From positions 1-61,265 of IMG/VR virus record IMGVR_UViG_3300045988_080771: DNA of 61,265 nucleotides. The stretch is one strand, 5' to 3'. Position 1 is the first letter of the stretch, and each line of letters opens with the position of its first letter. The notes under the pieces are model-generated. The model made no database searches and had not been told where the DNA came from. It worked only from the letters and a program-made list of their open reading frames with translations. The DNA comes from a virus. Below are positions 1 through 61,265 of the stretch, piece by piece. The position numbers and the translations under genes are program-made.

Positions 1-119
1 ATTTTTTTTTTTATGCCTCGCGAAAGAAACATGGTTTTTAATGAAAAAGTAAACTACTATAAAAGGAGTTATTATGACTTGTAATCTTGACACTGGACAT
101 GATTTTATCGAAGTTCAGA
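1..119. repeat. Terminal overlap: 1-119 is identical to 61147-61265 (unit genome length 61146 bp)
   Basis: The same string (a + 11 t + atgcctcgcgaaagaaac ... gaagttcaga) was read at both ends, at a constant offset of 61146. Confidence 0.95.
18..45 (+). promoter_or_regulatory. Conserved early promoter-like motif PE-1
   Basis: tcgcgaaagaaacatggtttttaatgaa; follows a T-run; AAGGAG and the ATG at 74 lie 29 nt downstream. Confidence 0.6.
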
Positions 120-307
120 ATATCAACGCTTATGAAGATTACGATGCTCTAGCTAAGTTACTGAATCGACATTCATATCTTATTACTAGGATTGATAATA
201 TGGAAACAGTAACTGATGGAGACATCTACAATATTCACGTACATATTCGACATTCGATATTCGCACCATATGTCATACATCTCATTAAGAAATACTTGAA
301 CATCTGA
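74..307 (+). CDS. hypothetical early protein (77 aa)
   Basis: ORF track; RBS aaaggag 7 nt upstream; preceded by PE-1 and followed by a hairpin. Confidence 0.75.
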   Translation: MTCNLDTGHDFIEVQNINAYEDYDALAKLLNRHSYLITRIDNMETVTDGDIYNIHVHIRHSIFAPYVIHLIKKYLNI

Positions 308-311
308 TTAT

Positions 312-345
312 AAGAGCTCATGACAAAATCGTGGGCTCTTTATTC
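312..345 (+). terminator. intrinsic terminator-like hairpin
   Basis: aagagctcatga-caaaa-tcgtgggctctt (12 bp including 2 G-U pairs) followed by a T-rich tail. Confidence 0.55.
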
Positions 346-346
346 T

Positions 347-375
347 TCGCGAAATAAACCTATCTCTTAATAGAA
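347..375 (+). promoter_or_regulatory. PE-2
   Basis: tcgcgaaataaacctatctcttaatagaa; ATG at 402. Confidence 0.6.
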
Positions 376-401
376 TATTAACCACTATTAAGGAGATTAA
401 A

Positions 402-590
402 ATGTACGATTCTATTATGAACTTTATTCCGTTCGTATCTATTATTGCCATTGTCGCGTATATTGTAAGCTTCGTTATCATCACCAAGATGATTCCGAAG
501 TTCAATAAGCGCAAGCCCAATGGACGTCATATTTACGAAACTAAAACTGTTTCATTAAGAGCGTATACTCGTGAATCCCTAAAGTATTGA
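402..590 (+). CDS. small membrane protein (62 aa, one TM helix)
   Basis: RBS taaggag; hydrophobic stretch FIPFVSIIAIVAYIVSFVIITKMI followed by a basic tail. Confidence 0.7.
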   Translation: MYDSIMNFIPFVSIIAIVAYIVSFVIITKMIPKFNKRKPNGRHIYETKTVSLRAYTRESLKY

Positions 591-596
591 TTCAAT

Positions 597-625
597 AAAC
601 CCAGAAATCTTCTGGGTTTATTTTT
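597..625 (+). terminator. intrinsic terminator
   Basis: aaacccaga-aatct-tctgggttt followed by atttttg. Confidence 0.7.
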
Positions 626-627
626 GC

Positions 628-655
628 TCGCGAGAAAATCATAGCCTTTAATGAA
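628..655 (+). promoter_or_regulatory. PE-3 (no ORF downstream)
   Basis: tcgcgagaaaatcatagcctttaatgaa; no RBS or ORF before the next promoter copy at 777. Confidence 0.55.
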
Positions 656-775
656 ATACTAGAGTGTATAACCAAAACACATTTGCTGCCAAGCCAAATC
701 GTAATAGCTTATCGGCAGAGGCGAATTAGACGGTCGCCCCGGAGTAAGCAACTTGAACATTTCACTTTATTTTTT
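656..775 (+). ncRNA. candidate small non-coding RNA or long leader transcribed from PE-3
   Basis: 120 nt with no RBS or ORF. Hairpins at 686-718 (ctgccaagc/gctt..ggcag) and 720-738 (ggcga/tcgcc). Ends in the T-run at 766-775. Confidence 0.3.
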
Positions 776-776
776 C

Positions 777-798
777 TCGCGAAAATTGACTTAATAAA
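777..798 (+). promoter_or_regulatory. PE-4 (short variant)
   Basis: tcgcgaaaattgacttaataaa; the TCGCGA and TTAAT elements are present but the spacer is about 7 nt shorter. Confidence 0.4.
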
Positions 799-815
799 AC
801 TATAAAGGAGTTATC

Positions 816-1061
816 ATGTTCAACATTATTCAGCTAATTTCCGATTTCATGACTAGCCTGCATACTGAAGAAATTGTACTGTTTAGCTTCGATGAAGAGG
901 CCATAGAACGTTTCATCAATGATGTAAAGATAATCGCACCTAAATGCGAAATTAACATAGCACATGATGGTTGTTATAGCATTACAGTTCGCCACATCTC
1001 AATAAAAGAGAAGCAGGCTATTGAAAGTCATGTGGCGAACTCCGCAATTTTACGTTGGTAA
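816..1061 (+). CDS. hypothetical early protein (81 aa)
   Basis: RBS aaaggag; ORF track. Confidence 0.7.
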   Translation: MFNIIQLISDFMTSLHTEEIVLFSFDEEAIERFINDVKIIAPKCEINIAHDGCYSITVRHISIKEKQAIESHVANSAILRW

Positions 1062-1111
1062 TTAAAAGATCAAAAGATAATCTATGATTTTAATACAGAT
1101 TCTCTTTTACC

Positions 1112-1140
1112 TCGCGAAAGAATCACATGCCTTAATAGAA
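1112..1140 (+). promoter_or_regulatory. PE-5
   Basis: tcgcgaaagaatcacatgccttaatagaa; ATG at 1169. Confidence 0.6.
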
Positions 1141-1168
1141 TATTAACCCACTATTAAGGAGTATTAAA

Positions 1169-1399
1169 ATGCCAAAGATCGATATTCGTGGCCGTATGAC
1201 CGCTCTTCGTGACCATCTGGCTTACACACCTTGCCAAGTGATCGATGTTGAACCACAACCCGACACCCTTAAGAATATTAAGGACGTCGATAAATGGTCC
1301 AAGATCGTACTCAAGATGGCATTGAGTGATGCCAGTCTAGAAGATCCGGTTTCTGCCGCACGAGTTATGGAGATCCTTAAGAATAAAGGTTACCTCTGA
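1169..1399 (+). CDS. hypothetical early protein (76 aa)
   Basis: RBS taaggag; ORF track. Confidence 0.75.
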   Translation: MPKIDIRGRMTALRDHLAYTPCQVIDVEPQPDTLKNIKDVDKWSKIVLKMALSDASLEDPVSAARVMEILKNKGYL

Positions 1400-1404
1400 A
1401 ATCC

Positions 1405-1437
1405 AGAGCCTGTGAGAAATCATAGGCTCTTATTTTT
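1405..1437 (+). terminator. intrinsic terminator (GAAA loop)
   Basis: agagcctgtga-gaaa-tcataggctct followed by tattttt. Confidence 0.7.
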
Positions 1438-1438
1438 C

Positions 1439-1467
1439 TCGCGAGAAAATCATAGTTCTTAATGATA
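1439..1467 (+). promoter_or_regulatory. PE-6
   Basis: tcgcgagaaaatcatagttcttaatgata; ATG at 1494. Confidence 0.6.
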
Positions 1468-1493
1468 AGCAAACCAATATAAAGGAGACACCT

Positions 1494-1601
1494 ATGTTTG
1501 ACTTTCTTAAGTTCCTTATCAAAGCTGTGCTGATTTCCGGAGCAGTTCTACTGATTGTTATAATCCTGTCTATCACTGGATTACTCAACATTCTTCTGTA
1601 G
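1494..1601 (+). CDS. 35-aa hydrophobic miniprotein (below the ORF-track cutoff)
   Basis: Translated by hand: MFDFLKFLIKAVLISGAVLLIVIILSITGLLNILL*. RBS aaaggag; flanked by PE-6 and a terminator. Confidence 0.6.
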   Translation: MFDFLKFLIKAVLISGAVLLIVIILSITGLLNILL

Positions 1602-1608
1602 AATCGCG

Positions 1609-1633
1609 AAGGTGCATCAGCACCTTTTTTTTT
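1609..1633 (+). terminator. intrinsic terminator
   Basis: aaggtgc-atca-gcacctt followed by a T9 run. Confidence 0.8.
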
Positions 1634-1661
1634 CGCGAAGAAATCACATGCCTTAATAGAA
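1633..1661 (+). promoter_or_regulatory. PE-7
   Basis: tcgcgaagaaatcacatgccttaatagaa, near-identical to PE-5 including its leader; ATG at 1689. Confidence 0.6.
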
Positions 1662-1688
1662 TATTAACCACTATTAAGGAGTATTAAA

Positions 1689-2024
1689 ATGCGTAACTAT
1701 ATCAAGCAGTTTATCAATATTGTCATTGCAGCTTTGCTGATCAGTATTGTTATTGAAGTTGGTATTGGCATTGGTGCTAACGTGTATAAAATGGTTGATG
1801 ACTATTATGCTTCACAGCATACCGAAATCGTTTCTGTTAATGATCAATTTGTTGACAGCTATATCGATACACCGGTTTTCTGTGATTCAAATGGTGTCGA
1901 CGATTTTTCATGTCGCGCAATGCAGACTAAAGTAACTATTGAATCAAAGCATCTCAATGGCGACATTGAAACAAACTACGAATATGGAGACGTATATTAC
2001 GAACCATTGGTTACTATTAAGTAA
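1689..2024 (+). CDS. membrane-anchored protein (111 aa)
   Basis: N-terminal TM helix IVIAALLISIVIEVGIGIGA; RBS taaggag. Confidence 0.75.
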   Translation: MRNYIKQFINIVIAALLISIVIEVGIGIGANVYKMVDDYYASQHTEIVSVNDQFVDSYIDTPVFCDSNGVDDFSCRAMQTKVTIESKHLNGDIETNYEYGDVYYEPLVTIK

Positions 2025-2026
2025 CT

Positions 2027-2060
2027 ATAAACCCTATGGAAACATAGGGTTTATATTTTT
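2027..2060 (+). terminator. intrinsic terminator, conserved hairpin family (CCCTATG-GAAA-CATAGGG)
   Basis: 12-bp stem ataaaccctatg/catagggtttat with a GAAA loop and a T5 tail. Confidence 0.8.
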
Positions 2061-2073
2061 CAGCACTTTATAC

Positions 2074-2101
2074 ACGCGAATAAAACAGCCCACTTAATGA
2101 A
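2074..2101 (+). promoter_or_regulatory. PE-8
   Basis: acgcgaataaaacagcccacttaatgaa; ATG at 2127. Confidence 0.55.
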
Positions 2102-2126
2102 AAGATAAATCTTTAAGGAGGCCATC

Positions 2127-2339
2127 ATGTCGCCATATATCTACAATATTATCTGTGCATTCGCACTTTTTGCTGGTGCAGCTTTACTGATCGGTATTGT
2201 TATCGATGATTTTGTTAACATTATTAATAATGTCATTGATAATGATAACTGTTTAAAGTTAAAGACTGTTCTGTCTGAAATCGGATCTCTGATAATTGCA
2301 GGTCTATGCGTAATGATAGGTATGAATATACTTATCTGA
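2127..2339 (+). CDS. small membrane protein (70 aa, 2 TM helices)
   Basis: RBS taaggagg; two hydrophobic segments. Confidence 0.75.
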   Translation: MSPYIYNIICAFALFAGAALLIGIVIDDFVNIINNVIDNDNCLKLKTVLSEIGSLIIAGLCVMIGMNILI

Positions 2340-2341
2340 TC

Positions 2342-2374
2342 ATAAGCCCTATGGAAACATAGGGCTTATATTTT
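2342..2374 (+). terminator. intrinsic terminator, same hairpin family
   Basis: ataagccctatg-gaaa-catagggcttat followed by atttt. Confidence 0.75.
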
Positions 2375-2391
2375 CGATAAAAGGAGTTATA

Positions 2392-2547
2392 ATGGGATTG
2401 GTAAATGGAACCGTAGTTCGAGCAATGGATTCCATGTATGGTGGTTACGAAGTAATCATTCATTTGGATGATCCGAATATGCTTGAGGAACTTAAAACTG
2501 GGCAGCATGTAGGAATCATCGATATTCTGGAAGGAGAAGCAGAATGA
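2392..2547 (+). CDS. hypothetical 51-aa protein (below the ORF-track cutoff)
   Basis: Translated by hand: MGLVNGTVVRAMDSMYGGYEVIIHLDDPNMLEELKTGQHVGIIDILEGEAE*. RBS aaaggag; its stop overlaps the next start (ATGA). Confidence 0.6.
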   Translation: MGLVNGTVVRAMDSMYGGYEVIIHLDDPNMLEELKTGQHVGIIDILEGEAE

Positions 2548-2741
2548 AAATCTGCTCATATTTGGCATCAATTGTTACTGGTATGTTGCTTATGGGATGC
2601 ATCATTATGGTTTCTATTAATCTTAATGCTAAAAGTGATGTGAATAAAGTCGAACATATAAAAACTGGAGATATCGATTGGGTCTGTATTGATAATGGTG
2701 ATTACACACGAAGTTGCGATGTTATTCAGAAATACCAATGA
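2544..2741 (+). CDS. small secreted or membrane protein (65 aa)
   Basis: N-terminal hydrophobic segment LASIVTGMLLMGCIIMV; RBS ggaaggag. Confidence 0.7.
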   Translation: MKICSYLASIVTGMLLMGCIIMVSINLNAKSDVNKVEHIKTGDIDWVCIDNGDYTRSCDVIQKYQ

Positions 2742-2759
2742 TATTCGAAAGGAGTTATT

Positions 2760-3257
2760 ATGCGTGTTTTGAGGATACTCGTCTATTATATTTTTGTGCC
2801 TAGAATCATTCCGGATTGGGATCTGTATAATAAATTCTGTGATGATTGTGTGGATAACAATGAAGATTTCCGCATGATCAGAATCGGATATTTGATGGAA
2901 CCTCAGAAACTATGGGTTCTTGATAAGTGTTTCCCAGAACTTATGAATACATTAAGAACATCAATAAATACATATTTTGATTATCGAAACAATTGGATAC
3001 CAATCGAGATGTTTGATTATAGTCAGCCATTCGAGAATATTGTTCGAGAATTCGATCGATTAAAAGAAAAGCATATTCTATGGATTAATTATACAGATTT
3101 GATTGCTTTATATGCTCCATATCTTTATGCCGCTCTCATTTCATTCTCGTATAAATTCCACGCATATGAGGATGCGTATGGCTTTGAAACATGCAGAGCA
3201 GATACAGCTGGTACACCAATCAAACGCGAAAAAATCATAGTCCTTAATGAAGTATAA
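2760..3257 (+). CDS. hypothetical protein (165 aa)
   Basis: RBS aaaggag; its last 11 codons are encoded by promoter copy PE-9. Confidence 0.75.
   Translation: MRVLRILVYYIFVPRIIPDWDLYNKFCDDCVDNNEDFRMIRIGYLMEPQKLWVLDKCFPELMNTLRTSINTYFDYRNNWIPIEMFDYSQPFENIVREFDRLKEKHILWINYTDLIALYAPYLYAALISFSYKFHAYEDAYGFETCRADTAGTPIKREKIIVLNEV
3224..3251 (+). promoter_or_regulatory. PE-9 (embedded in the 3' end of the upstream CDS)
   Basis: acgcgaaaaaatcatagtccttaatgaa; ATG at 3278. Confidence 0.6.
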
Positions 3258-3277
3258 CCACTATGAAAGGAGTCATA

Positions 3278-3436
3278 ATGACTTTCAAGCAATTCTTCAA
3301 GTATCAGTCCTATACTGCACTTATCTGGACTGCAATTTCCGCTGTTTTAAGCGTTTTTGCAGCTCTTGGAGTCAGTGCATTGTACAAGATCCATACAAAG
3401 AATGAATCTGAAAAAATCGAAGACTCTGAATCGTGA
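3278..3436 (+). CDS. 52-aa membrane miniprotein (below the ORF-track cutoff)
   Basis: Translated by hand: MTFKQFFKYQSYTALIWTAISAVLSVFAALGVSALYKIHTKNESEKIEDSES*. RBS gaaaggag. Confidence 0.6.
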   Translation: MTFKQFFKYQSYTALIWTAISAVLSVFAALGVSALYKIHTKNESEKIEDSES

Positions 3437-3444
3437 TTGATTCA

Positions 3445-3477
3445 ATAAACCCTATGGAAACATAGGGTTTATATTTT
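3445..3477 (+). terminator. intrinsic terminator, same hairpin family
   Basis: ataaaccctatg-gaaa-catagggtttat followed by atttt. Confidence 0.8.
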
Positions 3478-3504
3478 CGCGTAATAATCTTCGCCCTTAA
3501 TGAA
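3477..3504 (+). promoter_or_regulatory. PE-10
   Basis: tcgcgtaataatcttcgcccttaatgaa; ATG at 3518. Confidence 0.55.
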
Positions 3505-3517
3505 AGGAGGTTGACAC

Positions 3518-3808
3518 ATGTCAGCTCGAAAAGATAACATCAAGAAGATGGACCAAATCATATTTGAAAGCCTGGATTGTTCTCAGAGCAATCATCATCC
3601 CGATGAAGAAGAGTATGAAGAAGCCCTCAACAATGCGAAGAAAGTCGTTGACCTAAAGAATTCTTATAATTCTCAGCGTCACGAAAAGATCGTAAAGATT
3701 GTGGGAGCTGTCAGCTCTGTCGTATGCGTCGGAATGATGCTCGTCTTCGAACGATCCAATGCGATCACTACGAAGTCCCTTCCGTTCTTCCCGAAGCCAC
3801 ATATCTGA
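3518..3808 (+). CDS. hypothetical protein with a C-terminal TM helix (96 aa)
   Basis: RBS aaaggagg; hydrophobic segment IVGAVSSVVCVGMMLVF. Confidence 0.7.
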   Translation: MSARKDNIKKMDQIIFESLDCSQSNHHPDEEEYEEALNNAKKVVDLKNSYNSQRHEKIVKIVGAVSSVVCVGMMLVFERSNAITTKSLPFFPKPHI

Positions 3809-3819
3809 TTGACCACAAT

Positions 3820-3852
3820 AAAGCCCTGTGAAATTCACAGGGCTTATATTTT
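3820..3852 (+). terminator. intrinsic terminator
   Basis: aaagccctgtga-aat-tcacagggcttt-like stem followed by atatttt. Confidence 0.7.
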
Positions 3853-3867
3853 CTGAAAGGATTTATC

Positions 3868-4035
3868 ATGGCAACTAACAACAATAACAAGAACAAAGTA
3901 ACTTATTTCTCTGCAATCGCAATTGGTGTGGGAGTCGCAGCACTCTGTGCACAATCCATTTACCGAGCCGGGTATGATCACGGCGTTGCAGATACCAGTT
4001 TCAAGGCGATCTCCTGCATTCTCAAGTATCGCTAA
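3868..4035 (+). CDS. 55-aa membrane miniprotein on the + strand (preferred over the minus-strand ORF 3844..4044)
   Basis: Translated by hand: MATNNNNKNKVTYFSAIAIGVGVAALCAQSIYRAGYDHGVADTSFKAISCILKYR*. RBS gaaagga; co-oriented with every other gene. Confidence 0.55.
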   Translation: MATNNNNKNKVTYFSAIAIGVGVAALCAQSIYRAGYDHGVADTSFKAISCILKYR

Positions 4036-4055
4036 ATATTTCATAAGGAGTTATC

Positions 4056-4619
4056 ATGTATAAGAAGCTTGCCTATATTATTACAATTCTAACAGTCGCA
4101 TTTGTTTCTCTTACTGGCTGCGGAAGTGGTGTTTCATCCGCACCAGAACCTCAAGTCCAGAAATCAGAACAGAAGAAGGTCCAGAAAGAACTCGAGTATA
4201 TTGGAACATATTCTCAGAGTTTCGAATCTGATGATATCATTGGTGCATGTGACGATGGCGCAGAAGGCGGATGCAAGTATGAAGTCATACTGACATCAAA
4301 GAATATTACCGTATATTATACCAATAGTGTCGGAACCACTATGGTTTGGTATGGTAGTGCATCAGCAACCGATGTCACAAAGGACTACAGCAGTATCAAG
4401 AAAGCATATTCCATAGTGTCAACTCTTGATCCCGACTTCAGTTCCAAACCCAATGCATCAACCGCAATGTTCGGTTACGAAGGACATCATAAGAAGTTCA
4501 CGTACATCAATAGCAATGGCACAAAACATATTGAAATGGAAGTACCGGATTCTTCTGAAGATGCCATATTTGATACAACGAACATCAATCTATATTATCT
4601 GACAAAGGATGTTATCTGA
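4056..4619 (+). CDS. predicted lipoprotein (187 aa)
   Basis: Signal peptide MYKKLAYIITILTVAFVSLTG|C with lipobox L-T-G-C; RBS taaggag. Confidence 0.8.
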   Translation: MYKKLAYIITILTVAFVSLTGCGSGVSSAPEPQVQKSEQKKVQKELEYIGTYSQSFESDDIIGACDDGAEGGCKYEVILTSKNITVYYTNSVGTTMVWYGSASATDVTKDYSSIKKAYSIVSTLDPDFSSKPNASTAMFGYEGHHKKFTYINSNGTKHIEMEVPDSSEDAIFDTTNINLYYLTKDVI

Positions 4620-5197
4620 TGAAGAAACATATTGTGATCATCGGTCCATCTGGATCTGGAAAGACAACCCTTCAAAGAGCTCTTATCGATTTCGGATGGA
4701 AGGCTACAGTTTCTTATACAACAAGACCCATGCGTCCATCAGAAACTGATGATTTTCCATATCATTTTAGTGATGATCGAGAATTTGATCAGTTGGTTGA
4801 TGACGGCTGGCTATCCCTTGTTCGAGAGTATCGAGTCTGGAATGGACAAACATGGAAATATGGTTTCCCAATTTCAGATCTTAGAGCGAATGATCAAACA
4901 GTTTCTATTCTTGATCCATCGGGATATTTGGAACTGAAAGAAATGATCGATGACGTGTATGGTGTTTATATGGATATTCCGGAAGACGTAATCCGTTATC
5001 GATTACTTGCTCGAGGTGACAAGCCCGAAGAAATTGATCGACGAATCAAAGCTGACTTCGGAGACTTCGCTTATATTCGTCATAACTTCAGCAATGTATG
5101 TAATTTGCGGATAAATACTGTGAGAAAACCGTCACAGGATGCTGAACGAATCATCAATTATATTAATGCAGCAGAACGATCCGCGAAAAAATCATAG
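4619..5197 (+). CDS. guanylate kinase-like nucleoside monophosphate kinase (192 aa)
   Basis: P-loop GPSGSGKTT plus YTTRPMRPSE..D...YHF, matching the guanylate-kinase signature; its start overlaps the upstream stop (TGATG). Confidence 0.7.
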   Translation: MKKHIVIIGPSGSGKTTLQRALIDFGWKATVSYTTRPMRPSETDDFPYHFSDDREFDQLVDDGWLSLVREYRVWNGQTWKYGFPISDLRANDQTVSILDPSGYLELKEMIDDVYGVYMDIPEDVIRYRLLARGDKPEEIDRRIKADFGDFAYIRHNFSNVCNLRINTVRKPSQDAERIINYINAAERSAKKS

Positions 5198-5208
5198 CAC
5201 TTAATGAA
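5181..5208 (+). promoter_or_regulatory. PE-11 (overlaps the stop codon of the kinase gene)
   Basis: ccgcgaaaaaatcatagcacttaatgaa; ATG at 5236. Confidence 0.6.
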
Positions 5209-5235
5209 GTATAAACCCTCTACAAAGGAGAAAAT

Positions 5236-5592
5236 ATGACTGACGAGAACATTACTATTGACGAAACCACCGTCGATCCGAAGGATCAAAAGACGTCAAA
5301 GGTAAAGGAAAAGTTCCAGAAAGTCAAGTCCTGGTGCAAAGAGCACAAGGGAGAAATCATAAAAGACGCACTGTTCATCGGAGCAGGAGCTGCCGCAGTT
5401 GTGATCGCTAAGATCGCTACTAATAACAGTTCCGAAGATGAATATATGACGTATGCTTATGACGACTCCGTTGAAATCTCTGACAAGACTGACGAAGATG
5501 GAAACCCTTACTGTCTGATTTCCGCTAAATCCTCAGATGACGATGATTCCGAAGAATCGGATGATTCCAACGTCGAATCTACTGAAGAGTAA
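5236..5592 (+). CDS. membrane protein with a very acidic C-terminus (118 aa)
   Basis: TM helix ALFIGAGAAAVVIAKIA; tail SSDDDDSEESDDSNVESTEE. Confidence 0.7.
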   Translation: MTDENITIDETTVDPKDQKTSKVKEKFQKVKSWCKEHKGEIIKDALFIGAGAAAVVIAKIATNNSSEDEYMTYAYDDSVEISDKTDEDGNPYCLISAKSSDDDDSEESDDSNVESTEE

Positions 5593-5610
5593 TTTATTAC
5601 TGAAAGCCTC

Positions 5611-5644
5611 AAAGGCCTATGGAAACATAGGCCTTTAGCTTTTG
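5611..5644 (+). terminator. intrinsic terminator, hairpin-family variant
   Basis: aaaggcctatg-gaaa-cataggccttt followed by agctttt. Confidence 0.7.
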
Positions 5645-5657
5645 CCTAGGAGATATT

Positions 5658-6407
5658 ATGGATATTCAGCATATTTTAAATGTATCAAAACACTTCGTCA
5701 AGAAGAATTCGCCAGCTATCCTAACTGGAATGGCAGTTGTTGGTGTAGTAACTGTTGCAGTATCTGCGGTAAAGGATACTCATGTTGCTGATCGTAAACT
5801 CAAGATCGCTCGTATTGAAAGTGGTCGAGAGCTTACTAAGGTCGAAACCTTAAAGACGGCAGTCCCGTGCTATATTCCGACTGGACTTAGTGTTGTCGCG
5901 ACTCTTGCCTGCATTGGTGGTGCACTCAAAGCTGGTAATTCCAAGACCGCTGCATATGCTTCGGCATATACTATGGCCCAGGAAGCAGCGAAGAACTATC
6001 GAACTCAGGTTGAACGTATACTCTCTGAAAAAGATATTGAGAAACTGAACAACGCAGTCGCGGATGATGCGATGGCCAAGAGCGATTCCAAACCGATTGT
6101 AGTCGGAAGCGGTAAGGTCCTGTGCTTCGATCAGTTCTCTGGACGATATTTCGAATCCGACATGCAGAGTCTTCGTGAGATTCAGAACGATCTGAATGAA
6201 CAATTGCTCAGTGACATGTGGGTTTCCGTTAATGAGTATTACGATAAACTCAAGCTGGAACCGATCAATGCAGGCGAAGAATTGGGCTGGAATCCTGATT
6301 ATAAGGTAAAGCTTCAGTATAGTTCCCGCTTGTCAGAAGATGGACGTCCTTGCCTGGTGGTATCATTCGATACCAGTCCATCTGCTGATTTCTATCGCAA
6401 GTACTGA
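5658..6407 (+). CDS. membrane-anchored protein (249 aa), paralog of 8463..9377
   Basis: Shared N-terminal block KKNSPAILTG(M/V)..VVG and a second hydrophobic segment. Confidence 0.75.
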   Translation: MDIQHILNVSKHFVKKNSPAILTGMAVVGVVTVAVSAVKDTHVADRKLKIARIESGRELTKVETLKTAVPCYIPTGLSVVATLACIGGALKAGNSKTAAYASAYTMAQEAAKNYRTQVERILSEKDIEKLNNAVADDAMAKSDSKPIVVGSGKVLCFDQFSGRYFESDMQSLREIQNDLNEQLLSDMWVSVNEYYDKLKLEPINAGEELGWNPDYKVKLQYSSRLSEDGRPCLVVSFDTSPSADFYRKY

Positions 6408-6408
6408 T

Positions 6409-6436
6409 TCGCGATATTTTCATCGCCCTTAATGAA
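6409..6436 (+). promoter_or_regulatory. PE-12
   Basis: tcgcgatattttcatcgcccttaatgaa; ATG at 6461. Confidence 0.6.
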
Positions 6437-6460
6437 ACCTAGATATTCGAAAGGAGTATC

Positions 6461-6697
6461 ATGATCGAAAAGATCGTAAAAGCTATTTCCCAAACTATCA
6501 AACCCGATATTTCCACATCAGGAATCGCAACTGCTGTGATCGGAGCGATTGGTATTGGTCTCATCACTACGGGAACCCGTAAGATGACAGAATCAATTAC
6601 CGCCTCCGCACTGAAGAGCGAGCTTGATAAGGAGCCGGATTATTTGGTTCAGCTCTACGATGAACACCAAAACCCGGTACTCATCGGAAAACTCTAA
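6461..6697 (+). CDS. small membrane protein (78 aa)
   Basis: RBS gaaaggag; TM helix GIATAVIGAIGIGLITTG. Confidence 0.7.
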   Translation: MIEKIVKAISQTIKPDISTSGIATAVIGAIGIGLITTGTRKMTESITASALKSELDKEPDYLVQLYDEHQNPVLIGKL

Positions 6698-6702
6698 GTT
6701 TC

Positions 6703-6734
6703 ATAAACCCTACAAATCGTAGGGTTTATATTTT
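6703..6734 (+). terminator. intrinsic terminator
   Basis: ataaaccctac-aaatc-gtagggtttat followed by atttt. Confidence 0.75.
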
Positions 6735-6764
6735 AAATAATAACAACCAGAAAGGTATAACACA

Positions 6765-7307
6765 ATGATCAAGAAAACCCTCATTTACACCGATATCGAC
6801 GGTACTGAAGTCAAGGAAGATGCATATTTCCATCTGTCCCAGCGTGACCTCCGTCGTATGATCCGTAGCGGAGAGTTTGATCGACTTCAGGCAATTGCCA
6901 AGAAGATGACCGAACTCACCACGGATATGCCGGCTTCTGAGGTTATGAATACGGTTATGGACGCTGTTGATATTATCGTCAAGGCATCCTATGGCAAGCG
7001 TGTTCAGGATGAAGATCGCACTCGTTTCATCAAGAATGACAAGAGCACCGAACTCTTCATGGACTCCGAAGCATACGATGCTCTGATTGATGATCTGATC
7101 GACAATCCGGAATCTCTCACCGAATTCATGACTGATCTCTTCCCCGATAATGCTCGCAAGCAGGCCGACGATTATATTGAAAAGCATCCGGATGATGATG
7201 CTGTCAAGAACTATCTCGAAGCCAAGGCTCAGCTGGAAGCGAAGCAGGAAATCACTGAGAACGCTCAGCAGAATGTTCCTACCGTTCCGCCGATCGCGAA
7301 CATCTGA
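6765..7307 (+). CDS. acidic hypothetical protein (180 aa)
   Basis: ORF track; weak RBS aaagg. Confidence 0.65.
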   Translation: MIKKTLIYTDIDGTEVKEDAYFHLSQRDLRRMIRSGEFDRLQAIAKKMTELTTDMPASEVMNTVMDAVDIIVKASYGKRVQDEDRTRFIKNDKSTELFMDSEAYDALIDDLIDNPESLTEFMTDLFPDNARKQADDYIEKHPDDDAVKNYLEAKAQLEAKQEITENAQQNVPTVPPIANI

Positions 7308-7327
7308 TAGCTCGTATATTTGTGGAA

Positions 7328-7356
7328 AGCGGGCTGTCGACTAGTGATGGCCCGCT
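7328..7356 (+). terminator. GC-rich hairpin (weak terminator candidate)
   Basis: agcgggc-N15-gcccgct with no clear T tail. Confidence 0.3.
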
Positions 7357-7399
7357 AGCCTGGTTCCACAATAGATTCATATTTTTCGAAAGGTTTATT

Positions 7400-8026
7400 A
7401 TGACTGAAAACGGCACTGACATTTCTCCAGAAGCTCTCGGAATCGAAACCACGGAAGAGGGAGTCAAGATCCCCGAGAAGGCCGTGAGCGTTCCTCCGAA
7501 GAAATCAAAAGTGAAGAAAATGTCGGAGACGTTCTTTGGTGGAACAGCAAAAGATGCTGCAATGTACGTAGTATCTGATGTGCTGGTTCCCGCGCTGAAG
7601 CAGACTCTCTATGACATGATCTCCACTGGTTTTCAAAGGCTTCTCTTCGGTGACACTGTTGCCAATGGTCGACCGGTTGTGGCTCGTCCGTCATATTCTC
7701 GGATGAACTACAATTCGAGGTATCATACGACAACTCAACGCCCAGTAATGCCCGCACGAACTGGACATGATTTCAATCGTGTCATGTTCGATACTAGAGC
7801 AGATGCTGAGAGTGTATTGTCATATATGTATGACTCAATCAATGAGACAGGCATCGTGTCCCTTGCAGACTTTTATATCAAAGCCAATGAGTATAACAGC
7901 TCAAAGGTGCCGACCACTCCTCAGGACTATAACTTCGGTTGGACCGATGTTCGCCGTAGCCGAATCTTGACGACTGAGACTGGCTATTATATTATTGATC
8001 TACCAAATCCAAAGGTTATCCGATGA
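7400..8026 (+). CDS. hypothetical protein (208 aa); start moved to the internal ATG
   Basis: The ATG at 7400 lies downstream of the hairpin and a weak RBS aaagg. The track start at 7322 would lie inside the hairpin. Confidence 0.6.
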   Translation: MTENGTDISPEALGIETTEEGVKIPEKAVSVPPKKSKVKKMSETFFGGTAKDAAMYVVSDVLVPALKQTLYDMISTGFQRLLFGDTVANGRPVVARPSYSRMNYNSRYHTTTQRPVMPARTGHDFNRVMFDTRADAESVLSYMYDSINETGIVSLADFYIKANEYNSSKVPTTPQDYNFGWTDVRRSRILTTETGYYIIDLPNPKVIR

Positions 8027-8178
8027 GTCCAGAACAAGCACGTGCCGAATTGTGCAAATTCTATAGTGCACCAAGTTGGGCACATAAAGTAAATCACATG
8101 TCTGATAAACAGGTATTTGCAGTTCTCATGAGATTGCAAAGTGCCCGTAAATATCGAAAGGAGCATCCGGAAGGATGA
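8023..8178 (+). CDS. hypothetical 51-aa protein (below the ORF-track cutoff)
   Basis: Translated by hand: MSPEQARAELCKFYSAPSWAHKVNHMSDKQVFAVLMRLQSARKYRKEHPEG*. ATGA overlaps at both ends. Confidence 0.5.
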   Translation: MSPEQARAELCKFYSAPSWAHKVNHMSDKQVFAVLMRLQSARKYRKEHPEG

Positions 8179-8450
8179 TGGATGACATTCACGCAGCAAC
8201 GCTGCCAAGAGCGTATGACTTTCTAGCGGAAACATATGAAGACAAAAGTGAGGAAAAGCTTCTGAAAATCTGGAAGGATCGCTTTGCTTCATATTTTCCG
8301 AACCTGGTTTCTCAGGTAAAGGAGTATCGATTTAGGATCTATGATCCGAAGGATCCTCCAAGGTCACTTGTGATTTTGACTTTCGACGGACGTATTATGG
8401 AATTCAGAACAACCAAAAAGGGTTCTGCAGAACTTAAGACTCTCAACTAA
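8175..8450 (+). CDS. hypothetical protein (91 aa)
   Basis: ORF track; translationally coupled to the upstream ORF. Confidence 0.65.
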   Translation: MMDDIHAATLPRAYDFLAETYEDKSEEKLLKIWKDRFASYFPNLVSQVKEYRFRIYDPKDPPRSLVILTFDGRIMEFRTTKKGSAELKTLN

Positions 8451-8462
8451 GGAGATATTTAG

Positions 8463-9377
8463 ATGGACATCAAGTCTATGATCGTATCCAAGGCTTCTCG
8501 AGCTGGATTGGTGCTTAAGAAAAATTCACCTGCTATTCTCACTGGCGTTGGTGTAGTGGCTGGTGTAGCTGCAACTGGCTTCGCAGTATATTCTACGCTG
8601 AAACTCGATGGTGTGGTTACTGAGCACAATATTCGAGTCCAGCGCATTGAAAAGAACTATCGTAAGGCTCAGGATCCGGATACGGATATTGTCATCAGTG
8701 ATGATGATTACAAGCGTCAGATCGTTCAGCAGCATGTGTGGCTTGGTCTCTCTGTGACTGAGCTATATTTGCCGTCTATCGCATTCACTGCAGTGGCAAT
8801 TGCCTGCACCCTCAGTGCACATAATATTCTCTCGAAGCGTAATGCAGCTCTGACGGCAACAGTATCTATGCTTGCTGAGAAGTTGGCTGATTATCGAGCT
8901 CGTGTTGTTGAGAAATACGGTGCTGATATTGATCGCGAACTGTATCACGGAATCGAAGAAGTCGAAACCACCGATTCAGATGGAAAGACTCACACTGAGA
9001 AAGAAGCTCAAGACAATATTCCTGGATTCTCTCGGTTCTTCGATGAGTATAGTGTTTATTGGGATCGCGATCCTGGTCTGAATGTTGCTCATGTCCGTGC
9101 AACTCTCACGAATCTGAATCAGGAATTGATGGCAAAAGGTCATGTATTCCTGAATGATGCGTATCGTGCTCTTGGTCTTTCAGATACTCCAGCAGGTTCC
9201 GTTATGGGATGGATCTATGACAAAGAGCATCCGGATACTGTGATCGACTTTGGTACCAATCTCGGAACCAATACCGATGATCCGTGGGACTTCGTGCACG
9301 ATTGCCCATGGGATGGTAAGATGGGCATCAAGCTTGAGTTCAATGTCATGCCTGAGCCAATCTACAACCAGATCTGA
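8463..9377 (+). CDS. membrane-anchored protein (304 aa), paralog of 5658..6407
   Basis: Contains KKNSPAILTGVGVVAGVAATGFAV plus a second TM segment; RBS taaggag. Confidence 0.75.
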   Translation: MDIKSMIVSKASRAGLVLKKNSPAILTGVGVVAGVAATGFAVYSTLKLDGVVTEHNIRVQRIEKNYRKAQDPDTDIVISDDDYKRQIVQQHVWLGLSVTELYLPSIAFTAVAIACTLSAHNILSKRNAALTATVSMLAEKLADYRARVVEKYGADIDRELYHGIEEVETTDSDGKTHTEKEAQDNIPGFSRFFDEYSVYWDRDPGLNVAHVRATLTNLNQELMAKGHVFLNDAYRALGLSDTPAGSVMGWIYDKEHPDTVIDFGTNLGTNTDDPWDFVHDCPWDGKMGIKLEFNVMPEPIYNQI

Positions 9378-9398
9378 TTTATATTTTAGGAGTTAATC

Positions 9399-10262
9399 AT
9401 GAACAAGCATGATCTGATTATGCTTGCGCTTGGTGCTCTTGCCGGCAGCGTCGTAACTGGCGTTGCCGGTTATATTTATGTTAATCATAAGTATACACCA
9501 CTGCGCGAAATCAATGAAACAGTTCAGGAGCTTGAGAAGCGTAAGAACGAACTGATAAAGCAGAATCTATATACTGAGAAAGTCATTAAGACAAAGACTC
9601 AGGAACATGAGAAGAAGATCGCAGAACTTGAAGATCAGGAACTGCGACTTTACGATTCTGCAACGACAAAGGCTTCTACATATTCTGATTTCATTGATGA
9701 AGAAGACGATGCACTCGATGCGCTTCGCGAAGACATGGGTCGTCCTGAGGAACGTCATAGTTCATATTTTCAGGAGGATGGCCGATTTGTAATCGATGAG
9801 GGTAATTCTCGTTGGGACGGTCCTCTTACCGATGATGAACAAGCGGAGTTCGATGAGTGCGAAGGCGATTCGGACATGGAGCATACGGTCCTGGATTCCA
9901 TTCGCAGGAAACGGTATCAGCAAACGATACCGAACAAGCACATGTATCGAATCAATGAGAAAGAACACCAGAATAGACCAGATTGGTTCGATACAATCAC
10001 AATCGATTATTATGAGACCGACGACATATTTGCTGAAGGAACAATGATCGTCAACAATATTGCAGGCCTCATCGATGTGACTGTACTGAATCACTTCGAT
10101 CCGGATGGAACAGTCTGGTGCCGTAATGAGAAACTGGAATGCGATTATGAAATTGTGGATCATGCAGGATCATGGCAGAATGCTGTGATGCATATTCCTG
10201 AGGATCAAGTCGCTCCAGTTCACAAGTACAATAAGGAACTTGCTGATAAACTAGAGGAGTAA
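9399..10262 (+). CDS. membrane-anchored coiled-coil protein (287 aa)
   Basis: N-terminal TM helix LIMLALGALAGSVVTGVAGYIYV; RBS aggag. Confidence 0.7.
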   Translation: MNKHDLIMLALGALAGSVVTGVAGYIYVNHKYTPLREINETVQELEKRKNELIKQNLYTEKVIKTKTQEHEKKIAELEDQELRLYDSATTKASTYSDFIDEEDDALDALREDMGRPEERHSSYFQEDGRFVIDEGNSRWDGPLTDDEQAEFDECEGDSDMEHTVLDSIRRKRYQQTIPNKHMYRINEKEHQNRPDWFDTITIDYYETDDIFAEGTMIVNNIAGLIDVTVLNHFDPDGTVWCRNEKLECDYEIVDHAGSWQNAVMHIPEDQVAPVHKYNKELADKLEE

Positions 10263-10264
10263 TT

Positions 10265-10828
10265 ATGAACATCGATCTGAACCGATATGCTATGAAACGA
10301 TACGGTAACGGTGAATACGTTGGCTGGCTTATCGACAGAGTCGATGCATCTGATTACGATCAACTCGCAATAGCACTATTCAATATTGATTACTATTGGG
10401 ATATTCCAATGGATCAGAACCGTGCCGATGACGGTATATATTTGCGTCAGGTTTATTCTGATGAAACAGGTAAACACATCGATGCGGTTCTTGATCCATT
10501 GCTATCCACAGTACTTGAAATGCTTGTGGCATTTGCCGAACGAACCAATTTCATAACATCCGAGCGATACAGTACATCGCATTGGTTCAAGATGTTTATC
10601 TCGAATCTTGACATTGACTGGTATGATTATGCATATGTTGATGTCAATGGAATCGATAATGATGACATCATTAAAAAGGTGAATCACTTCATGCATCATG
10701 AGTACAATTATGATGGATCGAATGGTGGATTGTTCGTTGTGAATAATCCACCTCACGATCTTCGTGACACTGAGTTGTGGTATCAGATGCAGTATTGGAA
10801 TCAACAATTCGATATTCCAGAGATTTAG
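10265..10828 (+). CDS. hypothetical protein (187 aa)
   Basis: RBS gaggag; ORF track. Confidence 0.7.
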   Translation: MNIDLNRYAMKRYGNGEYVGWLIDRVDASDYDQLAIALFNIDYYWDIPMDQNRADDGIYLRQVYSDETGKHIDAVLDPLLSTVLEMLVAFAERTNFITSERYSTSHWFKMFISNLDIDWYDYAYVDVNGIDNDDIIKKVNHFMHHEYNYDGSNGGLFVVNNPPHDLRDTELWYQMQYWNQQFDIPEI

Positions 10829-10841
10829 AAAGGAGGATATT

Positions 10842-13724
10842 TTGGATCAGGTACAAGTGCATGAAGTTCACACTGGAAAGAACAAGGTAACCATTATCGC
10901 AGATCCTAAGATTCGTGGTTATCATGATCTTCTAGTGAGAGGCGGAGCATTCTACGCCGTTTATGATCCGGAATCTCACTTCTGGTCGAGGGATATTCGT
11001 AAACTTAGCGAGCTCATCGACAATGACATTAATCAGTATTACGATGATCATATTCAGGAACTGGAAGCTGAGGGATACACTGTAAGCCGTCAGCTTATGC
11101 AGAACATGTCAAACGGTGCATGGAATCGGTATATGAATTCATTCAAATATCTTCGTGACAATGAAGAGACATTGGACCAGAAGATGATATTTGCTGATCA
11201 AGTTCCGAGTCGAGAAGACTATGCAACCATGCAATTGCCATATTCTGTTGAACCAGGTGTATGTAATTCGTATAATAAATTGATGGGCGTTCTATATTCT
11301 GCGGACCAGCGTGAGAAACTGGAATGGGGAATCGGAGCGCTCGTCGATGGCACCCAGATAGATCAAATCCAGAAGATGTTTGTGATCTATGGCGATCCAG
11401 GAACTGGTAAATCAACGATCCTAAACATCATCGAAGAACTCTTTCCTGGATACATTGCATATTTCTCGGCTGATGAGTTGGGTAAAGGCTACACCTTTGC
11501 AACTGCTGCATTTAAGAACTCTCCGTTGATTGGCATCCAGCATGATGGCGATCTGTCGAAGATGTGGGATAACACAGTTCTGAATGAATTGGCAGCTCAT
11601 GAAACGATTGTCGTTAATGAGAAAGGTGTCAAGCAATATCCGATTCGTCCAAAGACTATGCTGTTTATGGCAACCAATAAGGCTGTCAAGATCACAGATT
11701 CGAAGGCTGGTCTTATTCGTCGTCTTATCGACATCGAACCAACTGGTACCAAGATGCCTCAAGATGAATATTTTGAGGCCATCGGTCAGATCAAATTCGA
11801 ATTGGGTGCCATTGCATACCATTGTCTTTCGGTATACAAGAGTCGTGGAGCTCATTATTATGATGGATATTCTCCGTTAAGTATGATCTCCAGGACGAAT
11901 GATATTTACAACTTCATTGAAGACAATTATGGTCTCGTAACTGATGCAGATGATGGAATCACACTTAACACTCTTTGGACAGCATTCAAAGAATGGCAGG
12001 ATGATACAAAGAACCAAATCGTAATGAAGCGAACAGACTTCATGTATGAAATGGCATCATATTACGATCGAATGGAACGTACTCGTCATGTCTCGAAATC
12101 ATATTCCACTTCAGGAGTGGTATTCTATGGTTTCAAATTTGACAAGTTTGAATCCAAGATCGAACGGATCACAGTCGGCACGCCTGACTGGCTGAAACTC
12201 GATAGTGATACGAGTGCCTTTGATACGATGGCTCAATCATATTCTGCACAACTCGCTCGTAACGATGAATGCGGAGCTCCACGAGTCTCTTGGGACAAGT
12301 GCACAACTACTCTCGCAGATATCGATACACATCAATTACATTGGGTCCGAGTACCTTCGAATCATATTGTTCTAGACTTTGATCTTCGTGGTGAAGACGG
12401 TGAGAAGAGTCTAGAAGCAAATATTGAAGCTGCAAAGGATTTTCCAAAGACATATGCTGAAGTATCCAAATCCGGTAATGGGCTACACTTGCATTATATT
12501 TATGATGGAGATGTGGACAAACTCAAGAACCTTTACAGCACTCATATCGAGGTAAAGGTTTACAAAGGTAAGTCCGCTCTTCGTCGTAAGTTGTATAAAT
12601 GCAATGATCTGGAAGTAGCGCATATTTCTTCAGGACTTCCACTGAAAGGAGAGAAGTCTATGATTAATAAATCGGAACTAGCAGACGAACAGCATCTTCG
12701 CAACATCATTAAGAACTGCTTACTCAAGAAGTATCAGCCTGGAACCAAACCCAGTATAGACTTTATTTGCAAGGTTCTAGATGAAGCTTATGAGCAAGGG
12801 CTCGCATATGATGTAAGCGATATGCGGAATGATATTCTGTCATTCGCCATGCGTTCTTCACATTGGGCTGACTATTGTATGACTGTAGTGTCCAATATGA
12901 AATTCAAATCTGAAAAAATGCCCGAAGGGAAATCTGATGAAAACATCGATAGTGTAGTCTTCTATGATGTCGAAGTTTTTCCCAATTTGTTCATGATCTG
13001 CTATATGCGAGATAATGAGGATGAAGTTCATTGCTGGATCAATCCACCTCGTAAGTCCGTAATGGCTCTTATGGAACAACCATTGGTTGGATTCAACAAT
13101 CGACGGTACGACAATCACATGCTCTATGCATGGGGTGGTCTTGGGTATGATAATTCGCAATTGTATGAATTGTCAAGCAAGATCGTGAATGGGGACAAAA
13201 ACGCATTATTCGGTCAAGCATACAATATATCCTATGCAGATATTTATGATTTCTCGTCGAAGAAGCAATCGCTTAAGAAATGGGAGATCGAATTAGGCAT
13301 TGATCATCATGAACTTGGAATGGATTGGACTAAACCAGTTCCCGAGAACATGTGGAAGGTCGTCGAAGGATATTGTAAGGATGATGTCCGAGCAACCAAG
13401 GCAGTCTTTCACCATTTGAGTGGTGATTTCGAAGCTAGAAAGATTCTTGCGCAGTTATCTGGATTGACGGTTAACGACACCAACAATACGCATACTGCGA
13501 AAATCATATTCGGCAATGAAATGCATCCTCAATCAAGTTTCAATTATCCGGATCTGGCCGAATTGTTCCCAGGCTATGTATTCGATCCATATGCTCCTAA
13601 GGACCAGAAGTCCAAGTATATGGGCGAGTATCCGTCAGAAGGCGGTTACGTATTTGTATATGGCATGGAGAATGGTGATGTCGATCAGGATTATATGAAT
13701 ATTAAACATCCATGGGAGGAATAA
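10842..13724 (+). CDS. fusion protein: SF3 (D5/P4-type) helicase + archaeo-eukaryotic-type primase + family-B DNA polymerase 3'-5' exonuclease domain
   Basis: Helicase: Walker A GDPGTGKST (11391-11417) and MLFMATN. Primase: VLDFDLRG and SKSGNGLHLHYIY (12369-12500). Exonuclease: Exo I FYDVEVFPN (about 12960), Exo II NNRRYDNHML, Exo III YCKDDVRAT. The protein ends 10 aa before the expected polymerase motif A. Start is uncertain: TTG at 10842 follows AGGAGG, with GTG at 10857 as the alternative. Confidence 0.75.
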   Translation: MDQVQVHEVHTGKNKVTIIADPKIRGYHDLLVRGGAFYAVYDPESHFWSRDIRKLSELIDNDINQYYDDHIQELEAEGYTVSRQLMQNMSNGAWNRYMNSFKYLRDNEETLDQKMIFADQVPSREDYATMQLPYSVEPGVCNSYNKLMGVLYSADQREKLEWGIGALVDGTQIDQIQKMFVIYGDPGTGKSTILNIIEELFPGYIAYFSADELGKGYTFATAAFKNSPLIGIQHDGDLSKMWDNTVLNELAAHETIVVNEKGVKQYPIRPKTMLFMATNKAVKITDSKAGLIRRLIDIEPTGTKMPQDEYFEAIGQIKFELGAIAYHCLSVYKSRGAHYYDGYSPLSMISRTNDIYNFIEDNYGLVTDADDGITLNTLWTAFKEWQDDTKNQIVMKRTDFMYEMASYYDRMERTRHVSKSYSTSGVVFYGFKFDKFESKIERITVGTPDWLKLDSDTSAFDTMAQSYSAQLARNDECGAPRVSWDKCTTTLADIDTHQLHWVRVPSNHIVLDFDLRGEDGEKSLEANIEAAKDFPKTYAEVSKSGNGLHLHYIYDGDVDKLKNLYSTHIEVKVYKGKSALRRKLYKCNDLEVAHISSGLPLKGEKSMINKSELADEQHLRNIIKNCLLKKYQPGTKPSIDFICKVLDEAYEQGLAYDVSDMRNDILSFAMRSSHWADYCMTVVSNMKFKSEKMPEGKSDENIDSVVFYDVEVFPNLFMICYMRDNEDEVHCWINPPRKSVMALMEQPLVGFNNRRYDNHMLYAWGGLGYDNSQLYELSSKIVNGDKNALFGQAYNISYADIYDFSSKKQSLKKWEIELGIDHHELGMDWTKPVPENMWKVVEGYCKDDVRATKAVFHHLSGDFEARKILAQLSGLTVNDTNNTHTAKIIFGNEMHPQSSFNYPDLAELFPGYVFDPYAPKDQKSKYMGEYPSEGGYVFVYGMENGDVDQDYMNIKHPWEE

Positions 13725-13969
13725 TGAATTATCAGTTAATCGAATATGCAGTTCGTCGCTATATCGATAAGAAAGGATATTTAAAACAGAAAAGAGATTA
13801 CAATCTGTCCATCAAATCGAGTGGATATATTTGTGGGAGTTACTATGCATTTGTCGTAACAGATGAACCAAGCGATGATCGTATTTACGAAGTAACGCAT
13901 CTGTCGAAGTCGAATACTACTGCGGTTAGCAGTTATCTTCAAGACGATAAAGCACCATTTTTCATATGA
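13724..13969 (+). CDS. hypothetical protein (81 aa), paralog of 14276..14554
   Basis: Shared blocks RRYI..K..LK, Y(A/Y)(F/Y)VVT and (R)(I/V)YEV(T/D)H; RBS gggagga; TAATG overlap. Confidence 0.65.
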   Translation: MNYQLIEYAVRRYIDKKGYLKQKRDYNLSIKSSGYICGSYYAFVVTDEPSDDRIYEVTHLSKSNTTAVSSYLQDDKAPFFI

Positions 13970-14040
13970 TAGATAAAAAGGAGTTAATCATGAATGATCA
14001 AAAAGATTATCAAGAATATGATCGAGAAATGATTCATATA
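13968..14040 (+). repeat. direct repeat copy 1 (RBS plus the first ~17 codons)
   Basis: gatagataaaaaggagttaatcatgaatgatcaaaaagattatcaagaatatgatcgagaaatgattcatata, matched to 14256-14334. Confidence 0.85.
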
Positions 14041-14238
14041 GCCGATATTGATACAGATCTACATCATTACGAAAACCTACTTGACAATCTACTTATCTAT
14101 GGTGATGATCGTAAGGATCGAACCGGCGTAGGAACTTCTGACGCAGATCGATATAACCAGAAGAGGTATCTGATGGAAACCCGTATGTCTGGTGCTCTGA
14201 CGAAGCTCGAGTCTGCGATAATTACTACATCTTCGTGA
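13990..14238 (+). pseudogene. chimeric remnant: the N-terminus of the 14276 ORF fused to a truncated thymidylate synthase N-terminal fragment
   Basis: Starts MNDQKDYQEYDREMIHI (as in the 14276 ORF), then [23 protein letters not shown] (ThyA-like; compare [13 protein letters not shown] in the intact thyA), then unrelated sequence and a stop. Confidence 0.6.
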
Positions 14239-14255
14239 TGGCGAAGATGAAAAGT

Positions 14256-14334
14256 AATAGATAAAGGAGTTAATCATGAATGATCAAAATGATCAAAATG
14301 ATTATCAAGAATATGATCGAGAAATGATTCATAT
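14256..14334 (+). repeat. direct repeat copy 2
   Basis: aatagataaaggagttaatcatgaatgatcaaaatgatcaaaatgattatcaagaatatgatcgagaaatgattcatat. Confidence 0.85.
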
Positions 14335-14554
14335 TTTCAATTCAGTTCGTCGTTATATCGAAGAGAAGGAATTTTTAAAAGAAGATTTCCGTCTAACCAT
14401 AAAAATGTATAGAGCATGTCTTGGACATCATTATGCATATGTCGTGACGAATGCTAAAAGTGACCCACGTGTCTATGAAGTGGATCATACCGATAATCCA
14501 GAGACCACCAAAGTTACCAGCTATCTTCGAGATGGCTATTCGATTTTAAAGTAA
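14276..14554 (+). CDS. hypothetical protein (92 aa), paralog of 13724..13969
   Basis: ORF track; RBS aaaggag. Confidence 0.65.
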   Translation: MNDQNDQNDYQEYDREMIHIFNSVRRYIEEKEFLKEDFRLTIKMYRACLGHHYAYVVTNAKSDPRVYEVDHTDNPETTKVTSYLRDGYSILK

Positions 14555-14576
14555 TAGATAAAGGAGTTAATCATGA
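14549..14576 (+). repeat. direct repeat copy 3 (28 bp, RBS portion only)
   Basis: aagtaatagataaaggagttaatcatga, identical to 14251-14278. Confidence 0.8.
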
Positions 14577-15466
14577 CTGGTATTGAAGAAACCTTTCCAG
14601 ACATTTATAAGAATGTTATGAAATATATGGACAATGATTTTATCAGAGTCGCGCATCTTCGTGATTCCACAACATTCTGTAACGATATGTATGAAAAGAC
14701 ATTGAAAAAGGTAGTCGATTTCGGAACTATTCGTAAGGATCGAACAGGAGTTGGTACTCTTTCAACATTTGGTCTCCGGATGGAATTCAATCTGTCGCTA
14801 TTTTTCCCACTGGTTACCACCAAGAAGGTATATTTGAAAGGTGTAATTGCCGAACTTCTGTGGTTCCTCAATGGTGATACCAACATCAAATACCTGAATG
14901 ACAATGGTGTTCATATTTGGGACGAATGGGCAGACGAGAATGGAGATCTCGGACCGATCTATGGTAAGCAATGGCGTGACTGGAATGGCGATCATATTGA
15001 TCAGATCCAAAATGCCATCGATCTTATCAAGAATGATCCATATTCTCGCAGGATCATTGTGAGTGCCTGGAATCCATCCCAGATTCCCGACATGGCTCTT
15101 CCGCCATGTCATACGTTCTTCCAGTTCTATGTTACGGAATCCGAACGTCTTGATTGTCAGATCTATCAGAGGTCTGCAGACATGTTCCTTGGAGTTCCGT
15201 TCAACATCGCATCATATTCTCTATTGACTATGATGATGGCCCAGCAGACTGGTCTTGAACCTGGACGTTTGATCTGGACTGGTGGCGATTGCCATATTTA
15301 TCTGAATCATTTCGATCAGGTTGAAACAGAGCTTCATCGAACTCCATATCCTTTCCCTACGATGAATATCGATAAAGCCAAGGATATTTTCAGTTACAAG
15401 CTTGAAGACTTCCATCTGGAAAACTACAAGTGTCATCCTGCAATCAAGGCTCCTGTGGCTGTATGA
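14573..15466 (+). CDS. thyA: thymidylate synthase (ThyA family)
   Basis: [31 protein letters not shown], catalytic ALPPCH, and [18 protein letters not shown] with the dUMP-type Asn. Confidence 0.9.
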
Positions 15467-15567
15467 TTGAAGAAATGTTTGAAAACTTCAGTGGCGAGAC
15501 ATTGATCGGTATTGCTATTATCGTGATATTTCTCGCCATTGCTCTATTTTTCGGAGATGAATCATGA
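15463..15567 (+). CDS. possible 34-aa hydrophobic coupling ORF between thyA and the PolB C-terminal half
   Basis: Translated by hand: [38 protein letters not shown] overlap with the thyA stop and with the start at 15564. Confidence 0.35.
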
Positions 15568-16640
15568 CTGACAAACCAATGCTAGGTGGTATGTTCGGTA
15601 ATGTCGCATTGTTAGATATTGCTTCGATGCATCCGCATTCGATCATTGCTATGAACATGTTCGGACCATATACGAAACGATACAAGGATATTCTAGACAC
15701 GCGTATCGCCATAAAGCATGGAGATTTCGAAACCGCTGAGAAGCTTCTGGACAACAAATTCACGGATGCTGAACTTCGTGAGAACCAGAAGATTCTATCG
15801 ACGGCATTGAAGATTCCTATCAATTCGGTTTATGGTTTGACTTCAGCTCATTTTCCGACAAGGTTCAATGATGTTGCGGCCGGACGACTCGATCGCAATA
15901 TGGACAATAAAGTTGCCAAGCGTGGTGCATTATTTATGATCACACTAAAGCACAAAGTCCAGGAGATGGGTTATACAGTAGTTCACATCAAGACCGATTC
16001 AATCAAGATCGCCGATGCTGATGATTATATTATCAACTGGGTGACTGAATTCGGCCATAAGTATGGATACACATTTGAGCATGAAGCAACCTATGACAAG
16101 CTTTGCATTGTCAATAAATCCACATATATTGCTCATTCCGCATGGGGTGAACATGCTGGTGAATGGACCGCTACTGGGTTGCAATTCCAGGTTCCTTATG
16201 TATTCAAAACCTTATTTTCAGGAGAACAAGTCAACCTGTCAGATCTATCGGAGGTCAAAAGTGTACAGACATCACTATATCTTGACTTCAATGAAGATTT
16301 GCCAGCAGATGAGCATAATTACTCATTCGTTGGAAAAGTTGGCGCATTCATTCCAGTCAAAAGTGGTTCCAATGGTGGTGAACTTGTCAGAAGCGATGGT
16401 AAAGGAGGATATTCAAGTGCTACCGGAGCAAAAGGCTATCGATGGAAAGAAGCATCATTAGTCCGCGAGAACAAACTCGCCGATGAAATCGACATGTCAT
16501 ATTACAACAAACTTGCCGATGATGCCATTGGAGCGATCAATGAACGTGGTGATTATAACTGGTTTGTTTCTGACGAACCTTATATTTCACCAAATCCAGA
16601 ATCAAACAAGACAATGGAGAGACTGTTCAATGGAGCTTAA
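15564..16640 (+). CDS. family-B DNA polymerase, polymerase-domain half (palm, fingers, thumb)
   Basis: Motif A LLDIASMHPHSII (15609-15641), motif B KIPINSVYGLT, motif C HIKTDSIKI (about 15981-16010). Own RBS ggag, with an in-frame stop 2 codons upstream. Confidence 0.8.
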   Translation: MTDKPMLGGMFGNVALLDIASMHPHSIIAMNMFGPYTKRYKDILDTRIAIKHGDFETAEKLLDNKFTDAELRENQKILSTALKIPINSVYGLTSAHFPTRFNDVAAGRLDRNMDNKVAKRGALFMITLKHKVQEMGYTVVHIKTDSIKIADADDYIINWVTEFGHKYGYTFEHEATYDKLCIVNKSTYIAHSAWGEHAGEWTATGLQFQVPYVFKTLFSGEQVNLSDLSEVKSVQTSLYLDFNEDLPADEHNYSFVGKVGAFIPVKSGSNGGELVRSDGKGGYSSATGAKGYRWKEASLVRENKLADEIDMSYYNKLADDAIGAINERGDYNWFVSDEPYISPNPESNKTMERLFNGA

Positions 16641-16785
16641 TCTTTTTACTGTCGGAATAGCCTTGCTAATCTTCGTAAGGGCTATAATACAGCTTATGGA
16701 TACAAAATCAAAACTAAGTGATATTATTTGTATTGTGCTTATATTTATATGCGTATTCGTCATCGGATACGTTTGCTCACAATAG
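16630..16785 (+). CDS. small membrane protein (51 aa, 2 TM helices)
   Basis: Internal ATG of track ORF 16483..16785; starts MELNLFTVGIALLIFV...; overlaps the polymerase stop. Confidence 0.5.
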   Translation: MELNLFTVGIALLIFVRAIIQLMDTKSKLSDIICIVLIFICVFVIGYVCSQ

Positions 16786-16822
16786 AATATTGCTTATAGA
16801 TTTATATCGTTAGGAGTTTATT

Positions 16823-17161
16823 ATGTCAACGTATCAAATGACTGATGTAATGGATATGTTCGACCAGGATGCATATAAAATCGGCTATGATTATGGAAAG
16901 CTCGATGCATATCGTAATATTATGACATTCTTTTTTAAGAATGTAAATGCATGGGAAGCGGACTATTTTGATAAGCTATATTCTAAGTTCGAGGGATTCG
17001 ATAAACCAATTCAGCTTCGTCAATCCGATTTCTTCAAGATGGCTCTAGATTCCACGATTAGGATCCGTGAAATTATGGAGAAGGAATTGGAGGAGCGTTG
17101 TAAGAAAACAGGTAAAGATCTGGAGCAGTATATTGACTTAAATGGAGAGACTAGTAAATGA
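16823..17161 (+). CDS. hypothetical protein (112 aa)
   Basis: RBS taggag; ORF track. Confidence 0.7.
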   Translation: MSTYQMTDVMDMFDQDAYKIGYDYGKLDAYRNIMTFFFKNVNAWEADYFDKLYSKFEGFDKPIQLRQSDFFKMALDSTIRIREIMEKELEERCKKTGKDLEQYIDLNGETSK

Positions 17162-17250
17162 CACTAAATGACACGATCTGTTTCGTTGCCATGATGGCTG
17201 CAACGGTGCTGATCTCATATTTTTCAAAATAAATAACGAAAGGAGTCCAC

Positions 17251-17493
17251 ATGGATGATATTATCGCAAACGAACGTATTCTTGACTCGGTCATGGGCTG
17301 TGACTGTGATGCAGAAATCAAGGTAATGGATTCATATTTGTATGAAGACCAAACATCCGATGATTACACCACACGAACAAAGACCATATTTGTCTGCACA
17401 GGATGCGGAAAGATGGTTTCGGTCGCTGGCGAAGTCGATGAGATCGCCGATATTTCCATGGTAGCCAAAGTTCGAGAGCTCGAAGATGATTGA
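17251..17493 (+). CDS. small zinc-ribbon-like protein (80 aa)
   Basis: CDCD ... CTGCGK; RBS gaaaggag. Confidence 0.65.
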   Translation: MDDIIANERILDSVMGCDCDAEIKVMDSYLYEDQTSDDYTTRTKTIFVCTGCGKMVSVAGEVDEIADISMVAKVRELEDD

Positions 17494-17698
17494 TCAGATC
17501 ATTCTAACCATATTCGCAATCTTAATCATTATATTCGTAAACATTATAATCGGATCCAGAATCGATAAACTATTTGAAAGGATGAATCATGAAGACAAAA
17601 GTAAACCGCACCTCGAAGGAAGTCAAGAAGGAAGCAAAGAAAGCGATGAAGTGTCATTGCGATGCGTCCATTGTGATTCTAAGCCGAGTTCTCGATGA
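17486..17698 (+). CDS. small membrane protein (70 aa); its 3' part overlaps an alternative-frame ORF
   Basis: N-terminal TM helix IILTIFAILIIIFVNIIIG; ATGA-type overlap with the upstream gene. Confidence 0.5.
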   Translation: MIDQIILTIFAILIIIFVNIIIGSRIDKLFERMNHEDKSKPHLEGSQEGSKESDEVSLRCVHCDSKPSSR

Positions 17699-17765
17699 TA
17701 GTGGTCATGGAAGCTACCATTGTTGGTGCCCTGGTTGTGGTAAACAAGTGAACATCACGCGATAA
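17589..17765 (+). CDS. 58-aa zinc-ribbon-like protein (below the ORF-track cutoff)
   Basis: Translated by hand: MKTKVNRTSKEVKKEAKKAMKCHCDASIVILSRVLDDSGHGSYHCWCPGCGKQVNITR*. RBS gaaagga; its stop lies inside PE-13. Confidence 0.5.
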   Translation: MKTKVNRTSKEVKKEAKKAMKCHCDASIVILSRVLDDSGHGSYHCWCPGCGKQVNITR

Positions 17766-17784
17766 AATCACGCTCTTTAATGAA
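17757..17784 (+). promoter_or_regulatory. PE-13
   Basis: acgcgataaaatcacgctctttaatgaa; ATG at 17812. Confidence 0.6.
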
Positions 17785-17811
17785 GTAAACACTACTCATT
17801 AAGGAGAAATC

Positions 17812-18021
17812 ATGAACACTATTGTCGCAATCGCACTGATTGTCATTCTCAGTATTGCACTGATCTTCACCATTGCTACCGCATGTAACATTGCGAATGA
17901 ATCCGCATATGTTAAAACGGAATTGGTAAAGGTAAAGACTCTGCTAAAGACTGCATATGCTGTTAGTGACGATGCAACCAAAAATATTCTCGATAAAATC
18001 GATGAATTAAGCGTTTGCTGA
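17812..18021 (+). CDS. small membrane protein (69 aa)
   Basis: TM helix IVAIALIVILSIALIFTIA; RBS taaggag. Confidence 0.7.
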   Translation: MNTIVAIALIVILSIALIFTIATACNIANESAYVKTELVKVKTLLKTAYAVSDDATKNILDKIDELSVC

Positions 18022-18025
18022 ACGA

Positions 18026-18066
18026 CTTAAAGGTCTATGAAAAAATCATAGGCCTTTAAGTCTTTC
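18026..18066 (+). terminator. intrinsic terminator
   Basis: 15-bp stem cttaaaggtctatga-aaaaa-tcataggcctttaag followed by tctttct. Confidence 0.7.
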
Positions 18067-18067
18067 T

Positions 18068-18095
18068 CCGCGAATAAAACATCTCCCTTAATGAA
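18068..18095 (+). promoter_or_regulatory. PE-14
   Basis: ccgcgaataaaacatctcccttaatgaa; ATG at 18123. Confidence 0.6.
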
Positions 18096-18122
18096 GTAAA
18101 CCCATAAACTAAGGAGATGTAT

Positions 18123-18305
18123 ATGGTATCATTGATTGTAACGATCATCACCGTAGGCCTGGTCCTAATCGGTTATGAGATCGGTGACATATTCTTTGGA
18201 TCAATCCGTCGTAAGATTGAGATGAAGAATGAAGCCGAGAGTCATATCCTTAGGGACCAGTACGGAATCTATAATATCGATGACGTATTCAAGCCCAAAC
18301 GCTGA
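18123..18305 (+). CDS. small membrane protein (60 aa)
   Basis: The second in-frame ATG has proper spacing from AAGGAG; TM helix VSLIVTIITVGLVLIGY. Confidence 0.65.
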   Translation: MVSLIVTIITVGLVLIGYEIGDIFFGSIRRKIEMKNEAESHILRDQYGIYNIDDVFKPKR

Positions 18306-18322
18306 ATAGGTTTATTTTTATT

Positions 18323-18354
18323 AGACCCTGTGGAAACACAGGGTTTATATTTTT
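18323..18354 (+). terminator. intrinsic terminator, hairpin-family variant
   Basis: agaccctgtg-gaaa-cacagggttt followed by atattttt. Confidence 0.75.
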
Positions 18355-18367
18355 GAAAGGAATTAAA

Positions 18368-18874
18368 ATGTCACAGTATAAGCAGTACACTCTCGAAGGC
18401 GTCACTCTCCCGTTTGGTAAGAACTTCTCCGGCGAGGAAGGCAAGTTCAATGCCAAGGGTGATCGCAATTTCTGCATTTCTCTGACAAAGGATCAGGCTG
18501 ATTTCCTGTCTGGTGAAGGTCTGTCGGTTCGTTCGTTGCCTCCGAAGGATGAAGACTCTCAGGAACTTTATTATCTTCCGATCAAGGTTTCCTATAAGGT
18601 CCGTCCGCCGGAGATCTACATGGTTACCTCTTCTGGCAAGCGTAAGGTTTCTGAAGACAATGTCTCCAATCTTGATTATGCAGACATCATCTCTGCAGAT
18701 GTGACCTTCACCGGTCGTCCGTGGGAGATGAATGGCAAGCATGGCGTAAAGGCATATCTGAACAACCTCTATGCGACCATCCAGGAGTCTCCGCTGGAGG
18801 AGAAGTATGCAGATATTCCAGACTTCCCGGATTCCGCTACCAACACGATGACCTTCGCGGCCATCAGTCAGTGA
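18368..18874 (+). CDS. putative ssDNA-binding protein (T7 gp2.5 / DUF2815-like)
   Basis: Resembles the OB-fold family, with NGKHGVKAYLNNLYA and an acidic/aromatic C-terminal region EEKYADIPDF. Family assignment is from memory only. Confidence 0.45.
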   Translation: MSQYKQYTLEGVTLPFGKNFSGEEGKFNAKGDRNFCISLTKDQADFLSGEGLSVRSLPPKDEDSQELYYLPIKVSYKVRPPEIYMVTSSGKRKVSEDNVSNLDYADIISADVTFTGRPWEMNGKHGVKAYLNNLYATIQESPLEEKYADIPDFPDSATNTMTFAAISQ

Positions 18875-18880
18875 TATTTC

Positions 18881-18929
18881 TGATTGGCTCTCGGGTATTC
18901 TCGGGAGCCAATCATTTGGTTATATTTTT
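18881..18929 (+). terminator. intrinsic terminator
   Basis: 15-bp stem tgattggctctcggg-tatt-ctcgggagccaatca followed by a T-rich tail. Confidence 0.75.
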
Positions 18930-18939
18930 AAGGAAAGAA

Positions 18940-19206
18940 ATGACAAAGAAAATCAAATGGAGCGATCTGAATCTCGATGTGGTTCGTGAAAAGGTCGCCA
19001 AACATCATAGTGAAATCTGTCCGTCAGAGTTCGGTCCGGATATTTACATCGATGAAATGCGCTCGCAGTTCGATGGGGAGATTCTCTGCACCGAGCATAA
19101 CTGGCGAGATGAATCATATACCACGATCAATATCTATGCGGAATGTCAGAACTGCAACAAAGCCGGTTATACGACTCTTCGTCTGGATAACGATATTCTC
19201 AAATGA
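18940..19206 (+). CDS. hypothetical Cys-containing protein (88 aa)
   Basis: Internal ATG of track ORF 18721..19206, downstream of the terminator; RBS aaggaaag. Confidence 0.6.
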   Translation: MTKKIKWSDLNLDVVREKVAKHHSEICPSEFGPDIYIDEMRSQFDGEILCTEHNWRDESYTTINIYAECQNCNKAGYTTLRLDNDILK

Positions 19207-20435
19207 GCACAAGACTATATCAGTTTCAGAAGGACGCGATTCTGAAACTCCATAGCGGTTGTATATTGGCAGGAGGCGTCGGAACCGGAAAGTCCATTAC
19301 GTCTCTTGCATATTTTCTGGGTCGGGAGTGCAAGCACAAAGCTGGCAAGAACGCCAATGGCGATACATACAAGCCTCTGCCAGGTTCTCCGGACCTGTAT
19401 ATTATTACAACCGCAAGAAAACGCGATTCACTCGAGTGGGTCGGTGAACTGAACAAATTCGCATTATCCACTGGTAAGAACACTGGAATGGGTGGAATAA
19501 CTGTTACCATCGATTCGTGGAACAACATCGGAAAGTATAGGGATGTGCAGGGCGCATTCTTCATATTTGATGAACAACGTGTCGTTGGTTCAGGTGCCTG
19601 GACAAAAGATTTTATTCGAATAAGTCGATTCAATCGATGGATTCTATTGTCCGCGACTCCTGGGGACACTTGGAGCGATTATATTCCTGTGTTCATCGCA
19701 AACGGATTCTATAAGAACCGGACGCATTTCATGAGACGGCATGCAGTCTATGATAGATGGAGCAAATTTCCACGAGTCACAAAATGGCTGGATGAGGACT
19801 ATCTCTGCAAACTTCGGGATCTGATACTGGTTCCGATGGAAATGCCAAGGGAAACTGAACGAAAGGTTGAACAGGTCTACGTACCTTATGACAAAGAACA
19901 ATACAAACGATTGCAAAAAGACCGATGGAACATATTCACGGATGAGCCTATCGAGAACTTTTCAGAGCTCGCAATCAATCTACGGCGGGTTGTTAACATG
20001 GAACCCGCTCGTCTTAAAGAGACCGCACGACTCTGTCAAGCACATCAGCGTGTGATCATATTCTACAATCTGAAAGTGGAACTCGAGCAGCTTCGCCAAC
20101 TTCATAAGATGACCGGAATGAAGGTCGCCGAGTGGAATGGCGAAAAGCATGAGCCACTGCCAGAGGGTGATTCGTGGATATATTTGGTTCAGTACACCGC
20201 TGGTGCAGAGGGCTGGAACTGTATCACGTGCAATACGATTATATTCTATTCACTTAATTACAGTTATAAGATAATGGAGCAGGCTGCCGGACGTATTGAT
20301 CGTATGAATACCCCGTACAAAATGCTGCATTATTATCTTGTCAGATCGTATGCGCCGATCGATATCGGCATTCTGAGAGCTCTTAAGAACAAAGAGAACT
20401 TCAATGCGGTATCGTTCCTTAAAAGCGTGAAATAG
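19203..20435 (+). CDS. SF2 (SNF2/DEAD-like) helicase
   Basis: Motif I AGGVGTGKS, motif II FIFDEQ, motif III LLSATP, motif VI QAAGRIDR. Confidence 0.75.
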   Translation: MSTRLYQFQKDAILKLHSGCILAGGVGTGKSITSLAYFLGRECKHKAGKNANGDTYKPLPGSPDLYIITTARKRDSLEWVGELNKFALSTGKNTGMGGITVTIDSWNNIGKYRDVQGAFFIFDEQRVVGSGAWTKDFIRISRFNRWILLSATPGDTWSDYIPVFIANGFYKNRTHFMRRHAVYDRWSKFPRVTKWLDEDYLCKLRDLILVPMEMPRETERKVEQVYVPYDKEQYKRLQKDRWNIFTDEPIENFSELAINLRRVVNMEPARLKETARLCQAHQRVIIFYNLKVELEQLRQLHKMTGMKVAEWNGEKHEPLPEGDSWIYLVQYTAGAEGWNCITCNTIIFYSLNYSYKIMEQAAGRIDRMNTPYKMLHYYLVRSYAPIDIGILRALKNKENFNAVSFLKSVK

Positions 20436-20478
20436 TCTAAGACTAATAAGTATGCATATTTGATCTGAAAAGCTGTCT

Positions 20479-20523
20479 AAAGGCCCTTTATTTGCCTCAC
20501 AGAGGCATTAGAGGGCCTTTTTA
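20479..20523 (+). terminator. intrinsic terminator (nested hairpin)
   Basis: aaaggccct...agggccttt outer stem with inner stem tgcctc-aca-gaggca, followed by a T5 run. Confidence 0.7.
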
Positions 20524-20535
20524 TAAGGAGTTATC

Positions 20536-20835
20536 ATGGAAAAGTCAAAAACGAATCATTACTTCATATTTTATGAAGGTGATCGATGCAAGCATATTAT
20601 TGCAAGACCTGAAGAGGTTGAACTCTTCAATTGTTATGATGACGATCAACCAGAGTCTAAAACATATTATTCAAATACTTACGGCCGTCTGCTCATGGCG
20701 GTACGTATTCATACCGATGTAGGTAGTTATATAGAATTTCCAGACGTAACCGAAGTCTGGATATTTTCTGGAGATTTTCAAATGTATCGGCCTAATGGCA
20801 TTCATACTATAGGACAAGGAGTTTATCGGATATGA
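20536..20835 (+). CDS. hypothetical protein (99 aa)
   Basis: RBS taaggag; ORF track. Confidence 0.7.
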   Translation: MEKSKTNHYFIFYEGDRCKHIIARPEEVELFNCYDDDQPESKTYYSNTYGRLLMAVRIHTDVGSYIEFPDVTEVWIFSGDFQMYRPNGIHTIGQGVYRI

Positions 20836-20990
20836 TAGTATTTCTAAAGGTAATTGGTTTGGCATTGCTAATGTTACCTGTATTCATAGTATTGTCCATA
20901 TTAGCAATACTTATGGGTGTTGGAATTTTGTGGATCAGTATTAAGATTTTCGAATGGATCGAAAAGATGATATATCGGAGGAATAAATGA
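20832..20990 (+). CDS. 52-aa membrane miniprotein (2 TM helices; below the ORF-track cutoff)
   Basis: Translated by hand: MIVFLKVIGLALLMLPVFIVLSILAILMGVGILWISIKIFEWIEKMIYRRNK*. ATGA overlaps on both sides. Confidence 0.5.
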   Translation: MIVFLKVIGLALLMLPVFIVLSILAILMGVGILWISIKIFEWIEKMIYRRNK

Positions 20991-21541
20991 AAGATAAAAA
21001 GTTTCTTCCTGCTGAACCGATATTCGTCTATGAAGACGGTGAAGTGTTTCCGAGTTATCGCCAGATGGGGAAATACTATGATGTCGGGCAGCAAACGGTT
21101 CGCAACTGTATTACAGGTCGCGTCAGTTCATGGAACGGCATTCATATTTTGACAGTCGATCCGTCGAGGTGGGATAAATACAGTATGTATTTTCGCACGC
21201 TTGACGAATGGAAAGATCTTCTGTGGGATTTGGACCGTTTATATCCGCATATTCCAGAGAAGTACAGTATAAAGACCAATGAGCAGTTCCTTACAATGAA
21301 GCATATTGCAATCCAGGAGAAGAAGTACGAAATGGCTTCGCAGATCCAGGATGTTATGTGTGATGAACCATGGTTATCATTTGCTGAGCTGTCTCGCAGG
21401 ACTGATATTCCGTCGCAAACGGTCAAGCGTTATATCGATCAGTGGGAGCATATCAGTACTGATCATAATTTCATGCATGGCGATATCGAACCGGTTGAAC
21501 TCGATTGGAGGACTTACGAGTATGAAATACACGACAGCTAA
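20987..21541 (+). CDS. putative DNA-binding protein (184 aa) with two HTH-like segments
   Basis: YRQMGKYYDVGQQTVRNCI and FAELSRRTDIPSQTVKRYI resemble IENR/NUMOD-type HTH motifs. Confidence 0.35.
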   Translation: MKDKKFLPAEPIFVYEDGEVFPSYRQMGKYYDVGQQTVRNCITGRVSSWNGIHILTVDPSRWDKYSMYFRTLDEWKDLLWDLDRLYPHIPEKYSIKTNEQFLTMKHIAIQEKKYEMASQIQDVMCDEPWLSFAELSRRTDIPSQTVKRYIDQWEHISTDHNFMHGDIEPVELDWRTYEYEIHDS

Positions 21542-22031
21542 GTATATACCTCATTGTTATCATCTCGCTGCTGTGGCTTTGGGATGCTGTCATGGAATCA
21601 ACAATGATCTCGTATGTGTAGGGATTCCAGATTTTCCTGATTGGTTTGATGGAAGTAGTCGGGAATCGGGGGACGCTTTGAGGGATGAATACCCGGATGG
21701 TGTCACGCTTCATGCATATTGCATGGTATGTCATAAGCGATGCTGGTTCGTCACACCATTTGAGAACACAGTTGATGTTCCAAACTGGACAAAACGTATC
21801 CTGGCTATTCAAATACCGAATTGTCCACATGGGTGGAGATCATGGGATATTTCGCCATACATGGAGACGATTTCCAATAAGGAGGTCTTTGAGGATCCGC
21901 GTATTATGAAGAATCATAGGTTCCTGCATAAGGTATATTGTCGTAGGTGTAGGCGTGTTTATCCAGTTCTTTTGAACTATGATGAGTCGATTCACCATAC
22001 GATTTCATGCACTTTGCAGGCCTGGTATTAG
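21522..22031 (+). CDS. Cys/His-rich protein (169 aa)
   Basis: Internal ATG with RBS ggagg; multiple CxxC and H-containing clusters. Confidence 0.5.
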   Translation: MKYTTAKYIPHCYHLAAVALGCCHGINNDLVCVGIPDFPDWFDGSSRESGDALRDEYPDGVTLHAYCMVCHKRCWFVTPFENTVDVPNWTKRILAIQIPNCPHGWRSWDISPYMETISNKEVFEDPRIMKNHRFLHKVYCRRCRRVYPVLLNYDESIHHTISCTLQAWY

Positions 22032-22032
22032 A

Positions 22033-22083
22033 AATCATTTGTGCAGTAAATTAGCCATTTTCTGAGTTACTGCACAAATGATT
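22033..22083. repeat. perfect 17-bp inverted repeat (hairpin or operator-like)
   Basis: aatcatttgtgcagtaa - 17 nt - ttactgcacaaatgatt, followed by gatttt. Confidence 0.9.
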
Positions 22084-22089
22084 GATTTT

Positions 22090-22138
22090 CAGAGCCTCGA
22101 TTCAGAGTGGTAAAAACCGGTCGATTTTCGGGGCTCTG
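22090..22138. repeat. second inverted repeat
   Basis: cagagcctcga ... tcggggctctg (about 11 bp including one G-U pair). Confidence 0.7.
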
Positions 22139-22142
22139 AAAA

Positions 22143-22158
22143 AATCATTTGTGCAGTA
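22143..22158. repeat. third copy of the 17-mer (direct orientation)
   Basis: aatcatttgtgcagta. Confidence 0.85.
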
Positions 22159-22370
22159 GTTTTTGGAAAAGTGCCAAAAAGGGTAGTTAGGGGGTATAAA
22201 TCGCCCTATTTTGGGTCTTTATTATTACTATATTTAAATTACAGATCTATTTAAATCAAAGAATAGAAATTATATATAAGAGATGAAAACATGCATATAA
22301 TGGCGAATAGACTTAGATCCGCATTTCAAGTATAGTAATTTTTCGATTTCTCTTCGAAAGGAGTTTTCAA

Positions 22371-22916
22371 ATGGTAATGTGGTCTATAATTCCCCAACAT
22401 CCGAAATACACAGCATCGAATACTGGCGAGGTTTGCCGAATAAGCACTGGACATATTCTTAAGAAGTTCAAGATGCAAAATGGTTATAATTATGTCTGCA
22501 TCGATCGAAAGAATATTTTAGTCGCTCGTCTCGTCTGTGCTGCATTTATGGAAGACTTTGATATCGAAGACAGCTACATTGTCGTCCATCATATTCATGA
22601 TAAGAGCGATGATTCACTCGATAATCTTGAAATCATGGAACGTAGTGAGTTGCTTGATCTTGTTGAGCCATATTTCGCCGATGGTCTTCCGCGAGGTCGC
22701 GCCAGTCTGAAATACGGAACGAAATACGATAAGAAAGCTGTGCCGATTCAATGCATTGAAACTGGTCACATATTTCCATCCGCTAAACATGCTGCCAAAT
22801 GGCTCGAGCAAATCGGATGTGGATATTTGTGTGCCGGTTATGTTTATCGCATTGCAAAAGATAGCAAGGAAGGAGTTCGAGGTTACCATTTTCGACGTTT
22901 GGATAAACGCGAATAA
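22371..22916 (+). CDS. HNH homing endonuclease (HNH_3/NUMOD4-like)
   Basis: N-terminal W..IP..P.Y..S..G.V, HNH core VVHHIHDKSDDSLDNLEIM, and a C-terminal IENR-like segment IQCIETGHIFPSAKHAAKWL. Confidence 0.75.
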   Translation: MVMWSIIPQHPKYTASNTGEVCRISTGHILKKFKMQNGYNYVCIDRKNILVARLVCAAFMEDFDIEDSYIVVHHIHDKSDDSLDNLEIMERSELLDLVEPYFADGLPRGRASLKYGTKYDKKAVPIQCIETGHIFPSAKHAAKWLEQIGCGYLCAGYVYRIAKDSKEGVRGYHFRRLDKRE

Positions 22917-22934
22917 AACATGGCCCTTAATGAA
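22907..22934 (+). promoter_or_regulatory. PE-15 (overlaps the stop codon of the HNH gene)
   Basis: acgcgaataaaacatggcccttaatgaa; ATG at 22957. Confidence 0.6.
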
Positions 22935-22956
22935 ACCTAGTTGAAAGGATCATAAA

Positions 22957-23280
22957 ATGAAGAACAAATTCTATACAATAATGGATGCGTTTCAAATTGC
23001 TGGAAACCTTTACTTGTTAGGTTATTTTATCAACATTTTACGTCGCTCTCATGCATTGCATTTGAGGATTGAACGAGCTACATTTGTATCTGTTAATGAA
23101 ATGAGACATTATCTAGCAGACGCTATATATGAAATTTCACCAAAGTGCAAAATTATGTTCGACAATTCCGAATTCGATGATGACGGGACCGTCGGTATTC
23201 GTGTTGATAATATGACCAAGAAAGAACGAATTCAGCTTGAATCTGTTATTCCATATTGGCATAGCATCCACATCGGATGA
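22957..23280 (+). CDS. hypothetical protein (107 aa)
   Basis: RBS gaaagga; ORF track. Confidence 0.7.
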   Translation: MKNKFYTIMDAFQIAGNLYLLGYFINILRRSHALHLRIERATFVSVNEMRHYLADAIYEISPKCKIMFDNSEFDDDGTVGIRVDNMTKKERIQLESVIPYWHSIHIG

Positions 23281-23296
23281 TTCATATTTAACTATC

Positions 23297-23332
23297 AAAG
23301 AAACTCGATTTAAAAACATCGGGTTTCTTTTT
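23297..23332 (+). terminator. intrinsic terminator
   Basis: aaagaaactcga-N10-tcgggtttcttt followed by tt. Confidence 0.6.
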
Positions 23333-23350
23333 GCCTTAATGGAGGATAAA

Positions 23351-23671
23351 ATGTCAAAGTATCAATTAGAGCGTAAATTCCAAAGTAAGCTAAAAGATCA
23401 TATTTGGGAACGAATTCCAGATTGCAAAATCATTAAGAATGATCCGACCGGTCTTCAGGGTGTTCCTGATCTTCTGGTTCTTTATCATGGACGATTTGCC
23501 GCTCTCGAATGCAAACGAAATGCAGACGCTGCTCATCGTCCGAATCAGGATTATTATATCAAGCAGTTTGCTGTGGATGGTTATGCTACATTTGTATATC
23601 CCGAGAACGAAGCACAAGTGGTTGACGATCTGGTTTCATATTTTGGAGTTGATAATGATAAAGTTCAATGA
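23351..23671 (+). CDS. VRR-NUC / PD-(D/E)xK nuclease (106 aa)
   Basis: GVPDLLVLYHGRFAALECKR; internal ATG with RBS ggagga. Confidence 0.6.
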   Translation: MSKYQLERKFQSKLKDHIWERIPDCKIIKNDPTGLQGVPDLLVLYHGRFAALECKRNADAAHRPNQDYYIKQFAVDGYATFVYPENEAQVVDDLVSYFGVDNDKVQ

Positions 23672-24236
23672 TCATCATAAACTGGAAGGCACACATGCAT
23701 ATTTGAGTGCAAGTAAGTATTCATGGGTGAATTACGATGATGAACATTTTATCAATACATATCGTAATTCACAAGCAGCAGAGCTTGGAACAAAGATCCA
23801 TGCGCTCGCGGCTGAATTGATTTCTTTCAAACAGCATCTGCCTGAAGAACGCAAGACACTCAACATGCATGTGAATGATGCGATCGATCTTGAGATGAGT
23901 CCTGAGGTCGTGTTATATTACTCTCCATATGCGTATGGAACGAGCGATGCCATATCTTATGATCCAGAGAATCATTTTCTTAGGATTCATGATCTTAAGA
24001 CGGGAACTATACCAGCGAAGATGACTCAGTTATATGTTTATGCTTCACTCTTTTGTCTCGAGTATGATCTCCTTCCTACTGAAATTAAATCTGAATTCAG
24101 AATCTATCAGAATGACGAAGTCTTTGTCGATCCAACCCCGGACGTCGACAAGATCTCACACATCATGGATAAGATCGTTCACTTCGATGATCTTATCAAT
24201 CAGATGCGTCTTGAGACAGGCGGCATTAAAATGTAG
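23655..24236 (+). CDS. PD-(D/E)xK exonuclease (RecB/Cas4/YqaJ-like, 193 aa)
   Basis: YGTSDAISYD ... RIHDLKTG (a D ... D-x-K arrangement); internal ATG with RBS ggag. Confidence 0.5.
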   Translation: MIKFNDHHKLEGTHAYLSASKYSWVNYDDEHFINTYRNSQAAELGTKIHALAAELISFKQHLPEERKTLNMHVNDAIDLEMSPEVVLYYSPYAYGTSDAISYDPENHFLRIHDLKTGTIPAKMTQLYVYASLFCLEYDLLPTEIKSEFRIYQNDEVFVDPTPDVDKISHIMDKIVHFDDLINQMRLETGGIKM

Positions 24237-24243
24237 TAATTTT

Positions 24244-24272
24244 TCGCGAAAAAAACATGGGCTTTAATAGAA
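24244..24272 (+). promoter_or_regulatory. PE-16 (97-nt leader before the RNAP-like gene)
   Basis: tcgcgaaaaaaacatgggctttaatagaa. Confidence 0.55.
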
Positions 24273-24368
24273 GGAGAAAAATAAAGAATATAACGTTAAA
24301 TATCGCCATATTTGCGTCATATTCTATTCTTTTTGCCTTAAATTTGCATTCAATTAAGGAAAAGTTAA

Positions 24369-27344
24369 ATGAACTTTGTTGGCCAACAAGAAACTTATTC
24401 CGACGATTTGAACGAAGTAGACAATTATATCGAGCACTACGGAACTCCTCATTCTGGAGCCGTCCCGCATTCTGGACGATATCCTTGGGGTTCTGGTGAT
24501 TCCCGTTTCAAAGATGCGGGAAGTTTTCTAAGCCGATATCATGAACTACGAAAGTCTGGTATGTCTGATGCTCAAGCTGCGAAAGCTTTAGGTATGACTA
24601 CCAATCAGATTCGTGCATATCGTTCCATCGCTACCAATCAAGAGCGCGCCGCACTTTCTGCTAAAGCATATAAGCTTAAGGAACGTGGTTGGGGTGCTAC
24701 CGCTATTGCTAAAAAGCTTTCCGAAAGTGAAGGGCGAGAGATCAATGAGTCGACCGTCCGTTCTCTTTTGGATCCTTCTCGTAAAGCTCGAATGGATTCA
24801 ACTACTCAACTTGCGGAGTCTCTTAAGAAGACAATCCCTGAAGGTGGAGCAGTTTCAATCGGTAAGGGTGACGAGCTATTTCTTGGTGTAACCGCGGACA
24901 AATTGAAAGTCGCTACGACTATGCTTGAGTCCGAAGGATATCAAGTAAAGAATCTTTACGTTGATCAGCTTGGAATGAAGGGCAAGAAAGTTACTGTTAA
25001 AGTGCTTGCTGCCCCTGGAGCAAAGCTGGACGATCTTTATAACAATCCAGACAAAGTTGCATTCATTGCTAAGTCAGAACCAATAGCTGAAGCTAATGAT
25101 CTTGGATTAAAACCACCAGTTGCTGTAAAGTCATCTCGTGTCGCCGTTCGTTATGGAGATAAAGGCGGTGTCGAGAAAGATGGCACTATGGAGATTAATC
25201 CTCAAGCTGTTGATCTTCGTCTTTCACCTAAAGGTGTTGATAAGAAATACGCCCAGGTTCGAATCTCTGTTGATGGCACCCATTACTTAAAGGGTATGGC
25301 CGTTTATGGTGATCCTAAATCATTCCCTCCTGGTGTTGACATCATATTTAACACTAACAAAAATAGCAGCACTCCAAAAATGGATGTGTTCAAGAAGATG
25401 AAGGATGATCCCGATAATCCATTCGGTGCAACCGTACGACAGTATGATTACATTGATCCAAAGACTGGAAAGACTAAACAATCTCCAATCAATCTTGTGA
25501 ATGATGAAGGTACTTGGTCTGAATGGAGTCGTAATCTTCCTTCTCAGGTTCTTTCGAAGCAGTCTGAGGCATTGGCTAAACGACAGCTTGGATGGGCTTA
25601 CGATCGTTACAAAATGGAATATGATGAGATTAATTCTCTGACTAATCCAGTGGTTAAACGAAAGTTGATGAAAGAGTTCTCTGATTCATGCGATTCTGCA
25701 GCAGTTCATATGAAGGCGGCTGCAATGCCTAGGCAGAGTACTCGAGTAATTCTTCCTATTCCTTCTTTGAAGGATAATGAGATCTATGCTCCTCATCTTA
25801 ACAATGGTGAGAAGGTAGTTCTTGTTCGTTTTCCACATGGCGGTCGTTTCGAAATACCTGAACTGATTGTTAATAACAACAATCGAGAAGGCAAACGAGT
25901 TCTTGGAACAAACCCTAAGGATGCTGTTGGAATCAATGCCCATGTTGCTGGAATCCTTTCAGGTGCGGATTTCGATGGTGATACTGTTCTCGTAATTCCA
26001 AATAATCGAGGAGAGTTTAAACGAAGAGATCCATTGCCTGGTCTTAAGAACTTCAATCCTAGTGAGGCATATCCAAAGTATGAAGGTATGAAAGTTATAT
26101 CCTCTCGAGAGAAACAGCTTGAGATGGGTAAAGTTTCGAACCTTATTACTGATATGACTCTCAAGGGTGCAGGATGGGATGAGATTGAACGTGCTGTCAA
26201 ACATTCTATGGTCGTGATCGATTCTGAAAAGCATGAGTTGAACTACAAACAATCTGAGAAGGACTATGGAATCCGTGCTTTGAAAGCTAAGTGGCAAGGT
26301 GGTTCTAATAAAGGTGCCTCCACTCTTATTTCGAAAGCAACATCCGATGCCCGTATCAATGAAAGAAAGCTCCGCTCTGCTAAAGATGGTGGTCCTATTG
26401 ATCCAAAGACCGGTAAGTATGTTTGGGAAGAGACTGGGTCTCATTATGAAGTGACCAAGTCCCATACAATTAAACCTTCTGATATTAAGAATGGTAAAGT
26501 AACCGACCCAGTCTCTGGTAAAAAGGTCCCCGTCTTTTCTGAGGAGACCACCACTAAGTCTGGTCGTAAGAAAGTTTCTTACTACTATGAGGCCCTTGAT
26601 TATAAAGGTGACCCCGTCTTTGATAAAAAGACCGGGGCTCGTAAACGTGGAACTAAGGCCACCACCTTTGATGATAAAGGTAACCCAATAGTTGAAACTA
26701 AATACCGCCAGGTTAAGGTACCTAAGATGTCCCTTGTGGACGATGCCCTATCTCTTTCTTCAGGTACGGGCATGGAAGAAATTTATGGTACCCATGCTAA
26801 TAAATTAAAAGCCCTTGGTAATGAAGCCCGTAAGACCTATGTCAATACAGAGGTCTTTAAGGTGGACTCAAAAGCACGTACCCAATACGCAAGCGAGGTT
26901 GCTTCTCTCAATGCTAAGCTTAATACTGCATTGAAGAACATGCCTTTGGAAAGGCGTGCGCAAATGCTTGCTAATCAACAAGTAAAAGCTCGTCAATATG
27001 ACAATCCAAATCTGGATGAAGACCAGCTTAAGCGGTTGAAACAGCAGGCCCTCCATGGTGCTCGATTGAAGGTCGGTGCCGATAAGAAGTCAGTCACAAT
27101 ACACATTACTGATGGTGAATGGAAAGCGATTCAAGATCGTGCAATTTCATCTAGCAAACTGGAAGAGATTCTAAGGTTCGCGGATGAAGATGAAGTAAAG
27201 CAACTCGCATTGCCTCGTCAAGGAGTAAAGGTTCCGCCTTACATCATTTCAAAGGCAAAAACCTTGATCAATAAAGGTTATACTGTGGCAGAAGTAGCTG
27301 ATGCAGTGGGCGTTAGTGTGTCGACTCTTGAGAAAAGTCTTTAG
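24369..27344 (+). CDS. putative single-polypeptide double-psi-beta-barrel RNA polymerase (YonO / RdRP-like) with N- and C-terminal HTH segments
   Basis: aa 261-270 RYGDKGGVEK resembles beta RHGNKGVISK. aa 484-543 VLVRFPHGGRFEI..INAHVAGILSGADFDGDTVLVIP resembles beta-prime [37 protein letters not shown]. HTH-like segments at aa 65-134 and 962-991. Confidence 0.6.
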   Translation: MNFVGQQETYSDDLNEVDNYIEHYGTPHSGAVPHSGRYPWGSGDSRFKDAGSFLSRYHELRKSGMSDAQAAKALGMTTNQIRAYRSIATNQERAALSAKAYKLKERGWGATAIAKKLSESEGREINESTVRSLLDPSRKARMDSTTQLAESLKKTIPEGGAVSIGKGDELFLGVTADKLKVATTMLESEGYQVKNLYVDQLGMKGKKVTVKVLAAPGAKLDDLYNNPDKVAFIAKSEPIAEANDLGLKPPVAVKSSRVAVRYGDKGGVEKDGTMEINPQAVDLRLSPKGVDKKYAQVRISVDGTHYLKGMAVYGDPKSFPPGVDIIFNTNKNSSTPKMDVFKKMKDDPDNPFGATVRQYDYIDPKTGKTKQSPINLVNDEGTWSEWSRNLPSQVLSKQSEALAKRQLGWAYDRYKMEYDEINSLTNPVVKRKLMKEFSDSCDSAAVHMKAAAMPRQSTRVILPIPSLKDNEIYAPHLNNGEKVVLVRFPHGGRFEIPELIVNNNNREGKRVLGTNPKDAVGINAHVAGILSGADFDGDTVLVIPNNRGEFKRRDPLPGLKNFNPSEAYPKYEGMKVISSREKQLEMGKVSNLITDMTLKGAGWDEIERAVKHSMVVIDSEKHELNYKQSEKDYGIRALKAKWQGGSNKGASTLISKATSDARINERKLRSAKDGGPIDPKTGKYVWEETGSHYEVTKSHTIKPSDIKNGKVTDPVSGKKVPVFSEETTTKSGRKKVSYYYEALDYKGDPVFDKKTGARKRGTKATTFDDKGNPIVETKYRQVKVPKMSLVDDALSLSSGTGMEEIYGTHANKLKALGNEARKTYVNTEVFKVDSKARTQYASEVASLNAKLNTALKNMPLERRAQMLANQQVKARQYDNPNLDEDQLKRLKQQALHGARLKVGADKKSVTIHITDGEWKAIQDRAISSSKLEEILRFADEDEVKQLALPRQGVKVPPYIISKAKTLINKGYTVAEVADAVGVSVSTLEKSL

Positions 27345-27361
27345 AAGTTTGGTGATGCTAA

Positions 27362-27709
27362 ATGTCTGTTGAATACATGCTTACTACTATTGATAATCCT
27401 TTTAATCCTTTTATTGATTTCGATCGTTGGTATGGCTTTGACATTACTCAAGGTCATTACACAAGTGAATACATCGCTCGAATCGCTGTTGACAGTGCAC
27501 TATTGTCTGATGAAGAACGTTCTGAGGAATACAATCGTGCTATTCAATGGATCTTAGACAATGATGTTTTAGGATTGTATGTTCGTATTACGAAAGACAA
27601 TGCTGATTCTATTATTGCTAAGAACCTGAAACATTCTGAAGATTCTTTAGATAATTCTTTAGATAATTCTTTGGATAATTCTTTGGATAATTCTTTGGAT
27701 AATTCTTGA
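27362..27709 (+). CDS. hypothetical protein (115 aa) whose C-terminus is encoded by the 12-bp tandem repeat
   Basis: ORF track; tail DSLDNSLDNSLDNSLDNSLDNS. Confidence 0.65.
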   Translation: MSVEYMLTTIDNPFNPFIDFDRWYGFDITQGHYTSEYIARIAVDSALLSDEERSEEYNRAIQWILDNDVLGLYVRITKDNADSIIAKNLKHSEDSLDNSLDNSLDNSLDNSLDNS

Positions 27710-27733
27710 GATAATTCTTTTGAATCTTTGAAT
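27638..27733. repeat. tandem 12-bp repeat, about 7-8 units (GATAATTCTTTR)
   Basis: Read directly: gataattcttta / gataattctttg x3 / gataattcttga / gataattctttt, plus degenerate flanking units. Confidence 0.9.
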
Positions 27734-27737
27734 GTTG

Positions 27738-27898
27738 TATTTGAATCTCAAATGAATTGAATTGTTTGCATTCATTCGATTGCTATTATTGATTCGCTTC
27801 AAATCAATGTCCGTTTATTTCTCCTTAATTTATTGGTTAATAGATTGATAATAGTAATCGATTGTGTGCATTCAATTCGATTCATTTGAATTCAAATC
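27738..27898. repeat. imperfect inverted repeat with ~45-bp arms (27738-27782 and 27856-27898)
   Basis: tatttgaatctcaaatgaattgaattgtttgcattcattcgattg compared with the reverse complement of aatcgattgtgtgcattcaattcgattcatttgaattcaaatc. Confidence 0.7.
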
Positions 27899-27985
27899 TT
27901 AATTCATTTAATTTAAATTTAAAATATTTTTAATTTAAAATAATTTAAATACTTTAAATATAAATATAATATGGATTGAATATAA

Positions 27986-28056
27986 ACCCTCCCCGGGGGT
28001 CCGCGAAAATATACCCCCTCCCGCATCGCCGCCCTCCTCAAAAAATCTCCGCGGGG
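27986..28056. other. isolated GC/C-run-rich tract within an AT-rich intergenic region (candidate cos/pac or protein-binding site)
   Basis: ccctccccgggggtccgcgaaaatataccccctcccgcatcgccgccctcctcaaaaaatctccgcgggg, immediately after about 70 bp of near-pure A/T (27905-27975). Confidence 0.4.
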
Positions 28057-28279
28057 ATATTTTGGGAGACCTTTTTAGTGGTCCAGGGCGAATATGTTAT
28101 ATTTTAGAGTGGTAAGCCTGTCTGTCAGTGGGTTTGGTAAACAAAACTGCGCAGACATGACCCTTTAAACTAGGCATAAAGGGGCGCAAACTCCTTTCGA
28201 AGCCATTAAAACTCATTGATGGACAGCCTTATCTCTCTAAAAGCCTAGTGATCTATACTTGAAATGGAGTCGATTTGTC

Positions 28280-28639
28280 ATGCCTAGACCTAAACGGACT
28301 AATGAACCGGTGCTCCCACCGCTTCAACCGGCTACCACACCGGAAGAACGAGAGAAACAGCTCATAAATCTGGCCGAGAATGAGAGCGAACGTCTAATGC
28401 GAGAGCATAGAGCTCCTGCTTCACTCCTCATTCATTATCTTAAACTTGGTTGCACTCGTGAACAGGTCGAGTTGGAGAAGATTCGACAGGAAACCGAGCT
28501 TACCAAGGCGAAGGTAAAGACAACCGAGACGGCTGAGCAACTCCAGAGCATGACTCGTGATGCGATGGATGCTTTCCGTGCATATTCTGGAAACATGAAT
28601 GGAGATGATGCAGATGCTTCTGACGGATTCCGTGATTAG
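28280..28639 (+). CDS. hypothetical protein (119 aa); possible small terminase subunit by position
   Basis: First gene after the large intergenic region; ATG with RBS ggag; basic N-terminus and a coiled-coil. No family assignment possible. Confidence 0.3.
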   Translation: MPRPKRTNEPVLPPLQPATTPEEREKQLINLAENESERLMREHRAPASLLIHYLKLGCTREQVELEKIRQETELTKAKVKTTETAEQLQSMTRDAMDAFRAYSGNMNGDDADASDGFRD

Positions 28640-29165
28640 AAAGAAAGCAAAAGAAAATGGCCTCATCTATCCATATGATGAGACGCAGCTTCAACCTTGT
28701 AGCTATGATGTCACACTAAGCTCTTCGATAATTCGATATGTTGGAAGCGGAATCATTGACGCATCGTCCAGAACACTAGATAATACTCTTGAATACTTCA
28801 AGTTCAACATGAACGATGAAGGTTATATTCTTGAGCCTGGAGAATTCATTTTAGGCAGTACAAATGAATCTCTATCATTGCCAAATCGATTGGCCGCTCG
28901 ATACGAAGGTAAATCTTCGATGGGTCGAATCGGTCTTGCTTCTCACATTACTGCTGGTTTTATCGATCCCGGATTCCGTGGAACGATTACTCTCGAAATC
29001 AAGAATGAAAATAATCATCAAATCCGGATTCGTCCGGGTATGAAGATTGGTCAATTCTGTTTCTTCGAGACATCCCCTGTCGAGAGACCCTATGGCTCAG
29101 AGGAACTGGGCTCGCATTATCAAGGACAGATCGGCACTACGCCATCTGCTATCCAGTATGCCTAA
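28614..29165 (+). CDS. dcd: dCTP deaminase / dUTPase-superfamily enzyme
   Basis: N-terminus MLLTDSVI..., QPCSYDVTL, GKSSMGRIGL, GFIDPGFRGTITLEIKN. Start chosen at the ATG 9 nt after GGAG. Confidence 0.75.
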   Translation: MLLTDSVIRKKAKENGLIYPYDETQLQPCSYDVTLSSSIIRYVGSGIIDASSRTLDNTLEYFKFNMNDEGYILEPGEFILGSTNESLSLPNRLAARYEGKSSMGRIGLASHITAGFIDPGFRGTITLEIKNENNHQIRIRPGMKIGQFCFFETSPVERPYGSEELGSHYQGQIGTTPSAIQYA

Positions 29166-29568
29166 AATTCGTACTTACACTGATTTGATTCAAATTCCAA
29201 CCTTCGAAGAACGATTCAAATACCTTAAATTGAATGGTACAGTAGGACAAACTACTTTTGGATTCGAACGATACATGAATCAACGGTTCTATTCTTCAGT
29301 CGAATGGAAGCATGTAAGAGATATAGTCATTGCAAGAGATAATGGCTGCGATTTGGCATGTTCTGATCATGAGATTTATGGGAAAGTGATGGTCCATCAT
29401 ATATGTCCACTGACTCCAGAAGCATTAGAAAATAGTGACATAACTGTGTTGGATCCGAACTTTCTTATTTCATGTTCCATGAAGACCCACAATGCGATTC
29501 ACTTTGGCGACCTATCTCAGGTACGTTCATTTGTCGAACGAAAACCTGGGGATACAAAACTATGGTGA
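29158..29568 (+). CDS. HNH endonuclease (terminase-associated type)
   Basis: CDLAC...HHICP...N...THNAIH; lies just upstream of the large terminase. Confidence 0.7.
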   Translation: MPKIRTYTDLIQIPTFEERFKYLKLNGTVGQTTFGFERYMNQRFYSSVEWKHVRDIVIARDNGCDLACSDHEIYGKVMVHHICPLTPEALENSDITVLDPNFLISCSMKTHNAIHFGDLSQVRSFVERKPGDTKLW

Positions 29569-29603
29569 ACACATTCTTTTGTTTTGCCTAGAAAGACAAT
29601 ATA

Positions 29604-29945
29604 ATGAATAGCATTCTTGAAGACATAAAACAAATGCTAAATCTTGAAAAAGATTACACGCCATTTGATACTGATGTCCAGATCTATATTAATTCGGCAT
29701 TCGGAAATCTTTATCAGTTGGGTGTTCTGACTGATAAGTATTCGATTACCGGATATGACGAAACTTGGGACGATGTTCCACTTGTTCGAAAGCAAGCGCA
29801 AGAGATCAAAGTCTATATTTATCTCTATACTCGTTTGCGTTTCGATCCTCCTGCCAACAGCTTTGTTATTGAGGCTATCGAAAAACAGATTAGCGAAGCT
29901 GAATGGCGATTGAATGTTGAAGCTGAAGGAGCTTTTGAAAGTTAG
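29604..29945 (+). CDS. putative head-tail connector (gp6-like) protein
   Basis: Size, plus an N-terminal pattern LEDIKQMLNLEKDYTPFD typical of this family. Recalled, not searched. Confidence 0.35.
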   Translation: MNSILEDIKQMLNLEKDYTPFDTDVQIYINSAFGNLYQLGVLTDKYSITGYDETWDDVPLVRKQAQEIKVYIYLYTRLRFDPPANSFVIEAIEKQISEAEWRLNVEAEGAFES

Positions 29946-29953
29946 GAGTTCCA

Positions 29954-31705
29954 ATGGCTTTGTCTAATACCGCGACCCCACGATATTATGGGGAATTCCG
30001 CCAAAAAGTACTCAATGGTGAGATACCGGTATGCAAAGAGATTTCAATGCAGATGAATCTTATCGATGATCTCATTGCAAATCCAGGTGTTTATTACGAT
30101 GAAGATGCAGTTGAGGGTTTTATTCAGTTCTGTGAAACCGAACTGACATTGACTGATGGTTCACCGCTTACGCTTCTCGATTCGTTTAAGCTGTGGGCCG
30201 AAGATGTATATGGATGGTATTATTTCGTGGAACGATCGGTTCTAGTGCCGAATGTTGGACGCCCTGGAAGTCATTACGAGACGCGACGGGTTAAAACTAG
30301 ACTTCGTGAGAAGCAGTATTTGATTGTCGCTCGTGGTGCTGCCAAATCTATGTATTCATCTTGTCATCAGGCATATGGCCTTACTATTGACACATCAACA
30401 TCTGATAATATTACAGTCGCTCCGACCATGAAACAGGCCGAAGAGATTATGTCTCCGATCCGAACTGCATTGGTTCGTCATCGAGGACCATTATTTAAGT
30501 TCTTAACTGATACCAATCTACCCAGTTTGGATGGTAAACCAAATCAACCTAAATTGGGTTCCACAAAGAAAGGCATCGAGAACTTTATGACTGGATCGAT
30601 CGTCGAGATCCGACCCATGTCTATTGATAAACTGCAGGGTGCCCGTCCAAAACGTGCAACCGTTGACGAATGGTTGTCTGGTGATATCCGAGAGGATGTT
30701 ATCGGTGCAATCGAACAGGGTGCATCGAAGCTCGGAAATGGAAACTATCTAATTATCGCCACCTCATCTGAAGGAACTGTTCGTAATAGTGTTGGTGATA
30801 ATATCAAGATGGAGCTTATGAAAATACTGAAGGGCGAGTATGTAAATCCGCATGTCTCAATTTGGTATTATAAGCTCGACGATATTTCCGAAGTAAATGA
30901 TCCCAATATGTGGATCAAAGCAAATCCCAATATTGGTTTGACGATCTCTTATGAGACATATCAGTTAGATGTTGAGCGTGCAGAACATGCTCCGGCAACC
31001 AGAAATGATATTCTCGCAAAACGATTTGGAATACCAATGGAGGGTTACACATACTTCTTCACATATGAAGAAACTCTTCCTCACAGAAAGCAAAGTTTCT
31101 GGGGTATGCCATGTTCTCTTGGTGCTGATTTATCACAAGGCGATGATTTCTGCGCATTCACGTTTCTGTTTCCTCTTCGTGGTGAGCAATTCGGCATCAA
31201 GACCATCAACTATATTTCTGAATACACTCTTTCGAAACTTCCTGGTGAAGCAGTTCGACATAAGTATGATGAATTTATAAATGAGGGTTCTCTTCGAATC
31301 ATGCCCGGCACCGTTCTTGATATGATGCAGGTATACGATGATTTGGAGAAGTATATCGCTGATGCTGATTACGATGTTCGAAGTTTTGGATATGATCCAT
31401 ATAATGCTCGAGATTTCGTTCAACGATGGGAAACCGAGAATGGCCCATTTGGAGTGACTAAGGTTATTCAAGGTGCAAAGACCGAATCCGTTCCTCTTGG
31501 TGAATTAAAAAAGCTATCCGAAGAACGTCGTCTCATATTCGACGAATCACTTATGCAGTTTGCAATGGGTAATTGTATCACCCTTGAAGATACAAATGGA
31601 AATCGTAAACTCTATAAAGCTCGTCGTGAGGATAAAATTGATGCCGTTGCAGCATTAATGGATGCATTTGTTGCTTATAAGCTTAATAGAGATGCATTTG
31701 AGTAA
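29954..31705 (+). CDS. terL: terminase large subunit
   Basis: 583 aa; ATPase motifs VARGAAKS and ATVDEW; nuclease half with conserved acidic residues; position upstream of the portal. Confidence 0.8.
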   Translation: MALSNTATPRYYGEFRQKVLNGEIPVCKEISMQMNLIDDLIANPGVYYDEDAVEGFIQFCETELTLTDGSPLTLLDSFKLWAEDVYGWYYFVERSVLVPNVGRPGSHYETRRVKTRLREKQYLIVARGAAKSMYSSCHQAYGLTIDTSTSDNITVAPTMKQAEEIMSPIRTALVRHRGPLFKFLTDTNLPSLDGKPNQPKLGSTKKGIENFMTGSIVEIRPMSIDKLQGARPKRATVDEWLSGDIREDVIGAIEQGASKLGNGNYLIIATSSEGTVRNSVGDNIKMELMKILKGEYVNPHVSIWYYKLDDISEVNDPNMWIKANPNIGLTISYETYQLDVERAEHAPATRNDILAKRFGIPMEGYTYFFTYEETLPHRKQSFWGMPCSLGADLSQGDDFCAFTFLFPLRGEQFGIKTINYISEYTLSKLPGEAVRHKYDEFINEGSLRIMPGTVLDMMQVYDDLEKYIADADYDVRSFGYDPYNARDFVQRWETENGPFGVTKVIQGAKTESVPLGELKKLSEERRLIFDESLMQFAMGNCITLEDTNGNRKLYKARREDKIDAVAALMDAFVAYKLNRDAFE

Positions 31706-31713
31706 GGATAAAT

Positions 31714-32346
31714 ATGGTATTCAAATCTCAATATATTCAAAATGATATTTCCGAAGATGATGATTCAATTGAGCATTATGGTGTTCTCGGAATGAAATGG
31801 GGTGTTCGTAGATCACTCGATAAGTCTGGACGAAAATCTTATCGTAAAGACGCCAAAGCAAAACGTGTTCAGCTTCGAAAGACTGCTGCTTCTGAGAAGT
31901 ATATGAAGCGTAATTATGAAAAAGACGCTGACGCTGCTGGTCAGGTTCGAGCTGCTGCAAAAGCTCGAGGCAAAGCTGAAACAAAAATTTTTGGGCGTGA
32001 TGAAGCTATTCGAAGCACTCAAAAAGATTTAGATCGGGCTGTAAAGAATCGTGAATCCTCTCGAGAAGCCTATCTTCGATCCGAACGCATCTATAAGAAT
32101 AACGAATCCAAATTTAACTCTATGGCTGAGACCATGAAAGCTAAGTACGGTAAAGATAGCGTTAAGAATTATAGCACTAAGCAGATCGCTAAAGGTGAGG
32201 AATGGACCAATAATGTTATCAAATTCGGTTTGAATATTACTGATCTTCCATTGCTTGGTAATAAGTACAATGGAAAGTATATTACTAATGAAGTCGTGAA
32301 TGACCGAATGAAGAACCTTGACAAGACTACTTCGAAACGTTATTAA
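31714..32346 (+). CDS. basic protein (210 aa) with the conserved N-terminal leader D-x-I-E-H-Y-G...GMKWGVR
   Basis: DDSIEHYGVLGMKWGVRR at aa 16-33. Confidence 0.7.
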   Translation: MVFKSQYIQNDISEDDDSIEHYGVLGMKWGVRRSLDKSGRKSYRKDAKAKRVQLRKTAASEKYMKRNYEKDADAAGQVRAAAKARGKAETKIFGRDEAIRSTQKDLDRAVKNRESSREAYLRSERIYKNNESKFNSMAETMKAKYGKDSVKNYSTKQIAKGEEWTNNVIKFGLNITDLPLLGNKYNGKYITNEVVNDRMKNLDKTTSKRY

Positions 32347-32355
32347 GGATAAAAT

Positions 32356-32862
32356 ATGACTGATTTCATTGACATGGATCAGCCAGCTGAAGACTATATT
32401 GCTCATCATGGTGTAAAAGGCATGAAGTGGGGCGTACGTAAATCTCGTCCTACATCAGGTCGTACTTCCAAGGCAAAACGATCATTTATTACAATTAATA
32501 TCAATAAAGGATCTGCTGCCAAGAAACAAGAAGTCACTAAGAAGGCTGGCATCCTTAAGCGAGCTGTTGAAGTCAGAAAAAAGTCGAAGCCTGAAAACAT
32601 TCATGACATTTCTGATGAAGATCTTAATGCTCGAATCAATCGGCTTCAACGTGAACAACAGTATAAACAGCTAATGCAACAAAATGCTGCAAATATCCAA
32701 CCATCTAATCAATCCAAAAGTTATGTTAATCAGTTTAAACAACAAATGGTTAGTTCTTTGATTAGCGGTGTTGCTGGTGGTGTTGGTGATTTTGCCAAGG
32801 CTGCCGTGAAATATCAGTTGTCTTCGCGTACCGGTATTCCTACCGGTAAGGACAAGAAGTAA
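32356..32862 (+). CDS. basic protein (168 aa) with the same N-terminal leader
   Basis: EDYIAHHGVKGMKWGVRK at aa 12-29. Confidence 0.7.
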   Translation: MTDFIDMDQPAEDYIAHHGVKGMKWGVRKSRPTSGRTSKAKRSFITININKGSAAKKQEVTKKAGILKRAVEVRKKSKPENIHDISDEDLNARINRLQREQQYKQLMQQNAANIQPSNQSKSYVNQFKQQMVSSLISGVAGGVGDFAKAAVKYQLSSRTGIPTGKDKK

Positions 32863-32879
32863 GATTAGGAGGTGCAAAT

Positions 32880-34229
32880 GTGTCGAATTTACCGGACCGA
32901 TTAATTAATGCGTGGAATGCTTTCCGTAAGCTTCCGACTGTTTATAATCCATTATTGGGTCCTGGTACTGGCTATCGTCCTGATCGAAATTATCTTTCGC
33001 CTCGAAGTGAACGTTCGATGATATCGGCAATGTATAATCGTATTGCGATTGATGTTGCTGCAGTTAACATCGAACATGTTCGAGTCGATAAAGAGGATCA
33101 TTATGAGGAAACGATATCTAGCGGATTGAATGATTGCCTGAAATACAGTGCAAACATCGATCAGTCTGGTCGTGAATTCGTAATGGATATTGTCCTCACT
33201 ATGATGGATGAAGGTGTTGCAGCCGTTGTTCCTGTCGATCTGGATGTAAGTCCTGTTGAGAATAACAGCTATGACATCAAAACCATGCGAGTCGGAAAGA
33301 TTCGAGAATGGTTCCCAGATTCTGTACGAGTTGATCTATATAATGATCGAACCGGTCGACGCGAGGAAATTACAGTTCCAAAGAGTATGACTGCGATCAT
33401 TCAGAATCCGCTCTATGCAGTAATGAATGAACCAAATTCAACACTTCAGCGTCTTATTCATAAGCTGGCACTGCTTGATGTTATCGATGAGCAATCCGGT
33501 TCTGGTAAACTGGATCTTATTATTCAGTTACCATATGTTATTAAGACTGAAGCCCGAAGACAACAGGCCGAAGAACGTCGAAAGCAGATCGAACAGCAGT
33601 TGAAAGATTCCAAATACGGAATCGCATACACTGATGGTACTGAACATATTACTCAGTTGAATCGATCTGTGGAGAACAATCTTCTCGATCAGGTTAAATA
33701 CCTTGAAACCAAATTATATGGTCAGATGGGTGTTTCTGAGAATGTTCTCAATGGAACGGCAAATGAAGAAGAGATGCTCAATTATTATAATCGAACTCTC
33801 GAACCGATTCTGTCATCCATTACCGACAATATGACGAGAACCTTTCTTACCAAAACGGCGAGAACTCAAGGTCAGCGTGTCAAGTTCTTCCGTGATCCAT
33901 TCCGTTTAATCGAATCCTCCACTCTTGCTGAGTTGGCGGATAAATTTACTCGAAATGAAATTATGTCTTCGAATGAATTCCGTGCCGTTATTGGTCTTCA
34001 CAAGTCTGATGATCCTAAGGCTGATCAACTTATCAATTCCAACCTGAATCAGGCAAGTGATCAAAATAGTAATTATACTGCAGACCCATCAGATTCTGGA
34101 ATGTATGAAGAAGGCGACGAGCCTGCGGATGACCAGATCTCTGAGGATGAATATAACGAAGCCAATAGCCAACTCGATGAACTCGATAAGCTATTGGACG
34201 AGCTGACTAAGCAGGTGCAAGGTGCCTGA
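32880..34229 (+). CDS. portal protein
   Basis: 449 aa; GTG start 8 nt after AGGAGG; position between terminase and capsid; acidic C-terminus. Confidence 0.6.
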   Translation: MSNLPDRLINAWNAFRKLPTVYNPLLGPGTGYRPDRNYLSPRSERSMISAMYNRIAIDVAAVNIEHVRVDKEDHYEETISSGLNDCLKYSANIDQSGREFVMDIVLTMMDEGVAAVVPVDLDVSPVENNSYDIKTMRVGKIREWFPDSVRVDLYNDRTGRREEITVPKSMTAIIQNPLYAVMNEPNSTLQRLIHKLALLDVIDEQSGSGKLDLIIQLPYVIKTEARRQQAEERRKQIEQQLKDSKYGIAYTDGTEHITQLNRSVENNLLDQVKYLETKLYGQMGVSENVLNGTANEEEMLNYYNRTLEPILSSITDNMTRTFLTKTARTQGQRVKFFRDPFRLIESSTLAELADKFTRNEIMSSNEFRAVIGLHKSDDPKADQLINSNLNQASDQNSNYTADPSDSGMYEEGDEPADDQISEDEYNEANSQLDELDKLLDELTKQVQGA

Positions 34230-35016
34230 CAGTATTGCGCATTACGCTAGTCCATACTATGATCCTGTCAAAGCTCATGAGTATTACGAGCGAACCAAAA
34301 AGCTCAAGGGCCGAAAGACCGGAACGTCTTTGAACGATGCCGGTAAGGAAGCCAAGACTTATGTGCGGAATAGGATCAATGCCAAACGAGATCAGGACCT
34401 TAAGAATGCTGAATCTCAGTCCAAGAAAAGGACCGAGGAACGTAAGAAGAGCGCTGAACGTGAAACTTATGACAACATTCGAAAGGAATCTGAGGAGCTT
34501 GGTAAAAAACTTGATGCATTGATCTCAATGACTTCGAAGCTTGACGGACCATCACTTCGTGCAAACAAGAAACGTATACTCGCTGTTGTTAATTCATTGG
34601 CAGCAAAGAATAAACAGTCTCGAACGAAATTGATTTCTTTGTATAAGACCAATAAGACTAAGATTAACACAGAGGAACGTGAGAAACTTACAGCTGAGAA
34701 GAAGAAGATTCGTTCTGATGCAACGAATACTTATAAATCAGAGGTTGAGAAGATTCAAGGCGATTCTGAGTTTCAGTCCACCAAGAAGACCAAATCCGCT
34801 TCTAAGAAGAAATCAAATGTTTCTTCCGGAAAGTCAAGTGGTACTTCAAGGAAGTCAAGCGGTACTTCAAAGAAATCCTCACGCAGAACTTCGAAGAAGG
34901 TCACTAATAAAGCATATAATGCTCGTATGGAGGCTGGTCATAAGAAGGCTGCTGAGAATTATGCTCGTTGGCAGAAAGAACGTGCTGCTTTAAAAAATAA
35001 CAATAAGAAGAAGTAA
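34222..35016 (+). CDS. highly basic Lys/Ser-rich protein (264 aa; scaffold or internal DNA-binding protein candidate)
   Basis: GTG start overlapping the portal stop; N-terminus PDSIAHYASPYYDP; repeats SSGKSSGTSRKSSGTSKKSS. Confidence 0.55.
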   Translation: MPDSIAHYASPYYDPVKAHEYYERTKKLKGRKTGTSLNDAGKEAKTYVRNRINAKRDQDLKNAESQSKKRTEERKKSAERETYDNIRKESEELGKKLDALISMTSKLDGPSLRANKKRILAVVNSLAAKNKQSRTKLISLYKTNKTKINTEEREKLTAEKKKIRSDATNTYKSEVEKIQGDSEFQSTKKTKSASKKKSNVSSGKSSGTSRKSSGTSKKSSRRTSKKVTNKAYNARMEAGHKKAAENYARWQKERAALKNNNKKK

Positions 35017-35018
35017 TT

Positions 35019-37004
35019 ATGCCAAAACCTGATTTTAGTGGCTATGCCACTCGAAATAATATTCAGTGTGCTGATGGCAAGATCATTGCCAGGAATGCAT
35101 TCATTGATCAGGATGGAACCCGGGTTCCTTTGGTCTATATGCACGACCATAATGATCCAATGAATATCTTGGGGCACGCTGATCTTGAAAATCGTGAAGA
35201 TGGTGTCTATTGCTATGGGTATCTCAACAATACCCCGAATGCTCAGGTTATGCGTGAGCAGATTGAGCATGGTGATGTCAATAGTCTTTCCATCTTTGCA
35301 AATCATTTGAAGCACAATGCAAATGTGATTACCCATGGTGAGATCAAGGAAGTGAGTCTTGTTCTTGCTGGCGCTAATCCTGGTGCTTACATTGAAAATG
35401 TCTCCATTCAGCATGGTGACTATTCTGATGAATTCGATGAAGCTATCATCTATTCGGATGATGATCTCGATTCTGAGGAAGAAGTCGAAGACGAAACCGC
35501 CGATGAAGAAGAGTTTGAACATGATGACACTTCTGACGATTCGGAGGAGTCCGATGATTCCAAAGATCAGACTGTTGCTGAAGTTCTTGACTCTATGAAT
35601 CAGGAACAGCAGTCGGTCGTCTTCGCTCTTATCGATATGGCTAAGAAGGGTATTAAACCTTCTGATACTGTCGAGCATTCCGATGACGGTGGAAAGACCG
35701 TCGGTGAAGTATTCGATAGCATGACCGATCTGCAGCGTAACGTTGCTTATGCTCTTATCTCTAAAGCTATCGATGGCGATTCTTCTGATTCGGACGATCA
35801 GACGGACGCTCAAAATGAGAAGAATTCGTCCGATGAAGCAAAACATTCTGACTTTGAAGGAGCAGATGATATGCATACTAATGTATTCGAAGGTACTAAC
35901 GCCAATGACGAGGTGGACTACACCACTCTGAGCCATGCTGATATGGCCGAAATGATTAAGGACGCTGAGCATGTCGGCTCTATGCGTGCCTATTTCAAGA
36001 ATATGACTGATCCGGATACTGGTGAGGTCACTCTTGCCCATGATGATACCCATATCTATGGTATCCAGAATATTGACGTTCTTTTCCCGGATGCCAAGGC
36101 AATCCGAAATACTCCGGATTTCTATAAGCGTCGCACTGAGTGGGTGAACGGGGTCCTTAACGGTACTACCCATGTTCCGTTCTCTCGTATCAAGTCGATG
36201 TATGCTGATATTACCAAGGATGAGGCTCGTGCAAAGGGTTATACCCTCGACCGTAATAAGAACAATCGTAAGACTGAGGAAGTCTTCAATGTTCTGAAGC
36301 GTACTACCGAACCGCAGACCGTCTATAAGAAGCAGAAGCTCGATCGTGATGATATCATTGATATTACCGATTTCGATGTGGTTGCTTGGCTTAAGGTCGA
36401 AATGCGTGTCATGTTCGATGAGGAAATTGCCCGTGCAATCCTCATTGGTGACGGTCGTGATTCTTCTTCTGTGGATAAGATCCGTACTGATCGCATTCGT
36501 CCTATTGCATTTGATGATGATCTCTATACCATCAAGAAGACCCTTAGCAAGAAGTTCGATCTGACTGGCGACATTCAGACTCGTACCGCTAAGGCGCTCG
36601 AGCTTGTTGATGCCGTCACCGAGGCTCAGGTGGATTACCAGGGCTCTGGAACTCCGACTCTGTATGCCGCTCCGAAGATGATCGCAGCTATGCTGACTTG
36701 CCGCGATACTCTTAACCATCGTCTGTGGAGGACCCGTGCCGATCTGGCAGCTGAGCTGAATGTCTCCAACATTGTCGATGTCCCGGTCATGGAAACCGCT
36801 AAGGATTCTGATGGTAATCCGCTCCTCGGTATCATCGTGAATCTTCGTGATTACACTGTCGGTGCTGATAAGGGTGGTTCGATTTCGATGTTCGATGATT
36901 TCGATATTGATTTCAACCAGCAGGTATATCTGATGGAATCTCGTGCTTCGGGTGCTCTTACTTATCCGAAGTCTGCGATTGCGCTGTTCTCCCCAAAAGC
37001 GTGA
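35019..37004 (+). CDS. fusion of an HK97-type prohead protease (S78), an acidic linker and an HK97-fold major capsid protein
   Basis: N-terminal ~125 aa is S78-like (PLVYMHDHNDP..., SLSIFAN, EVSLVLAGANPGAYI). aa ~130-290 is D/E/S-rich. C-terminal ~360 aa is capsid-like (KQKLDRDDIIDITDFDVVAWLKVEMR..ILIGDGR). Confidence 0.7.
   Translation: MPKPDFSGYATRNNIQCADGKIIARNAFIDQDGTRVPLVYMHDHNDPMNILGHADLENREDGVYCYGYLNNTPNAQVMREQIEHGDVNSLSIFANHLKHNANVITHGEIKEVSLVLAGANPGAYIENVSIQHGDYSDEFDEAIIYSDDDLDSEEEVEDETADEEEFEHDDTSDDSEESDDSKDQTVAEVLDSMNQEQQSVVFALIDMAKKGIKPSDTVEHSDDGGKTVGEVFDSMTDLQRNVAYALISKAIDGDSSDSDDQTDAQNEKNSSDEAKHSDFEGADDMHTNVFEGTNANDEVDYTTLSHADMAEMIKDAEHVGSMRAYFKNMTDPDTGEVTLAHDDTHIYGIQNIDVLFPDAKAIRNTPDFYKRRTEWVNGVLNGTTHVPFSRIKSMYADITKDEARAKGYTLDRNKNNRKTEEVFNVLKRTTEPQTVYKKQKLDRDDIIDITDFDVVAWLKVEMRVMFDEEIARAILIGDGRDSSSVDKIRTDRIRPIAFDDDLYTIKKTLSKKFDLTGDIQTRTAKALELVDAVTEAQVDYQGSGTPTLYAAPKMIAAMLTCRDTLNHRLWRTRADLAAELNVSNIVDVPVMETAKDSDGNPLLGIIVNLRDYTVGADKGGSISMFDDFDIDFNQQVYLMESRASGALTYPKSAIALFSPKA
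36992..36998 (+). promoter_or_regulatory. candidate -1 programmed frameshift heptamer C_CCA_AAA
   Basis: Zero-frame codons are tcC CCA AAA gcg tga. A -1 slip reads ccc aaa agc gtg acg..., which is the frame of ORF 37001..37318. Confidence 0.45.
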
Positions 37005-37318
37005 CGCCTTCGGGGCCTAGCGAAGACACGCTTGGCACGCTCACTGTTAATGCTGTCGCCACTTCCGGCGGCCAGATCATTACTGTGAGCCCGAAGGCAA
37101 CCAGTGGTAATACCAATCGTTACCGACTTACTCCGAAGGGGAGTGAACCCACTGTTAATTACGGAACCGCTTGTGCGTTGACGGATCATTGGGTCGATCT
37201 CCCTGAGAATGGTAAGGTGACCGGAACTGAAGGTTACACGATTACCGTAGTCGAAGTCAACTCGCTTGATAAGGCAGTAAAGAAGGGTAGCACTACTCTT
37301 CCGGCTCAGGGTGCGTGA
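37001..37318 (+). CDS. Ig-like / decoration domain ORF (105 aa), probably a frameshift extension of the capsid protein
   Basis: No Shine-Dalgarno sequence; nominal GTG overlaps the capsid stop; beta-rich sequence TLTVNAVATSGGQIITVSP...YTITVVEV. Confidence 0.5.
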   Translation: MTPSGPSEDTLGTLTVNAVATSGGQIITVSPKATSGNTNRYRLTPKGSEPTVNYGTACALTDHWVDLPENGKVTGTEGYTITVVEVNSLDKAVKKGSTTLPAQGA

Positions 37319-37327
37319 TAAAAAGAC

Positions 37328-37678
37328 ATGAGGTTCTGCGGTAAGATTGGCTATGCACCAGAACAAGTCGAGACTTCGCCTGGTGTTTATGAAGAAAAGA
37401 TCGTAGAACACGTGTATAGAGGTGATGTTACTCGTAACACCCGTCGTCTCGAATCAGATGATAAGGTGAACGACAGCATCACCTCTAACAATACCATCAG
37501 CATTATGGCTGATGCATATGCGTACGATCATTTCTATGACATGCGCTATGTTGAATGGCAGGGTGCAAAATGGAAAGTCACAAATGTGGAAGTCCAGCAT
37601 CCTAGGTTGATTCTTACAATTGGAGGATTGTATAATGAACATGGAACGTCGTCTGATGCTTCACAATCTTCTGATTGA
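37328..37678 (+). CDS. putative head-closure / head-tail adaptor protein (116 aa)
   Basis: Position and size; C-terminal pattern YVEWQGAKWKVTNVEV..RLILTI. Confidence 0.35.
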   Translation: MRFCGKIGYAPEQVETSPGVYEEKIVEHVYRGDVTRNTRRLESDDKVNDSITSNNTISIMADAYAYDHFYDMRYVEWQGAKWKVTNVEVQHPRLILTIGGLYNEHGTSSDASQSSD

Positions 37679-37967
37679 TGCTTATAGGCGTGCTTATCCG
37701 AACGTTGAAAAGCCGCCTATTTATTTTCAACCACCATCCAATACGAAGATGACCTATCCGTGCATAATCTATTCACGAGATAGTGCCGATACGAAGTTCG
37801 CCAATAATAATATTTGGCGTTACACACAACGTTACCAGATTATTATTATTGACCCAAAACCGGATACGCCATTGTTTGATGAAATCTCGCAATTTAAGAT
37901 GTGTCTTTTCGAAAGACACTATGTTGCTGATAATTTGAATCATGATGTATTCACTATTTATTATTAA
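37635..37967 (+). CDS. putative tail-completion / neck protein (110 aa)
   Basis: ATG 8 nt after GGAGG; position just upstream of the major tail protein. Confidence 0.35.
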   Translation: MNMERRLMLHNLLIDAYRRAYPNVEKPPIYFQPPSNTKMTYPCIIYSRDSADTKFANNNIWRYTQRYQIIIIDPKPDTPLFDEISQFKMCLFERHYVADNLNHDVFTIYY

Positions 37968-37978
37968 GGAGGAATATT

Positions 37979-38725
37979 ATGGTTAGTAATAGCCTTGATA
38001 CCGTTACTCCAACTCTAGATTCCAATCCAAAGGAGACTGTTGTGGCTGACAAGAAAATTGTGTGGGATAAGTCTGGCTCTCGTTACTATGAGACCGGTAC
38101 TTCTAAGGGTGTTCTGTACCCAATGACTACTGCTGGATCTTATGGCGATGGTGTTGCTTGGAATGGCCTGACTGCCGTCACCGAATCCCCGTCTGGTGCT
38201 GAGGCAAATGACCTGTATGCCGATGACATCAAGTATGCTACCCTTCGTTCTGCTGAGACCTGGGGCGGCACAATTGAAGCTTACACCTATCCGGAAGAAT
38301 TCGCTGCTTGCGACGGTTCTGCTTCTCCGGCTAATGTTAAGGGTGTCTACATTGGTCAGCAGAAGCGTAATGGTTTCGGTTTCTCTTATGTGACTCAGGT
38401 CGGTAACGATACTGCAACTGAGTCCGATGATGGTTATAAGCTCCATCTTGTTTATGGTCTGACTGCTTCCCCGTCTGAGAAGTCTTACGCGACCATTAAT
38501 GATTCGCCGGATGCTATCACTTTCTCTTGGGAAGTGTCTTCGACTCCGGTTGATGTTGATGGTTATAAGCCGGTTTCTACCATTACCATTGACACCACTA
38601 AGCTCGATGAGACTGGTCAGACCAACCTGGCCAAGCTCGAGGACATTCTTTATGGCAAGGGTGAGGTCGCTCCGCGTCTTCCGCTGCCGACGGAAGTGCT
38701 CACTACCATGGGTCAGGTTGCTTGA
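37979..38725 (+). CDS. major tail (tube) protein
   Basis: 248 aa; resembles the phi13-type major tail family (GVLYPM...AWNGLTAVTESPSGAE...LYADD); position. Confidence 0.65.
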   Translation: MVSNSLDTVTPTLDSNPKETVVADKKIVWDKSGSRYYETGTSKGVLYPMTTAGSYGDGVAWNGLTAVTESPSGAEANDLYADDIKYATLRSAETWGGTIEAYTYPEEFAACDGSASPANVKGVYIGQQKRNGFGFSYVTQVGNDTATESDDGYKLHLVYGLTASPSEKSYATINDSPDAITFSWEVSSTPVDVDGYKPVSTITIDTTKLDETGQTNLAKLEDILYGKGEVAPRLPLPTEVLTTMGQVA

Positions 38726-38743
38726 TCTAAAAGGATTGATCTA

Positions 38744-39292
38744 ATGCTCAAGATTGACTATACAATTCCGGCTACTGAATATTATGATGAAGTTATTGAA
38801 GAGTTTGTTACGTTCGATTCCAGATCGATTCATGTCTCTCTTGAGCATTCATTAGTCGCAATTTCAAAATGGGAAGCTAAATACCATAAACCGTTTCTTT
38901 CGAATGACGAAAAGACTTCGGAGGAAACGCTTGACTATATTTGCATGATGGATCCAAGCGAAAGTCTTACAATTCCAGATTTACATAGACTTCCAGCAAA
39001 GATAATGCTAAAAATCCAAAACTATATTCAGGATCCAATGACTGCTACCACATTCTCAAGTAATCGTCAATCTGGACGAGAGATTCTTACTTCCGAAGTG
39101 ATCTATTACGACATGATAGCAGCTCAAATTCCATTCGAATGTCAATATTGGCATTTAAATCGTTTACTTACATTGTTGCGTGTTTGCTCAATCAAGAATG
39201 GTCCGCAAAAGAAGATGTCGAAGAGTGAGATTTTGGCTCGAAATCGAGCCCTAAATGCACAACGTCGAGCAAAGATGCATACGAAAGGTTAA
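38744..39292 (+). CDS. putative tail assembly chaperone
   Basis: Position after the tube gene; recalled family pattern SKWE..YHKPFL...MTATT...EVIYYDMI..IP.E.QYWHLNRLLTL. Confidence 0.45.
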   Translation: MLKIDYTIPATEYYDEVIEEFVTFDSRSIHVSLEHSLVAISKWEAKYHKPFLSNDEKTSEETLDYICMMDPSESLTIPDLHRLPAKIMLKIQNYIQDPMTATTFSSNRQSGREILTSEVIYYDMIAAQIPFECQYWHLNRLLTLLRVCSIKNGPQKKMSKSEILARNRALNAQRRAKMHTKG

Positions 39293-39294
39293 TC

Positions 39295-40353
39295 ATGAAG
39301 TCTTGGGAAACTCTTGACGCTGATAAGGTCAAGATTATCAATACTCATTTCACTCCGGGACGTTCCGGAAATTCTATTCGTTATATTGTGGTTCATCATA
39401 ATGGCGGAAATCTGACTACTGAAGGCTGCTATAACGTCTGGCAGACCCGTGAGGCTTCTGCTCATTATCAGGTCGAAGCTAATGGCACAATCGGCCAGCT
39501 TGTCTGGGATAAAGACACTGCTTGGCACGCTGGAAACTGGAATGCCAATATCCAGTCCATTGGTATCGAGCACGCTGATGATTCAACTTCTCCGTGGCAT
39601 ATCTCCGATGCGACTCTGGATAATGGTGCACATCTCGTTGCTGCACTCTGCAAGTACTACAAGCTTGGTCGGCCGCAATGGGGTGTCAACGTCTTCCCTC
39701 ATAGCCATTTCTCTTCCACCGCCTGCCCGGCATCTATTGCTGGAAATCAGCGCGATGCATATATGGCGAAGGCTCAGGCATACTATGATTCTATGACTGG
39801 CTCTAAGCCTTCTCCAACTCCTATTAAGCCTGCAACTACTCCAACTGCTTCTCAGACCGGTTCTATTAATGCTGGTTCTTATACAGTTGTTGTTGATCAG
39901 CTCCACGTTCGTTCTGGTGCATCGACTTCGGCGTCTGTTGTTGCAACCTATACCCGTAATCAGATTGTCAATCTCGATGGCTGGATGACTGTTGCCGATG
40001 GATATAAGTGGGGTCGTTATACTGCATACAGCGGTGCGACTCGCTACATCGCTCTCGGAACGGCTGATGGTTCTCAGACCTATCTTTCAATTGGATCCGT
40101 TCCGTCTGTTGCCAATACCGTTAGCGCTGGGACTTATCGTGTTGCTGTCGAGGCTCTGAACGTTCGTTCTGCTCAGTCTCTGGCATCTACGGTCGTCGCA
40201 ACCTATCGTTCTGGTCAGACTGTGATCCTCGACGGTTGGAGCGGAATCCATGACGGATATCTGTGGGGTCGTTACACCGCATACAGCGGTGCGCTTCGTT
40301 ACATTGCAGTCGGAACCGCTGACGGATCTACTCGCTATCTGACGAAGATCTGA
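39295..40353 (+). CDS. N-acetylmuramoyl-L-alanine amidase (amidase_2/PGRP) with two SH3b-type repeats
   Basis: IRYIVVHHNGG...AHYQV...AWHAGNWNANIQSIGIEH, plus two ~75-aa repeats (G.Y.V....L.VRS.......VVATY...Q.V.LDGW......Y.WGRYTAYSGA.RYIA.GTADGS..YL). Confidence 0.85.
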   Translation: MKSWETLDADKVKIINTHFTPGRSGNSIRYIVVHHNGGNLTTEGCYNVWQTREASAHYQVEANGTIGQLVWDKDTAWHAGNWNANIQSIGIEHADDSTSPWHISDATLDNGAHLVAALCKYYKLGRPQWGVNVFPHSHFSSTACPASIAGNQRDAYMAKAQAYYDSMTGSKPSPTPIKPATTPTASQTGSINAGSYTVVVDQLHVRSGASTSASVVATYTRNQIVNLDGWMTVADGYKWGRYTAYSGATRYIALGTADGSQTYLSIGSVPSVANTVSAGTYRVAVEALNVRSAQSLASTVVATYRSGQTVILDGWSGIHDGYLWGRYTAYSGALRYIAVGTADGSTRYLTKI

Positions 40354-40363
40354 AAGGTTCAAA

Positions 40364-40744
40364 ATGGGAATAGAAGTTGATAGTATCGGCGAATTCAAAG
40401 ACACTCAGAAATGGCTCAAAGAGATGTCGAATAAATCGTACATCAAACAGCTTGATCAATATGGTCGTCGTGGTGTCGATGCATTGTCAGCAGCTACTCC
40501 TTATGACACCGGAACTACTGCTGTATCCTGGAGTTATGACATACAGGAGACAAGTTCCGGTGTCACTATAAACTGGTATAATTCCAACATAAACGATGGT
40601 GTGAACATCGCAATCATTATTCAATACGGACATGGTACTGGAACCGGTGGCTATGTGCAAGGCCGCGACTATATAAATCCGGCATTGCAACCGCTATTCG
40701 ATCAAATGTCCGAGGCTGTACGAAGGGTGGTGGCAAATGGCTAA
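40364..40744 (+). CDS. HK97 gp10-family protein
   Basis: SAATPYDTGTTAVSW...IIIQYGHG. Confidence 0.5.
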   Translation: MGIEVDSIGEFKDTQKWLKEMSNKSYIKQLDQYGRRGVDALSAATPYDTGTTAVSWSYDIQETSSGVTINWYNSNINDGVNIAIIIQYGHGTGTGGYVQGRDYINPALQPLFDQMSEAVRRVVANG

Positions 40745-43700
40745 GAGCGTTGATGAGCGAGTAGTATCGCTTAAGCTCGAAGATGGTCAGTTCCAGAAAG
40801 GTGTTGCTCGAGTAAATAAATCCCTTGGTCACCTCAAGGACGAACTCGAGTTCAAGAACTCGGATAAAGGTTTCAAGAACCTTGAACGTGCATCGAATAA
40901 TGTAAAATTCGATAAATTAAACAAAAGTGCCAAGCAAGCCGGTGAATCTCTCACCGATATGAGCAAAACCGGCTCAAAGTCTGCAAAGGATCTTCAAAAA
41001 TCTCTTGAGGATATCAAGATCGACAAGGTTAAAGAATCCACGGACAAACTTGGCGATTCCATGGGCAAACTCGGAGATAAGGGCAGCCCTGGAATCAATA
41101 AAACAAAAGCAAATCTTAATAGCCTCAATAACGAAGCTTCTAAGACTGGTGCTCTTCTTTCAAATGTAAAAGTTGATACCGCTCAACCTAATAATGCAAT
41201 TGCATCGATAAAAGCCAAGGTAAGCGAACTCGGTGCCCATATATCTGGTGTCCTTTCAAAGACTAAAGTAACGATTCCAACCGGTGGCGCAACTCGGGCT
41301 CTTGCAAATCTTCAGAAATCTGTCGATAGTTTTCAAACCAGATCGATGGATAATGCGGTACAGGGACTCGGTTCTAAATTTGAGCACTTTGGAATCGTTG
41401 CAGTCACTGCAATTGCTACTTTGACTAATCAAGCCGTTCAGTATGGGGAGAAATTCCTTAGTGGTTACATTCAGCCAATGAAAGATGGTTTGTCTGAATA
41501 CGAACTTCAGCTCAATTCTATTCAGACGATTATGGCTAATACTGAGCAGATGGATGAATGGCAGGGTAAGTCATCAGCCGAACGACTTAAAGCTGTCAAT
41601 TCGACTCTTGATGAGCTGAATAATTATGCCGATGAGACCATTTATAATTTCTCTCAAATGACGCATAATATTGGTACCTTTACATCTGCTGGTGTTGGTC
41701 TTAAGGATTCCGCATCTGCAATTAAAGGTATCTCAAACTTGGCAGCAGTTTCAGGTTCGAATGCTCAGCAGGCTTCGACTGCAATGTATCAGTTGTCTCA
41801 GGCTTTGGCAACCGGTACTGTTAAATTGCAGGATTGGAATTCTGTTGTCAACGCCGGTATGGGCGGTAAAGGCTTTCAGAATCAGCTTATCCAGACCGCT
41901 CGCGTCATGGGCGAGAATGTCGATGAAGCCATCGAGAAGGAAGGATCATTCCGAGATTCTCTTTCGAAGGGGTGGCTTACCGATAAGGTACTGATCGAGA
42001 CTCTTAAGCAATATGCTGGAGAGCTTAACGAAGCAGAACTTCGTACTGCTGGTTACAATGACGATCAGATCAAACAGATTCTTCAGCTCGGTCAGACTGC
42101 AACCAAAGCTGCAACTGAGGTAAAGACCCTTACCCAGTTAATTGATACCTATAAGGAAGAAGTTGGTTCGGGATGGACCAAATTCTGGCAATACGTATTT
42201 GGTGATTTTGATCAAGCTCGTAATGGCTGGACTTCGGTTCATGAACGGCTAAGTTCCATAATTAGTGATAGCTCCAATGCTCGAATCGCAGTCGCGAAAT
42301 CCTGGAGCGAGCATGGTGGAACTGAAGATTTATATAAGACCATTAACAATGTCTTAGACGCATTCATAAAGCTTAAGGGTATTGTAACCAAAGCTTGGAG
42401 AGATGTATTTCCGCCTAAGGATATCGGTGGTGCCATCTATAAGGTGACACATTTCATCGAGCAGCTTACCGAGAAATTGATTATTTCCGATAAAGCTGCA
42501 GAGATTATGACCAAGGGCTTGAAGCTTATATTCACAGCTCTTCGATTGGTTCTAACTGTAATCAAAAATGTTGTCAGTGCCATTCAAGAATTTGTTAATT
42601 TCTGTATAAAGTCGGTTAAGACCTTTGCAGCATGGGTTCTTGGACTAAAGTCTGTTCGTGATGCCATTCAATGGGTCAATGACTCCTTCAATAAAGCCAA
42701 GCAAGTCATTGAGACATTCAATAAGGGATTCCAAAATTTTGTCAATTCCTTCAAGAAGGGTAACAATGACATAAAGTCCAATAATCCTGGCACACAGGTT
42801 ACAAACCAATTCAAGCAGGCGTTTGAAGGTCTTAAAGCTGCATTCAAGCCGGTTATCGATCTTATTAATACATTCGGTAGCCAGACTCTCGATGGCCTTT
42901 ACCAGAATTCGCTCAAGACAAAGGATGCAATCAAGGCATTCGCCGATTCCTTCCGTAATCTTGGCGATGACGTTCGTAAAGCCGGTGAGGATCTCGGCGA
43001 TTCTCTTCGTGAGAAGCTTCGTCCAATTCAGGAATTCGCAGAACATATCTCTGAGTATATTCAGAAGCTTGGTGACGCGATCGGAGAGGCTGTTGCCTGG
43101 ATTAAGGTCAAACTGAAGCTTCTAGGGCACTATATTCGGGTGTTCTTCTCGGATCTTAATGGCCATATTACAGCTGATAATATTCTTAGCCTATTTACTA
43201 GTGGATTTATTCTTGCGCTTATAAAGAATCTTAATTCTCTTATTAAGTTCTTTATCAAGGGCGCCAAGGATACTCAAACTACAGTAAAGAAATTTAAAGA
43301 CCTCGCCGGATCAATTGATAAACTGTTCAAGAAGATCGGTGATTCATTCCAGCATCTTAGCGATAGCATTGATTTCAGTCGTGTCGTTATATTTGCTGGT
43401 GCAATGAAGGTTCTGGCGAGTGCTCTTACCCAACTCGCATCCATTCCGGCAGAAAAGATTGCAACCGCTCTTGGTGCATTGACGGTCTGTATTACTGAAC
43501 TCGTTGGTGCATTGGCTATCCTTGGCGGTATTGGTGCTGTACAGAAGAAGGGTAAAGACGGAAAAGCTGCTGGAAATCTTGTAGATTATAGTGTCTTCAC
43601 CAAAGAACTTGCCATTGGCATGATCGCACTCAGTGGCTCTGTCCTCATTCTCGCAAGGGCATGCTCTTATTTTAAGGGAATGGATCCTGGCGAGATCGGA

Positions 43701-46700
43701 CTTGCCGTTGGTGCCGTTACAGCGTTGATGACTGTTGTCACCGGTAGTCTTATTTCACTTGGACGTTTCTCCAAGGGTACCGAGATCTATACCCAGATTG
43801 GTCCGCAGCTTCCTAAGTTTGCTACCATGATCGTCGGTCTTGGTATTGGCATAATATTGATTGCCAAGGCCGCTCAGATATTCTCAACGATTGATACAAC
43901 CGGATTGGCAAAAGCTGGTGTATCGATACTTGTAGCTTCTGCTGCAATCGGTGTTATGTTGTTCGCATTGTCGAAGATTACAAAACAATTCGACACATAT
44001 CGTGAGTTTACATCAAACGATAAAGACTTCGTCCAATGGGGCAGCACGATAAAAGGCTATGGATTCGCAATAATCGAAATCGCATCTGCCTTTATTATTG
44101 TTGGTATTGCCATGAAGATCATTTCCACCATTGATACAGGTGGTTGGTTGAAGGCAATGGGTGCAATGCTTCTCGCATTTGTCGGAGTCTGCACCATAAT
44201 CGGTACAATCGCAGCTGCTGGAAAGTATCTAGACTTCCAAGCCAAGGAACTTCAGCGTGCTGCCGTATCGTTCATGGCTATCGGTGCTGCATTTATGCTC
44301 ATGGCGACGTCCATGGCAATCCTATCTGCAATCCCAGCAGATAAATGGCAGCAATCCATGGTAAGCATAACCAGCCTTATGCTAATGATGGGTGGATTGA
44401 GCCTTGCAATGTCTCGAATGGATACCGCCAAGGCTGTTCCTGGAATCATTGCAATCGCTGGTGCCATATCCATGATGATTCCTCCGATTCTTGTTCTCGC
44501 TGCTGTTCCAGTAGAAGCTCTTACCAAGAGTATGGCTGCAATCGGTGCGTTGATGGGCGGAATCGCGATCATCAGTCGCTATATGGACGGAAGCGATCCT
44601 ACACGAGCCGCATTGTCGATGATTGGATTCGTCACTGCAATCAATCTGCTCGTTCCGGCATTGCTTCTGCTTGCAGCCGTTCCTGCGGCACAGCTCGCTA
44701 AGTCTCTTGCCGTAGTTGCGACTGCTCTGGCTGGATTCTATATCACTGTGATGCTCTTGGGACCATCCGCAGCTGTGCTGAAGGATGTCTCACTCGGACT
44801 CATAATGTTCGGTGCATCGCTGACACTTATTGGTGTTGGTCTTGTTGCGATTTCAGCAGGTTTAGTAGCTGTTGCTGCTGCTGTAACTTCACTCGTCGTG
44901 ATCATTGAAGCCGGATGCACTGCAATCTTTGCAGTTCTTCCGATTCTTGTGAAGAGTTTCATGAATGCCGTGATTGGTATTCTTCAGGTAATAACTGCTG
45001 CACTCCCGACAATTCTTGAATGCTTCGGAAAGATAATTGCTGAACTGCTGGTCTTCCTTGTCGAGCAGATTCCGGCGATCGTCGAAGCGACATTGGAGAT
45101 TGTCGATAAGGTTCTCGCGCAGATTGCAGATCATGCTCCAGAAATTTGCAATAATCTAGTCATTATACTTTGTGCTATACTTAATGCAGTTGCTGGTCAT
45201 GCTGATGAAATCGTTGGAGCGGCTGGAAATGTTGCAAAGGCGATTATATCTGCAATAGTCAAAGCTCTTTCGACTTCTAATACTAATGCCGTTGCAGATA
45301 TGATTCTGACAATGACTGCTATGTCATTGCTTTTCAAGTTGATGTCCAAAATGAAAAGTGATGTGAAGGGTGCCCTGATCGTTGCAGGTTCAATCCTTCT
45401 GATCATGACCGGTCTTGTCGGCGTGTTTGCTCTTATGAGCAAGATCGATAGCAGTACTGTTCTGCAATCTGCACTTGCAATGGTATCCGTTGCTACGGCA
45501 CTAAGCCTCGCCATGATGGTGTTCTCAGCGATCCCGATTACGGCGGTTCTTCCGGCAATTGGAGGCTTTGCCATTGCCATGGCGGGCATTACCGCGATCA
45601 TCGCGGCTGCTGCAGCCATTATGTCAATCCCAGGTATCGATGCATTCATGTCTCGAGGAGTACGTCTTTTCGAGATCATCGGTCAAGCGATTGGTGCTAT
45701 ATTTGGTGGTTTAGCAGAAGGCATTATTGATGCTGTTTCTGGGTCATTGCCTGTAGTTGCCACGAACCTATCCAGGTTCATGACCAATCTTAAGCCATTT
45801 GTTGATGGCGCTAGTGATTTTGATGAAGGAACAATTTCTTCGATCAAGAATCTTGCCGAAGCAATTGCGCTTATAACAGCATCAAATATCCTAGATGCCA
45901 TCGGATCGTTCATCACTGGTGGCAGGGATATAAGTAAGTTCGGTGAGACTTTAGTTCCGCTCGGACAGGCGATGAAGGATTACGCCGATTCCGTAGATGG
46001 CCTTAATATTGAAGCTATAAACACTTCAGTCAAGGGGCTTAATGCACTCAATAAGGTTCTAGAGTCTGTTCCTAAAACCGGTGGAGTTGCTGGATTCCTT
46101 TCTGGAAATGTCGATTGGGCAACGCTTAGTGGTGGCCTTAAGCACCTAGGCGCTTGCCTTGTTGATTATTCTACCAGCGTTTCTGGTGAGAGTTTCAGTG
46201 CCGATGCAATTCAGAATTCAGTTCCAGCACTGAAGGCATTGTCGAAGGTACTCGAGGCTGTTCCAAAGACCGGTGGCGCTGCTGGATGGTGGACCGGAAA
46301 CAAGAATTGGGCTAATATAAGCTCTGGCCTTGAAGGACTTGGTAATGCACTCAAGGCATATAACAAGGCAATTGGAAATTCTGGCACTGATGGTGCGATA
46401 AATGTCGGCAGAATCAAAGATTCTGTAGGTGCGGTTCAGGCATTGAGCACTGTCATGAATTCGCTCCCAGACGATCCGAATAATTGGTTCCAGGCGTTTA
46501 CTGGTAATTCAAAGAAATGGAGTACTGTAAGTACCGGACTTGCCGATCTTGGAAAGGCGCTTGGCGCATATAGCAAATCGGTTAGCGATACAGATCTGAA
46601 TTATTCTGCGATCGATCGTGCATCTACAACTGCTCGGGATCTTATCAATACGATCAACCAGATCCAATGGGATGGAAACATCCATCTTGTGGGATTCCAG

Positions 46701-48698
46701 TCAAGTGCGACAAATCTCGGTAGAGGTCTATTCAATTTCTATAGAGATATTCCTACCGCCGACGTTTCATTTGATGAAATGGTCAAAGCCGCAAATGCCG
46801 GTTCGACAATTGTTAATATTATTAATAAACTTCCAGACTCAATTGACAAGAATCTTAACAATTTCCCCTCTATCGCATCTACTGTCGGTAAGGGAATTGC
46901 AGCATTCGGAAAAGTCAAGTCACTTAATAATATTGACTGGGATGATGCACGTAATGCCGCTAAAGTCGGTGGCGATCTGATCAAAATAGTAAACGGCTAT
47001 TCTGATGTCAAGAAGATCGATTTTGGCAGTTTCAACACAATGTGCACCAACCTTGGCGCTGGACTCGCAGATTACGCGACTCGAGTTTCTACAATCAATT
47101 ATGAAACTCTTTCTGCAAGCATCAAACCTGTAAAGTCTCTGCTTGATATTGGTCAACTGAACGATGCGGCTAGCACATTCCAAAATTTCGTTACTGCTTG
47201 TGCAAATCTTTCAAAAGGTGTCAGTAAATTCAACGGTGATAGTAAGTCACCTATTAACGGAAACCAGCTTTCAGCATCTGTAAATGCTGTTAAGCAGCTT
47301 CTTCAGATAATGGCAAATTTTGGGGATGCGACAAGTACATATGAGAACTTTGGAAAAGCTTCCGATAATCTTGCATTCGGACTTCAGAAATTCAATCAAG
47401 CCACTATAACTCTTCAGGGCGAACTTCCGGCTCTAAAACAATTGATTAGTCTGTTCAACAGCTTATCTAATTCGATTAAGAATCTACCGAGTGATTATTC
47501 GAATGTCGATTCGTTTGTTACAGCAGTAAATAAACTTGGAACCATCGATCTAAAAAGTTTGTCGACTAGTCTGTCTGATGTTTCGACCACGATAACTCAG
47601 AGCTTCCAGAATCTTGTCAATTCTTTGAGTCAGGATATTCTTGATCTTTCTGTCGAACTTGGTGGCCTTCGTGATGCAGTAGCTAATCAATCAAATGGTA
47701 TGTCAACTCCGTTTATCAATGCTTTGGATAGCATGAAATCCGGAATGACTACCACTTCTAATAGAATGACCAATTTCATTTCGGCAATGGGTACATTCGC
47801 AACTAATGTTGGAAACCAATTAAGTGGTACCGAAACCATAGTCAGTGATAAGATGAACAAGATAAACCAGATTCTATCCGATGCTGCCACACAAGGTAAG
47901 CAGAAGGGAAATGAACTTGGTTCGAACATCAAGGAAGGTTTCAAAGCTGGTTATGCTAATCTTGGTGCGGGATTCAAAGCAAAGATTGATGGCGTTCTGA
48001 ATACTCTTTCTTCGGCTCGAAGCACTGCTTATCAGAGTGGTGTCTATTTAACTCAGGGGTTCGCAGCTGGTATTCTTAGCCCATTGGCTGTTGGTCAAGT
48101 CGCATCTGCGGCAGCTTCTATTGCTAATACCGCTATTGCAGCAATAAAAGCGAAAGGTAAAGAAGGTTCACCGTGGAAGACCACAATTCAGAGTGGTCGT
48201 TTCGCAGCTCAGGGTCTTGCAATCGGTATAAAGAAAGATGCCGATCTGGCAAAGACTGAATCGGTCAAAATGGTAAGTGGAGCACTATCTTCATTCGATC
48301 GAGTATTAAGCAACTATGATTTCAATGCAGAATACACACCATCCATAAAACCGGTTGTTGATCTTTCCGATCTAAAGACCTCCACGGAAGCTATTTCCAC
48401 ACTTATGGACACCACAGCGAATGTTGGACTTGATTATAGCACTACAAAAGAACTTGCTCGCAAGGTCGGACAAGTTCACAATTCAACCCAGGAGATGCGC
48501 CAATATCAGTCCGACATGATTGCAAGTAATCAGACTGTCACCGATGCAATTAATTCGCTGAGGGATGACGTAAACAATATCGATCTCACCAAGCAACCTC
48601 CGACTGAGCTTTATATCGATGGCCGGAAACTTGCCTCGACTATTGCAAAGCCGATGGATCGCCAAATGAGTATTCAACGTCGTAGAGGAAGTTTATAA
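40737..48698 (+). CDS. tape measure protein (2653 aa)
   Basis: Tape-measure core FSQMTHNIGTFTSAGVGLKD...AMYQLSQALATGTVKLQDWNSV; position; a very long hydrophobic central block (nt ~43180-45770). Confidence 0.85.
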   Translation: MAKSVDERVVSLKLEDGQFQKGVARVNKSLGHLKDELEFKNSDKGFKNLERASNNVKFDKLNKSAKQAGESLTDMSKTGSKSAKDLQKSLEDIKIDKVKESTDKLGDSMGKLGDKGSPGINKTKANLNSLNNEASKTGALLSNVKVDTAQPNNAIASIKAKVSELGAHISGVLSKTKVTIPTGGATRALANLQKSVDSFQTRSMDNAVQGLGSKFEHFGIVAVTAIATLTNQAVQYGEKFLSGYIQPMKDGLSEYELQLNSIQTIMANTEQMDEWQGKSSAERLKAVNSTLDELNNYADETIYNFSQMTHNIGTFTSAGVGLKDSASAIKGISNLAAVSGSNAQQASTAMYQLSQALATGTVKLQDWNSVVNAGMGGKGFQNQLIQTARVMGENVDEAIEKEGSFRDSLSKGWLTDKVLIETLKQYAGELNEAELRTAGYNDDQIKQILQLGQTATKAATEVKTLTQLIDTYKEEVGSGWTKFWQYVFGDFDQARNGWTSVHERLSSIISDSSNARIAVAKSWSEHGGTEDLYKTINNVLDAFIKLKGIVTKAWRDVFPPKDIGGAIYKVTHFIEQLTEKLIISDKAAEIMTKGLKLIFTALRLVLTVIKNVVSAIQEFVNFCIKSVKTFAAWVLGLKSVRDAIQWVNDSFNKAKQVIETFNKGFQNFVNSFKKGNNDIKSNNPGTQVTNQFKQAFEGLKAAFKPVIDLINTFGSQTLDGLYQNSLKTKDAIKAFADSFRNLGDDVRKAGEDLGDSLREKLRPIQEFAEHISEYIQKLGDAIGEAVAWIKVKLKLLGHYIRVFFSDLNGHITADNILSLFTSGFILALIKNLNSLIKFFIKGAKDTQTTVKKFKDLAGSIDKLFKKIGDSFQHLSDSIDFSRVVIFAGAMKVLASALTQLASIPAEKIATALGALTVCITELVGALAILGGIGAVQKKGKDGKAAGNLVDYSVFTKELAIGMIALSGSVLILARACSYFKGMDPGEIGLAVGAVTALMTVVTGSLISLGRFSKGTEIYTQIGPQLPKFATMIVGLGIGIILIAKAAQIFSTIDTTGLAKAGVSILVASAAIGVMLFALSKITKQFDTYREFTSNDKDFVQWGSTIKGYGFAIIEIASAFIIVGIAMKIISTIDTGGWLKAMGAMLLAFVGVCTIIGTIAAAGKYLDFQAKELQRAAVSFMAIGAAFMLMATSMAILSAIPADKWQQSMVSITSLMLMMGGLSLAMSRMDTAKAVPGIIAIAGAISMMIPPILVLAAVPVEALTKSMAAIGALMGGIAIISRYMDGSDPTRAALSMIGFVTAINLLVPALLLLAAVPAAQLAKSLAVVATALAGFYITVMLLGPSAAVLKDVSLGLIMFGASLTLIGVGLVAISAGLVAVAAAVTSLVVIIEAGCTAIFAVLPILVKSFMNAVIGILQVITAALPTILECFGKIIAELLVFLVEQIPAIVEATLEIVDKVLAQIADHAPEICNNLVIILCAILNAVAGHADEIVGAAGNVAKAIISAIVKALSTSNTNAVADMILTMTAMSLLFKLMSKMKSDVKGALIVAGSILLIMTGLVGVFALMSKIDSSTVLQSALAMVSVATALSLAMMVFSAIPITAVLPAIGGFAIAMAGITAIIAAAAAIMSIPGIDAFMSRGVRLFEIIGQAIGAIFGGLAEGIIDAVSGSLPVVATNLSRFMTNLKPFVDGASDFDEGTISSIKNLAEAIALITASNILDAIGSFITGGRDISKFGETLVPLGQAMKDYADSVDGLNIEAINTSVKGLNALNKVLESVPKTGGVAGFLSGNVDWATLSGGLKHLGACLVDYSTSVSGESFSADAIQNSVPALKALSKVLEAVPKTGGAAGWWTGNKNWANISSGLEGLGNALKAYNKAIGNSGTDGAINVGRIKDSVGAVQALSTVMNSLPDDPNNWFQAFTGNSKKWSTVSTGLADLGKALGAYSKSVSDTDLNYSAIDRASTTARDLINTINQIQWDGNIHLVGFQSSATNLGRGLFNFYRDIPTADVSFDEMVKAANAGSTIVNIINKLPDSIDKNLNNFPSIASTVGKGIAAFGKVKSLNNIDWDDARNAAKVGGDLIKIVNGYSDVKKIDFGSFNTMCTNLGAGLADYATRVSTINYETLSASIKPVKSLLDIGQLNDAASTFQNFVTACANLSKGVSKFNGDSKSPINGNQLSASVNAVKQLLQIMANFGDATSTYENFGKASDNLAFGLQKFNQATITLQGELPALKQLISLFNSLSNSIKNLPSDYSNVDSFVTAVNKLGTIDLKSLSTSLSDVSTTITQSFQNLVNSLSQDILDLSVELGGLRDAVANQSNGMSTPFINALDSMKSGMTTTSNRMTNFISAMGTFATNVGNQLSGTETIVSDKMNKINQILSDAATQGKQKGNELGSNIKEGFKAGYANLGAGFKAKIDGVLNTLSSARSTAYQSGVYLTQGFAAGILSPLAVGQVASAAASIANTAIAAIKAKGKEGSPWKTTIQSGRFAAQGLAIGIKKDADLAKTESVKMVSGALSSFDRVLSNYDFNAEYTPSIKPVVDLSDLKTSTEAISTLMDTTANVGLDYSTTKELARKVGQVHNSTQEMRQYQSDMIASNQTVTDAINSLRDDVNNIDLTKQPPTELYIDGRKLASTIAKPMDRQMSIQRRRGSL
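46020..46600 (+). repeat. three tandem ~60-aa repeats inside the tape measure
   Basis: VPKTGGVAGFLSGNVDWATLSGGLKHLGACLVDYS / VPKTGGAAGWWTGNKNWANISSGLEGLGNALKAYN / ...FTGNSKKWSTVSTGLADLGKALGAYS. Confidence 0.75.
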
Positions 48699-49591
48699 TG
48701 ACATATCCGGATTATCCTAACAATCGTTTGATTGTTAATAATGTGGACCTTAGCATACGTTTCCGGTTGTTTCTCTTAGACGGTTTCACTCTTTCTCCAC
48801 CGGAACCTAAAACCTATACGGTTGATATTCCCGGTGGAGATGGTGTGATCGATCTAACGGAATCGCTAACCGGAGATGTGGCATATAATAATCGAGAGAT
48901 GGAATTCACATTCGTTTCTCTCGATGTTGAAGATTATGAGTATGCAAAGACTCGACTGAGTAATTTCCTGCACGGAAAAGAATATGATTTCAAGATGACC
49001 ATGGATCCAGATTATACATATCATGGTCGTTTTAGTGTTGAATCATATTCGCATACGATGACATCGAACCATGGCGTCGTTGGAACATTTACCGTAAAGG
49101 TAAGTGCCAATCCTTATAAGACGAAAGGTAAACAGACATATCGTCTTAATGCTACAGGCGGTGTGATGTTTCGTCTTGAAAGTGGTCGAAAACCGGTTCA
49201 TCCTGTTATTGAATCGGATCAGCCATGTCATATTCGATATGGTAATGTCATAACAGACATCGGTGCTGGAACCTATCGTTTGAACAAGATCCTATTCCAT
49301 GAAGGAATGAACGAAATCTATATCAATAGTTATCGTTTCTGGAATGTTATGTGGAAGGATTTTGGTGAAAACAAACTTTATCCAATGACTTGGAACGATG
49401 CAAAAACAAAAAGATGGGATGATCTTCAACGTCTAGATAGCACATTGCATCGAAATCCACAAAAGTGGTCTGATGTTGCCCATTATCGTTGGAGTGACAT
49501 GTCAACGAAACATTGGTATGAAGTCGATACTCGAAAAGCTGATGTTCCAGAAACAAATGTATATGTTCAGTATGAATGGAAGGATCTCTAA
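48698..49591 (+). CDS. distal tail protein (Dit-like)
   Basis: 297 aa immediately after the tape measure (TAATG overlap); N-terminal pattern typical of siphovirus tail-component proteins. Confidence 0.55.
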   Translation: MTYPDYPNNRLIVNNVDLSIRFRLFLLDGFTLSPPEPKTYTVDIPGGDGVIDLTESLTGDVAYNNREMEFTFVSLDVEDYEYAKTRLSNFLHGKEYDFKMTMDPDYTYHGRFSVESYSHTMTSNHGVVGTFTVKVSANPYKTKGKQTYRLNATGGVMFRLESGRKPVHPVIESDQPCHIRYGNVITDIGAGTYRLNKILFHEGMNEIYINSYRFWNVMWKDFGENKLYPMTWNDAKTKRWDDLQRLDSTLHRNPQKWSDVAHYRWSDMSTKHWYEVDTRKADVPETNVYVQYEWKDL

Positions 49592-50070
49592 TGGCTAATA
49601 ATTCTCCAACAATTAATTTGACAAATATCGATTCAAGTGATTATATTTCACCAGATACGATAAATGCTAATTTTAAGATTCTAGCAAATGCTTTGAGCAT
49701 TGATTATATTGTTGAAGCCGGACAAAGTGGCGAATGGTGGTATCGAAAGTGGAATTCTGGACGAATGGAATGCGGTGTCGATTCCAAAGAATTTGCCAGA
49801 TCCGATGTTCATGTATGGGGTGGAGCTAATTCTGGATTATACGCAACTACTCAGTATAATTTCTCGGCATACCCAATCGCATTCAAATCAAGGCCTCACA
49901 CATCAATCCATTTCCAACATGATAAGTCCCGTGCAGGACGTGGATCGACTATCGTTCAGTTTAATAACGATTCTCCGACTACGAAACCACCAGCTTTTGA
50001 AGTTGTTGATTCCTGGAATGCTGCCATTCAACCAATTTGTTCCATCTACGCTTGCGGAGCGTGGAAGTAA
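49591..50070 (+). CDS. hypothetical tail-module protein (159 aa)
   Basis: Internal ATG with RBS ggaagga; TAATG overlap with the Dit stop. Confidence 0.55.
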   Translation: MANNSPTINLTNIDSSDYISPDTINANFKILANALSIDYIVEAGQSGEWWYRKWNSGRMECGVDSKEFARSDVHVWGGANSGLYATTQYNFSAYPIAFKSRPHTSIHFQHDKSRAGRGSTIVQFNNDSPTTKPPAFEVVDSWNAAIQPICSIYACGAWK

Positions 50071-50081
50071 GGTTATAAATC

Positions 50082-53000
50082 ATGTATACGATATTTTACA
50101 ATGACTCATATATCTATGATCCTTATGAGAATCTGGAATGTGTAACTGATGTTAAATTAACAGCTAATGTGAATGCGGCTGCCTATCTCGATTTCACCAT
50201 TTCTCCAAAACACCCATTGTATAATATCGTAGAAGAACGATCGGGTATCGTCAAGGTCTACTACGATAATGAAAAATTATTCGAAGGCGTTGTTGATTCT
50301 ATAGAAATGGATATGTATGGTTACAAATCCATTTCATGTGTTTCAGCACTTGATTACCTTGGCGATACCCGCACTCGTTCATATCATACTGGATCAGTTG
50401 AACCAACTGATAAAAGCAAAGGTGTTAAAGCACCTGAAAGTATCAATCAATTCTTCCAATGGTTGATCGATCAGCATAATCAGCATGTTCAAAATAGTAA
50501 TAAAACATTTATAGTTGGTGTAAATCAGGGAGCATCTTTCTCTGAATCAAACATCATCGATGTCGAAAGTACCTCTCACGAATCAACTGCTGATGCAATA
50601 ACCAATAATCTTATAGACCGTTATGGTGGATATTTAACGCTTACCTATGATGGTGAGCAACGTGTTCTTAATCTATATTCTGATGTTCATGAAATGAATG
50701 CTCAGATCATGGATTTCGGAGTAAATATTACCGATTTCACAAAAACTACAACAACTGAAGATCAATATACTGCTGTTTATCCAGTTGGTGGAACTCCGGA
50801 AAATAAAAAAGAAAACGATAAGAATACATATCCGCCAATTGATATATCATCGCTACCAAATGGAACAACCGAGCAGGACGCTGATATTGTAAAAAGTGGA
50901 GATGTTATTTTCTCAAGATCAGCAGTTGCTCGATATGGATATAAAGAATATTATTATAGTGAGAACAATATTCTTGATGCGAAAAATCTTCTAAAAGCTG
51001 CTATAATTGCTCTTCGCAAGTCGATGTCACCAAAAGTTTCGATCGATGTAAAAGCTATAGATTGTGCTTTGTTTATGAAAGGCTATCACCACTTGGCGGT
51101 TGGTGAAGCCGTTCGAGTTCGATCCAATCCACATAAAGTCGATGAATATCTTATGGTATCCTCAATCGAATTGGACCTTCAGAACCCAGAGAATACTGAA
51201 TACACTCTTGGTACTTCATATGACACATTGACTGGACAGCAGTCATCATATCTTCGTTCACTTAATTCGACAATCAATTCAGCTGTGGATTCAGTTGATG
51301 CTCTTGACAAAACTTCAAAAGAAACTGCAAAAACTGCACAAGAAGCAAAAGCGAATTCAATCGTTGCCAAAGATACGGCTAATACCGCTAAAGACACAGC
51401 TGATACTGCAAAGAATACGGCTGACACTGCCAACACAACAGCAAACAAAGCTCAAAACACAGCGAATTCCGCAAAGGATACAGCGGATAAAGCTCAAACC
51501 GCTGCAGCTGATGCCAAAGCAGTTGCCGATTCAGCAAATAAGGCAACTGAGGAACTGAAGAAAAAGACAGCTGAGATCGACAAGCAGGTCGAAGCCGCAT
51601 CCAATGCCGCAGACGCTGCATCAGCCAAAGCGGATCAGGTGAGAACCGATCTTACAAATCAGGTTCAAAATGTGAAGACCGAAATGGATACCGCAGTCGA
51701 AGCCGCCCAGACATCCGCAAATAAGGCACAGTCCGCAGCCGACGCAGCTCAGAAGGCGGCTGACAAAGCCAATGTATCCACTGCCGATCTGGACAAATCC
51801 ATCAAGGCCGTCGATGCAAAGGCCATCGCAGCGAAACAGGCCGCGGCCGAAGCCCAGTCCAAGGCTGAGAACGTCGCATCGGATCTCGATTCTGCTAATG
51901 CGGTCATCGAACAGCACACCACCGAACTCGGCGAACTTACAACGAAAGTCAGCAATGCCGTCAAGAAATCCGACAGTGCTCTGAGTGTCTCCACGGAGGC
52001 CAAGCAGACCGCTACCGAGGCATCGACTACTGCCACATCCGCATACAAGGATTCGCAGACTGCTCTTACCCAGAGCACCACTGCGACCCAGACTGCGACC
52101 GCCGCAAAGACCACTGCCGAATCGGCAAGCAAGACCGCAAGCGATTCACTCAAGCAGTCTTCCGCAGCTGTGCAGACGGCTAATCAGATCAGCACGACTC
52201 TGAGAACCGAGTATCAGACCAAGGCAGATGCGGATAAGATCTATGCAACCCAGTCTAGCCTGAAGCAAACTTCGGATTCCATCACGGCTTCTGTCTCGAA
52301 GACATATGCAACAAAAGACGCATTGTCCGCTCTCCAGAACGTTGCAGATAATGCAATCGAATCCTGGCGAGGAACCGGTGTCCCAACCCTCGAGAACAAG
52401 CCGGCTTCGGACTGGACCACAAACGACGATAAGAAGAAGCACTCGGGTGATCTGTATTACGATAAATCCACCGGTAAGGCATATCGTTTCGGTTCTGACG
52501 ATGGCGTGACATATACTTGGGAACTGAATCAGGATACCGACGTCACCAAGGCATTGGAGGATGCATCCAAGGCACAGACTTCTGCGAATAACGCACAGGC
52601 ATCTGCAACGGCAGCGAACACTGCTGCCGGTAAGGCCCAATCGACGGCTAATACCGCAGTCAGCAATGCAGCCACAGCGAAGAATGCAGCCGATGCCGCA
52701 CAGTCCAGTGCGAATAAGGCTCAGGGTGATGTCGATAAGCTGAAGATCGATATTCCCGAGACATATGCGACCAAGAGCTCTTTGTCTCAGACCGCAGAAT
52801 CCATTACTGCGAATGTCGAGTCGGTCAAGACAACCGCAAACAGTGCCGTGACTGCTGCATCTAAGGCACAGCAGACCGCTGATGGCATTTCCGTAAATCT
52901 GACAAAGAACTATCAGACAAAATCCCAGGCAGATACGTTATATGCGACCAAGGCGAGTCTTAAGGCGACTTCCGATAGTATTTCCGCCGAAGTCACCAAA

Positions 53001-55139
53001 GCTCAGGGAACCGCCGATGGTGCCGTTACAGCCGCATCGAAGGCGCAGCAGACCGCAGATGCTGTAACTCTGAATCTGTCGAAGAATTACCAAACGAAAG
53101 CACAGAACGATGCTCTGTATGCGACTCAGACGAGTCTGAAGGCGACTTCCGATTCACTTAGTGCGAATATTACGGCAAATGCGAAGACCGCTCAAAGCGC
53201 TGTTGACAAGGCGACGAGTCTCGAAGCGAATCTTAATGGGTTTAAGACTACGGTTGCTGAAACATATCAGACTAAAGATGGAATGTCTGATTATGCAACC
53301 AATAGCTCTCTTACCCAGACAGCTGATTCCATTAAAGCTCAGGTCACTGAAGTCTCCAAGACCGCAAACGGTGCAATGTCCAAAGCCACTACAGTGGAAC
53401 AGACCGCTAATGGCCTTAGCAGTAAGATCACTGAACAAGCTAAGACACTCAATGCTACCGTTAAGACAGCTAATGAGGCAAAAAGCACCGCTGACAGCAA
53501 TAAAGCCACTATCAGTCAGGTAAGCACTACAGCCAGTAGTGCACTGACTAAAGCCTCTTCCGTGGAACAGAATCTTAATGGGTTTAAGACTACTGTAAGC
53601 GAGACGTATGGCCGTGGCTCGAATCTCTGGGTCAATCCTACGTTCGATGCTGATAAACCACAGATCACATCTCGGGTTAGTAATGTAACTGCGCCAAATG
53701 GTAGTGGAGTAAATCTCCTTGCAAATCGTGATCATCATAATAATAACACTAGTTTTCCTGTGGTGCCTAGACACAAATATGTGATAACTGCTCATGTTAA
53801 ACGTATAAAGGGCAACTTGCCACTACACGCTGGTATCTGGTACACTGCACAAACAGCCGGACATGCGTATGACACATATACTGCAACGGAATCGACATCC
53901 GACCTGAGTGACGGATGGATTTCCGCTACATGGCGTTTCAGCTGTCCAGACGGAAAATCCAGAGGATGTGTATTTTTTCAAATCGAACAATCAGCAAGTA
54001 ATGGTTCGACACAGTGGTATATTTCGAACGTTACATGTGTTGATGTAACCGGTCTGCAACCAGCAGGAGATTATAGTACCAAATCCTATGTTGACCAAAC
54101 CGCAAAATCGGTAGCACTCGGTGTTGTTCAGAATTATAAGGGTTCCGACGGTTCCGGTCTGGCTACAAAGTCCGATATCACGGTCGCAAAGGATAGCATC
54201 ACAACGACTGTGTCGAAGACATATCAGACCAAAGCCGATATGAAGAACTATGCGACACAGTCCCAACTGACGCAGACAAATGACAAAGTCACGATCGCGT
54301 TCCGGAATTCGCAATCGGTAGGCGGACAGAACCTTCTCCTCAAAACGAGTGTTCCGACTGTTGTGACTGGCAGCGGAGCTGCAAATCAGTGTGTTGCATA
54401 CTATAGCCTAGCAGTCGGAAGCCTTAAGAACCTTCCGGTTGGCATGTACCATATGCAGTTCAAGATAAAGTCGGATACTGCCGGGGGAACTGCATATGCG
54501 CAGTGGAATGCATCGCCTTGGGGTCTAGGGAGCTCTACCAAGGTCAATATCGGAACAACAGAGCAAATATATTCGGTCGATTATTATATTACCAATAACA
54601 ATTACCCGGATGCAAAGCAAATGACTGTTCGATTGGATAACGCCAAAGGTGAAGTTACCATTCGTGAGATGAAGCTCGAACGTGGCAATAGTATGACTCC
54701 ATGGACTGCTGCTCCTGAAGATACTATAAACGATCTCACGAATACGGTGCAGAATCAGGCTGATGCTCTCGGAAAGACCGTCGATTCCGATACATTCAAT
54801 AAATATACCAGTGATACGAATAATACACTTACTCATAACAAAAATGATCTTGATAATCTGAGTAACACCGTTAGCAATGAAATCAAGTACCGGGAAGCCT
54901 ATATTGAATTTGGTACCGATCTGACTAATCCGTATATGGATATGGGAACTGCCGGGAATATGGCCAAATTACATTTGACCAATACTGAACTTGATTTCAT
55001 GCAGGCTAATGCCAAAGTTGCATGGTTTAGTAATCAGCAACTTGTTGTTAATAATAGTACCGTAAATGACAGTTTGACTATCGGAAACTTTGTATTTAGA
55101 TATCGTTCCAATGGTCATTTAACACTGCAGCATATCTAA
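50082..55139 (+). CDS. tail tip / fibre protein (Tal-like N-terminus, long Ala/Thr/Gln coiled-coil repeats, C-terminal carbohydrate-binding-like domains)
   Basis: 1685 aa, third gene after the tape measure; repeats TA(K/N)DTAD and ~70-aa units ...YATK.SLK.TSDSI.A.V. Confidence 0.65.
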   Translation: MYTIFYNDSYIYDPYENLECVTDVKLTANVNAAAYLDFTISPKHPLYNIVEERSGIVKVYYDNEKLFEGVVDSIEMDMYGYKSISCVSALDYLGDTRTRSYHTGSVEPTDKSKGVKAPESINQFFQWLIDQHNQHVQNSNKTFIVGVNQGASFSESNIIDVESTSHESTADAITNNLIDRYGGYLTLTYDGEQRVLNLYSDVHEMNAQIMDFGVNITDFTKTTTTEDQYTAVYPVGGTPENKKENDKNTYPPIDISSLPNGTTEQDADIVKSGDVIFSRSAVARYGYKEYYYSENNILDAKNLLKAAIIALRKSMSPKVSIDVKAIDCALFMKGYHHLAVGEAVRVRSNPHKVDEYLMVSSIELDLQNPENTEYTLGTSYDTLTGQQSSYLRSLNSTINSAVDSVDALDKTSKETAKTAQEAKANSIVAKDTANTAKDTADTAKNTADTANTTANKAQNTANSAKDTADKAQTAAADAKAVADSANKATEELKKKTAEIDKQVEAASNAADAASAKADQVRTDLTNQVQNVKTEMDTAVEAAQTSANKAQSAADAAQKAADKANVSTADLDKSIKAVDAKAIAAKQAAAEAQSKAENVASDLDSANAVIEQHTTELGELTTKVSNAVKKSDSALSVSTEAKQTATEASTTATSAYKDSQTALTQSTTATQTATAAKTTAESASKTASDSLKQSSAAVQTANQISTTLRTEYQTKADADKIYATQSSLKQTSDSITASVSKTYATKDALSALQNVADNAIESWRGTGVPTLENKPASDWTTNDDKKKHSGDLYYDKSTGKAYRFGSDDGVTYTWELNQDTDVTKALEDASKAQTSANNAQASATAANTAAGKAQSTANTAVSNAATAKNAADAAQSSANKAQGDVDKLKIDIPETYATKSSLSQTAESITANVESVKTTANSAVTAASKAQQTADGISVNLTKNYQTKSQADTLYATKASLKATSDSISAEVTKAQGTADGAVTAASKAQQTADAVTLNLSKNYQTKAQNDALYATQTSLKATSDSLSANITANAKTAQSAVDKATSLEANLNGFKTTVAETYQTKDGMSDYATNSSLTQTADSIKAQVTEVSKTANGAMSKATTVEQTANGLSSKITEQAKTLNATVKTANEAKSTADSNKATISQVSTTASSALTKASSVEQNLNGFKTTVSETYGRGSNLWVNPTFDADKPQITSRVSNVTAPNGSGVNLLANRDHHNNNTSFPVVPRHKYVITAHVKRIKGNLPLHAGIWYTAQTAGHAYDTYTATESTSDLSDGWISATWRFSCPDGKSRGCVFFQIEQSASNGSTQWYISNVTCVDVTGLQPAGDYSTKSYVDQTAKSVALGVVQNYKGSDGSGLATKSDITVAKDSITTTVSKTYQTKADMKNYATQSQLTQTNDKVTIAFRNSQSVGGQNLLLKTSVPTVVTGSGAANQCVAYYSLAVGSLKNLPVGMYHMQFKIKSDTAGGTAYAQWNASPWGLGSSTKVNIGTTEQIYSVDYYITNNNYPDAKQMTVRLDNAKGEVTIREMKLERGNSMTPWTAAPEDTINDLTNTVQNQADALGKTVDSDTFNKYTSDTNNTLTHNKNDLDNLSNTVSNEIKYREAYIEFGTDLTNPYMDMGTAGNMAKLHLTNTELDFMQANAKVAWFSNQQLVVNNSTVNDSLTIGNFVFRYRSNGHLTLQHI
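51340..53620 (+). repeat. low-complexity repetitive coding region (short 15-21 nt units, then ~200-nt units)
   Basis: Direct reading of the protein repeats. Locally raised GC generates several long antisense shadow ORFs. Confidence 0.7.
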
Positions 55140-55148
55140 GGAGTATTC

Positions 55149-56738
55149 ATGGCCGATGTATATGGAAACATAGTTGGCAACTGGAGAGTATGGGTTGGCG
55201 CATGGATCCTCAATCAGGATAATAATGGTGCCACAATAAGATGTGTTACTCATTTTCAAGCAGTGAATGGTTGGGATTATGCTCAGTTAAACGGTAATTA
55301 CGGAGCATCAGTAGCCGGTCAGACATCAAGTGGATCAAGATCCATGAGTATTGGTGTTGGTGTTAATGGCGCAATGGATCTGATCACTCGCGATCAATGG
55401 GTTGCAAAAGGCCATAATGCTCAGAACGTTGGATACGGCGGTTATATCAATATCACAGGATATGCCGCCGGTTCATCGTCGGCAGTTGGTTCTTTGTCCG
55501 TTCCAGGAAAGCCTTCGTACACCATATCTTATCATCCAAATGGTGGAAGCGGGCAGCCAGGAAATCAGACTAAATGGTATGGCGAAAACATATCATTATC
55601 AAATACCAGACCAACTCGTGCCAATTATTTATTTCTTGGATGGTCGACCTCAGCCAGTGGTAGCGTAAATTATCAGCCAGGACAGGTTTATAATGGAAAT
55701 TCCAATCTGAATTTGTATGCAGTTTGGAAACTTTCATTCAAGCCACCGACCATAGCATCAATTGATGCATATCGTTGTGATAAATCCGGGAATCGAATCG
55801 ATGATGGCACCAATACTAAAGTAACAGTTAAATGGAGTGTCGATACAACTATTGATTCGAGTAATGTTGCCACCAAATTGGTGATATCTCGAAGAAGTGG
55901 AACTAATGCTTGGGCCGACACTCCAGTAACTGTTAATACATCAAGTGGAACCAATAGCATAATAGTCCCGACTGAAGATACTACAAAAACTTATAGTATA
56001 AAAGCGGTTTTGACTGATAAGCATAATTTGTCAGTTCAATCAAATTCGTCAGTTGGTACTGCGTTTTATCTGCTGGATATTAATGACAATGGAAAAGGAA
56101 TCGGTATCGGAACCGGTGCACCATCAAATGGTGTTAACATCACTGGAACCCATTTGAATTTTATTGGAAATGATATCAAATACAATGATATTCTGATTGA
56201 TCCTCAGTATGCGATTTATAAACGTAAAAATTTTGATACTTCTGGATCATATCAAGAATTGTTTCTAGCCAATAAACTTCAAGACTGGGTTAATGGCGAT
56301 GCTCCTGGTTGTGCTATTTACGATGCACCGATCACTTCAGACCCATCTACATTTGGCATTTCGCAGTCTGGAAAAGATTTTAATATAAAGACACCAGGAA
56401 CGTATTTACTAACTGGTGTTCAGGATATTCACAAAAACGGCAACTATGATATGTATATGGGCATTAAACATTTCGGTTGGAAGGGTAATACGGTAGTCGA
56501 TGGAACGAGAAAATTGGTAGAATCTTGTCCACCATTGATGGCAGTATTAAGTTCTGATTCTAATCAATGGTATCGATGGACCATACCACCTATAATGATC
56601 AAGATTCAACCATTCGATAAATCAATAGATTCAATAGGGTTAAAGCCTGTATATGCAACTAATCATGGTATATCTGCAACTACTCAGTTTGGATCTAGAA
56701 CTTGGGTACAGATCATTAAATTGCCATGGTCTTGTTAA
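55149..56738 (+). CDS. tail fibre / receptor-binding candidate with a Listeria-Bacteroides repeat (Flg_new-type) domain
   Basis: YTISYHPNGGSGQPGNQTKWYGENISLSNTRPTRANYLFLGWSTSASGSVNYQPGQVYNGNSNLNLYAVW. Confidence 0.55.
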   Translation: MADVYGNIVGNWRVWVGAWILNQDNNGATIRCVTHFQAVNGWDYAQLNGNYGASVAGQTSSGSRSMSIGVGVNGAMDLITRDQWVAKGHNAQNVGYGGYINITGYAAGSSSAVGSLSVPGKPSYTISYHPNGGSGQPGNQTKWYGENISLSNTRPTRANYLFLGWSTSASGSVNYQPGQVYNGNSNLNLYAVWKLSFKPPTIASIDAYRCDKSGNRIDDGTNTKVTVKWSVDTTIDSSNVATKLVISRRSGTNAWADTPVTVNTSSGTNSIIVPTEDTTKTYSIKAVLTDKHNLSVQSNSSVGTAFYLLDINDNGKGIGIGTGAPSNGVNITGTHLNFIGNDIKYNDILIDPQYAIYKRKNFDTSGSYQELFLANKLQDWVNGDAPGCAIYDAPITSDPSTFGISQSGKDFNIKTPGTYLLTGVQDIHKNGNYDMYMGIKHFGWKGNTVVDGTRKLVESCPPLMAVLSSDSNQWYRWTIPPIMIKIQPFDKSIDSIGLKPVYATNHGISATTQFGSRTWVQIIKLPWSC

Positions 56739-56748
56739 AGGAATTATT

Positions 56749-57168
56749 ATGCTATATGGAAATCTAAAAGATGGAATCGTAACGCTTGTAACTGATCCTA
56801 AAAAAGGAAAAGTAATCGTCGAGAATGATCCACCAGAAATGGTACCCGATGGATTCAAAGCAGTGTACGATTTTCTTGAAGATAAGGATGCTATTGGTCA
56901 GGCTTGGACTATAGTCGCTGACCCTACATCGGTAATGGCCACTATTACAAAACTTGCCGCTATTCAAGCTAAGAATCTTAGCGATCAAGAAGCCATCGAA
57001 GTTATTACATTATTTGATGAATGGGATTATAACAATCATGAATACTTAATTGGTGATCGTGTTCGTTTTAATTCCAGTTTATATAAATGTATATTAGCGC
57101 ATACTTCGTCTAATGAATTTGCACCTGATCTTTCTCCGAATATTTGGACTAAGATCATAAAGGAATAA
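56749..57168 (+). CDS. small protein with a C-terminal CBM5/12-like carbohydrate-binding motif (139 aa)
   Basis: W.Y...EYLIGDRVRFNSSLYKCILAHTS...AP......W; internal ATG after RBS aaagga. Confidence 0.5.
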   Translation: MLYGNLKDGIVTLVTDPKKGKVIVENDPPEMVPDGFKAVYDFLEDKDAIGQAWTIVADPTSVMATITKLAAIQAKNLSDQEAIEVITLFDEWDYNNHEYLIGDRVRFNSSLYKCILAHTSSNEFAPDLSPNIWTKIIKE

Positions 57169-57179
57169 AGGAGTAGATC

Positions 57180-57623
57180 ATGCCTGGTTATATTCAGAAT
57201 CCATATATGCCGCAGTACGGAGGATTCCAATATGGAAACTATCCGATGCAGCCAAATGCACCATATCAGACTCCAACCACATATCCGACATTTAATCCGC
57301 AACCACAGACTATCAGCAATTCAGCGGATGCTCTTGTGAAGTCTGATATTTCCGGAAAAATCGTGGAAACCGAGAACGATATTTCGGTGAATGATATTCC
57401 GATGGATGGTAAGGTTCATCTGTTTATTCTAAAGGATTATTCCAAGGTCATCGGAAAGGCATGGACTGCCGATGGAAAGATCGCGACCAGTGTTTACGTT
57501 CTTGAAGAGCAGTCCAAACCTCAGCCAACTACCGACAATTCAAGGGAATGGCTGCAGAAGCAATTCGATGAAATCAAGGATATTCTAATGGACAAGGCTA
57601 CTACTCCTCAAATTGGGAAGTGA
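57180..57623 (+). CDS. hypothetical protein with a Pro/Gln/Tyr-rich N-terminus (147 aa)
   Basis: RBS aaaggag; ORF track. Confidence 0.65.
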   Translation: MPGYIQNPYMPQYGGFQYGNYPMQPNAPYQTPTTYPTFNPQPQTISNSADALVKSDISGKIVETENDISVNDIPMDGKVHLFILKDYSKVIGKAWTADGKIATSVYVLEEQSKPQPTTDNSREWLQKQFDEIKDILMDKATTPQIGK

Positions 57624-57628
57624 TTGAA

Positions 57629-57841
57629 ATGACTAATCCTATCCAGAATGCTCTTAACTTCCTGCAAACAAACAATGTTCGGCCAAATCCGCAGAACCAG
57701 CAGTATATTCAGGCACTCCAGTCCGGAGACCAGAATGCAGGTCAGCAGTTGGCCAACCAATTCTGTAAGCAGAACAACATCAATCCGCAACAGATCGTTG
57801 ATTCGGCACCGCCGTTCTTGAAGCGAATGTTCGGATTGTGA
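57629..57841 (+). CDS. hypothetical Gln-rich protein (70 aa)
   Basis: ATG 8 nt after gggaag. Confidence 0.55.
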   Translation: MTNPIQNALNFLQTNNVRPNPQNQQYIQALQSGDQNAGQQLANQFCKQNNINPQQIVDSAPPFLKRMFGL

Positions 57842-57850
57842 TATAAATTT

Positions 57851-57897
57851 GAGGCCCATGGAACTCTTCTGGTCTTTTCCATGGGCCTCATATATTT
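57851..57897 (+). terminator. strong intrinsic terminator ending the tail operon
   Basis: 13-bp stem gaggcccatggaa / ttccatgggcctc followed by atatattt. Confidence 0.75.
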
Positions 57898-57928
57898 AAA
57901 GACCAGAACAACCTAAGGAGTATATATT

Positions 57929-58654
57929 ATGATGAATGCAACTCCGTCTCTTGCAGACATTGCAGCAGTTACCGATGGAAATCGCAATAACGATGGATTC
58001 GGAAATGGTAACGGCTGGTGGGTCCTCATCATTCTCTTCGCCATTTTCGGTGGCTGGGGCAATGGTGCCTGGGGTCGCAATGGCACCGGCGAAGCTCCGG
58101 CATCCAATGGTGACCTCCAGCGAGGATTCGATACCCAGTCGATGCTGAATAAGCTCAATGGCATCAACAGTGGTATGTGCGATGGCTTCTATGCCATGAA
58201 TACCTCTCTGCTTCAGGGCTTCAATGCAACTCAGCAGGCCATCAATGCTGACACTGTCGCAAACATGCAGAACACCAATGCCCTTTCCACCCAGCTCGCC
58301 CAGTGCTGCTGTGAGAATCGACAGGGCCAGGCCCAGATCCAGTATGATATGGCGACGAATACCTGCGCCATTCAGAACGCGATCCAGAACCAGACTCAGC
58401 AGATCATTCAGAACGATAATGCAAACTATCGTCAGCTGCATGATGAGATCGTGGCGAATCGTATGGAGGATCTCAAGTCCAAGATTGCCGATCAGGCCCA
58501 GGAGATCAATCAGCTGAATCTGTCCGCTTCTCAGTGCCAGCAGAATGCGTATCTGATCTCCCAGCTGCGTCCGAACCCGGTTCCGGCATTCCAGGTTGCA
58601 AATCCGTTTGCTTCTATGTACACCGGTTGCTGCAATAACAACGTCGCTATTTGA
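57929..58654 (+). CDS. membrane-anchored Gln/Asn/Cys-rich protein (241 aa)
   Basis: RBS taaggag; Gly/Trp-flanked TM helix GNGNGWWVLIILFAIFGGWGNGAWG; CCC and CC motifs. Confidence 0.7.
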   Translation: MMNATPSLADIAAVTDGNRNNDGFGNGNGWWVLIILFAIFGGWGNGAWGRNGTGEAPASNGDLQRGFDTQSMLNKLNGINSGMCDGFYAMNTSLLQGFNATQQAINADTVANMQNTNALSTQLAQCCCENRQGQAQIQYDMATNTCAIQNAIQNQTQQIIQNDNANYRQLHDEIVANRMEDLKSKIADQAQEINQLNLSASQCQQNAYLISQLRPNPVPAFQVANPFASMYTGCCNNNVAI

Positions 58655-58675
58655 TAGCACTTAAGGAGGTATATT

Positions 58676-59083
58676 ATGATCGCACTGTCAAATCTTACCG
58701 TCCAGACCCTTACGACTGGACAGTCTATTACCTTTGATAGCACTGTACTTCGCACCTGCTCTTCGGCAGAAGGTCACCGCCAGTCCACGCCTGCTGTGAA
58801 GCTGCGTGTTCCGGGCATCTATGAGGTTCATTTCACAGGAAATGTTTCCTCCGCAACGGCAGCCACCCCAGTCCAGCTGGCGATTGCCATCGGTGGTTCC
58901 ACGCTTCCTGGTACCCTTATGGTGTCCACTCCATCGGCAGCCAATGCTGAAAACAACGTCCATGCGGACACGATCGTCCGTAATGCGTGCGGAGAGTATG
59001 ATACTATCACAGTTACCAATGTGGGAACGAATCCAGTGACTGTTTCCGCTGGTTCCGGTCTTTGGGTCAAGCGAGTTGCCTGA
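58676..59083 (+). CDS. beta-rich protein (135 aa), possibly a BclA-C-terminal / C1q-like jelly-roll
   Basis: RBS taaggagg; pattern GIYEVHFTGNVS...VQLAIAIGGSTLPG...ITVTNVG. Fold assignment is from memory only. Confidence 0.6.
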   Translation: MIALSNLTVQTLTTGQSITFDSTVLRTCSSAEGHRQSTPAVKLRVPGIYEVHFTGNVSSATAATPVQLAIAIGGSTLPGTLMVSTPSAANAENNVHADTIVRNACGEYDTITVTNVGTNPVTVSAGSGLWVKRVA

Positions 59084-59093
59084 GGAGGTCAAA

Positions 59094-59528
59094 ATGGGAA
59101 GTGAAATGTGCTCTCACGAAGGATGCAAGTCGCTTTGCGCGATGAAATGCCGTCTCATGGAAGTTGCGGATGATTGCACCCGCAATATCAATTATGGCAC
59201 TGATATTCACGAACTGGGTGAAATCATTGACATGATAAAGGATATCGATGAGGCCATCAATTATCGACATCAGGCGCTGTATTATGGTACCATTGCCGAA
59301 GGTATGAATCGTCCGTATCTGCGTCACGATATTCGTGGAATGATGGATGACGATTACCGCGAACATGATGTGTGGCGTCATGATGCCAAGTCTGAACATG
59401 ACAAGTCTCCGGAAGAGAAGTTCGAATCTTATCAGAAGAGTGTAAAGGATATTTGGTCCTCTGCGACTCCTGAACTTCGTTCTAAGATGCGGACTACTCT
59501 TACCAAGCTTGTGAACGACATGGCGTAG
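59094..59528 (+). CDS. hypothetical His/Asp/Cys-rich protein (144 aa)
   Basis: ATG after RBS gaggagg. Confidence 0.6.
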   Translation: MGSEMCSHEGCKSLCAMKCRLMEVADDCTRNINYGTDIHELGEIIDMIKDIDEAINYRHQALYYGTIAEGMNRPYLRHDIRGMMDDDYREHDVWRHDAKSEHDKSPEEKFESYQKSVKDIWSSATPELRSKMRTTLTKLVNDMA

Positions 59529-59535
59529 GAGGACA

Positions 59536-59889
59536 ATGGACTTGGTGGATCATGAATTAATGATAACCATCATCACCATTGTTGGAAGTGTGCTAGCCTC
59601 TTCAGGTTTTTGGGCATATCTGCAAAGCAGACGTGACCGAAAGAACGATAAAGACGATACCAATAAAGCCCTTACGGATCTTCTGAAGGGGCTAGCTCAT
59701 GATCGTATAGTATTTATTGGTAACACATATCTCGAGCGAGGATGGCTTACCAAAGATGAATATGACGATTTTGTTAAATATTTATATGAACCCTACGAAC
59801 GTGTTGGGGGCAATGGGATGGCGAGAAAGGTCATGAGAGAAGTTGAGAATCTTCCATTGACCGAACCCGAAACGAAAGGAAGAAAATGA
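59536..59889 (+). CDS. N-terminally membrane-anchored protein (117 aa), lysis-module candidate
   Basis: TM helix MITIITIVGSVLASSGFWAYL; RBS aggagg. Confidence 0.6.
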   Translation: MDLVDHELMITIITIVGSVLASSGFWAYLQSRRDRKNDKDDTNKALTDLLKGLAHDRIVFIGNTYLERGWLTKDEYDDFVKYLYEPYERVGGNGMARKVMREVENLPLTEPETKGRK

Positions 59890-60155
59890 CGGATAATGAT
59901 TTTGAGAATGACAAAGATGAAACTCCCGATATTCGCGGACTCTTTGGGATGACTGACAAAGGCTATAATATTCTGAAGTGGATCGTTCAGTATATTCTGC
60001 CGGCTTTGAATACTCTTATTCTGGCTCTTGGTTCCATTTGGAATTGGGATGCGACTGTTCCGATTGCAGCTACCATTGCTGCATTTGATGTGTTCCTTGG
60101 AGTCATTCTGGGGATTAGTTCCAGTCAGTATAAGAAGAATCTTGCAGATAACTGA
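59886..60155 (+). CDS. holin-like membrane protein (89 aa, 2 TM helices)
   Basis: ILKWIVQYILPALNTLILALGSIW and IAATIAAFDVFLGVILGI; overlaps the upstream stop (ATGA). Confidence 0.45.
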   Translation: MTDNDFENDKDETPDIRGLFGMTDKGYNILKWIVQYILPALNTLILALGSIWNWDATVPIAATIAAFDVFLGVILGISSSQYKKNLADN

Positions 60156-60156
60156 T

Positions 60157-60184
60157 TCGTGAAAAAATCCTTTCATATAATGAA
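60157..60184 (+). promoter_or_regulatory. PE-17 (TCGTGA variant with a TATAAT -10)
   Basis: tcgtgaaaaaatcctttcatataatgaa; ATG at 60196. Confidence 0.5.
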
Positions 60185-60195
60185 AGGAGTCTATC

Positions 60196-60441
60196 ATGAC
60201 TAAAAACATTAAAAAACACTTTATCCATTTGACTATCAAGTCTTGGTTTAAGGATATTTATCCGGATGTATTTACAACACTGGAAACCTATCTGGATTCC
60301 AATCCTGATGTCTATGCATATTCAGTTGATGAAATCCCGATGTGTAAATCTGGAACATGCATCCTACGATACGATATCCTCTGTGATAACCAACAAGCTG
60401 GTTACATTATGGACGATTTAAAGTGGTTCTTAAATAAGTAA
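60196..60441 (+). CDS. hypothetical early protein (81 aa)
   Basis: RBS gaaaggag; ORF track. Confidence 0.7.
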   Translation: MTKNIKKHFIHLTIKSWFKDIYPDVFTTLETYLDSNPDVYAYSVDEIPMCKSGTCILRYDILCDNQQAGYIMDDLKWFLNK

Positions 60442-60463
60442 TCTGTTGATTCCTACAGTCATT

Positions 60464-60500
60464 AAGAGCTCGTGATAAAATCATGGGCTCTTATTTTTTT
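60464..60500 (+). terminator. intrinsic terminator (AGAGCTCRTGA family)
   Basis: aagagctcgtga-taaaa-tcatgggctctt followed by a T8 run. Confidence 0.8.
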
Positions 60501-60502
60501 CT

Positions 60503-60530
60503 TCGCGTTAAAATCATAGCTTATAATGAA
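60503..60530 (+). promoter_or_regulatory. PE-18 (drives the tRNA-like RNA)
   Basis: tcgcgttaaaatcatagcttataatgaa. Confidence 0.55.
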
Positions 60531-60532
60531 AA

Positions 60533-60627
60533 GAATGTGTTAAGCAGACATAATCACACAAAGGAAATTGTAAGTCAAGACCTAGCAATAGGCCGTCTGA
60601 TTCCAGGTTCGAACCCTGGCACATTTT
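60533..60627 (+). ncRNA. tRNA-like small RNA (acceptor stem + canonical T-arm; no canonical D or anticodon arms)
   Basis: 7-bp stem gaatgtg (60533-39) / cacattt (60620-26). T-arm ccagg-ttcgaac-cctgg (60603-19). Internal helix cagac (60545-49) / gtctg (60595-99). GCAA-loop hairpin ccta-gcaa-tagg (60581-92). No ORF or RBS. Confidence 0.5.
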
Positions 60628-60630
60628 TAG

Positions 60631-60675
60631 CCCAATTGTAGAATCAAATAGATTATACATTGGGTTTATTTTTTC
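60631..60675 (+). terminator. intrinsic terminator after the tRNA-like RNA
   Basis: cccaat(t)gta ... tacattggg followed by tttatttttt. Confidence 0.65.
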
Positions 60676-60676
60676 T

Positions 60677-60704
60677 TCGCATCAAAAACATCGCATATAA
60701 TGAA
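60677..60704 (+). promoter_or_regulatory. PE-19 (TCGCAT variant with a TATAAT -10)
   Basis: tcgcatcaaaaacatcgcatataatgaa; ATG at 60729. Confidence 0.5.
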
Positions 60705-60728
60705 AGGAAAACTTTAAAAGGAGTTATC

Positions 60729-61100
60729 ATGAACGACATTTATGCAAACATTGTCATCACCGACATCAAAACCGGAGAGATTATATCTCAAGATCGAATC
60801 GGTTGGAACCTGGTGGCTAATGCTTTCGTAATTGGTCACAATTGGATTGCCAATCAATTCAATGAACAAATTGATTCTTGGAATTCAGAATTCGATAAAA
60901 ATCACCCAAATATTAGTGATTATGCGAATAATGAAGAATATGAACAGTTTATCATTGAACATTGGAATAAAATTGTTGACCAGTACAACGAAGCAATGGC
61001 TGGATATGGTTCAACTGCCAAATTCGAAATCGAAGATCTCAACGAAGTGATGTTTGATGGCTTTGGCCATAAAGTAGAAATGAAACTTATAATGAAGTAA
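60729..61100 (+). CDS. hypothetical early protein (123 aa)
   Basis: Internal ATG 7 nt after aaaggag. The track start at 60660 would lie inside the terminator and promoter. Confidence 0.7.
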   Translation: MNDIYANIVITDIKTGEIISQDRIGWNLVANAFVIGHNWIANQFNEQIDSWNSEFDKNHPNISDYANNEEYEQFIIEHWNKIVDQYNEAMAGYGSTAKFEIEDLNEVMFDGFGHKVEMKLIMK

Positions 61101-61115
61101 TCATTTTCAACCAAT

Positions 61116-61160
61116 AAAGAACTCGTGACAAAATCATGGGTTCTTTATTTTTTTTTTTAT
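61116..61160 (+). terminator. intrinsic terminator (AGAGCTCRTGA family)
   Basis: aaagaactcgtga-caaaa-tcatgggttcttt followed by a+T11; the T-run is the same sequence as positions 1-12. Confidence 0.8.
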
Positions 61161-61265
61161 GCCTCGCGAAAGAAACATGGTTTTTAATGAAAAAGTAAAC
61201 TACTATAAAAGGAGTTATTATGACTTGTAATCTTGACACTGGACATGATTTTATCGAAGTTCAGA
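61147..61265. repeat. second copy of the terminal overlap (contains the PE-1 duplicate at 61164-61191 and the first 46 nt of the gene at 74)
   Basis: Identical to 1-119. Confidence 0.95.

Follow-up and report, generated by a model that had tools for sequence, protein, structure and literature searches.

The genome of a siphovirus of the actinophage/Lactococcus-1706 supercluster carries a repeated 28-base element, which is best read, with evenly balanced confidence and from its sequence context, as the cognate promoter of the phage's own 991-aa RNA polymerase. Among phages whose hosts belong to different bacterial phyla, the layout of the motif goes with the polymerase gene. The initial annotation had proposed a dedicated phage promoter class that does not fit sigma-70 and is read either by a phage polymerase or by the host enzyme aided by a TCGCGA-binding factor; the promoter class is supported by our analysis, and between the two candidate readers the evidence favours the phage RNA polymerase. 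One version of the element is already known from the Gordonia cluster DJ phage Vardy (PMC9671010), so it is not unique to the genome described here.

The window, i.e. the whole analysed stretch of 61,265 nucleotides, closes with a repeat of its first 119 bases and thus comprises a genome unit of 61146; because of this 119-bp assembly overlap at the ends, the site at 18–45 appears a second time as the copy at 61164–61191. The repeated element itself is real, with 18 unique full copies in addition to this duplicate and a shortened variant at 777. Its layout is TCGCGA-AAAAAT-CAT-AGCC-CTTAAT-GAA, every copy lies on the + strand, and the 13-nt spacer described earlier is indeed constant, with indels in 0 of 18 copies. 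Allowing up to two mismatches, TCGCGA-N13-CTTAAT occurs 25 times in the window compared to 6.25 expected, a count reached by 0 of 100 shuffles. With a weight matrix built from the motif copies themselves, the 18 unique sites and 61164 score 30–42 bits and everything else in the window at most 13 bits, while shuffled sequence yields 0–3 matches at 8 bits or more. A strong hairpin and T-run terminator is located directly 5' of 10 of the 18 copies.

The copy at 18–45 (TCGCGAAAGAAACATGGTTTTTAATGAA) follows a terminator hairpin with an 11-T run and would drive the CDS at 74–307, and the copy at 347–375 follows a terminator (312–340) and would drive CDS 402–590. The latter represents the CTTAAT-A-GAA subtype; four copies carry this extra A (TAAT-A-GAA), the others being 1112–1140, which would drive CDS 1169–1399, 1633–1661, which follows a terminator (1608–1627) and would drive CDS 1689–2024, and 24244–24272. 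Further putative promoters are found at 1439–1466 (terminator 1405–1430; CDS 1494–1601) and 2074–2101 (terminator 2026–2055, 18 nt 5'; CDS 2127–2339). The copy at 628–655 lacks an adjacent ORF, with about 120 non-coding nt behind it, and may act through a long leader as the true promoter of CDS 816–1061. The short variant at 777–804 is present as reported, in the form TCGCGA-N7-CTTAAT, but a 6-nt deletion has cost it the conserved CA and it is missed by the weight matrix; it has possibly decayed.

Four copies overlap the ends of upstream coding sequences, as had been described: 3224–3251 (CDS 2760–3257), 5181–5208 (CDS 4619–5197), 17757–17784 (CDS 17589–17765) and 22907–22934 (the HNH gene 22371–22916). 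The first three would drive CDS 3278–3436, 5236–5592 and 17812–18021, respectively, and the nuclease genes 5' of the polymerase gene lie behind the fourth. The copy at 6409–6436 begins 2 nt past the stop codon of CDS 5658–6407 and is the putative first promoter of the replication module; that at 18068–18095 follows a strong terminator hairpin (-29 kcal/mol) and would drive CDS 18123–18305 and the ssDNA-binding and helicase genes. In agreement with the initial annotation, TATAAT replaces CTTAAT/TTTAAT in three copies, and in these three a degenerate upstream box and a perfect TATAAT go together: 60157–60184 (TCGTGA...TATAAT), located 2 nt past the last late gene, 60503–60530, and 60677–60704 (TCGCAT...TATAAT). 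The second of these follows a terminator, has no adjacent ORF and would give rise to a non-coding RNA some 149 nt long, which closes with its own terminator (fold z-score -3.3); the third follows that terminator and would drive CDS 60729–61100. The late operon (28–60 kb) is devoid of the motif, no copy occurring between 24271 and 60157.

The candidate reader is encoded at 24369–27344 on the + strand, and the 97 nt that had been noted between a motif copy and its ATG are counted from the end of the copy at 24244–24272, a TTTAAT-A-GAAGG subtype. This copy, with TATTAT in place of its hexamer, is also kept in the relative that is 85% identical; the leader behind the copy folds as a long hairpin followed by a U-run. 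The gene product is a QDE-1/YonO-like single-chain two-barrel RNA polymerase: residues 532–538 read GADFDGD, it matches PHROG 4291 with 1110 bits, and the best structural matches of its AlphaFold model (pLDDT 80) are QDE-1 (E 3.5e-7) and RDR2. It is the only DxDGD protein encoded in the window. The protein carries helix–turn–helix (HTH) motifs at about residues 58–89 and 105–134 and a C-terminal HTH_7 at about 962–987, and in many homologues the HTH domains match Sigma70_r4 or r4_2. No sigma factor was detected by Pfam among the early and middle ORFs, a search that covered most of that region.

The promoter architecture is shared by many metagenomic relatives and by phages that encode this polymerase and infect Bifidobacterium, Arthrobacter, Gordonia or Lactococcus, with the clade consensus CGCGA-W6-CA-N5-YWTWAT-GAA. 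It reads TCGCGA..CAT-CGCT-TATAAT-GAA in BitterVaud1 (Bifidobacterium, 7 copies), TCGCGT-AAATTA-CAT..TATAAT in Circum (Arthrobacter, 9 copies), TCGCAn-AATTA-CAY..TATAAT-GAGACC in Duffington (Gordonia, cluster DJ) and wTTTAw-GTTTTA-CAT-ACCC-TATAAT-GAA in P078 (Lactococcus, 10 copies). In Vardy a '50-bp motif with TATAAT' was reported in five copies and read as a sigma-70 -10 (PMC9671010); being intergenic, co-oriented and TATAAT-containing, and placed next to terminators within an array of small membrane-protein genes, it represents this very element as carried by a sister lineage. The Vardy report deals with one genome and does not cover the link to the polymerase, a comparison across clusters or phyla, or the geometry (PMC9671010).

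The association with the polymerase gene holds in 80 IMG/VR loci (953 kb) selected only by polymerase peptide patterns. Here the clade matrix finds 63 matches on the gene strand and 0 on the other; all 63 are upstream of the polymerase gene, 28 of them in the last 1 kb, and the polymerase coding sequence (216 kb) and the regions downstream of it (237 kb) have none. Across 235 unique sites from 62 loci the positions T22, A24, T25, G26 and A27 are invariant, and the upstream box is nearly so (CGCG 89–100%) and palindromic. The invariant CA at positions 13–14, which had not been singled out before, is part of the conserved core. In the polymerase, lineages with a TCGCG/TCGCA box share the N-terminal HTH-2 helix NES(T/S)VR(S/A)L; in P078 both this helix and the upstream box differ. 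This apparent covariation agrees with recognition by the polymerase and is confounded by phylogeny.

The main rival, possible though clearly the less probable reading, is that the motifs are '-10-only' promoters of the host sigma-A enzyme helped by the A/T-rich tract, the other conserved bases reflecting common descent or an auxiliary site and the phage polymerase being confined to the late operon from a promoter downstream of its own gene. This is how the authors of the Vardy study read their motif (PMC9671010), and the hexamer speaks for it: it is TATAAT or TAnnAT in BitterVaud1, Circum, Duffington and P078, the four isolates of known host, as well as in three copies of the window, TATAAT being exactly the sigma-A -10 consensus, and its variation in BitterVaud1 (TA-n-n-AT) follows the pattern tolerated by sigma-A. 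Region 2 of sigma-A, however, needs a flipped-out A at -11. At the equivalent position 15 of the 18 window copies have T, and the 235 clade sites have T in 66% and A in 26%, with C or G also occurring, although the T share is somewhat inflated since this set was seeded by the pattern YTTAATGAA and scored with the window-derived matrix. CTTAAT, initially described as -10-like, is thus not a -10. Neither a TTGACA-like -35 at 17 bp nor a TG extension is present in any lineage examined, none of the regions examined is enriched in sigma-70-type sites (28 vs 24, 46 vs 40 and 34 vs 40 expected), and the CA at 13–14 and GAA at 26–28, which are not sigma-A elements, are kept across hosts of two phyla.

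The position of the ribosome-binding sites bears on the same question. Of 189 sites, 33 have a Shine–Dalgarno core that begins exactly 4 nt past the hexamer (T25) and 55 have one within 7 nt, with start codons 15–20 nt away at sites of such close spacing. The 4-nt spacing is seen at an annotated BitterVaud1 gene (43725), at copy 60157 (AGGAG; ATG 60196) and at the copy at 3477–3504, which follows a terminator hairpin and where the placement of AGGAGG and of the ATG at 3518 confines the transcription start to 3502–3505. A start 7 nt past the hexamer would lose the ribosome-binding site from the transcript, and this sharp peak is therefore incompatible with the +7 start of sigma-A; the earlier prediction of a start 6–8 nt after TTAATG is probably wrong. 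The start would have to be within about 3 nt of TWAT and, judged from this spacing, must fall at about the G or A directly after it.

Two further features favour the host enzyme over the phage polymerase. The promoters are paired with classical hairpin and U-run terminators, and terminators of this kind stop bacterial RNA polymerase. YonO of SPbeta, the only studied enzyme of its type, lacks the flap domain needed for hairpin-dependent termination and transcribes the late operon that starts immediately past its own gene (PMC5467207); the window shares this gene order and has no motif in the late operon, which by analogy would argue against the cognate reading. YonO and the window enzyme are alike in being DNA-dependent RNA polymerases of about 100 kDa with two barrels in a single chain and a DxDGD motif. 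The YonO late operon, in contrast to the multi-copy motif, has one start site whose promoter sequence is still undefined, and fused HTH domains are not described for YonO as published, the comparison being one of descriptions (PMC5467207). In SPbeta, the ~245-nt region between the published primer-extension primers holds no clear match to the motif, and tblastn with the window polymerase did not retrieve this phage.

That the host polymerase is instead redirected by a phage factor bound to the TCGCGA box, 13 bp 5' of a weak -10, appears unlikely. In T4 middle promoters, MotA and AsiA drive sigma appropriation, with 11–13 bp from the MotA box to the -10. The window motif resembles these in that an upstream box about 12–13 bp from an A/T hexamer replaces the -35, and such a factor would fit the near-invariant palindromic box, the perfect TATAAT that seems to compensate for degenerate boxes in three copies, and the HTH motifs in several ORFs and in the polymerase; the binder could even be an HTH domain of the 991-aa protein. 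In T4 middle promoters, nevertheless, a true TAnnnT -10 is retained and transcription starts 7 nt past it, whereas the window clade mostly lacks an A at -11, which sigma appropriation still requires, and its start must abut the hexamer, so that the geometry is as problematic as in any sigma-A-dependent model. Moreover, no MotA- or AsiA-like protein was found by Pfam and PHROG among the proteins examined, and such a scheme would still call for early promoters that work without a phage factor, of which none is evident.

It is very improbable that the element is not a promoter, but an operator or 'stoperator', a 5'-leader RNA signal that acts in processing or translation, or a repeat used in replication or packaging. 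Its single orientation and intergenic or gene-end position resemble Cluster A stoperators (PMC13313380), and a half-motif-like sequence, CCGCGAAAATATAC, occurs in a cos-like block. Set against this, copies come right after terminators and a fixed short distance 5' of ribosome-binding sites, some precede only a short structured RNA and a terminator and thereby form a complete transcription unit, and other promoter candidates for these genes were not found. As RNA the motif itself does not fold stably, and the Pfam and PHROG scans revealed neither a repressor nor an integrase among the proteins covered.

If the phage polymerase is the reader, one of its HTH domains would recognise T-CGCG-A, the upstream box located about -25 to -20, and the A/T-rich tract and the invariant CA at about -13/-12 would add further contacts; the T-W-A-T block directly 5' of the start would melt, and initiation would occur at the conserved purine run G-A-A, the G being motif position 26. 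The polymerase gene itself (an autogene), the replication genes, the small early genes and two short non-coding RNAs would thereby be expressed from about 18 co-oriented promoters, mostly each paired with an upstream intrinsic terminator. Transcription of the late operon would depend on a separate promoter or on read-through that starts at 22907/24244 and crosses the joined cohesive ends. As the polymerase gene lies behind a motif copy, the first polymerase molecules need another source, and could come from the virion or from host transcription; this bootstrap problem disappears if the host enzyme makes the polymerase from its motif copy.

Dedicated non-sigma start-site motifs are also used by the two-barrel or virion polymerases of Thermus phage P23-45 (gp96/gp64) and N4, which transcribe early genes including a polymerase gene from them and leave later classes to the host polymerase; among relatives the presence of the motif follows that of the polymerase (PMC10770324), as it does here. 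These phages solve the bootstrap with a virion-delivered polymerase (PMC10770324), whereas the window encodes one DxDGD protein only. The motif further resembles T7, T3 and SP6 promoters, which are long (about 23–28 bp), contiguous, highly conserved, present in many co-oriented copies and paired with hairpin terminators, and have an upstream specificity region followed by an A/T-rich melting block abutting +1. The conserved initial purines are shared with SP6 (...CTATA|GAAG, compared to ...TWAT|GAAG/GAAA in the window clade). Unlike T7 RNA polymerase, the window enzyme has the unrelated two-barrel fold, recognition is proposed to occur via fused HTH domains instead of a specificity loop, and the motif serves early genes and the polymerase gene, not late genes.

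The window carries a repeated element whose abundance exceeds chance expectation. A search for TCGCGA-N13-CTTAAT with up to two mismatches returned 25 matches against 6.25 expected, a number that none of 100 shuffles reached. A weight matrix built from the copies placed 18 unique sites at 30–42 bits, plus site 61164, with the rest of the window at or below 13 bits and shuffled sequence giving 0–3 matches at 8 bits. The last 119 bases of the window duplicate the first 119, so that site 61164 is site 18 and the genome unit measures 61146 bp. Every copy lies on the + strand, and the 13-nt spacing between box and hexamer is constant in 18 of 18 copies, as the initial annotation had it. It was equally right that the hexamer reads TATAAT in copies 60157, 60503 and 60677, that four copies overlap the end of the upstream CDS, that two precede no ORF and that 97 nt separate copy 24244 from the polymerase gene; the late operon is indeed free of the element, with zero weight-matrix matches between 24271 and 60157. 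Copy 777 lacks 6 nt, the conserved CA among them.

All window genes point in a single direction. Late genes (terminase, portal, protease-capsid fusion, endolysin, tape measure) occupy about 28.3–60.1 kb, a small-gene array, often encoding membrane proteins, extends from 60.2 kb across the junction to 6.4 kb, replication and nucleotide-metabolism genes fill 6.4–24.2 kb, and the gene for the 991-aa polymerase lies at 24369–27344. This protein matches PHROG 4291 (‘RNA-dependent RNA polymerase’) with 1110 bits, includes the sequence GADFDGD and carries helix–turn–helix (HTH) motifs near its N-terminus and an HTH_7 domain at its C-terminus. A sequence search against the PDB found no match, but a fold search did: the AlphaFold model (pLDDT 80, pTM 0.67) was placed by Foldseek closest to QDE-1 (E 3.5e-7), with plant RDR2 second and weak matches to beta-prime subunits. 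The signature, the PHROG assignment and the fold match therefore identify a single-chain two-barrel polymerase of the QDE-1/YonO kind. Residues 20–45 (window 24369–24500) contain HYGxxxxSGRYPWGSG, which is invariant in 30 of 30 aligned homologues and predicted to be disordered (pLDDT <50); it may be a protein–protein contact or a targeting signal.

Relatives of the polymerase are widespread. Tblastn recovered 250 among isolated phages, including Arthrobacter AM/AU, Gordonia DJ, Streptomyces, Curtobacterium, Microbacterium, Rhodococcus, Lactococcus 1706-like and Faecalibacterium phages as well as human-derived contigs, the nearest isolate being Bifidobacterium asteroides phage BitterVaud1 (52% identity); in the isolates the gene almost always lies no more than about 0.5 kb from the genome's right end. 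Homologues fall into at least 8000 protein clusters, many with precomputed Sigma70_r4 or r4_2 matches, and in hundreds of SEA-PHAGES genomes the family is annotated only as ‘helix-turn-helix DNA-binding protein’. The window phage belongs to the supercluster described by Koert et al., who noted the DxDGD signature and the terminal HTH domains and did not analyse promoters (bioRxiv 10.1101/842583).

The motif occurs in five lineages with hosts from two phyla, all of which encode the polymerase. It reads TCGCGA-AAAAAT-CAT-AGCC-CTTAAT-GAA in the window (18 copies), TTCGCGAnnAAAACATCGCtTAT(A/G)ATGAA in BitterVaud1 (Bifidobacterium, 7 copies), TCGCGTAAATTACAnGGGCTATAAT(A)GAA in Circum (Arthrobacter, 9 copies), TCGCAnAAATTACAYGYCCTATAATGAGACC in Duffington (Gordonia, 6–9 copies) and TTTAAGTTTTACATACCCTATAATGAAAGG in P078 (Lactococcus, 10 copies). 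In all five phages the copies lie on the coding strand within the small-gene array and the replication region. All forms are built alike: an upstream box is followed by six bases rich in A/T and by CA, then by five variable bases rich in G+C, and last by a hexamer with AT at its end and GA(A/G). The actinophage lineages have TCGC(G/A)n as their box, the lactococcal lineage wTTTAw. An exact-pattern scan of IMG/VR seeded with YTTAATGAA yielded, among the matches listed, at least 62 loci with at least two matrix matches and from these at least 235 unique sites. Among these listed matches, with the motif numbered 1–28, C2, G3 and C4 are conserved at 98–100%, G5 at 89% and A6 at 79%; in the middle C13 stands at 100% and A14 at 94%; and in the 3′ part T22 at 100%, W at position 23, A24 at 97%, T25 at 99%, G26 at 95% and A27 at 89%.

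The link to the polymerase was also found in a set of 80 IMG/VR loci (953 kb) chosen only by polymerase peptide patterns, whose proteins are 42–51% identical to that of the window. At 14 bits the clade matrix gave 63 matches on the polymerase strand and none on the opposite strand; all 63 fall within the 499 kb upstream of the polymerase gene, with zero in 216 kb of polymerase coding sequence and zero in 237 kb downstream. Of the 63, 28 are found in the last 1 kb before the gene; a copy no more than 2.6 kb from the start codon occurs in 34 of the 80 loci. In 16 long loci that lacked a matrix match, a relaxed core was found 15 times on the gene strand against once on the opposite strand, several times about 0.9 kb upstream of the polymerase gene. 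Thus the clade conserves a motif copy before its nuclease-polymerase genes. In locus L126, the closest relative found (85% polymerase identity), the polymerase-proximal copy is kept amid diverged flanks, its hexamer being TATTAT where the window has TTTAAT.

The claim that the element does not fit sigma-70 holds in the window on three counts. There is no TTGACA-like -35 sequence 16–18 bp upstream of the hexamer, the sole conserved box being TCGCGA 13 bp away in 18 of 18 copies. A -10 element calls for an almost invariant A at -11 together with T at -7, and 15 of 18 copies depart from this with T at the second hexamer position, equivalent to -11. Lastly, a start 6–8 nt after the -10 is contradicted, indirectly, by the spacing of Shine–Dalgarno (SD) cores. 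Consensus scans found no enrichment of sigma-70-type sites in any region examined (28 against 24.1 expected in window 1–7000, 46 against 39.8 in 16–30.5 kb, 34 against 40.0 in P078), nor was a canonical host promoter seen before the polymerase gene in the window or P078. Across the 235 clade sites among the matches listed, ‘-11’ is T in 66%, A in 26%, C in 5% and G in 3%, T being somewhat over-represented because the set was seeded with YTTAATGAA and scored by a window-derived matrix. Single genomes combine TTTAAT, CTTTAT, TTTTAT, TATAAT, TATTAT, TCTAAT and TGTTAT, and the independent, polymerase-selected set likewise contains TTTTAT, TTTAAT and TCTAAT alongside TATAAT. If host polymerase reads the motif, CTTAAT and TTTAAT would constitute an unexplained exception to the A-at--11 rule.

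In four of four isolates with known hosts, however, the hexamers are TATAAT-like and follow the -10 rule, which counts against reading by the phage polymerase. That host sigma-A reads the motif and the phage enzyme is reserved for the late genes is accordingly a real, if somewhat doubtful, alternative: the putative promoter also stands before the gene of the polymerase itself, nothing points to packaging of the enzyme in the virion, the transcription units end in classical intrinsic terminators, and YonO, the one relative that has been characterised, transcribes the late operon that directly follows its own gene (PMC5467207). Reading by the host polymerase with the help of an activator we consider unlikely. 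Of the T4-type middle promoter the motif shares only the 13-bp box spacing; Pfam and PHROG gave no MotA/AsiA-like domains in the proteins examined, and the TAnnnT -10 fails in the window.

The distance between hexamer and ribosome-binding site bears on the position of the start. An SD core and an open start codon could be assigned at 189 of the 235 clade sites among the matches listed. Measured from the last T of the hexamer, the SD core shows a sharp peak at exactly 4 nt (33 of 189) and lies within 7 nt in 55 of 189, with start codons 15–20 nt away in this short-distance mode; a second, broad mode spans 15–25 nt. Two window copies, 3477 (CTTAATGAAAGGAGGTTGACACATG) and 60157 (TATAATGAAAGGAGTCTATCATG), fall into the short mode, the former shielded from read-through by an upstream terminator, and an annotated BitterVaud1 gene at 43725 (GenBank) shows the same arrangement. 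Since a start 7 nt downstream would fall inside or beyond the ribosome-binding site, transcription must begin no more than about 3 nt from the hexamer, and the conserved G26 is the simplest choice. The 6–8 nt first predicted is, on this indirect evidence from the 33 of 189 sites with the core 4 nt downstream, probably wrong. With a start at G26 the T-W-A-T would occupy about -4 to -1, CA about -13/-12 and the CGCG box about -24 to -21. Promoters of T7, T3 and SP6 (...CTATA/GAAG in SP6) have the layout typical of dedicated phage polymerases, and it is these that the motif resembles in layout, unlike sigma-70 promoters; the resemblance to the T7/SP6 class is one of working, but the polymerase fold here is unrelated.

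Start-associated sequences, as in Cluster K and EF actinophages, include the ribosome-binding site and keep a fixed distance to the start codon. The motif does not match them: it lies 15 to >45 nt from the start codon in two modes, and some copies have no ORF. That the motif is not a promoter at all seems to us very improbable.

What, then, reads the motif? We give about an even chance to its being the cognate promoter of the phage polymerase. The phage encodes such an enzyme (GADFDGD, PHROG 4291, fold), and the window has no other polymerase candidate: no second DxDGD was seen, the tape-measure and other virion proteins included, where one might hide as in P23-45. Pfam detected no sigma factor among the early and middle ORFs scanned. 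The 18 copies of 28 nt are co-oriented, stand upstream of genes and are conserved through G26-A27-A28, thus reaching the putative start, at a fixed or minimal distance from the ribosome-binding site. The departure from sigma-70 on all three counts in the window and the lack of enriched canonical promoters in the regions examined point the same way. The motif strictly co-occurs and co-orients with the polymerase gene regardless of host, through five lineages and the 80 polymerase-selected loci, and its non-sigma-A elements are conserved over hosts of two phyla. Sigma region 4 is also a frequent match of the HTH domains fused to this enzyme. The HTH-2 helix of the N-terminus, NES(T/S)VR(S/A)L, is kept where the box is TCGCG or TCGCA and differs in P078, where the box differs, a covariation that is suggestive only, because phylogeny confounds it. 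A mixed scheme is possible, in which the host enzyme seeds expression via TATAAT-type copies and the phage enzyme then takes over; polymerase-proximal copies read TAnnAT in 21 of 35 cases.

A fuller proposition, to which we lean a little less than evenly, is that the motif is the first defined promoter of QDE-1/YonO-like single-chain two-barrel RNA polymerases, recognised independently of sigma by fused sigma-region-4-like HTH domains, with a start at the G after T-W-A-T. On this view a single protein of roughly 100 kDa, together with a 28-bp element, would govern early and middle expression throughout a very large phage clade spanning Actinobacteria and Firmicutes, and the polymerase would transcribe its own gene too.

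A strong hairpin with a T-run directly precedes 10 of 18 copies, and terminator-like sites are enriched in window 1–7000 (13 against 4.3 expected). The ORF-less copy 60503 is followed by a non-coding stretch of ~149 nt (60531–60676) with a good fold (z = -3.3) and its own terminator at the end; in each of the five genomes some copies precede only a short structured RNA and a terminator, such units being duplicated in P078 and present also in BitterVaud1, Circum and Duffington. Within the unit after copy 60503 lies a tRNA T-arm-like CCAGGTTCGAACCCTGG; ARAGORN and Rfam gave no match for the window or for this unit. Polymerase-adjacent copies of many relatives (loci L146, L155, L158 and others) form a subtype, TATAAT-A-GAAGG, with a 5′ hairpin and T-run. 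In the window, the polymerase-gene leader (24272–24368) folds into a long hairpin from its first transcribed bases (AGAAGGAG...), followed by a U-run (z = -2.3), and looks like an attenuator of polymerase expression.

Between the polymerase gene and the late operon no shared late promoter is recognisable (window 27344–28280), the region holding a cos-like block and a conserved leader, and no terminator-like sites were detected on the + strand from 24.3 to 28.3 kb. K-mers shared downstream of the polymerase gene in 27 loci comprised the cos-like blocks GGGATATTTTG and CCCCGGGGG and the leader element CTCCTTTCG, the last recurring in about 9–12 of the 27, and no convincing promoter. The G+C-rich block 27955–28085 (CCCTCCCCGGGGGTCCGCGAAAATATACCCCCTCCCGCATCGCCGCCCTCCTCAAAAAATCTCCGCGGGGATATTTTGGG) is almost 100% identical in L126 amid diverging flanks, and is similar to the sequence at the physical left ends of both Circum and Duffington (window CTCAAAAAATCTCCGCGGGGATATTTTGGG, Circum CCCCAAAAAATCCCCGGGGGAATATTTT). 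Because of this likeness it is probably a cohesive-end or terminase site. With such a site here, the polymerase gene would stand at the genome's right end. Read-through from copies 22907 and 24244 across the joined ends could reach the late genes, which might extend the polymerase’s role to the whole programme; alternatively, a separate promoter downstream of the genome ends could serve them. Extended -10-like sequences just inside the left end, TGTTATATT (window 28094–28102), TGCTATAAT (Circum 699–707) and TGCTATAGA (Duffington 98–106), are possible host-type late promoters; as sigma-A-like candidates they are single instances without statistical support.

There are several smaller features. 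CCGCGAAAATATAC, inside block 27955–28085, resembles the upstream half of the motif. Tandem 12-nt units (GATAATTCTTTG/A, about 6 copies) occupy 27640–27715 at the 3′ end of a small ORF (27363–27710), differ in copy number in L126 (a 35-nt alignment gap) and are followed by an A/T-rich repeat region (27720–27975). The non-coding block 28165–28262 (...ACATGACCCTTTAAACTAGGCATAAAGGGGCGCAAACTCCTTTCGAAGCC...) before the small-terminase gene is conserved in L126 and partly in BitterVaud1. In P078 (locus L125 29340–29600, record 49340–49600) the lysin and polymerase genes are preceded by a gap of 360 nt that contains repeated, iteron-like TCCCGGATTTTT units.

By its authors' account, the YonO study left both the promoter and any requirement for additional factors to be established (PMC5467207). 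A candidate promoter that is precise and conserved, and whose start is predicted, makes that question testable. In SPBc2 we located the published YonO primer-extension primers; the forward one matches exactly, and the reverse one, placed by visual inspection, differs by 1 nt. They enclose roughly 245 nt with only a partial likeness to the motif, CATTTATGAGG, explicable by chance. The element has been seen before in one Gordonia DJ genome, Vardy, and was read as a sigma-70 -10 motif (PMC9671010), the only prior sighting in the literature searched, which yielded no paper on promoters of this polymerase family. Not described in that literature are the motif–polymerase link, the conservation of the motif in different clusters and phyla, its consensus with CA (13–14) and its non-sigma geometry. 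If reading by the phage polymerase is true, it would show sigma-free promoter finding by a minimal relative of cellular RNA polymerases, explain how a phage group with a low-GC genome crosses phylum boundaries and offer a compact orthogonal expression system for Gram-positive bacteria.

Two further observations concern the remaining genes. The primase-polymerase is apparently split, 10764–13724 covering PHROG 4210 positions 8–949 and 15564–16640 positions 953–1296, around a 1.8-kb insert with thymidylate synthase (14573–15466) and three small ORFs, two of them paralogue-like; in Circum and Duffington it is a single gene of about 3.9 kb. Two DUF6353 paralogues are present, at 5658–6407 in the early array and at 8463–9377 in the replication module.

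Follow-up and report, generated by a model that had tools for sequence, protein, structure and literature searches.

The split in the family-B DNA polymerase gene of the phage DNA described here is real: the gene consists of two pieces, each translated on its own. Comparisons with related phages suggest that these pieces very probably make up a functional, naturally split polymerase of two polypeptides, in which the gap between the genes would have been opened by insertion of mobile DNA and would since have served as a site for cargo genes. We refer to the whole stretch of DNA that was analysed (61,265 nucleotides; IMG/VR record IMGVR_UViG_3300045988_080771) as the window, and its relevant features are listed in Table 1.

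A gene for a fused primase/helicase–family-B polymerase is interrupted between positions 13724 and 15564. The gap of 1,839 nt holds tightly packed, co-directional ORFs in the order orfA, a chimeric thyA remnant, orfA2, an intact thyA and a 34-aa membrane ORF. An earlier note on this DNA had given this location and these contents, and both were borne out by the ORFs, by profile searches and by comparison with relatives. The two polB ORFs have separate start and stop codons and jointly span an intact homologue: fragment 1 aligns to positions 8-949 of PHROG 4210 (profile length, 1304) and fragment 2 to positions 953-1296, with only about 3 profile positions lost at the break. The site is a hairpin of the palm, where the break separates the GGYVF strand from the motif-A strand; the earlier note was right to place it about 10 residues upstream of the motif-A aspartate. 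That note had also proposed comparing relatives for an uninterrupted polB and the exact insertion point; such genes exist, and 2 codons lie between the two matches at the junction.

Fragment 1 likely starts at TTG 10842, behind AAGGAGG, to give a protein of 960 aa; the mechanically called ORF (10764-13724) runs from GTG 10764. Exonuclease motifs I to III (DxE, Nx2-3[FY]D and Yx3D) are present as FYDVEVFPN, GFNNRRYDNHML and YCKDDVRAT, and the protein ends with GGYVFVYGMENGDVDQDYMNIKHPWEE, directly before the stop codon. Polymerase motifs A (DxxSLYPS), B (KxxxNSxYG) and C (DTDS) are all represented in fragment 2, by the strand GMFGNVALLDIASMHPHS (LLDIASMHPHS), by KIPINSVYG and by HIKTDS(I), respectively. 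The head of this fragment consists of 8 residues, MTDKPMLG, and is not conserved among lineages (identity, 0.32). Fragment 2 has, as had been claimed, a ribosome binding site (RBS) of its own, GGAG 8 nt before the start, and its ATG overlaps the stop codon, TGA, of the 34-aa ORF ahead of it (ATGA). A profile comparison with Escherichia coli Pol II (3k57) aligned motifs A, B and C (E = 1.8e-8), and two PHROG 'DNA polymerase' families, 4210 and 1252, were matched. An AF2 model of a relative, P0023, exhibited the PolB palm, fingers and thumb fold (pLDDT, 87), and when this model was searched against the PDB with Foldseek, the best 50 listed matches were all PolB enzymes, including pol alpha, KOD, Pol II and pol delta, with E values down to 4e-10.

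Table 1. Features of the split polymerase locus, by position in the window
Feature	Position	Strand	Description
polB fragment 1	10842..13724	+	960 aa; D5/DUF5906 primase-helicase, 3'-5' exonuclease, first palm strand GGYVF, tail
C-terminal tail of fragment 1	13656..13721	+	22 codons, VYGMENGDVDQDYMNIKHPWEE; missing in intact relatives, kept across split clade
orfA	13724..13969	+	81 aa; start overlaps fragment 1 stop (TAATG)
Chimeric remnant ORF	13966..14238	+	RBS-backed start ATG 13990; found in this window alone
Capsid/protease fragment	14147..14219	+	73 nt; 94.6% identity to MT836057
Junction repeat	14257..14279	+	ATAGATAAAGGAGTTAATCATGA (RBS + start); precedes thyA in all close relatives
orfA2	14276..14554	+	92 aa; occurs only in this window and L005
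thyA	14573..15466	+	Thymidylate synthase, 297 aa; PPCH active-site motif
34-aa ORF	15463..15567	+	One predicted membrane helix; kept in all close relatives
polB fragment 2	15564..16640	+	358 aa; motif-A strand, motifs B and C, fingers, thumb

The same break, with the same tail on fragment 1, is present in seven near-identical metagenomic phages (L002 to L008) and in Bifidobacterium phage BitterVaud1 (L001), whose complete genome has been deposited and whose host is named (Bifidobacterium asteroides). It recurs in L009, L020 and L023 to L031 (at least eight more distant lineages), such that it was seen at more than 15 loci and down to about 60% identity. The content of the gap varies across these relatives from nothing to small ORFs, an HNH endonuclease, a 213-aa ORF (in BitterVaud1) or thyA cassettes. 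Fragment 2 proteins of the window type formed 24 clusters at 90% identity after removal of P0022, a scaffold-gap artefact. The two polB ORFs overlap in L026 and L020 and are just 86 and 59 nt apart in L023 and L029, so the split exists without any insert. One relative, L024, has an HNH_3 gene in the same gap, with a DUF6275 gene as cargo beside it, and in L021 and L022 a second gap, which lies some 35 residues farther upstream, contains HNH_3/I-HmuI-like genes. These comparisons indicate that the break is ancestral to the whole clade and that the variable part is the cargo, not the break. In a neighbor-joining tree (no support values), all tail-bearing forms clustered and in-frame unsplit forms fell inside the split clade; insertion may have preceded the split, or the split may have been followed by re-fusion. 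The proteins P0037 and P0086, which start with MYGNV, were rejected as real splits since they reflect in-frame stops within an otherwise continuous gene. We found no paper describing a split in this phage clade.

Phage polymerase genes are classic hosts of introns, as in gene 31 of SPO1, with I-HmuI, and in Pf-WMP3 (PMC3428280). Here, as in these genes, the interruption is near catalytic motifs, and HNH/I-HmuI-like endonucleases are found at such sites in relatives, including the second gap within this polymerase family. These likenesses would fit an insert that is an intron of group I or group II, unusual in its cargo and spliced out to leave one continuous polymerase, but we consider this very unlikely. 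Self-splicing ribozymes restore one ORF in SPO1 and Pf-WMP3, whereas here two ORFs are translated and Rfam gave no ribozyme match in positions 13300-16000, even at E values up to 10; five related loci were also without an Rfam match at the gathering threshold. Less than 60 nt of the gap is non-coding, and space for a ribozyme core is lacking. Also contrary to an intron, the tail of fragment 1 is conserved at the protein level, fragment 2 carries its own RBS and start codon, and L026 and L020 retain both ORFs, with stop and start overlapping, in the absence of an insert.

The dN/dS ratios, 0.02-0.09 for fragment 1 (0.022-0.087) and 0.07-0.10 for fragment 2 (0.067-0.097), indicate strong purifying selection on both polB halves; those for thyA were 0.13-0.22. 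Ratios of 0.02-0.10 across both halves argue against a dead gene, that is, a pseudogene disrupted by insertion in a phage that relies for replication on another polymerase, of the host or otherwise. One would ordinarily expect damage from a break 10 residues upstream of a catalytic aspartate, but this break persists in lineages that are only about 60% identical and is found in the complete genome of BitterVaud1, the catalytic motifs are all intact, and no second DNA polymerase was detected among those window ORFs of 400 aa or longer that were scanned. Loss of function is, in our judgement, extremely unlikely. The earlier note had listed three outcomes (a two-piece enzyme, splicing at the RNA level or inactivity) and chosen none; the first of these has strong comparative support, while splicing is unsupported and inactivity is contradicted. 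In an AF2 model of the exonuclease domain, tail and fragment 2 (pLDDT, 91.9), values below 50 were confined to residues 253-267 in the distal tail, which places the break in a loop between two modelled strands. As the chains were fused artificially (the input alignment comprised the window concatenate and database proteins) and the distal tail is of low confidence, this model says nothing on the binding partner of the tail.

The tail has the consensus VYGMxNGxxDxDYxxIxPxWE in the split clade and a mean pairwise identity of 0.60, as compared to a protein-wide range of 0.41-0.81, among lineages whose fragments are 62-69% identical. In P0241 and P0023, the same loop carries an in-frame insertion, about 70-85 aa long, and the tail makes up its initial portion. 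A homologue search with the exonuclease domain and tail returned mostly short fragments and missed long proteins; its results were used as alignment rows only. The final tail codons also encode the RBS of orfA (GGGAGG). It had been suggested that the tail loosely echoes the head of fragment 2, as if the junction had been duplicated. This resemblance did not hold up: Smith-Waterman comparison against 2,000 shuffles in nine lineages gave p values of 0.2-0.9, which is chance level, and the HP dipeptide of the echo is not kept in other tails. DNA-level repeats flanking the insert were only short and chance-like. A junction duplication is not supported; the tail is a sequence conserved within, and specific to, this clade. 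This sequence probably helps assembly, as the split NrdA tails of Aeromonas phage Aeh1 do.

Metagenomes are known to contain fractured genes in which split inteins lie on either side of an endonuclease gene (PMC2677866), and a split intein could in principle join the halves post-translationally by protein trans-splicing. There is next to no chance of this here: a 22-aa tail and an 8-aa head are too short for any known pair of intein halves, Pfam gave no Hint-domain match, the tail starts with V-Y-G and has no Cys or Ser there, the head does not end in His-Asn plus a nucleophile, and the head is not conserved. An assembly or sequencing artefact concealing a contiguous polB is scarcely credible, for although two apparent splits in relatives (loci L019 and L035; proteins P0023, at 'FPGY', and P0022) proved to be 10-N scaffold gaps, no N run is present at this locus in the window, seven independently assembled relatives and one complete deposited genome have the same architecture, and the tail, start codon and RBS are conserved among those relatives.

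The orfA gene sits straight after fragment 1 in 7/7 close relatives. No Pfam or PHROG match was obtained for orfA, orfA2, the 34-aa ORF or the 213-aa ORF of BitterVaud1; membership of orfA in DUF6275 was suggested by BLAST (E = 0.024) but rejected, given an hhalign probability of 1.7% and no Pfam match. The two small ORFs had been described as paralogous and thyA as intact, and our searches agree: orfA and orfA2 share 48% identity (E = 4e-19), and thyA covers positions 2-266 of the 266 in PF00303 (E = 2.8e-118). The thyA remnant is also real; it is not, however, a simple remnant but part of a three-part chimera. The first part has 16-25 aa in common with the N-terminus of orfA2, the second consists of about 33 aa of the thyA N-terminus (..RKDRTGVGT), and the third, with 73 nt from the 3' terminus of a foreign capsid/protease gene, corresponds to the C-terminal 30 aa of that gene; the 73 nt match the same end of a prohead protease/capsid-fusion gene in an unrelated faecal phage contig. 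Further copies of the junction repeat, at 13971-13993 (3 mismatches) and 14554-14576, occur only inside the insert. The start of the 34-aa ORF overlaps the thyA stop. Since the cargo genes have the same direction and are mostly linked by such stop/start overlaps, thyA would be expressed with the replication genes and supply dTMP. Pfam and PHROG searches detected no endonuclease gene in 13725-15563 and, together with the Rfam searches, confirm the earlier view that the gap of the window holds no homing endonuclease, intein or intron. A NUMOD4 ORF is present elsewhere in the window, at 22371-22916.

Our results are best explained by a two-polypeptide polymerase in which piece 1, with a predicted mass of about 110 kDa, would supply primase/helicase and proofreading exonuclease together with the opening strand of the palm hairpin and the 22-residue clade-specific tail, and piece 2, of about 41 kDa, the motif-A strand, the remaining palm, the fingers and the thumb. 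Because the chain is interrupted in a surface loop of this hairpin, the two strands could pair across the subunit boundary, and we infer that the pieces reassemble non-covalently. The break would have arisen once, in the ancestor of the clade, most likely by insertion of mobile DNA; because the gap of this window has no endonuclease, it is the relatives, with HNH genes in their gaps, that point to this origin. Thereafter, the gap would have been used as a cargo site at which genes were gained, lost, duplicated and exchanged, the exchanges occurring by recombination through the conserved flanks and the repeated RBS/start junction. The cargo of this window comprises orfA, a recombination scar, orfA2, thyA and the small membrane ORF. 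Cargo differs between phages whose fragment 2 proteins share about 95% identity, with 87-93% identity at the DNA level across the block. Identity to L002, L005 and L006 rises from about 70% to at least 95% at 60-160 nt before the fragment 1 stop, and L003, L007 and L008 exhibit the same low-to-high pattern. It is possible, and we propose this tentatively, that the gap is a long-lived intragenic 'cargo bay', flanked by both halves of the sole replicase gene, in which cargo such as thyA, HNH endonucleases and small ORFs is swapped by recombination as a block with the tail and fragment 2 between phages whose fragments 1 are 69% identical, the tail having evolved into an element specialised for assembly that renders the break neutral to selection.

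Bicistronic gp43 genes (43A/43B) have been described by Petrov et al. (2006, 2010, as summarised in PMC2988022 and PMC3061061) in the T4-related Aeromonas and Acinetobacter phages 25, 31, 44RR, 65 and 133, and the halves co-purify and are active (PMC2988022). In both systems, a phage family-B replicase derives from two adjacent genes. The intercistronic DNA of gp43 is variable (2 bp to 3 kb), sometimes with a homing-endonuclease gene, and the site is an insertion hotspot, similar to what we observe. However, gp43 is reported in PMC3061061 to be broken at the fingertip of the fingers domain, whereas the break described here interrupts the palm hairpin, shortly before motif A and upstream of the fingers. 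The present polymerase also differs in being a primase/helicase-PolB fusion of siphoviruses, in having cargo that includes a metabolic gene, thyA, and in its conserved 22-aa tail. The NrdA-a/mobE/NrdA-b arrangement of phage Aeh1 is a different enzyme with a comparable break: an essential enzyme is cut between adjacent beta-strands at the active site, new tails are present at the break and the downstream piece overlaps the inserted gene (PMC3045599). Non-covalent assembly restores function in Aeh1, and its tails are essential (PMC3045599); assembly and an essential tail are what we would predict here. The mobE endonuclease is still in the Aeh1 gap but absent from that of this window, and the NrdA split is unique to one phage while the polB split is common to a clade. 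Two-gene PolB enzymes are also represented by Methanothermobacter thermautotrophicus and by Rhodothermus phage RM378, for which an N/palm split is predicted (summarised in PMC3061061). The M. thermautotrophicus genes are, in that account, 85 kb apart, with a break later in the palm; it describes no cargo locus or conserved tail for either, and both belong to sequence lineages unrelated to this one.

In summary, this is a split polymerase of an already known kind and not a new category of biology. Split replicases show the modularity of family-B polymerases and the ability of phages to neutralise damage by selfish DNA. What is new is where the gene is broken, within the first hairpin of the palm and at a distance of 10 residues from a catalytic aspartate, and the conserved tail is a testable candidate assembly element. 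Surveys that use polB as a marker gene would miscount such phages; indeed, both polB halves are labelled 'hypothetical' in the annotation of BitterVaud1. This clade gives a graded natural series of states, BitterVaud1 included. If the 'cargo bay' proposal is true, these states (unsplit with an in-frame insert, split without cargo and split with cargo) would form a natural series for studying how an essential enzyme turns into a multi-subunit one.

Two ORFs of the window are one family-B DNA polymerase (PolB) gene in two pieces, and the coordinates proposed in an earlier note held. PHROG 4210 (the 'DNA polymerase' profile, 1304 positions) is divided between them, fragment 1 covering positions 8-949 and fragment 2 positions 953-1296; a relatives-based profile matched E. 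coli Pol II (E 1.8e-8), with GGYV...PGxY...LDxxSLYPS matched column for column; and, for a relative modelled by AlphaFold (pLDDT 87), the PDB matches listed were family-B polymerases only. Together, these results identify a PolB gene cut in two. The likely true start of fragment 1 lies 5 bases past AAGGAGG and immediately beyond the stop of the upstream gene. This fragment contains a DUF5906/D5-type NTPase (Pfam E 4.9e-12) and all three proofreading-exonuclease motifs, and its C-terminal residues, ...SEGGYVFVYGMENGDVDQDYMNIKHPWEE, precede the stop. Many homologues of the exonuclease domain (e.g., P0142, P0153, P0158, and P0181) are stand-alone proteins of ~260-300 aa, encoded on 12-22-kb contigs, which suggests that further lineages have the proofreading domain in a gene of its own.

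Features of the window in and around the divided polymerase gene
Feature	Position	Strand	Length	Remarks
Fragment 1 ORF	10764-13724	+	960 aa	Length from likely true start, TTG 10842
Gap	13725-15563		1,839 nt	Nearly all coding, same strand as polB
orfA	13724-13969	+		ATG overlaps fragment 1 stop as TAATG
Remnant ORF	13966-14238	+	90 aa	
Third piece of remnant ORF	14147-14219		73 nt	
orfA2	14276-14554	+		orfA paralogue (48% identity, E 4e-19)
thyA, intact	14573-15466	+		Pfam E 2.8e-118
34-aa ORF	15463-15567	+	34 aa	One hydrophobic helix; TGA overlaps fragment 2 ATG
Fragment 2 ORF	15564-16640		358 aa	Motifs A, B (KIPINSVYG), and C (HIKTDS)
NUMOD4 ORF	22371-22916	+	181 aa	Free-standing, weakly HNH-like; 6.8 kb downstream of split
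991-aa ORF	24369-27344	+	991 aa	Matches PHROG 4291 'RNA-dependent RNA polymerase' (E = 0); C-terminal HTH; candidate single-subunit two-barrel (YonO/QDE-1-like) RNA polymerase encoded by the phage
Capsid-protease ORF	35019-37004			

Relatives with an uninterrupted polB, a comparison that the earlier note had recommended, were found. In these genes, which include Gordonia and Arthrobacter phage records, Curtobacterium phage Pippin15, and loci L010-L018, exactly two codons lie between the residues that end and start the window's fragments. In a library clustered at 50% identity, most family representatives are 1,250-1,450 aa long, and the GGYV-to-PGMY spacing is 7 residues in 46 of the 58 members where the search pattern matched. 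An AlphaFold model of the window's exonuclease domain and tail (the 22-residue C-terminal end of fragment 1) fused directly to fragment 2 was confident (pLDDT 91.9) save at residues 253-267, the distal tail. GGYVF and GMFGNVALLD were modelled as adjacent strands, which places the break at the loop that joins the strands of the first palm hairpin; one strand of this hairpin comes from piece 1, and the motif-A strand, which bears the catalytic aspartate, from piece 2. The loop accepts in-frame insertions: P0363 has 27 additional residues there, in P0241 (1,368 aa) and P0023, a single frame runs from the tail through a ~70-85-aa linker, helical in the P0023 model, into the head (the first 8 residues of fragment 2). 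In a neighbor-joining tree without support values, all tail-bearing forms cluster and the in-frame forms are nested inside the split forms; either an in-frame insertion may have preceded the break or a split gene may have been re-fused. In two loci with an otherwise continuous polB, GGYVY contains an in-frame stop, TGA at the Gly in L033 (~50-52) and TAG at the Tyr in L034 (~187-189), which may reflect stop-codon recoding (e.g., TGA=Gly, code 25) or errors.

The break is carried by a distinct clade, all members of which have the tail (consensus VYGMxNGxxDxDYxxIxPxWE). The gap is absent in L026, where the ORFs overlap by 8 nt, and in L020, where they also overlap and fragment 2 retains an N-terminal extension of ~62 aa; it measures 59 nt in L029-31 and 86 nt in L023. 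It holds one ORF of ~95 aa in L009 and L025, two small ORFs in L027, a DUF6275 ORF and an HNH_3 endonuclease gene in L024, a 213-aa ORF in Bifidobacterium phage BitterVaud1 (whose three genes are annotated 'hypothetical protein'), and thyA cassettes in the window and its close relatives L002-L008. As the same break and tail occur across the clade with differing gap content, the break is old and stable and the cargo young and changeable. Indeed, the cassette varies even where fragment 2 is ~95% identical in protein: the window shares orfA2 with L005 alone, the remnant ORF is found nowhere but in the window, the thyA N-termini are mosaic among close relatives, and a 57-aa ORF with no family match (6835-7008) follows the 34-aa membrane ORF and precedes fragment 2 in L002, L003, L006, L007, and L008 but not in the window, L004, or L005.

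Nucleotide identity of the window to L002, L005, and L006 is ~70% along fragment 1, jumps to at least 95% at 60-160 nt before the fragment 1 stop (window ~13560-13660), and stays high across the cargo and fragment 2; L003, L007, and L008 likewise go from low to high identity. L004 is the opposite at the 5' side, with 94.5% identity through fragment 1 and divergence inside orfA (13902-13921). These sharp boundaries suggest that tail, cargo, and fragment 2 move as a single exchange block among phages with diverged fragment 1 genes. Within the gap, a 23-nt RBS/start junction, ATAGATAAAGGAGTTAATCATGA, is present in 3 copies, all of the window's copies lying there, where 0 are expected by chance. 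The remnant ORF is a three-piece recombination scar, consisting of the N-terminus of orfA2, ~33 residues of a thyA N-terminus (28 nt, 86% identity to intact thyA), and a piece that matches, at 94.6% identity, the 3' end of a prohead protease/capsid-fusion gene on MT836057, an unrelated phage contig from human faeces. This last piece is what illegitimate recombination with another phage left behind; over the matching part, the capsid-protease ORF of the window itself has just 65% protein identity.

A second, independent split, ~35 residues upstream and before 'FPGY', was found in L021 (5421-6011) and L022 (2074-2664), and its gap holds an HNH_3/I-HmuI-like endonuclease gene. Of the best 120 fragment 2 homologues, about 40 start at the FPGY site; others start at '(S/T)VNDTTN'. 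HNH genes in both gaps and the many homologues starting at FPGY point to homing-endonuclease traffic, which would fragment the genes of this polymerase family. The window's NUMOD4 ORF, homing-endonuclease-like, weakly matches (E 2.5e-6) HNH endonucleases in or beside the split polB genes of relatives.

Could the break be an artefact of assembly? Two seeming splits in other relatives are 10-N scaffold gaps: gene calls P0023 and P0022, in L019 (~5940-5990) and L035 (~3955-3964), mimic splits in a gene that is continuous, with tail, helical linker, and head in one frame. The window has no such gap, and its architecture recurs in seven independently assembled close relatives and in the deposited complete genome of BitterVaud1, making this explanation very improbable. 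An inactive gene, one of the three outcomes the earlier note had allowed, is likewise hard to sustain. The dN/dS ratio is 0.022-0.087 for fragment 1 and 0.067-0.097 for fragment 2 (thyA, 0.13-0.22). Mean pairwise identity of the tail across nine lineages is 0.60, inside the span of 0.41-0.81 that 50-residue blocks show elsewhere in the protein, and that of the head just 0.32. Eight window ORFs of at least 400 aa were scanned, and none proved to be another DNA polymerase. By these sequence measures, inactivity is excluded for practical purposes. Splicing of the halves at the RNA level is most unlikely, as non-coding sequence makes up less than 60 nt of the gap and an Rfam search gave no intron even at E up to 10, or at gathering threshold in five related loci. 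An intein is scarcely credible, since no Hint domain was detected and a 22-aa tail beginning V-Y-G and an 8-aa head cannot be intein halves; the earlier note had likewise recognised neither an intein block nor an obvious group-I intron structure in the insert. Its suggestion of a duplicated junction was rejected: local alignment of tail and head never scored above shuffled tails in nine lineages (p = 0.2-0.9), the HP dipeptide is PA or PR in most tails, and only 'GM' is shared.

A polymerase working as two polypeptides is thus well supported and, in our judgment, highly likely, given the clade-wide break, the conserved tail, and the low dN/dS. Two-gene PolBs are already established. In T4-related phages 25, 31, 44RR, 65, and 133, the gp43 break lies in the fingertip, the two genes are 2 bp to 3 kb apart, and the halves purify together and show activity (PMC2988022, PMC3061061). 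The PolB of Methanothermobacter is split in the palm. The window's split is of the same kind but in another polymerase lineage and at another site, and a literature search found no paper describing the split of this clade. The closest mechanistic parallel is NrdA of Aeh1, which mobE cuts between two neighbouring strands of its active-site barrel and whose activity depends on the new tails formed at the break (PMC3045599). To the known two-gene polymerases, the present case adds a tail that is conserved, a split inherited across the whole clade, and cargo that includes a metabolic gene.

Follow-up and report, generated by a model that had tools for sequence, protein, structure and literature searches.

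YonO, from the SPbeta prophage of Bacillus, is a proven DNA-dependent RNA polymerase (RNAP) that transcribes late genes, and its aspartate triad was found essential by experiment (PMC5467207). Another phage enzyme, gp64 of P23-45, is a non-virion two-barrel RNAP of ~590 aa that uses a promoter motif of its own in early-gene transcription and for which no helix-turn-helix (HTH) fusions were described (PMC10770324); the gp64 gene is at first transcribed by another RNAP, a tape-measure-fused virion enzyme. The eukaryotic QDE-1 and RDR2 use RNA or single-stranded DNA as template and have neither HTH modules nor promoters. A further group of phage proteins, PHROG 4291, is present in 250 isolated phages, whose proteins are 37-52% identical to the one studied here over 90% or more of its length. 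It is annotated in actinobacteriophages of clusters AM, AU, BI, CC, DJ and EL, Lactococcus 1706-like phages and Faecalibacterium phage FP_oengus. Its members are labelled 'RNA-dependent RNA polymerase' (RdRP) in some RefSeq records and 'HTH DNA-binding domain protein' in most GenBank records. Koert et al. (bioRxiv 10.1101/842583) described the HTH-RdRP-HTH layout, without mention of promoters, and reported an HHpred match to Pfam RdRP of 95.7%. Our literature search found no experimental or biochemical work on any member of this family.

We analysed a 61,265-nt stretch of viral DNA (the window), in which one gene encodes a 991-aa protein of this type. Its boundaries were exactly those of the initial annotation, and an independent gene call on the human-gut source contig was identical. 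The nearest isolate is 51.7% identical. The features of the gene are as follows:

24369-27344, + strand: ORF of the predicted single-chain two-barrel RNAP with HTH fusions (PHROG 4291, E = 0; Foldseek QDE-1, gp64/gp62 and RDR2, probability 1.00)
24516-24833, + strand: N-terminal helical DNA-binding region, aa 50-155, two HTH units (helices H50-155 in the AF2 model; weak Pfam/PHROG HTH matches)
24651-24770, + strand: second N-terminal HTH unit, ~aa 95-134 (sigma-region-4-like in relatives)
25119-25508, + strand: beta-like double-psi beta-barrel DPBB-B, ~aa 251-380 (invariant columns and modelled strands)
25179-25184, + strand: D271-G272 of DPBB-B (family conservation)
25254-25262, + strand: Q296-V-R298 of DPBB-B (family conservation)
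25290-25298, + strand: K308-G309-M of DPBB-B (family conservation)
25734-26003, + strand: beta-prime-like barrel DPBB-A, ~aa 456-545 (invariance in 82 representatives; hhalign onto YonO motifs)
25818-25856, + strand: VLVRFPHGGRFEI of DPBB-A, aa 484-496, containing VLVRFPHGG (R487, P489, H490)
25968-25982, + strand: metal-binding DFDGD of DPBB-A, aa 534-538 (Mg-binding in the proposed layout)
26436-26708, + strand: lineage-specific beta-rich insertion of ~90 aa, ~aa 690-780 (strands E686-E785 in the AF2 model)
27237-27338, + strand: C-terminal HTH, aa 957-990, ending ...KGYTVAEVADAVGVSVSTLEKSL (helices H957-968, H973-980 and H984-990 in the AF2 model)

The fold and the invariant residues make the protein very likely a compact single-chain two-barrel RNAP of the QDE-1/YonO-like class, akin to the catalytic core of the cellular enzymes. 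When its AF2 model (pLDDT 81.7, pTM 0.69) was compared with the PDB by Foldseek, all the matches at E <= 1e-3 (22/22) were two-barrel RNAPs of the QDE-1/RDR2 or Thermus-phage gp64 type, which bears out the earlier assignment of two fused DPBBs to the class of YonO, QDE-1 and crAss gp66. The top matches were QDE-1 (1.5e-8) and RDR2 (6e-6) (2J7N, 7Y7S, 7W82; probability 1.00), which share the catalytic residue set with our protein but are only 11-13% identical to it (whole-chain TM-scores 0.22-0.30). The best phage matches were gp64 of P23-45 and gp62 of P74-26 (8F72 and 8F5M), at 6e-7 to 3e-6 and a target-normalised TM-score of ~0.36; crAss gp66 and beta-prime chains scored more weakly. By sequence alone the links to known RNAPs are weak: Pfam RdRP was not matched and PDB sequence searches gave no RNAP match, while PHROG 4291 matched over the full length (E = 0). 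No T7-RNAP profile in Pfam or PHROG was matched.

Among 82 diverse representatives (~43-63% identity to our protein), Q296, R298, K308, G309, R487, P489, D534, D536, G537 and D538 were invariant (82/82) and D271 was conserved in at least 90%. These residues correspond, in the same order, to a set of eight that PMC2919709 gives as universal in two-barrel enzymes; for the beta-like barrel the putative equivalences follow motif pattern and order, not structural superposition. The second-barrel motifs lie where the initial annotation had located them, and DFDGD is the sole DxDxD in the protein. The first barrel had been recognised there by RYGDKGGVEK. That string is present (aa 261-270, nt 25149-25178) but is not a conserved signature: the family consensus at its position is VRYAEDGGxxxDG, and conservation close by is limited to R257, Y262 and G267. 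The analogy with RHGNKGVISK fails because K265 and K270, on which it was based, vary. The string lies ~10-40 residues too early, the real signature being D271-G272 ... Q-V-R298 ... K308-G309, among modelled strands E258-261, E273-276, E294-301, E305-313, E325-328, E358-362 and E369-379. Catalytic residues are invariant across a diversity worth ~1,200 50%-identity clusters, which implies selection for catalysis; the protein would probably be an active polymerase, presumably with DNA as its template.

YonO resembles our protein in being one chain of ~100 kDa with both barrels, and a phage transcriptase without a T7-like relative. The two families have in common the ordered invariants D-G, V-R, K-G, R-x-P-H and DxDGD (in the beta-like barrel of the YonO family, D249-G250, R266 and K271-G272). 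Their hhalign alignment (E = 0.024) placed R-x-P-H/DxDGD on the YonO LRSPH/DNDGD and spanned the beta-prime-like barrel together with the G-x-x-S-N-x-I-T helix that comes after it; comparison of the single YonO sequence with our family detected no similarity. YonO relatives match Pfam PF05183, whereas our family does not. Members of the YonO family lack HTHs and carry a CxxC...CxxC zinc ribbon at the C-terminus, so that the HTH fusion, as first proposed, distinguishes the present family. The C-terminal HTH was above the Pfam cut-offs (HTH_23, 27.3 bits; HTH_3, 23.9 bits), and Sigma70_r4 matches were found at its position in relatives. The N-terminal HTHs gave a weak Pfam signal in our protein; they were modelled as helical HTH units (pLDDT ~80), the second one clears the Sigma70_r4/r4_2 thresholds in relatives, and the family profile matched Tn3 resolvase HTH and sigma region 4 in the PDB over this region. 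The segments annotated at both ends are therefore real HTH modules. The insertion is missing from most relatives (~870-930 aa), in which the tblastn match is broken in two at that place.

The gene lies at the end of a conserved cluster:

22906-22935, + strand: promoter-like element (PE, see below) heading the operon of small ORF, endonuclease, exonuclease and RNAP (PWM 30.7 bits)
22957-23280, + strand: small ORF, conserved upstream partner (source-contig gene call)
23351-23671, + strand: VRR-Nuc-type endonuclease (PHROG match and source-contig gene call)
23655-24236, + strand: Cas4/RecB-type exonuclease (PHROG match and source-contig gene call)
24243-24272, + strand: PE TTCGCGAAAAAAACATGGGCTTTAATAGAA, 97 nt upstream of the RNAP start codon (PWM 27.8 bits)
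27362-27709, + strand: conserved small ORF, phrog_4303, with a C-terminal (DNSL)n repeat (PHROG match)
27990-28080, no strand: cos site, the physical genome ends, with conserved CATCGCCGCCCT at 28024-28035

The order small ORF, endonuclease, exonuclease, RNAP is also found in Mudcat, RavenPuff and Duffington, and the ORF whose (DNSL)n repeat is a 12-nt tandem repeat in the DNA always directly follows the RNAP gene in the relatives compared. The cos element is conserved across loci; it corresponds to the physical right end in RavenPuff, Mudcat, Duffington and P078, and in RavenPuff to the left end as well. It lies ~690 bp beyond the RNAP gene, so that in virion DNA the latter is the rightmost large gene. 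PHROG 4291 phages thus share with ours the HTH-core-HTH layout, the gene order from endonuclease through exonuclease, RNAP and small ORF to the genome end, and the cos sequence; our phage differs in its human-gut metagenome origin and the extra ~90 aa. The family itself is already known and was predicted by others: Koert et al. gave the same layout and the DxDGD motif, and databases carry the RdRP label. The initial annotation was correct that this is the only RNAP-like gene: among ~60 other ORFs of the window neither a sigma factor nor a second RNAP was detected, and no DxDGD motif was hidden in the tape-measure and tail proteins. The phage therefore differs from P23-45, in having no virion RNAP.

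The PE is bipartite, with the consensus TCGC(G/A)-N9-ACA-N6-TAATGA(A/G), or TCGC(G/A)-N9-ACA-N6-T(A/T)TAATGA(A/G)A in its longer form. There are 18 copies in the window, all (18/18) on the + strand, and the pattern matched 19 times as compared with 1.08 expected. Besides the two copies given above, they are:

17-46, 346-375, 627-656, 1111-1140, 1438-1467 and 1632-1661, + strand: PEs 1-6 of eleven heading small early genes
2073-2102, 3223-3252, 3476-3505, 5180-5209 and 6408-6437, + strand: PEs 7-11 of the eleven
17756-17785 and 18067-18096, + strand: two PEs upstream of recombination/helicase genes (PWM)
60156-60185, 60502-60531 and 60676-60705, + strand: three PEs directly after the stop codon of the holin gene, 59886-60155 (PWM)

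Hairpin terminators are interspersed among the first eleven. The PE was found in the same register in RNAP-carrying phages of Bifidobacterium, Arthrobacter, Gordonia, Streptomyces and Lactococcus. In 80 metagenomic loci (31-58% GC) there were 84 matches on the + and 1 on the - strand, and a half-site-blind PWM gave 138 + and 6 - matches in relatives that infect two bacterial phyla. The counterpart of the PE at 22906 lies ~900-960 nt upstream of the RNAP start in ~40 of the 59 metagenomic loci with enough flank, and in Mudcat. Searches of SPbeta, including its region with the YonO promoter, and of four unrelated phages from the same host genera gave no matches, and the GC-rich promoter motif of gp64 is unrelated. 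The existence, orientation and lineage-specificity of the PE are established by these observations.

The upstream box of the PE comes in two classes, CGCG-box and CGCA-box, which covary modestly with the N-terminal HTH region: only in aa 50-155 did RNAP columns follow the box (5 columns vs 0.57 expected, a level reached in 3/2000 permutations; n = 24, nine regions tested, global p ~0.04), and these columns cluster at aa 104-149. The two classes do not form separate phylogenetic groups (identity 0.520 within and 0.511 between classes). Together with the conserved PE this gives indirect support to the earlier speculation of built-in promoter recognition.

We infer the following for the PE-reading protein, the HTH/half-site pairing, the origin of the first enzyme molecules and late-gene transcription. 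The 991-aa enzyme may itself read the PE, a reading to which we give an even chance: its HTH modules would dock the polymerase on this phage-specific bipartite element as the phage's own transcriptase, making a separate sigma factor unnecessary. The N-terminal sigma-4-like HTH would contact the upstream TCGCR box and transcription would start a few bases downstream of TAATGA. The PEs would drive the small early gene clusters, the recombination genes and the nuclease-RNAP operon, and once the genome has become circular, read-through that starts in the RNAP operon and passes the joined cos could extend into the 32-kb late block, which has no PE. The analogy with T7-type RNAP is functional only: one polypeptide, no sigma factor and a long conserved phage-specific promoter (23-nt) in many copies and one orientation, but a Pol-A right-hand fold unrelated to two barrels, and no reading by appended HTH modules as proposed here. 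Since the RNAP gene itself lies behind the PEs at 22906 and 24243, a PE-dependent enzyme faces a chicken-and-egg problem, and its first molecules would need either to enter the cell together with the DNA or to be made by host RNAP. RNAP-bearing phages also share other genes by descent, so that the PE could be read by another conserved phage factor.

The chicken-and-egg problem is solved if host RNAP reads the PE at the head of the RNAP operon. A division of labour as in T7 or YonO is possible, though we hold it doubtful: host RNAP (sigma-A, -10-only), perhaps with a TCGC-box-binding phage factor, would read the early PEs and the phage RNAP would transcribe the late block from one unrecognised promoter across the joined cos. 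The PE hexamer is a perfect TATAAT in most relatives, and such PEs could be usable by host sigma-A as -10-only promoters; PEs precede both the early genes and the RNAP operon; between 24.3 and 60.1 kb neither a PE nor a strong terminator was found; the RNAP gene lies just upstream of cos and the late genes; and YonO uses a single promoter for a late operon of 37 genes (PMC5467207). However, the PE is unlike a sigma-A promoter. The spacing from TCGC box to hexamer is 13-14 nt, compared with 17 for sigma-A, neither a -35 at 17 bp nor an extended TG is present, and the nearly invariant flank TGA(A/G) is not needed by sigma-A. A T replaces the required A(-11) in 15/18 PEs of the window, where only the three at 60156-60705 have the canonical TATAAT; in other lineages the hexamer reads TTTTAT or TTAAAT. 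All 25-30 nt of the element are kept across two host phyla (31-61% GC), unrelated phages of the same hosts lack it, and its upstream box and the HTH region of the RNAP itself covary. A search across loci for a conserved late promoter beyond the RNAP gene yielded only the cos site.

It is unlikely that the two-barrel polymerase has no messenger role and acts as an RdRP, in keeping with its database label, or serves replication or packaging near cos by making primers or activating transcripts, with the HTHs targeting the genome end. Consistent with this, the closest solved structures are the RNA-silencing RdRPs QDE-1 and RDR2, and QDE-1 has, according to PMC9508822, both DNA- and RNA-dependent activity; the gene belongs to the replication/recombination module, adjoining nucleases and close to cos; a half-PE-like CCGCGAAAATATAC lies inside the cos element; and the C-terminal HTH weakly resembles small-terminase HTHs. 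Against it, the phage encodes its own primase-polymerase, its genome is DNA with no known RNA template, the tested phage relatives (YonO, gp64, gp66) are DNA-dependent transcriptases, and 18 oriented gene-proximal PEs fit promoters, not origins. An HTH regulator or DNA-binding protein with an inert or structural polymerase-like core is highly improbable, for although only HTH families clear the Pfam thresholds and most of the 250 phage records read accordingly, that annotation reflects only the Pfam-detectable part of a protein whose polymerase core takes up ~700 of 991 residues (AF2 model and Foldseek) and keeps its catalytic residues invariant.

As far as we searched the literature, the PE and its covariation with the HTH region are new. 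The family's conserved promoter-like element makes the predicted polymerase directly testable.

The window begins and ends with the same sequence (positions 1-119 are repeated exactly at 61147-61265), and it therefore represents a complete, circularly assembled phage genome of 61,146 bp, recovered from the human-gut metagenome ERR636374. All the genes are in the positive strand; neither a tRNA scan nor an Rfam search of the window gave a match. PHROG and Pfam scans of about 60 ORFs other than that of RNAP, the predicted single-chain RNA polymerase, together with a blastn-short comparison with related phages, resulted in the following map.

Genome map of the window
60.2 kb through the circular junction to 6.4 kb, positive strand: small early genes
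6.7-24.2 kb, positive strand: replication and recombination genes (primase-polymerase, thymidylate synthase, annealing protein, helicase, HNH and VRR-Nuc nucleases, Cas4-like exonuclease)
24369-27344, positive strand: RNAP
27362-27709, positive strand: conserved small ORF
27990-28080: cos site, a conserved 70-nt element (blastn-short) matching the right physical ends of phages RavenPuff, Mudcat, Duffington and P078 and the left end of RavenPuff
28.3-60.2 kb, positive strand: terminase, portal, protease/capsid, tail, endolysin, 2,653-aa tape measure, tail proteins and holin

The 991-aa ORF that the initial annotation had proposed as a polymerase was present at 24369-27344, and an independent gene call on the source contig gave identical boundaries. 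The scans of the ~60 other ORFs revealed no sigma factor and no second RNAP, as that annotation had stated. A hidden virion RNAP fused to the tape measure, in the style of P23-45, was also considered and rejected: no structural protein carries a DxDxD motif, so the tape measure is not a fusion of this kind. This protein (40737-48698) is very long, with 2,653 aa versus ~1,680 positions in its PHROG profile. The RNAP gene itself lies within the replication/recombination module and not in the structural module (compare the virion RNAPs N4 vRNAP, crAss gp66 and P23-45 gp96).

Other genes showed particular arrangements. Relatives encode the primase-polymerase (phrog_4210) in a single gene of ~1,300 aa; in the window it is divided into two ORFs covering profile positions 8-949 and 953-1296 (region coordinates 10764-13724, 13725-15563 and 15564-16640). 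The ~1.8 kb between both halves contain the thymidylate synthase gene and two or three small ORFs, paralogous to one another and all starting with the same AAAGGAGTTAATCATG, and Rfam detected no intron there. Two phrog_2152 paralogues are located in the early/replication region, at 5658-6407 (E = 1e-65) and 8463-9377 (E = 1e-58). The endolysin (an amidase, 39295-40353) has a duplicated C-terminal repeat (39997-40085 and 40252-40340), and its gene lies among the tail genes, ahead of the tape measure and 20 kb away from a Dp-1-type holin (59886-60155); likewise, the Gordonia phage Duffington has a lysin gene (lysin B) before the tape measure.

The order endonuclease, Cas4-like exonuclease, RNAP, small ORF and genome end is common to Mudcat (Arthrobacter), RavenPuff (Streptomyces), Duffington and P078 (Lactococcus). 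The conserved 70-nt element downstream of the RNAP gene had been a candidate late promoter, and this was discarded since the element corresponded to the cos site. Its pattern, GGGGGTC...CACCCCCT.CC.CATCGCCGCCCT / CCTC.AAAAAATCTCCG..GGGATATTTTGGGA, is common to phages across host phyla, with the conserved CATCGCCGCCCT located at 28024-28035 in the window. From the position of cos it follows that no large gene lies between RNAP and the right end of the virion DNA, which is ~690 bp away. Just before the cos cut, a GGGGG...CCCCC hairpin encloses CCGCGAAAATATA, which resembles half of the repeated element PE described below. Between the small ORF and cos there is a 275-nt AT-rich block (27710-27985), down to 17% GC and packed with short repeats, both direct and inverted (GAATTCAAAT, TTTAAAT). 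This block may be a terminase-binding or origin-like sequence. Many related loci have a similar profile after the RNAP gene, with an AT-rich dip and then a GC-rich spike. A 12-nt tandem repeat (27630-27737) encodes (DNSL)n at the C-terminus of the small ORF.

Sequence searches placed RNAP in a phage family. PHROG 4291, labeled "RNA-dependent RNA polymerase", matched aa 16-702 (E = 0, 1110 bits), and Pfam recognized only helix-turn-helix (HTH) modules, the C-terminal one above threshold and the N-terminal ones weakly. Searches against PDB sequences found no match with the protein (phmmer) and only HTH matches, no polymerase, with the family profile; the Pfam RdRP family PF05183 was absent from RNAP and from the precomputed annotation of 120 relatives. 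With 58 relatives as input, AlphaFold2 gave a confident model (mean pLDDT 81.7, pTM 0.69), and all 22 of its Foldseek matches in the PDB at E <= 1e-3 were two-barrel RNAPs, with probability 1.00. The best match was QDE-1 of Neurospora and Thielavia (E = 1.5e-8), along with the non-virion RNAPs gp62 of P74-26 (8F5M) and gp64 of P23-45 (8F72) (E = 6e-7 to 3e-6) and plant RDR2 (E = 6e-6); crAss gp66 and the beta-prime subunits of cellular RNAPs scored weakly. Whole-chain TM-scores were low (0.22-0.37), as expected for a common core with differing peripheries. In a viral structure library the model matched uncultured-phage proteins likewise labeled RdRP. The two-barrel fold claimed in the initial annotation is thus supported. 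The model also includes, with high confidence, a lysine-rich and beta-strand-rich insertion of ~90 aa (aa ~690-780, window 26436-26708) that is missing from most relatives.

Conservation was inspected in an alignment of 82 representatives, less than 50% identical pairwise and 43-63% identical to the RNAP query. Eleven of the residues considered were invariant (G272, Q296, R298, K308, G309, R487, P489, D534, D536, G537 and D538) and D271 was conserved in at least 90%. The universal set defined by Ruprich-Robert and Thuriaux for two-barrel RNAPs consists of an Asp and two basic residues in the beta-like barrel, followed by R-x-P and an Asp triad in the beta-prime-like barrel (PMC2919709), and the conserved residues of RNAP follow the same order. 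The motifs assigned to the second barrel from sequence inspection, VLVRFPHGGRFEI (aa 484-496) and DFDGD (aa 534-538), were exactly positioned and held up well, as R487, P489, D534, D536, G537 and D538 were all invariant. DFDGD is the sole DxDxD in the protein, and this metal-binding-type loop aligned with DNDGD of YonO; R487 and P489, upstream of the triad, aligned with YonO R492 and P494 (Rpb1 R446/P448 and QDE-1 R962/P964 in PMC2919709). The motif proposed for the first barrel, RYGDKGGVEK, is indeed at aa 261-270, but conservation does not extend to its lysines K265 and K270, the family consensus at this place being VRYAEDGGxxxDG; an RdRP-type signature, Q-V-R ... K-G-M, sits 30-45 residues downstream. 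The reference residues of this barrel are Rpb2 K979, K987 and D837 and QDE-1 R738, K743 and D709 (PMC2919709). Judging from the pattern and the predicted strands, D271, R298 and K308 would be the counterparts of QDE-1 D709, R738 and K743: they appear in the correct order and in predicted barrel strands, with an R-to-K spacing of 10 versus 5 in QDE-1 and YonO.

The YonO family presents the same ordered pattern (D249-G250, V-R266, K271-G272, R492-x-P494-H495 and D535-x-D537-G-D539). An hhalign comparison of both families gave one weak match (E = 0.024, probability 2%) exactly on the beta-prime-like barrel, where VVLIRYPHGG, GADFDGDTVLVIP and MGxVSNLITD of the RNAP family paired with VDVLRSPHLYR, QFDNDGDKALVIQ and IGEISNNITK of the YonO family, respectively. 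This match required diverse profiles on both sides; a low-diversity RNAP alignment against the single YonO sequence found nothing. At the level of sequence, RNAP is related to PF05183/YonO-like proteins as a superfamily member, outside family thresholds. YonO is a proven DNA-dependent RNAP whose Asp triad is essential for template-dependent NTP polymerization (PMC5467207). Members of its family have no HTH and end in a zinc ribbon, whereas those of the RNAP family have HTH modules at both ends.

The HTH segments that had been noticed at both ends of the protein were recovered in the AlphaFold2 model, two units in aa 50-155 and one at aa 957-990, the latter above the Pfam threshold. In relatives these modules resemble sigma region 4: the second N-terminal HTH exceeds the Pfam thresholds for Sigma70_r4_2 (27-39 bits) and Sigma70_r4, and the C-terminal HTH of several of them also matches Sigma70_r4. 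The HTH matches of the family profile in the PDB were to Tn3 resolvase and ECF sigma region 4. Of the top 150 representatives, nearly all extend over the full-length profile, which indicates that the HTH-core-HTH layout is the norm in the family.

Members of the RNAP family were present in 250 deposited phage genomes, with hosts in Arthrobacter (95), Gordonia (55), Streptomyces (54) and Lactococcus (13), and also in Curtobacterium, Microbacterium, Rhodococcus, Faecalibacterium and Bifidobacterium; at least 80% of the query was covered in 249 of the 250 records. The closest was that of Bifidobacterium phage BitterVaud1 (51.7% identity). Metagenomic members formed ~1,200 clusters at 50% identity (E <= 1e-30). 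Megablast of the RNAP gene and 25 kb of the window against phage records found no close relatives, only thymidylate-synthase fragments. Most records annotate the protein as "HTH DNA-binding domain protein" and a few RefSeq entries as "RNA-dependent RNA polymerase". Koert et al. (bioRxiv 10.1101/842583) described it as a signature gene of a supergroup of actinophages and Firmicutes phages, reported the HTH at both ends and the DxDGD motif, obtained from their own alignment an HHpred match to Pfam RdRP (95.7%) and proposed RNAP activity; promoters were not mentioned. Our literature search found no experimental study and no virion proteome for any member, so that RNAP is a new member of a family already described computationally.

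The largest repeat family in the window was a 30-nt element, TTCGCGAAAAAATCATnGcCCTTAATGAAA, here named PE, with the promoter-like bipartite form TCGC(G/A)-N9-ACA-N6-TAATGA(A/G). A pattern search of the window gave 19 matches versus 1.08 expected, and the 18 distinct copies were all in the positive strand. They opened gene clusters, with an AAGGAG ribosome-binding site ~15-25 nt downstream and often a hairpin terminator right before. Two families of near-identical hairpin-plus-T-tract terminators were observed, only in early regions; their T-tracts often merge into the TTCGCG of the next PE, forming terminator-promoter-RBS-gene cassettes.

PE copies and terminator families in the window
60156-6437, positive strand: 14 PE copies (pattern search)
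17756, 18067, 22906 and 24243, positive strand: single PE copies (pattern search)
2033-2065, 2348-2380, 3451-3483, 5616-5648 and 18327-18359: one terminator family
309-351, 18026-18068, 60461-60503 and 61114-61156: the other terminator family

The PE at 24243 is 97 nt upstream of the RNAP start codon, and from there on (24.3-60.1 kb) a position weight matrix (PWM) found no PE site, not even a weak one (>= 8 bits). In the same register, PE was the top intergenic repeat in BitterVaud1, Mudcat, Duffington, RavenPuff (61% GC) and P078 (33% GC), with the consensus TCGC(G/A)nnAAnTACAyGnCCTATAATGA(G/A)A. The strict pattern CGCG-N15-WTAAT misses PE in P078, RavenPuff and Duffington; since de novo repeat finding showed such diverged versions, the PWM was used in its place. 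Scanning of 80 metagenomic RNAP-encoding loci (953 kb, 31-58% GC) gave 84 matches on the coding strand versus 1 on the other. For 59 loci the upstream flank was 2.5 kb or longer, and in 36 of these PE occurred in the 2.5 kb preceding the RNAP start; considering all loci, ~40 had it at a stereotyped 900-960 nt upstream. A PWM of the downstream half only (138 positive-strand versus 6 negative-strand matches) still recovered the TCGC box at a fixed distance, so PE is truly bipartite. Neither strand of the unrelated phages sk1, phiC31, GTE2 and ArV2, which infect the same host genera, or of 50 kb of SPbeta contained a match; maximum scores in these controls were 4-12 bits versus 16-33 bits for real sites. 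The PE hexamer varied by lineage, being TTAAAT/TTAGAT in L056 (IMG/VR 3300015373_000004) and TTTTAT/TATTAT in L060-L074 and L066, with the ACA and TGA(A/G) flanks kept; these would be natural variants of promoter specificity, which could be matched with the corresponding enzymes. A literature search on the motif string and on phage-cluster descriptions gave nothing relevant, and neither PE nor its link to the sigma-4-like HTH region was found in the available literature.

Which enzyme reads PE was approached from the element and from the protein. PE does not look like a host promoter of the sigma-70 type, with a -35 box at 17 +/- 1 bp, A(-11) and T(-7): the TCGC box is only 13-14 bp from the hexamer. 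PE has no extended TG; T replaces the A(-11) required by sigma-A in 15 of the 18 window copies, and hexamers of other lineages read TTTTAT, TTAAAT or TATAGT. The adjoining TGA(A/G) is nearly invariant, though sigma-A does not need it. A generic scan of the window between 20 and 36 kb for sigma-70 promoters and terminators was at chance level (39 sigma-70 matches versus 41.7 expected). On the protein side, the fifth base of the upstream box (CGCG or CGCA) was compared with RNAP alignment columns in 12 non-redundant loci per class, the classes not being phylogenetically separated (mean RNAP identity 0.520 within versus 0.511 between). The box covaries with the N-terminal HTH region, a small signal that is suggestive: label permutations showed enrichment only in aa 50-155, with the other eight regions at chance. 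In that region five columns (111, 135, 140, 143 and 149) exceeded their own 99th percentile versus 0.57 expected, a number reached in 3 of 2000 permutations (global p ~0.04), and positions 104, 105, 110 and 142 also had p < 0.02. The signal falls on the module that is sigma-region-4-like in relatives.

RNAP may well be a self-sufficient transcriptase, docked on PE by its own fused HTH modules. Somewhat more tentatively, the whole family could consist of promoter-specific two-barrel polymerases with their own sigma-region-4-like HTH, which would recognize the 25-30-nt bipartite PE without a separate initiation factor, promoter and enzyme specificity co-evolving (CGCG-box versus CGCA-box). The weak point of this model is that PE also heads the RNAP operon, so that the first RNAP molecules would be either injected or made by the host RNAP. 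The three PE copies with a canonical TATAAT (60156, 60502 and 60676) may have a dual use, although they lie far from the RNAP gene. By analogy with lambda, among cos siphoviruses, the right end, packaged last and here carrying the RNAP operon, may enter the cell first.

The main alternative, less likely, follows the logic of T7 and YonO: PE would be a target of the host RNAP, and transcription of the 32-kb late block, which lacks PE, would fall to the phage enzyme, reading across the joined cos. YonO offers a precedent, as it transcribes a 37-gene late operon from one promoter (PMC5467207); on the other hand, gp64 of P23-45 transcribes early genes from its own motif (PMC10770324), a precedent for self-reading instead. 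A role linked to replication or packaging, or RNA-templated synthesis, seems improbable. That RNAP is an inert HTH regulator is more improbable still, given its invariant catalytic residues.

The catalytic core of all cellular RNA polymerases has its simplest living relatives in the single-chain two-barrel RNAPs, of which, to our knowledge, few have been studied: YonO, crAss gp66, and gp64 and gp96 of P23-45. How YonO-type enzymes find promoters was stated as an open question in the YonO paper (PMC5467207). The RNAP family has advantages in this respect, with ~1,200 clusters, 250 isolated phages (many from SEA-PHAGES, with easily grown hosts), a sigma-4-like HTH in the same chain and a well-defined candidate promoter whose variation between lineages follows that of the N-terminal HTH region; how promoters are found can therefore be tested directly, using one protein and short DNA templates. 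If PE were a host promoter, RNAP would still be the predicted late-gene transcriptase of a widespread phage lineage, including the human gut. If RNAP reads PE by itself, it would be the equivalent of T7 RNAP among two-barrel enzymes, occurring in phages whose hosts, Actinobacteria and Firmicutes, can be cultivated, and would provide a natural model for building sigma-like functions into a polymerase and potentially orthogonal polymerase/promoter pairs for Gram-positive hosts. The link between a conserved, lineage-specific, non-sigma-A PE and the HTH region turns an annotation into a testable model of factor-independent initiation by a minimal two-barrel RNAP.
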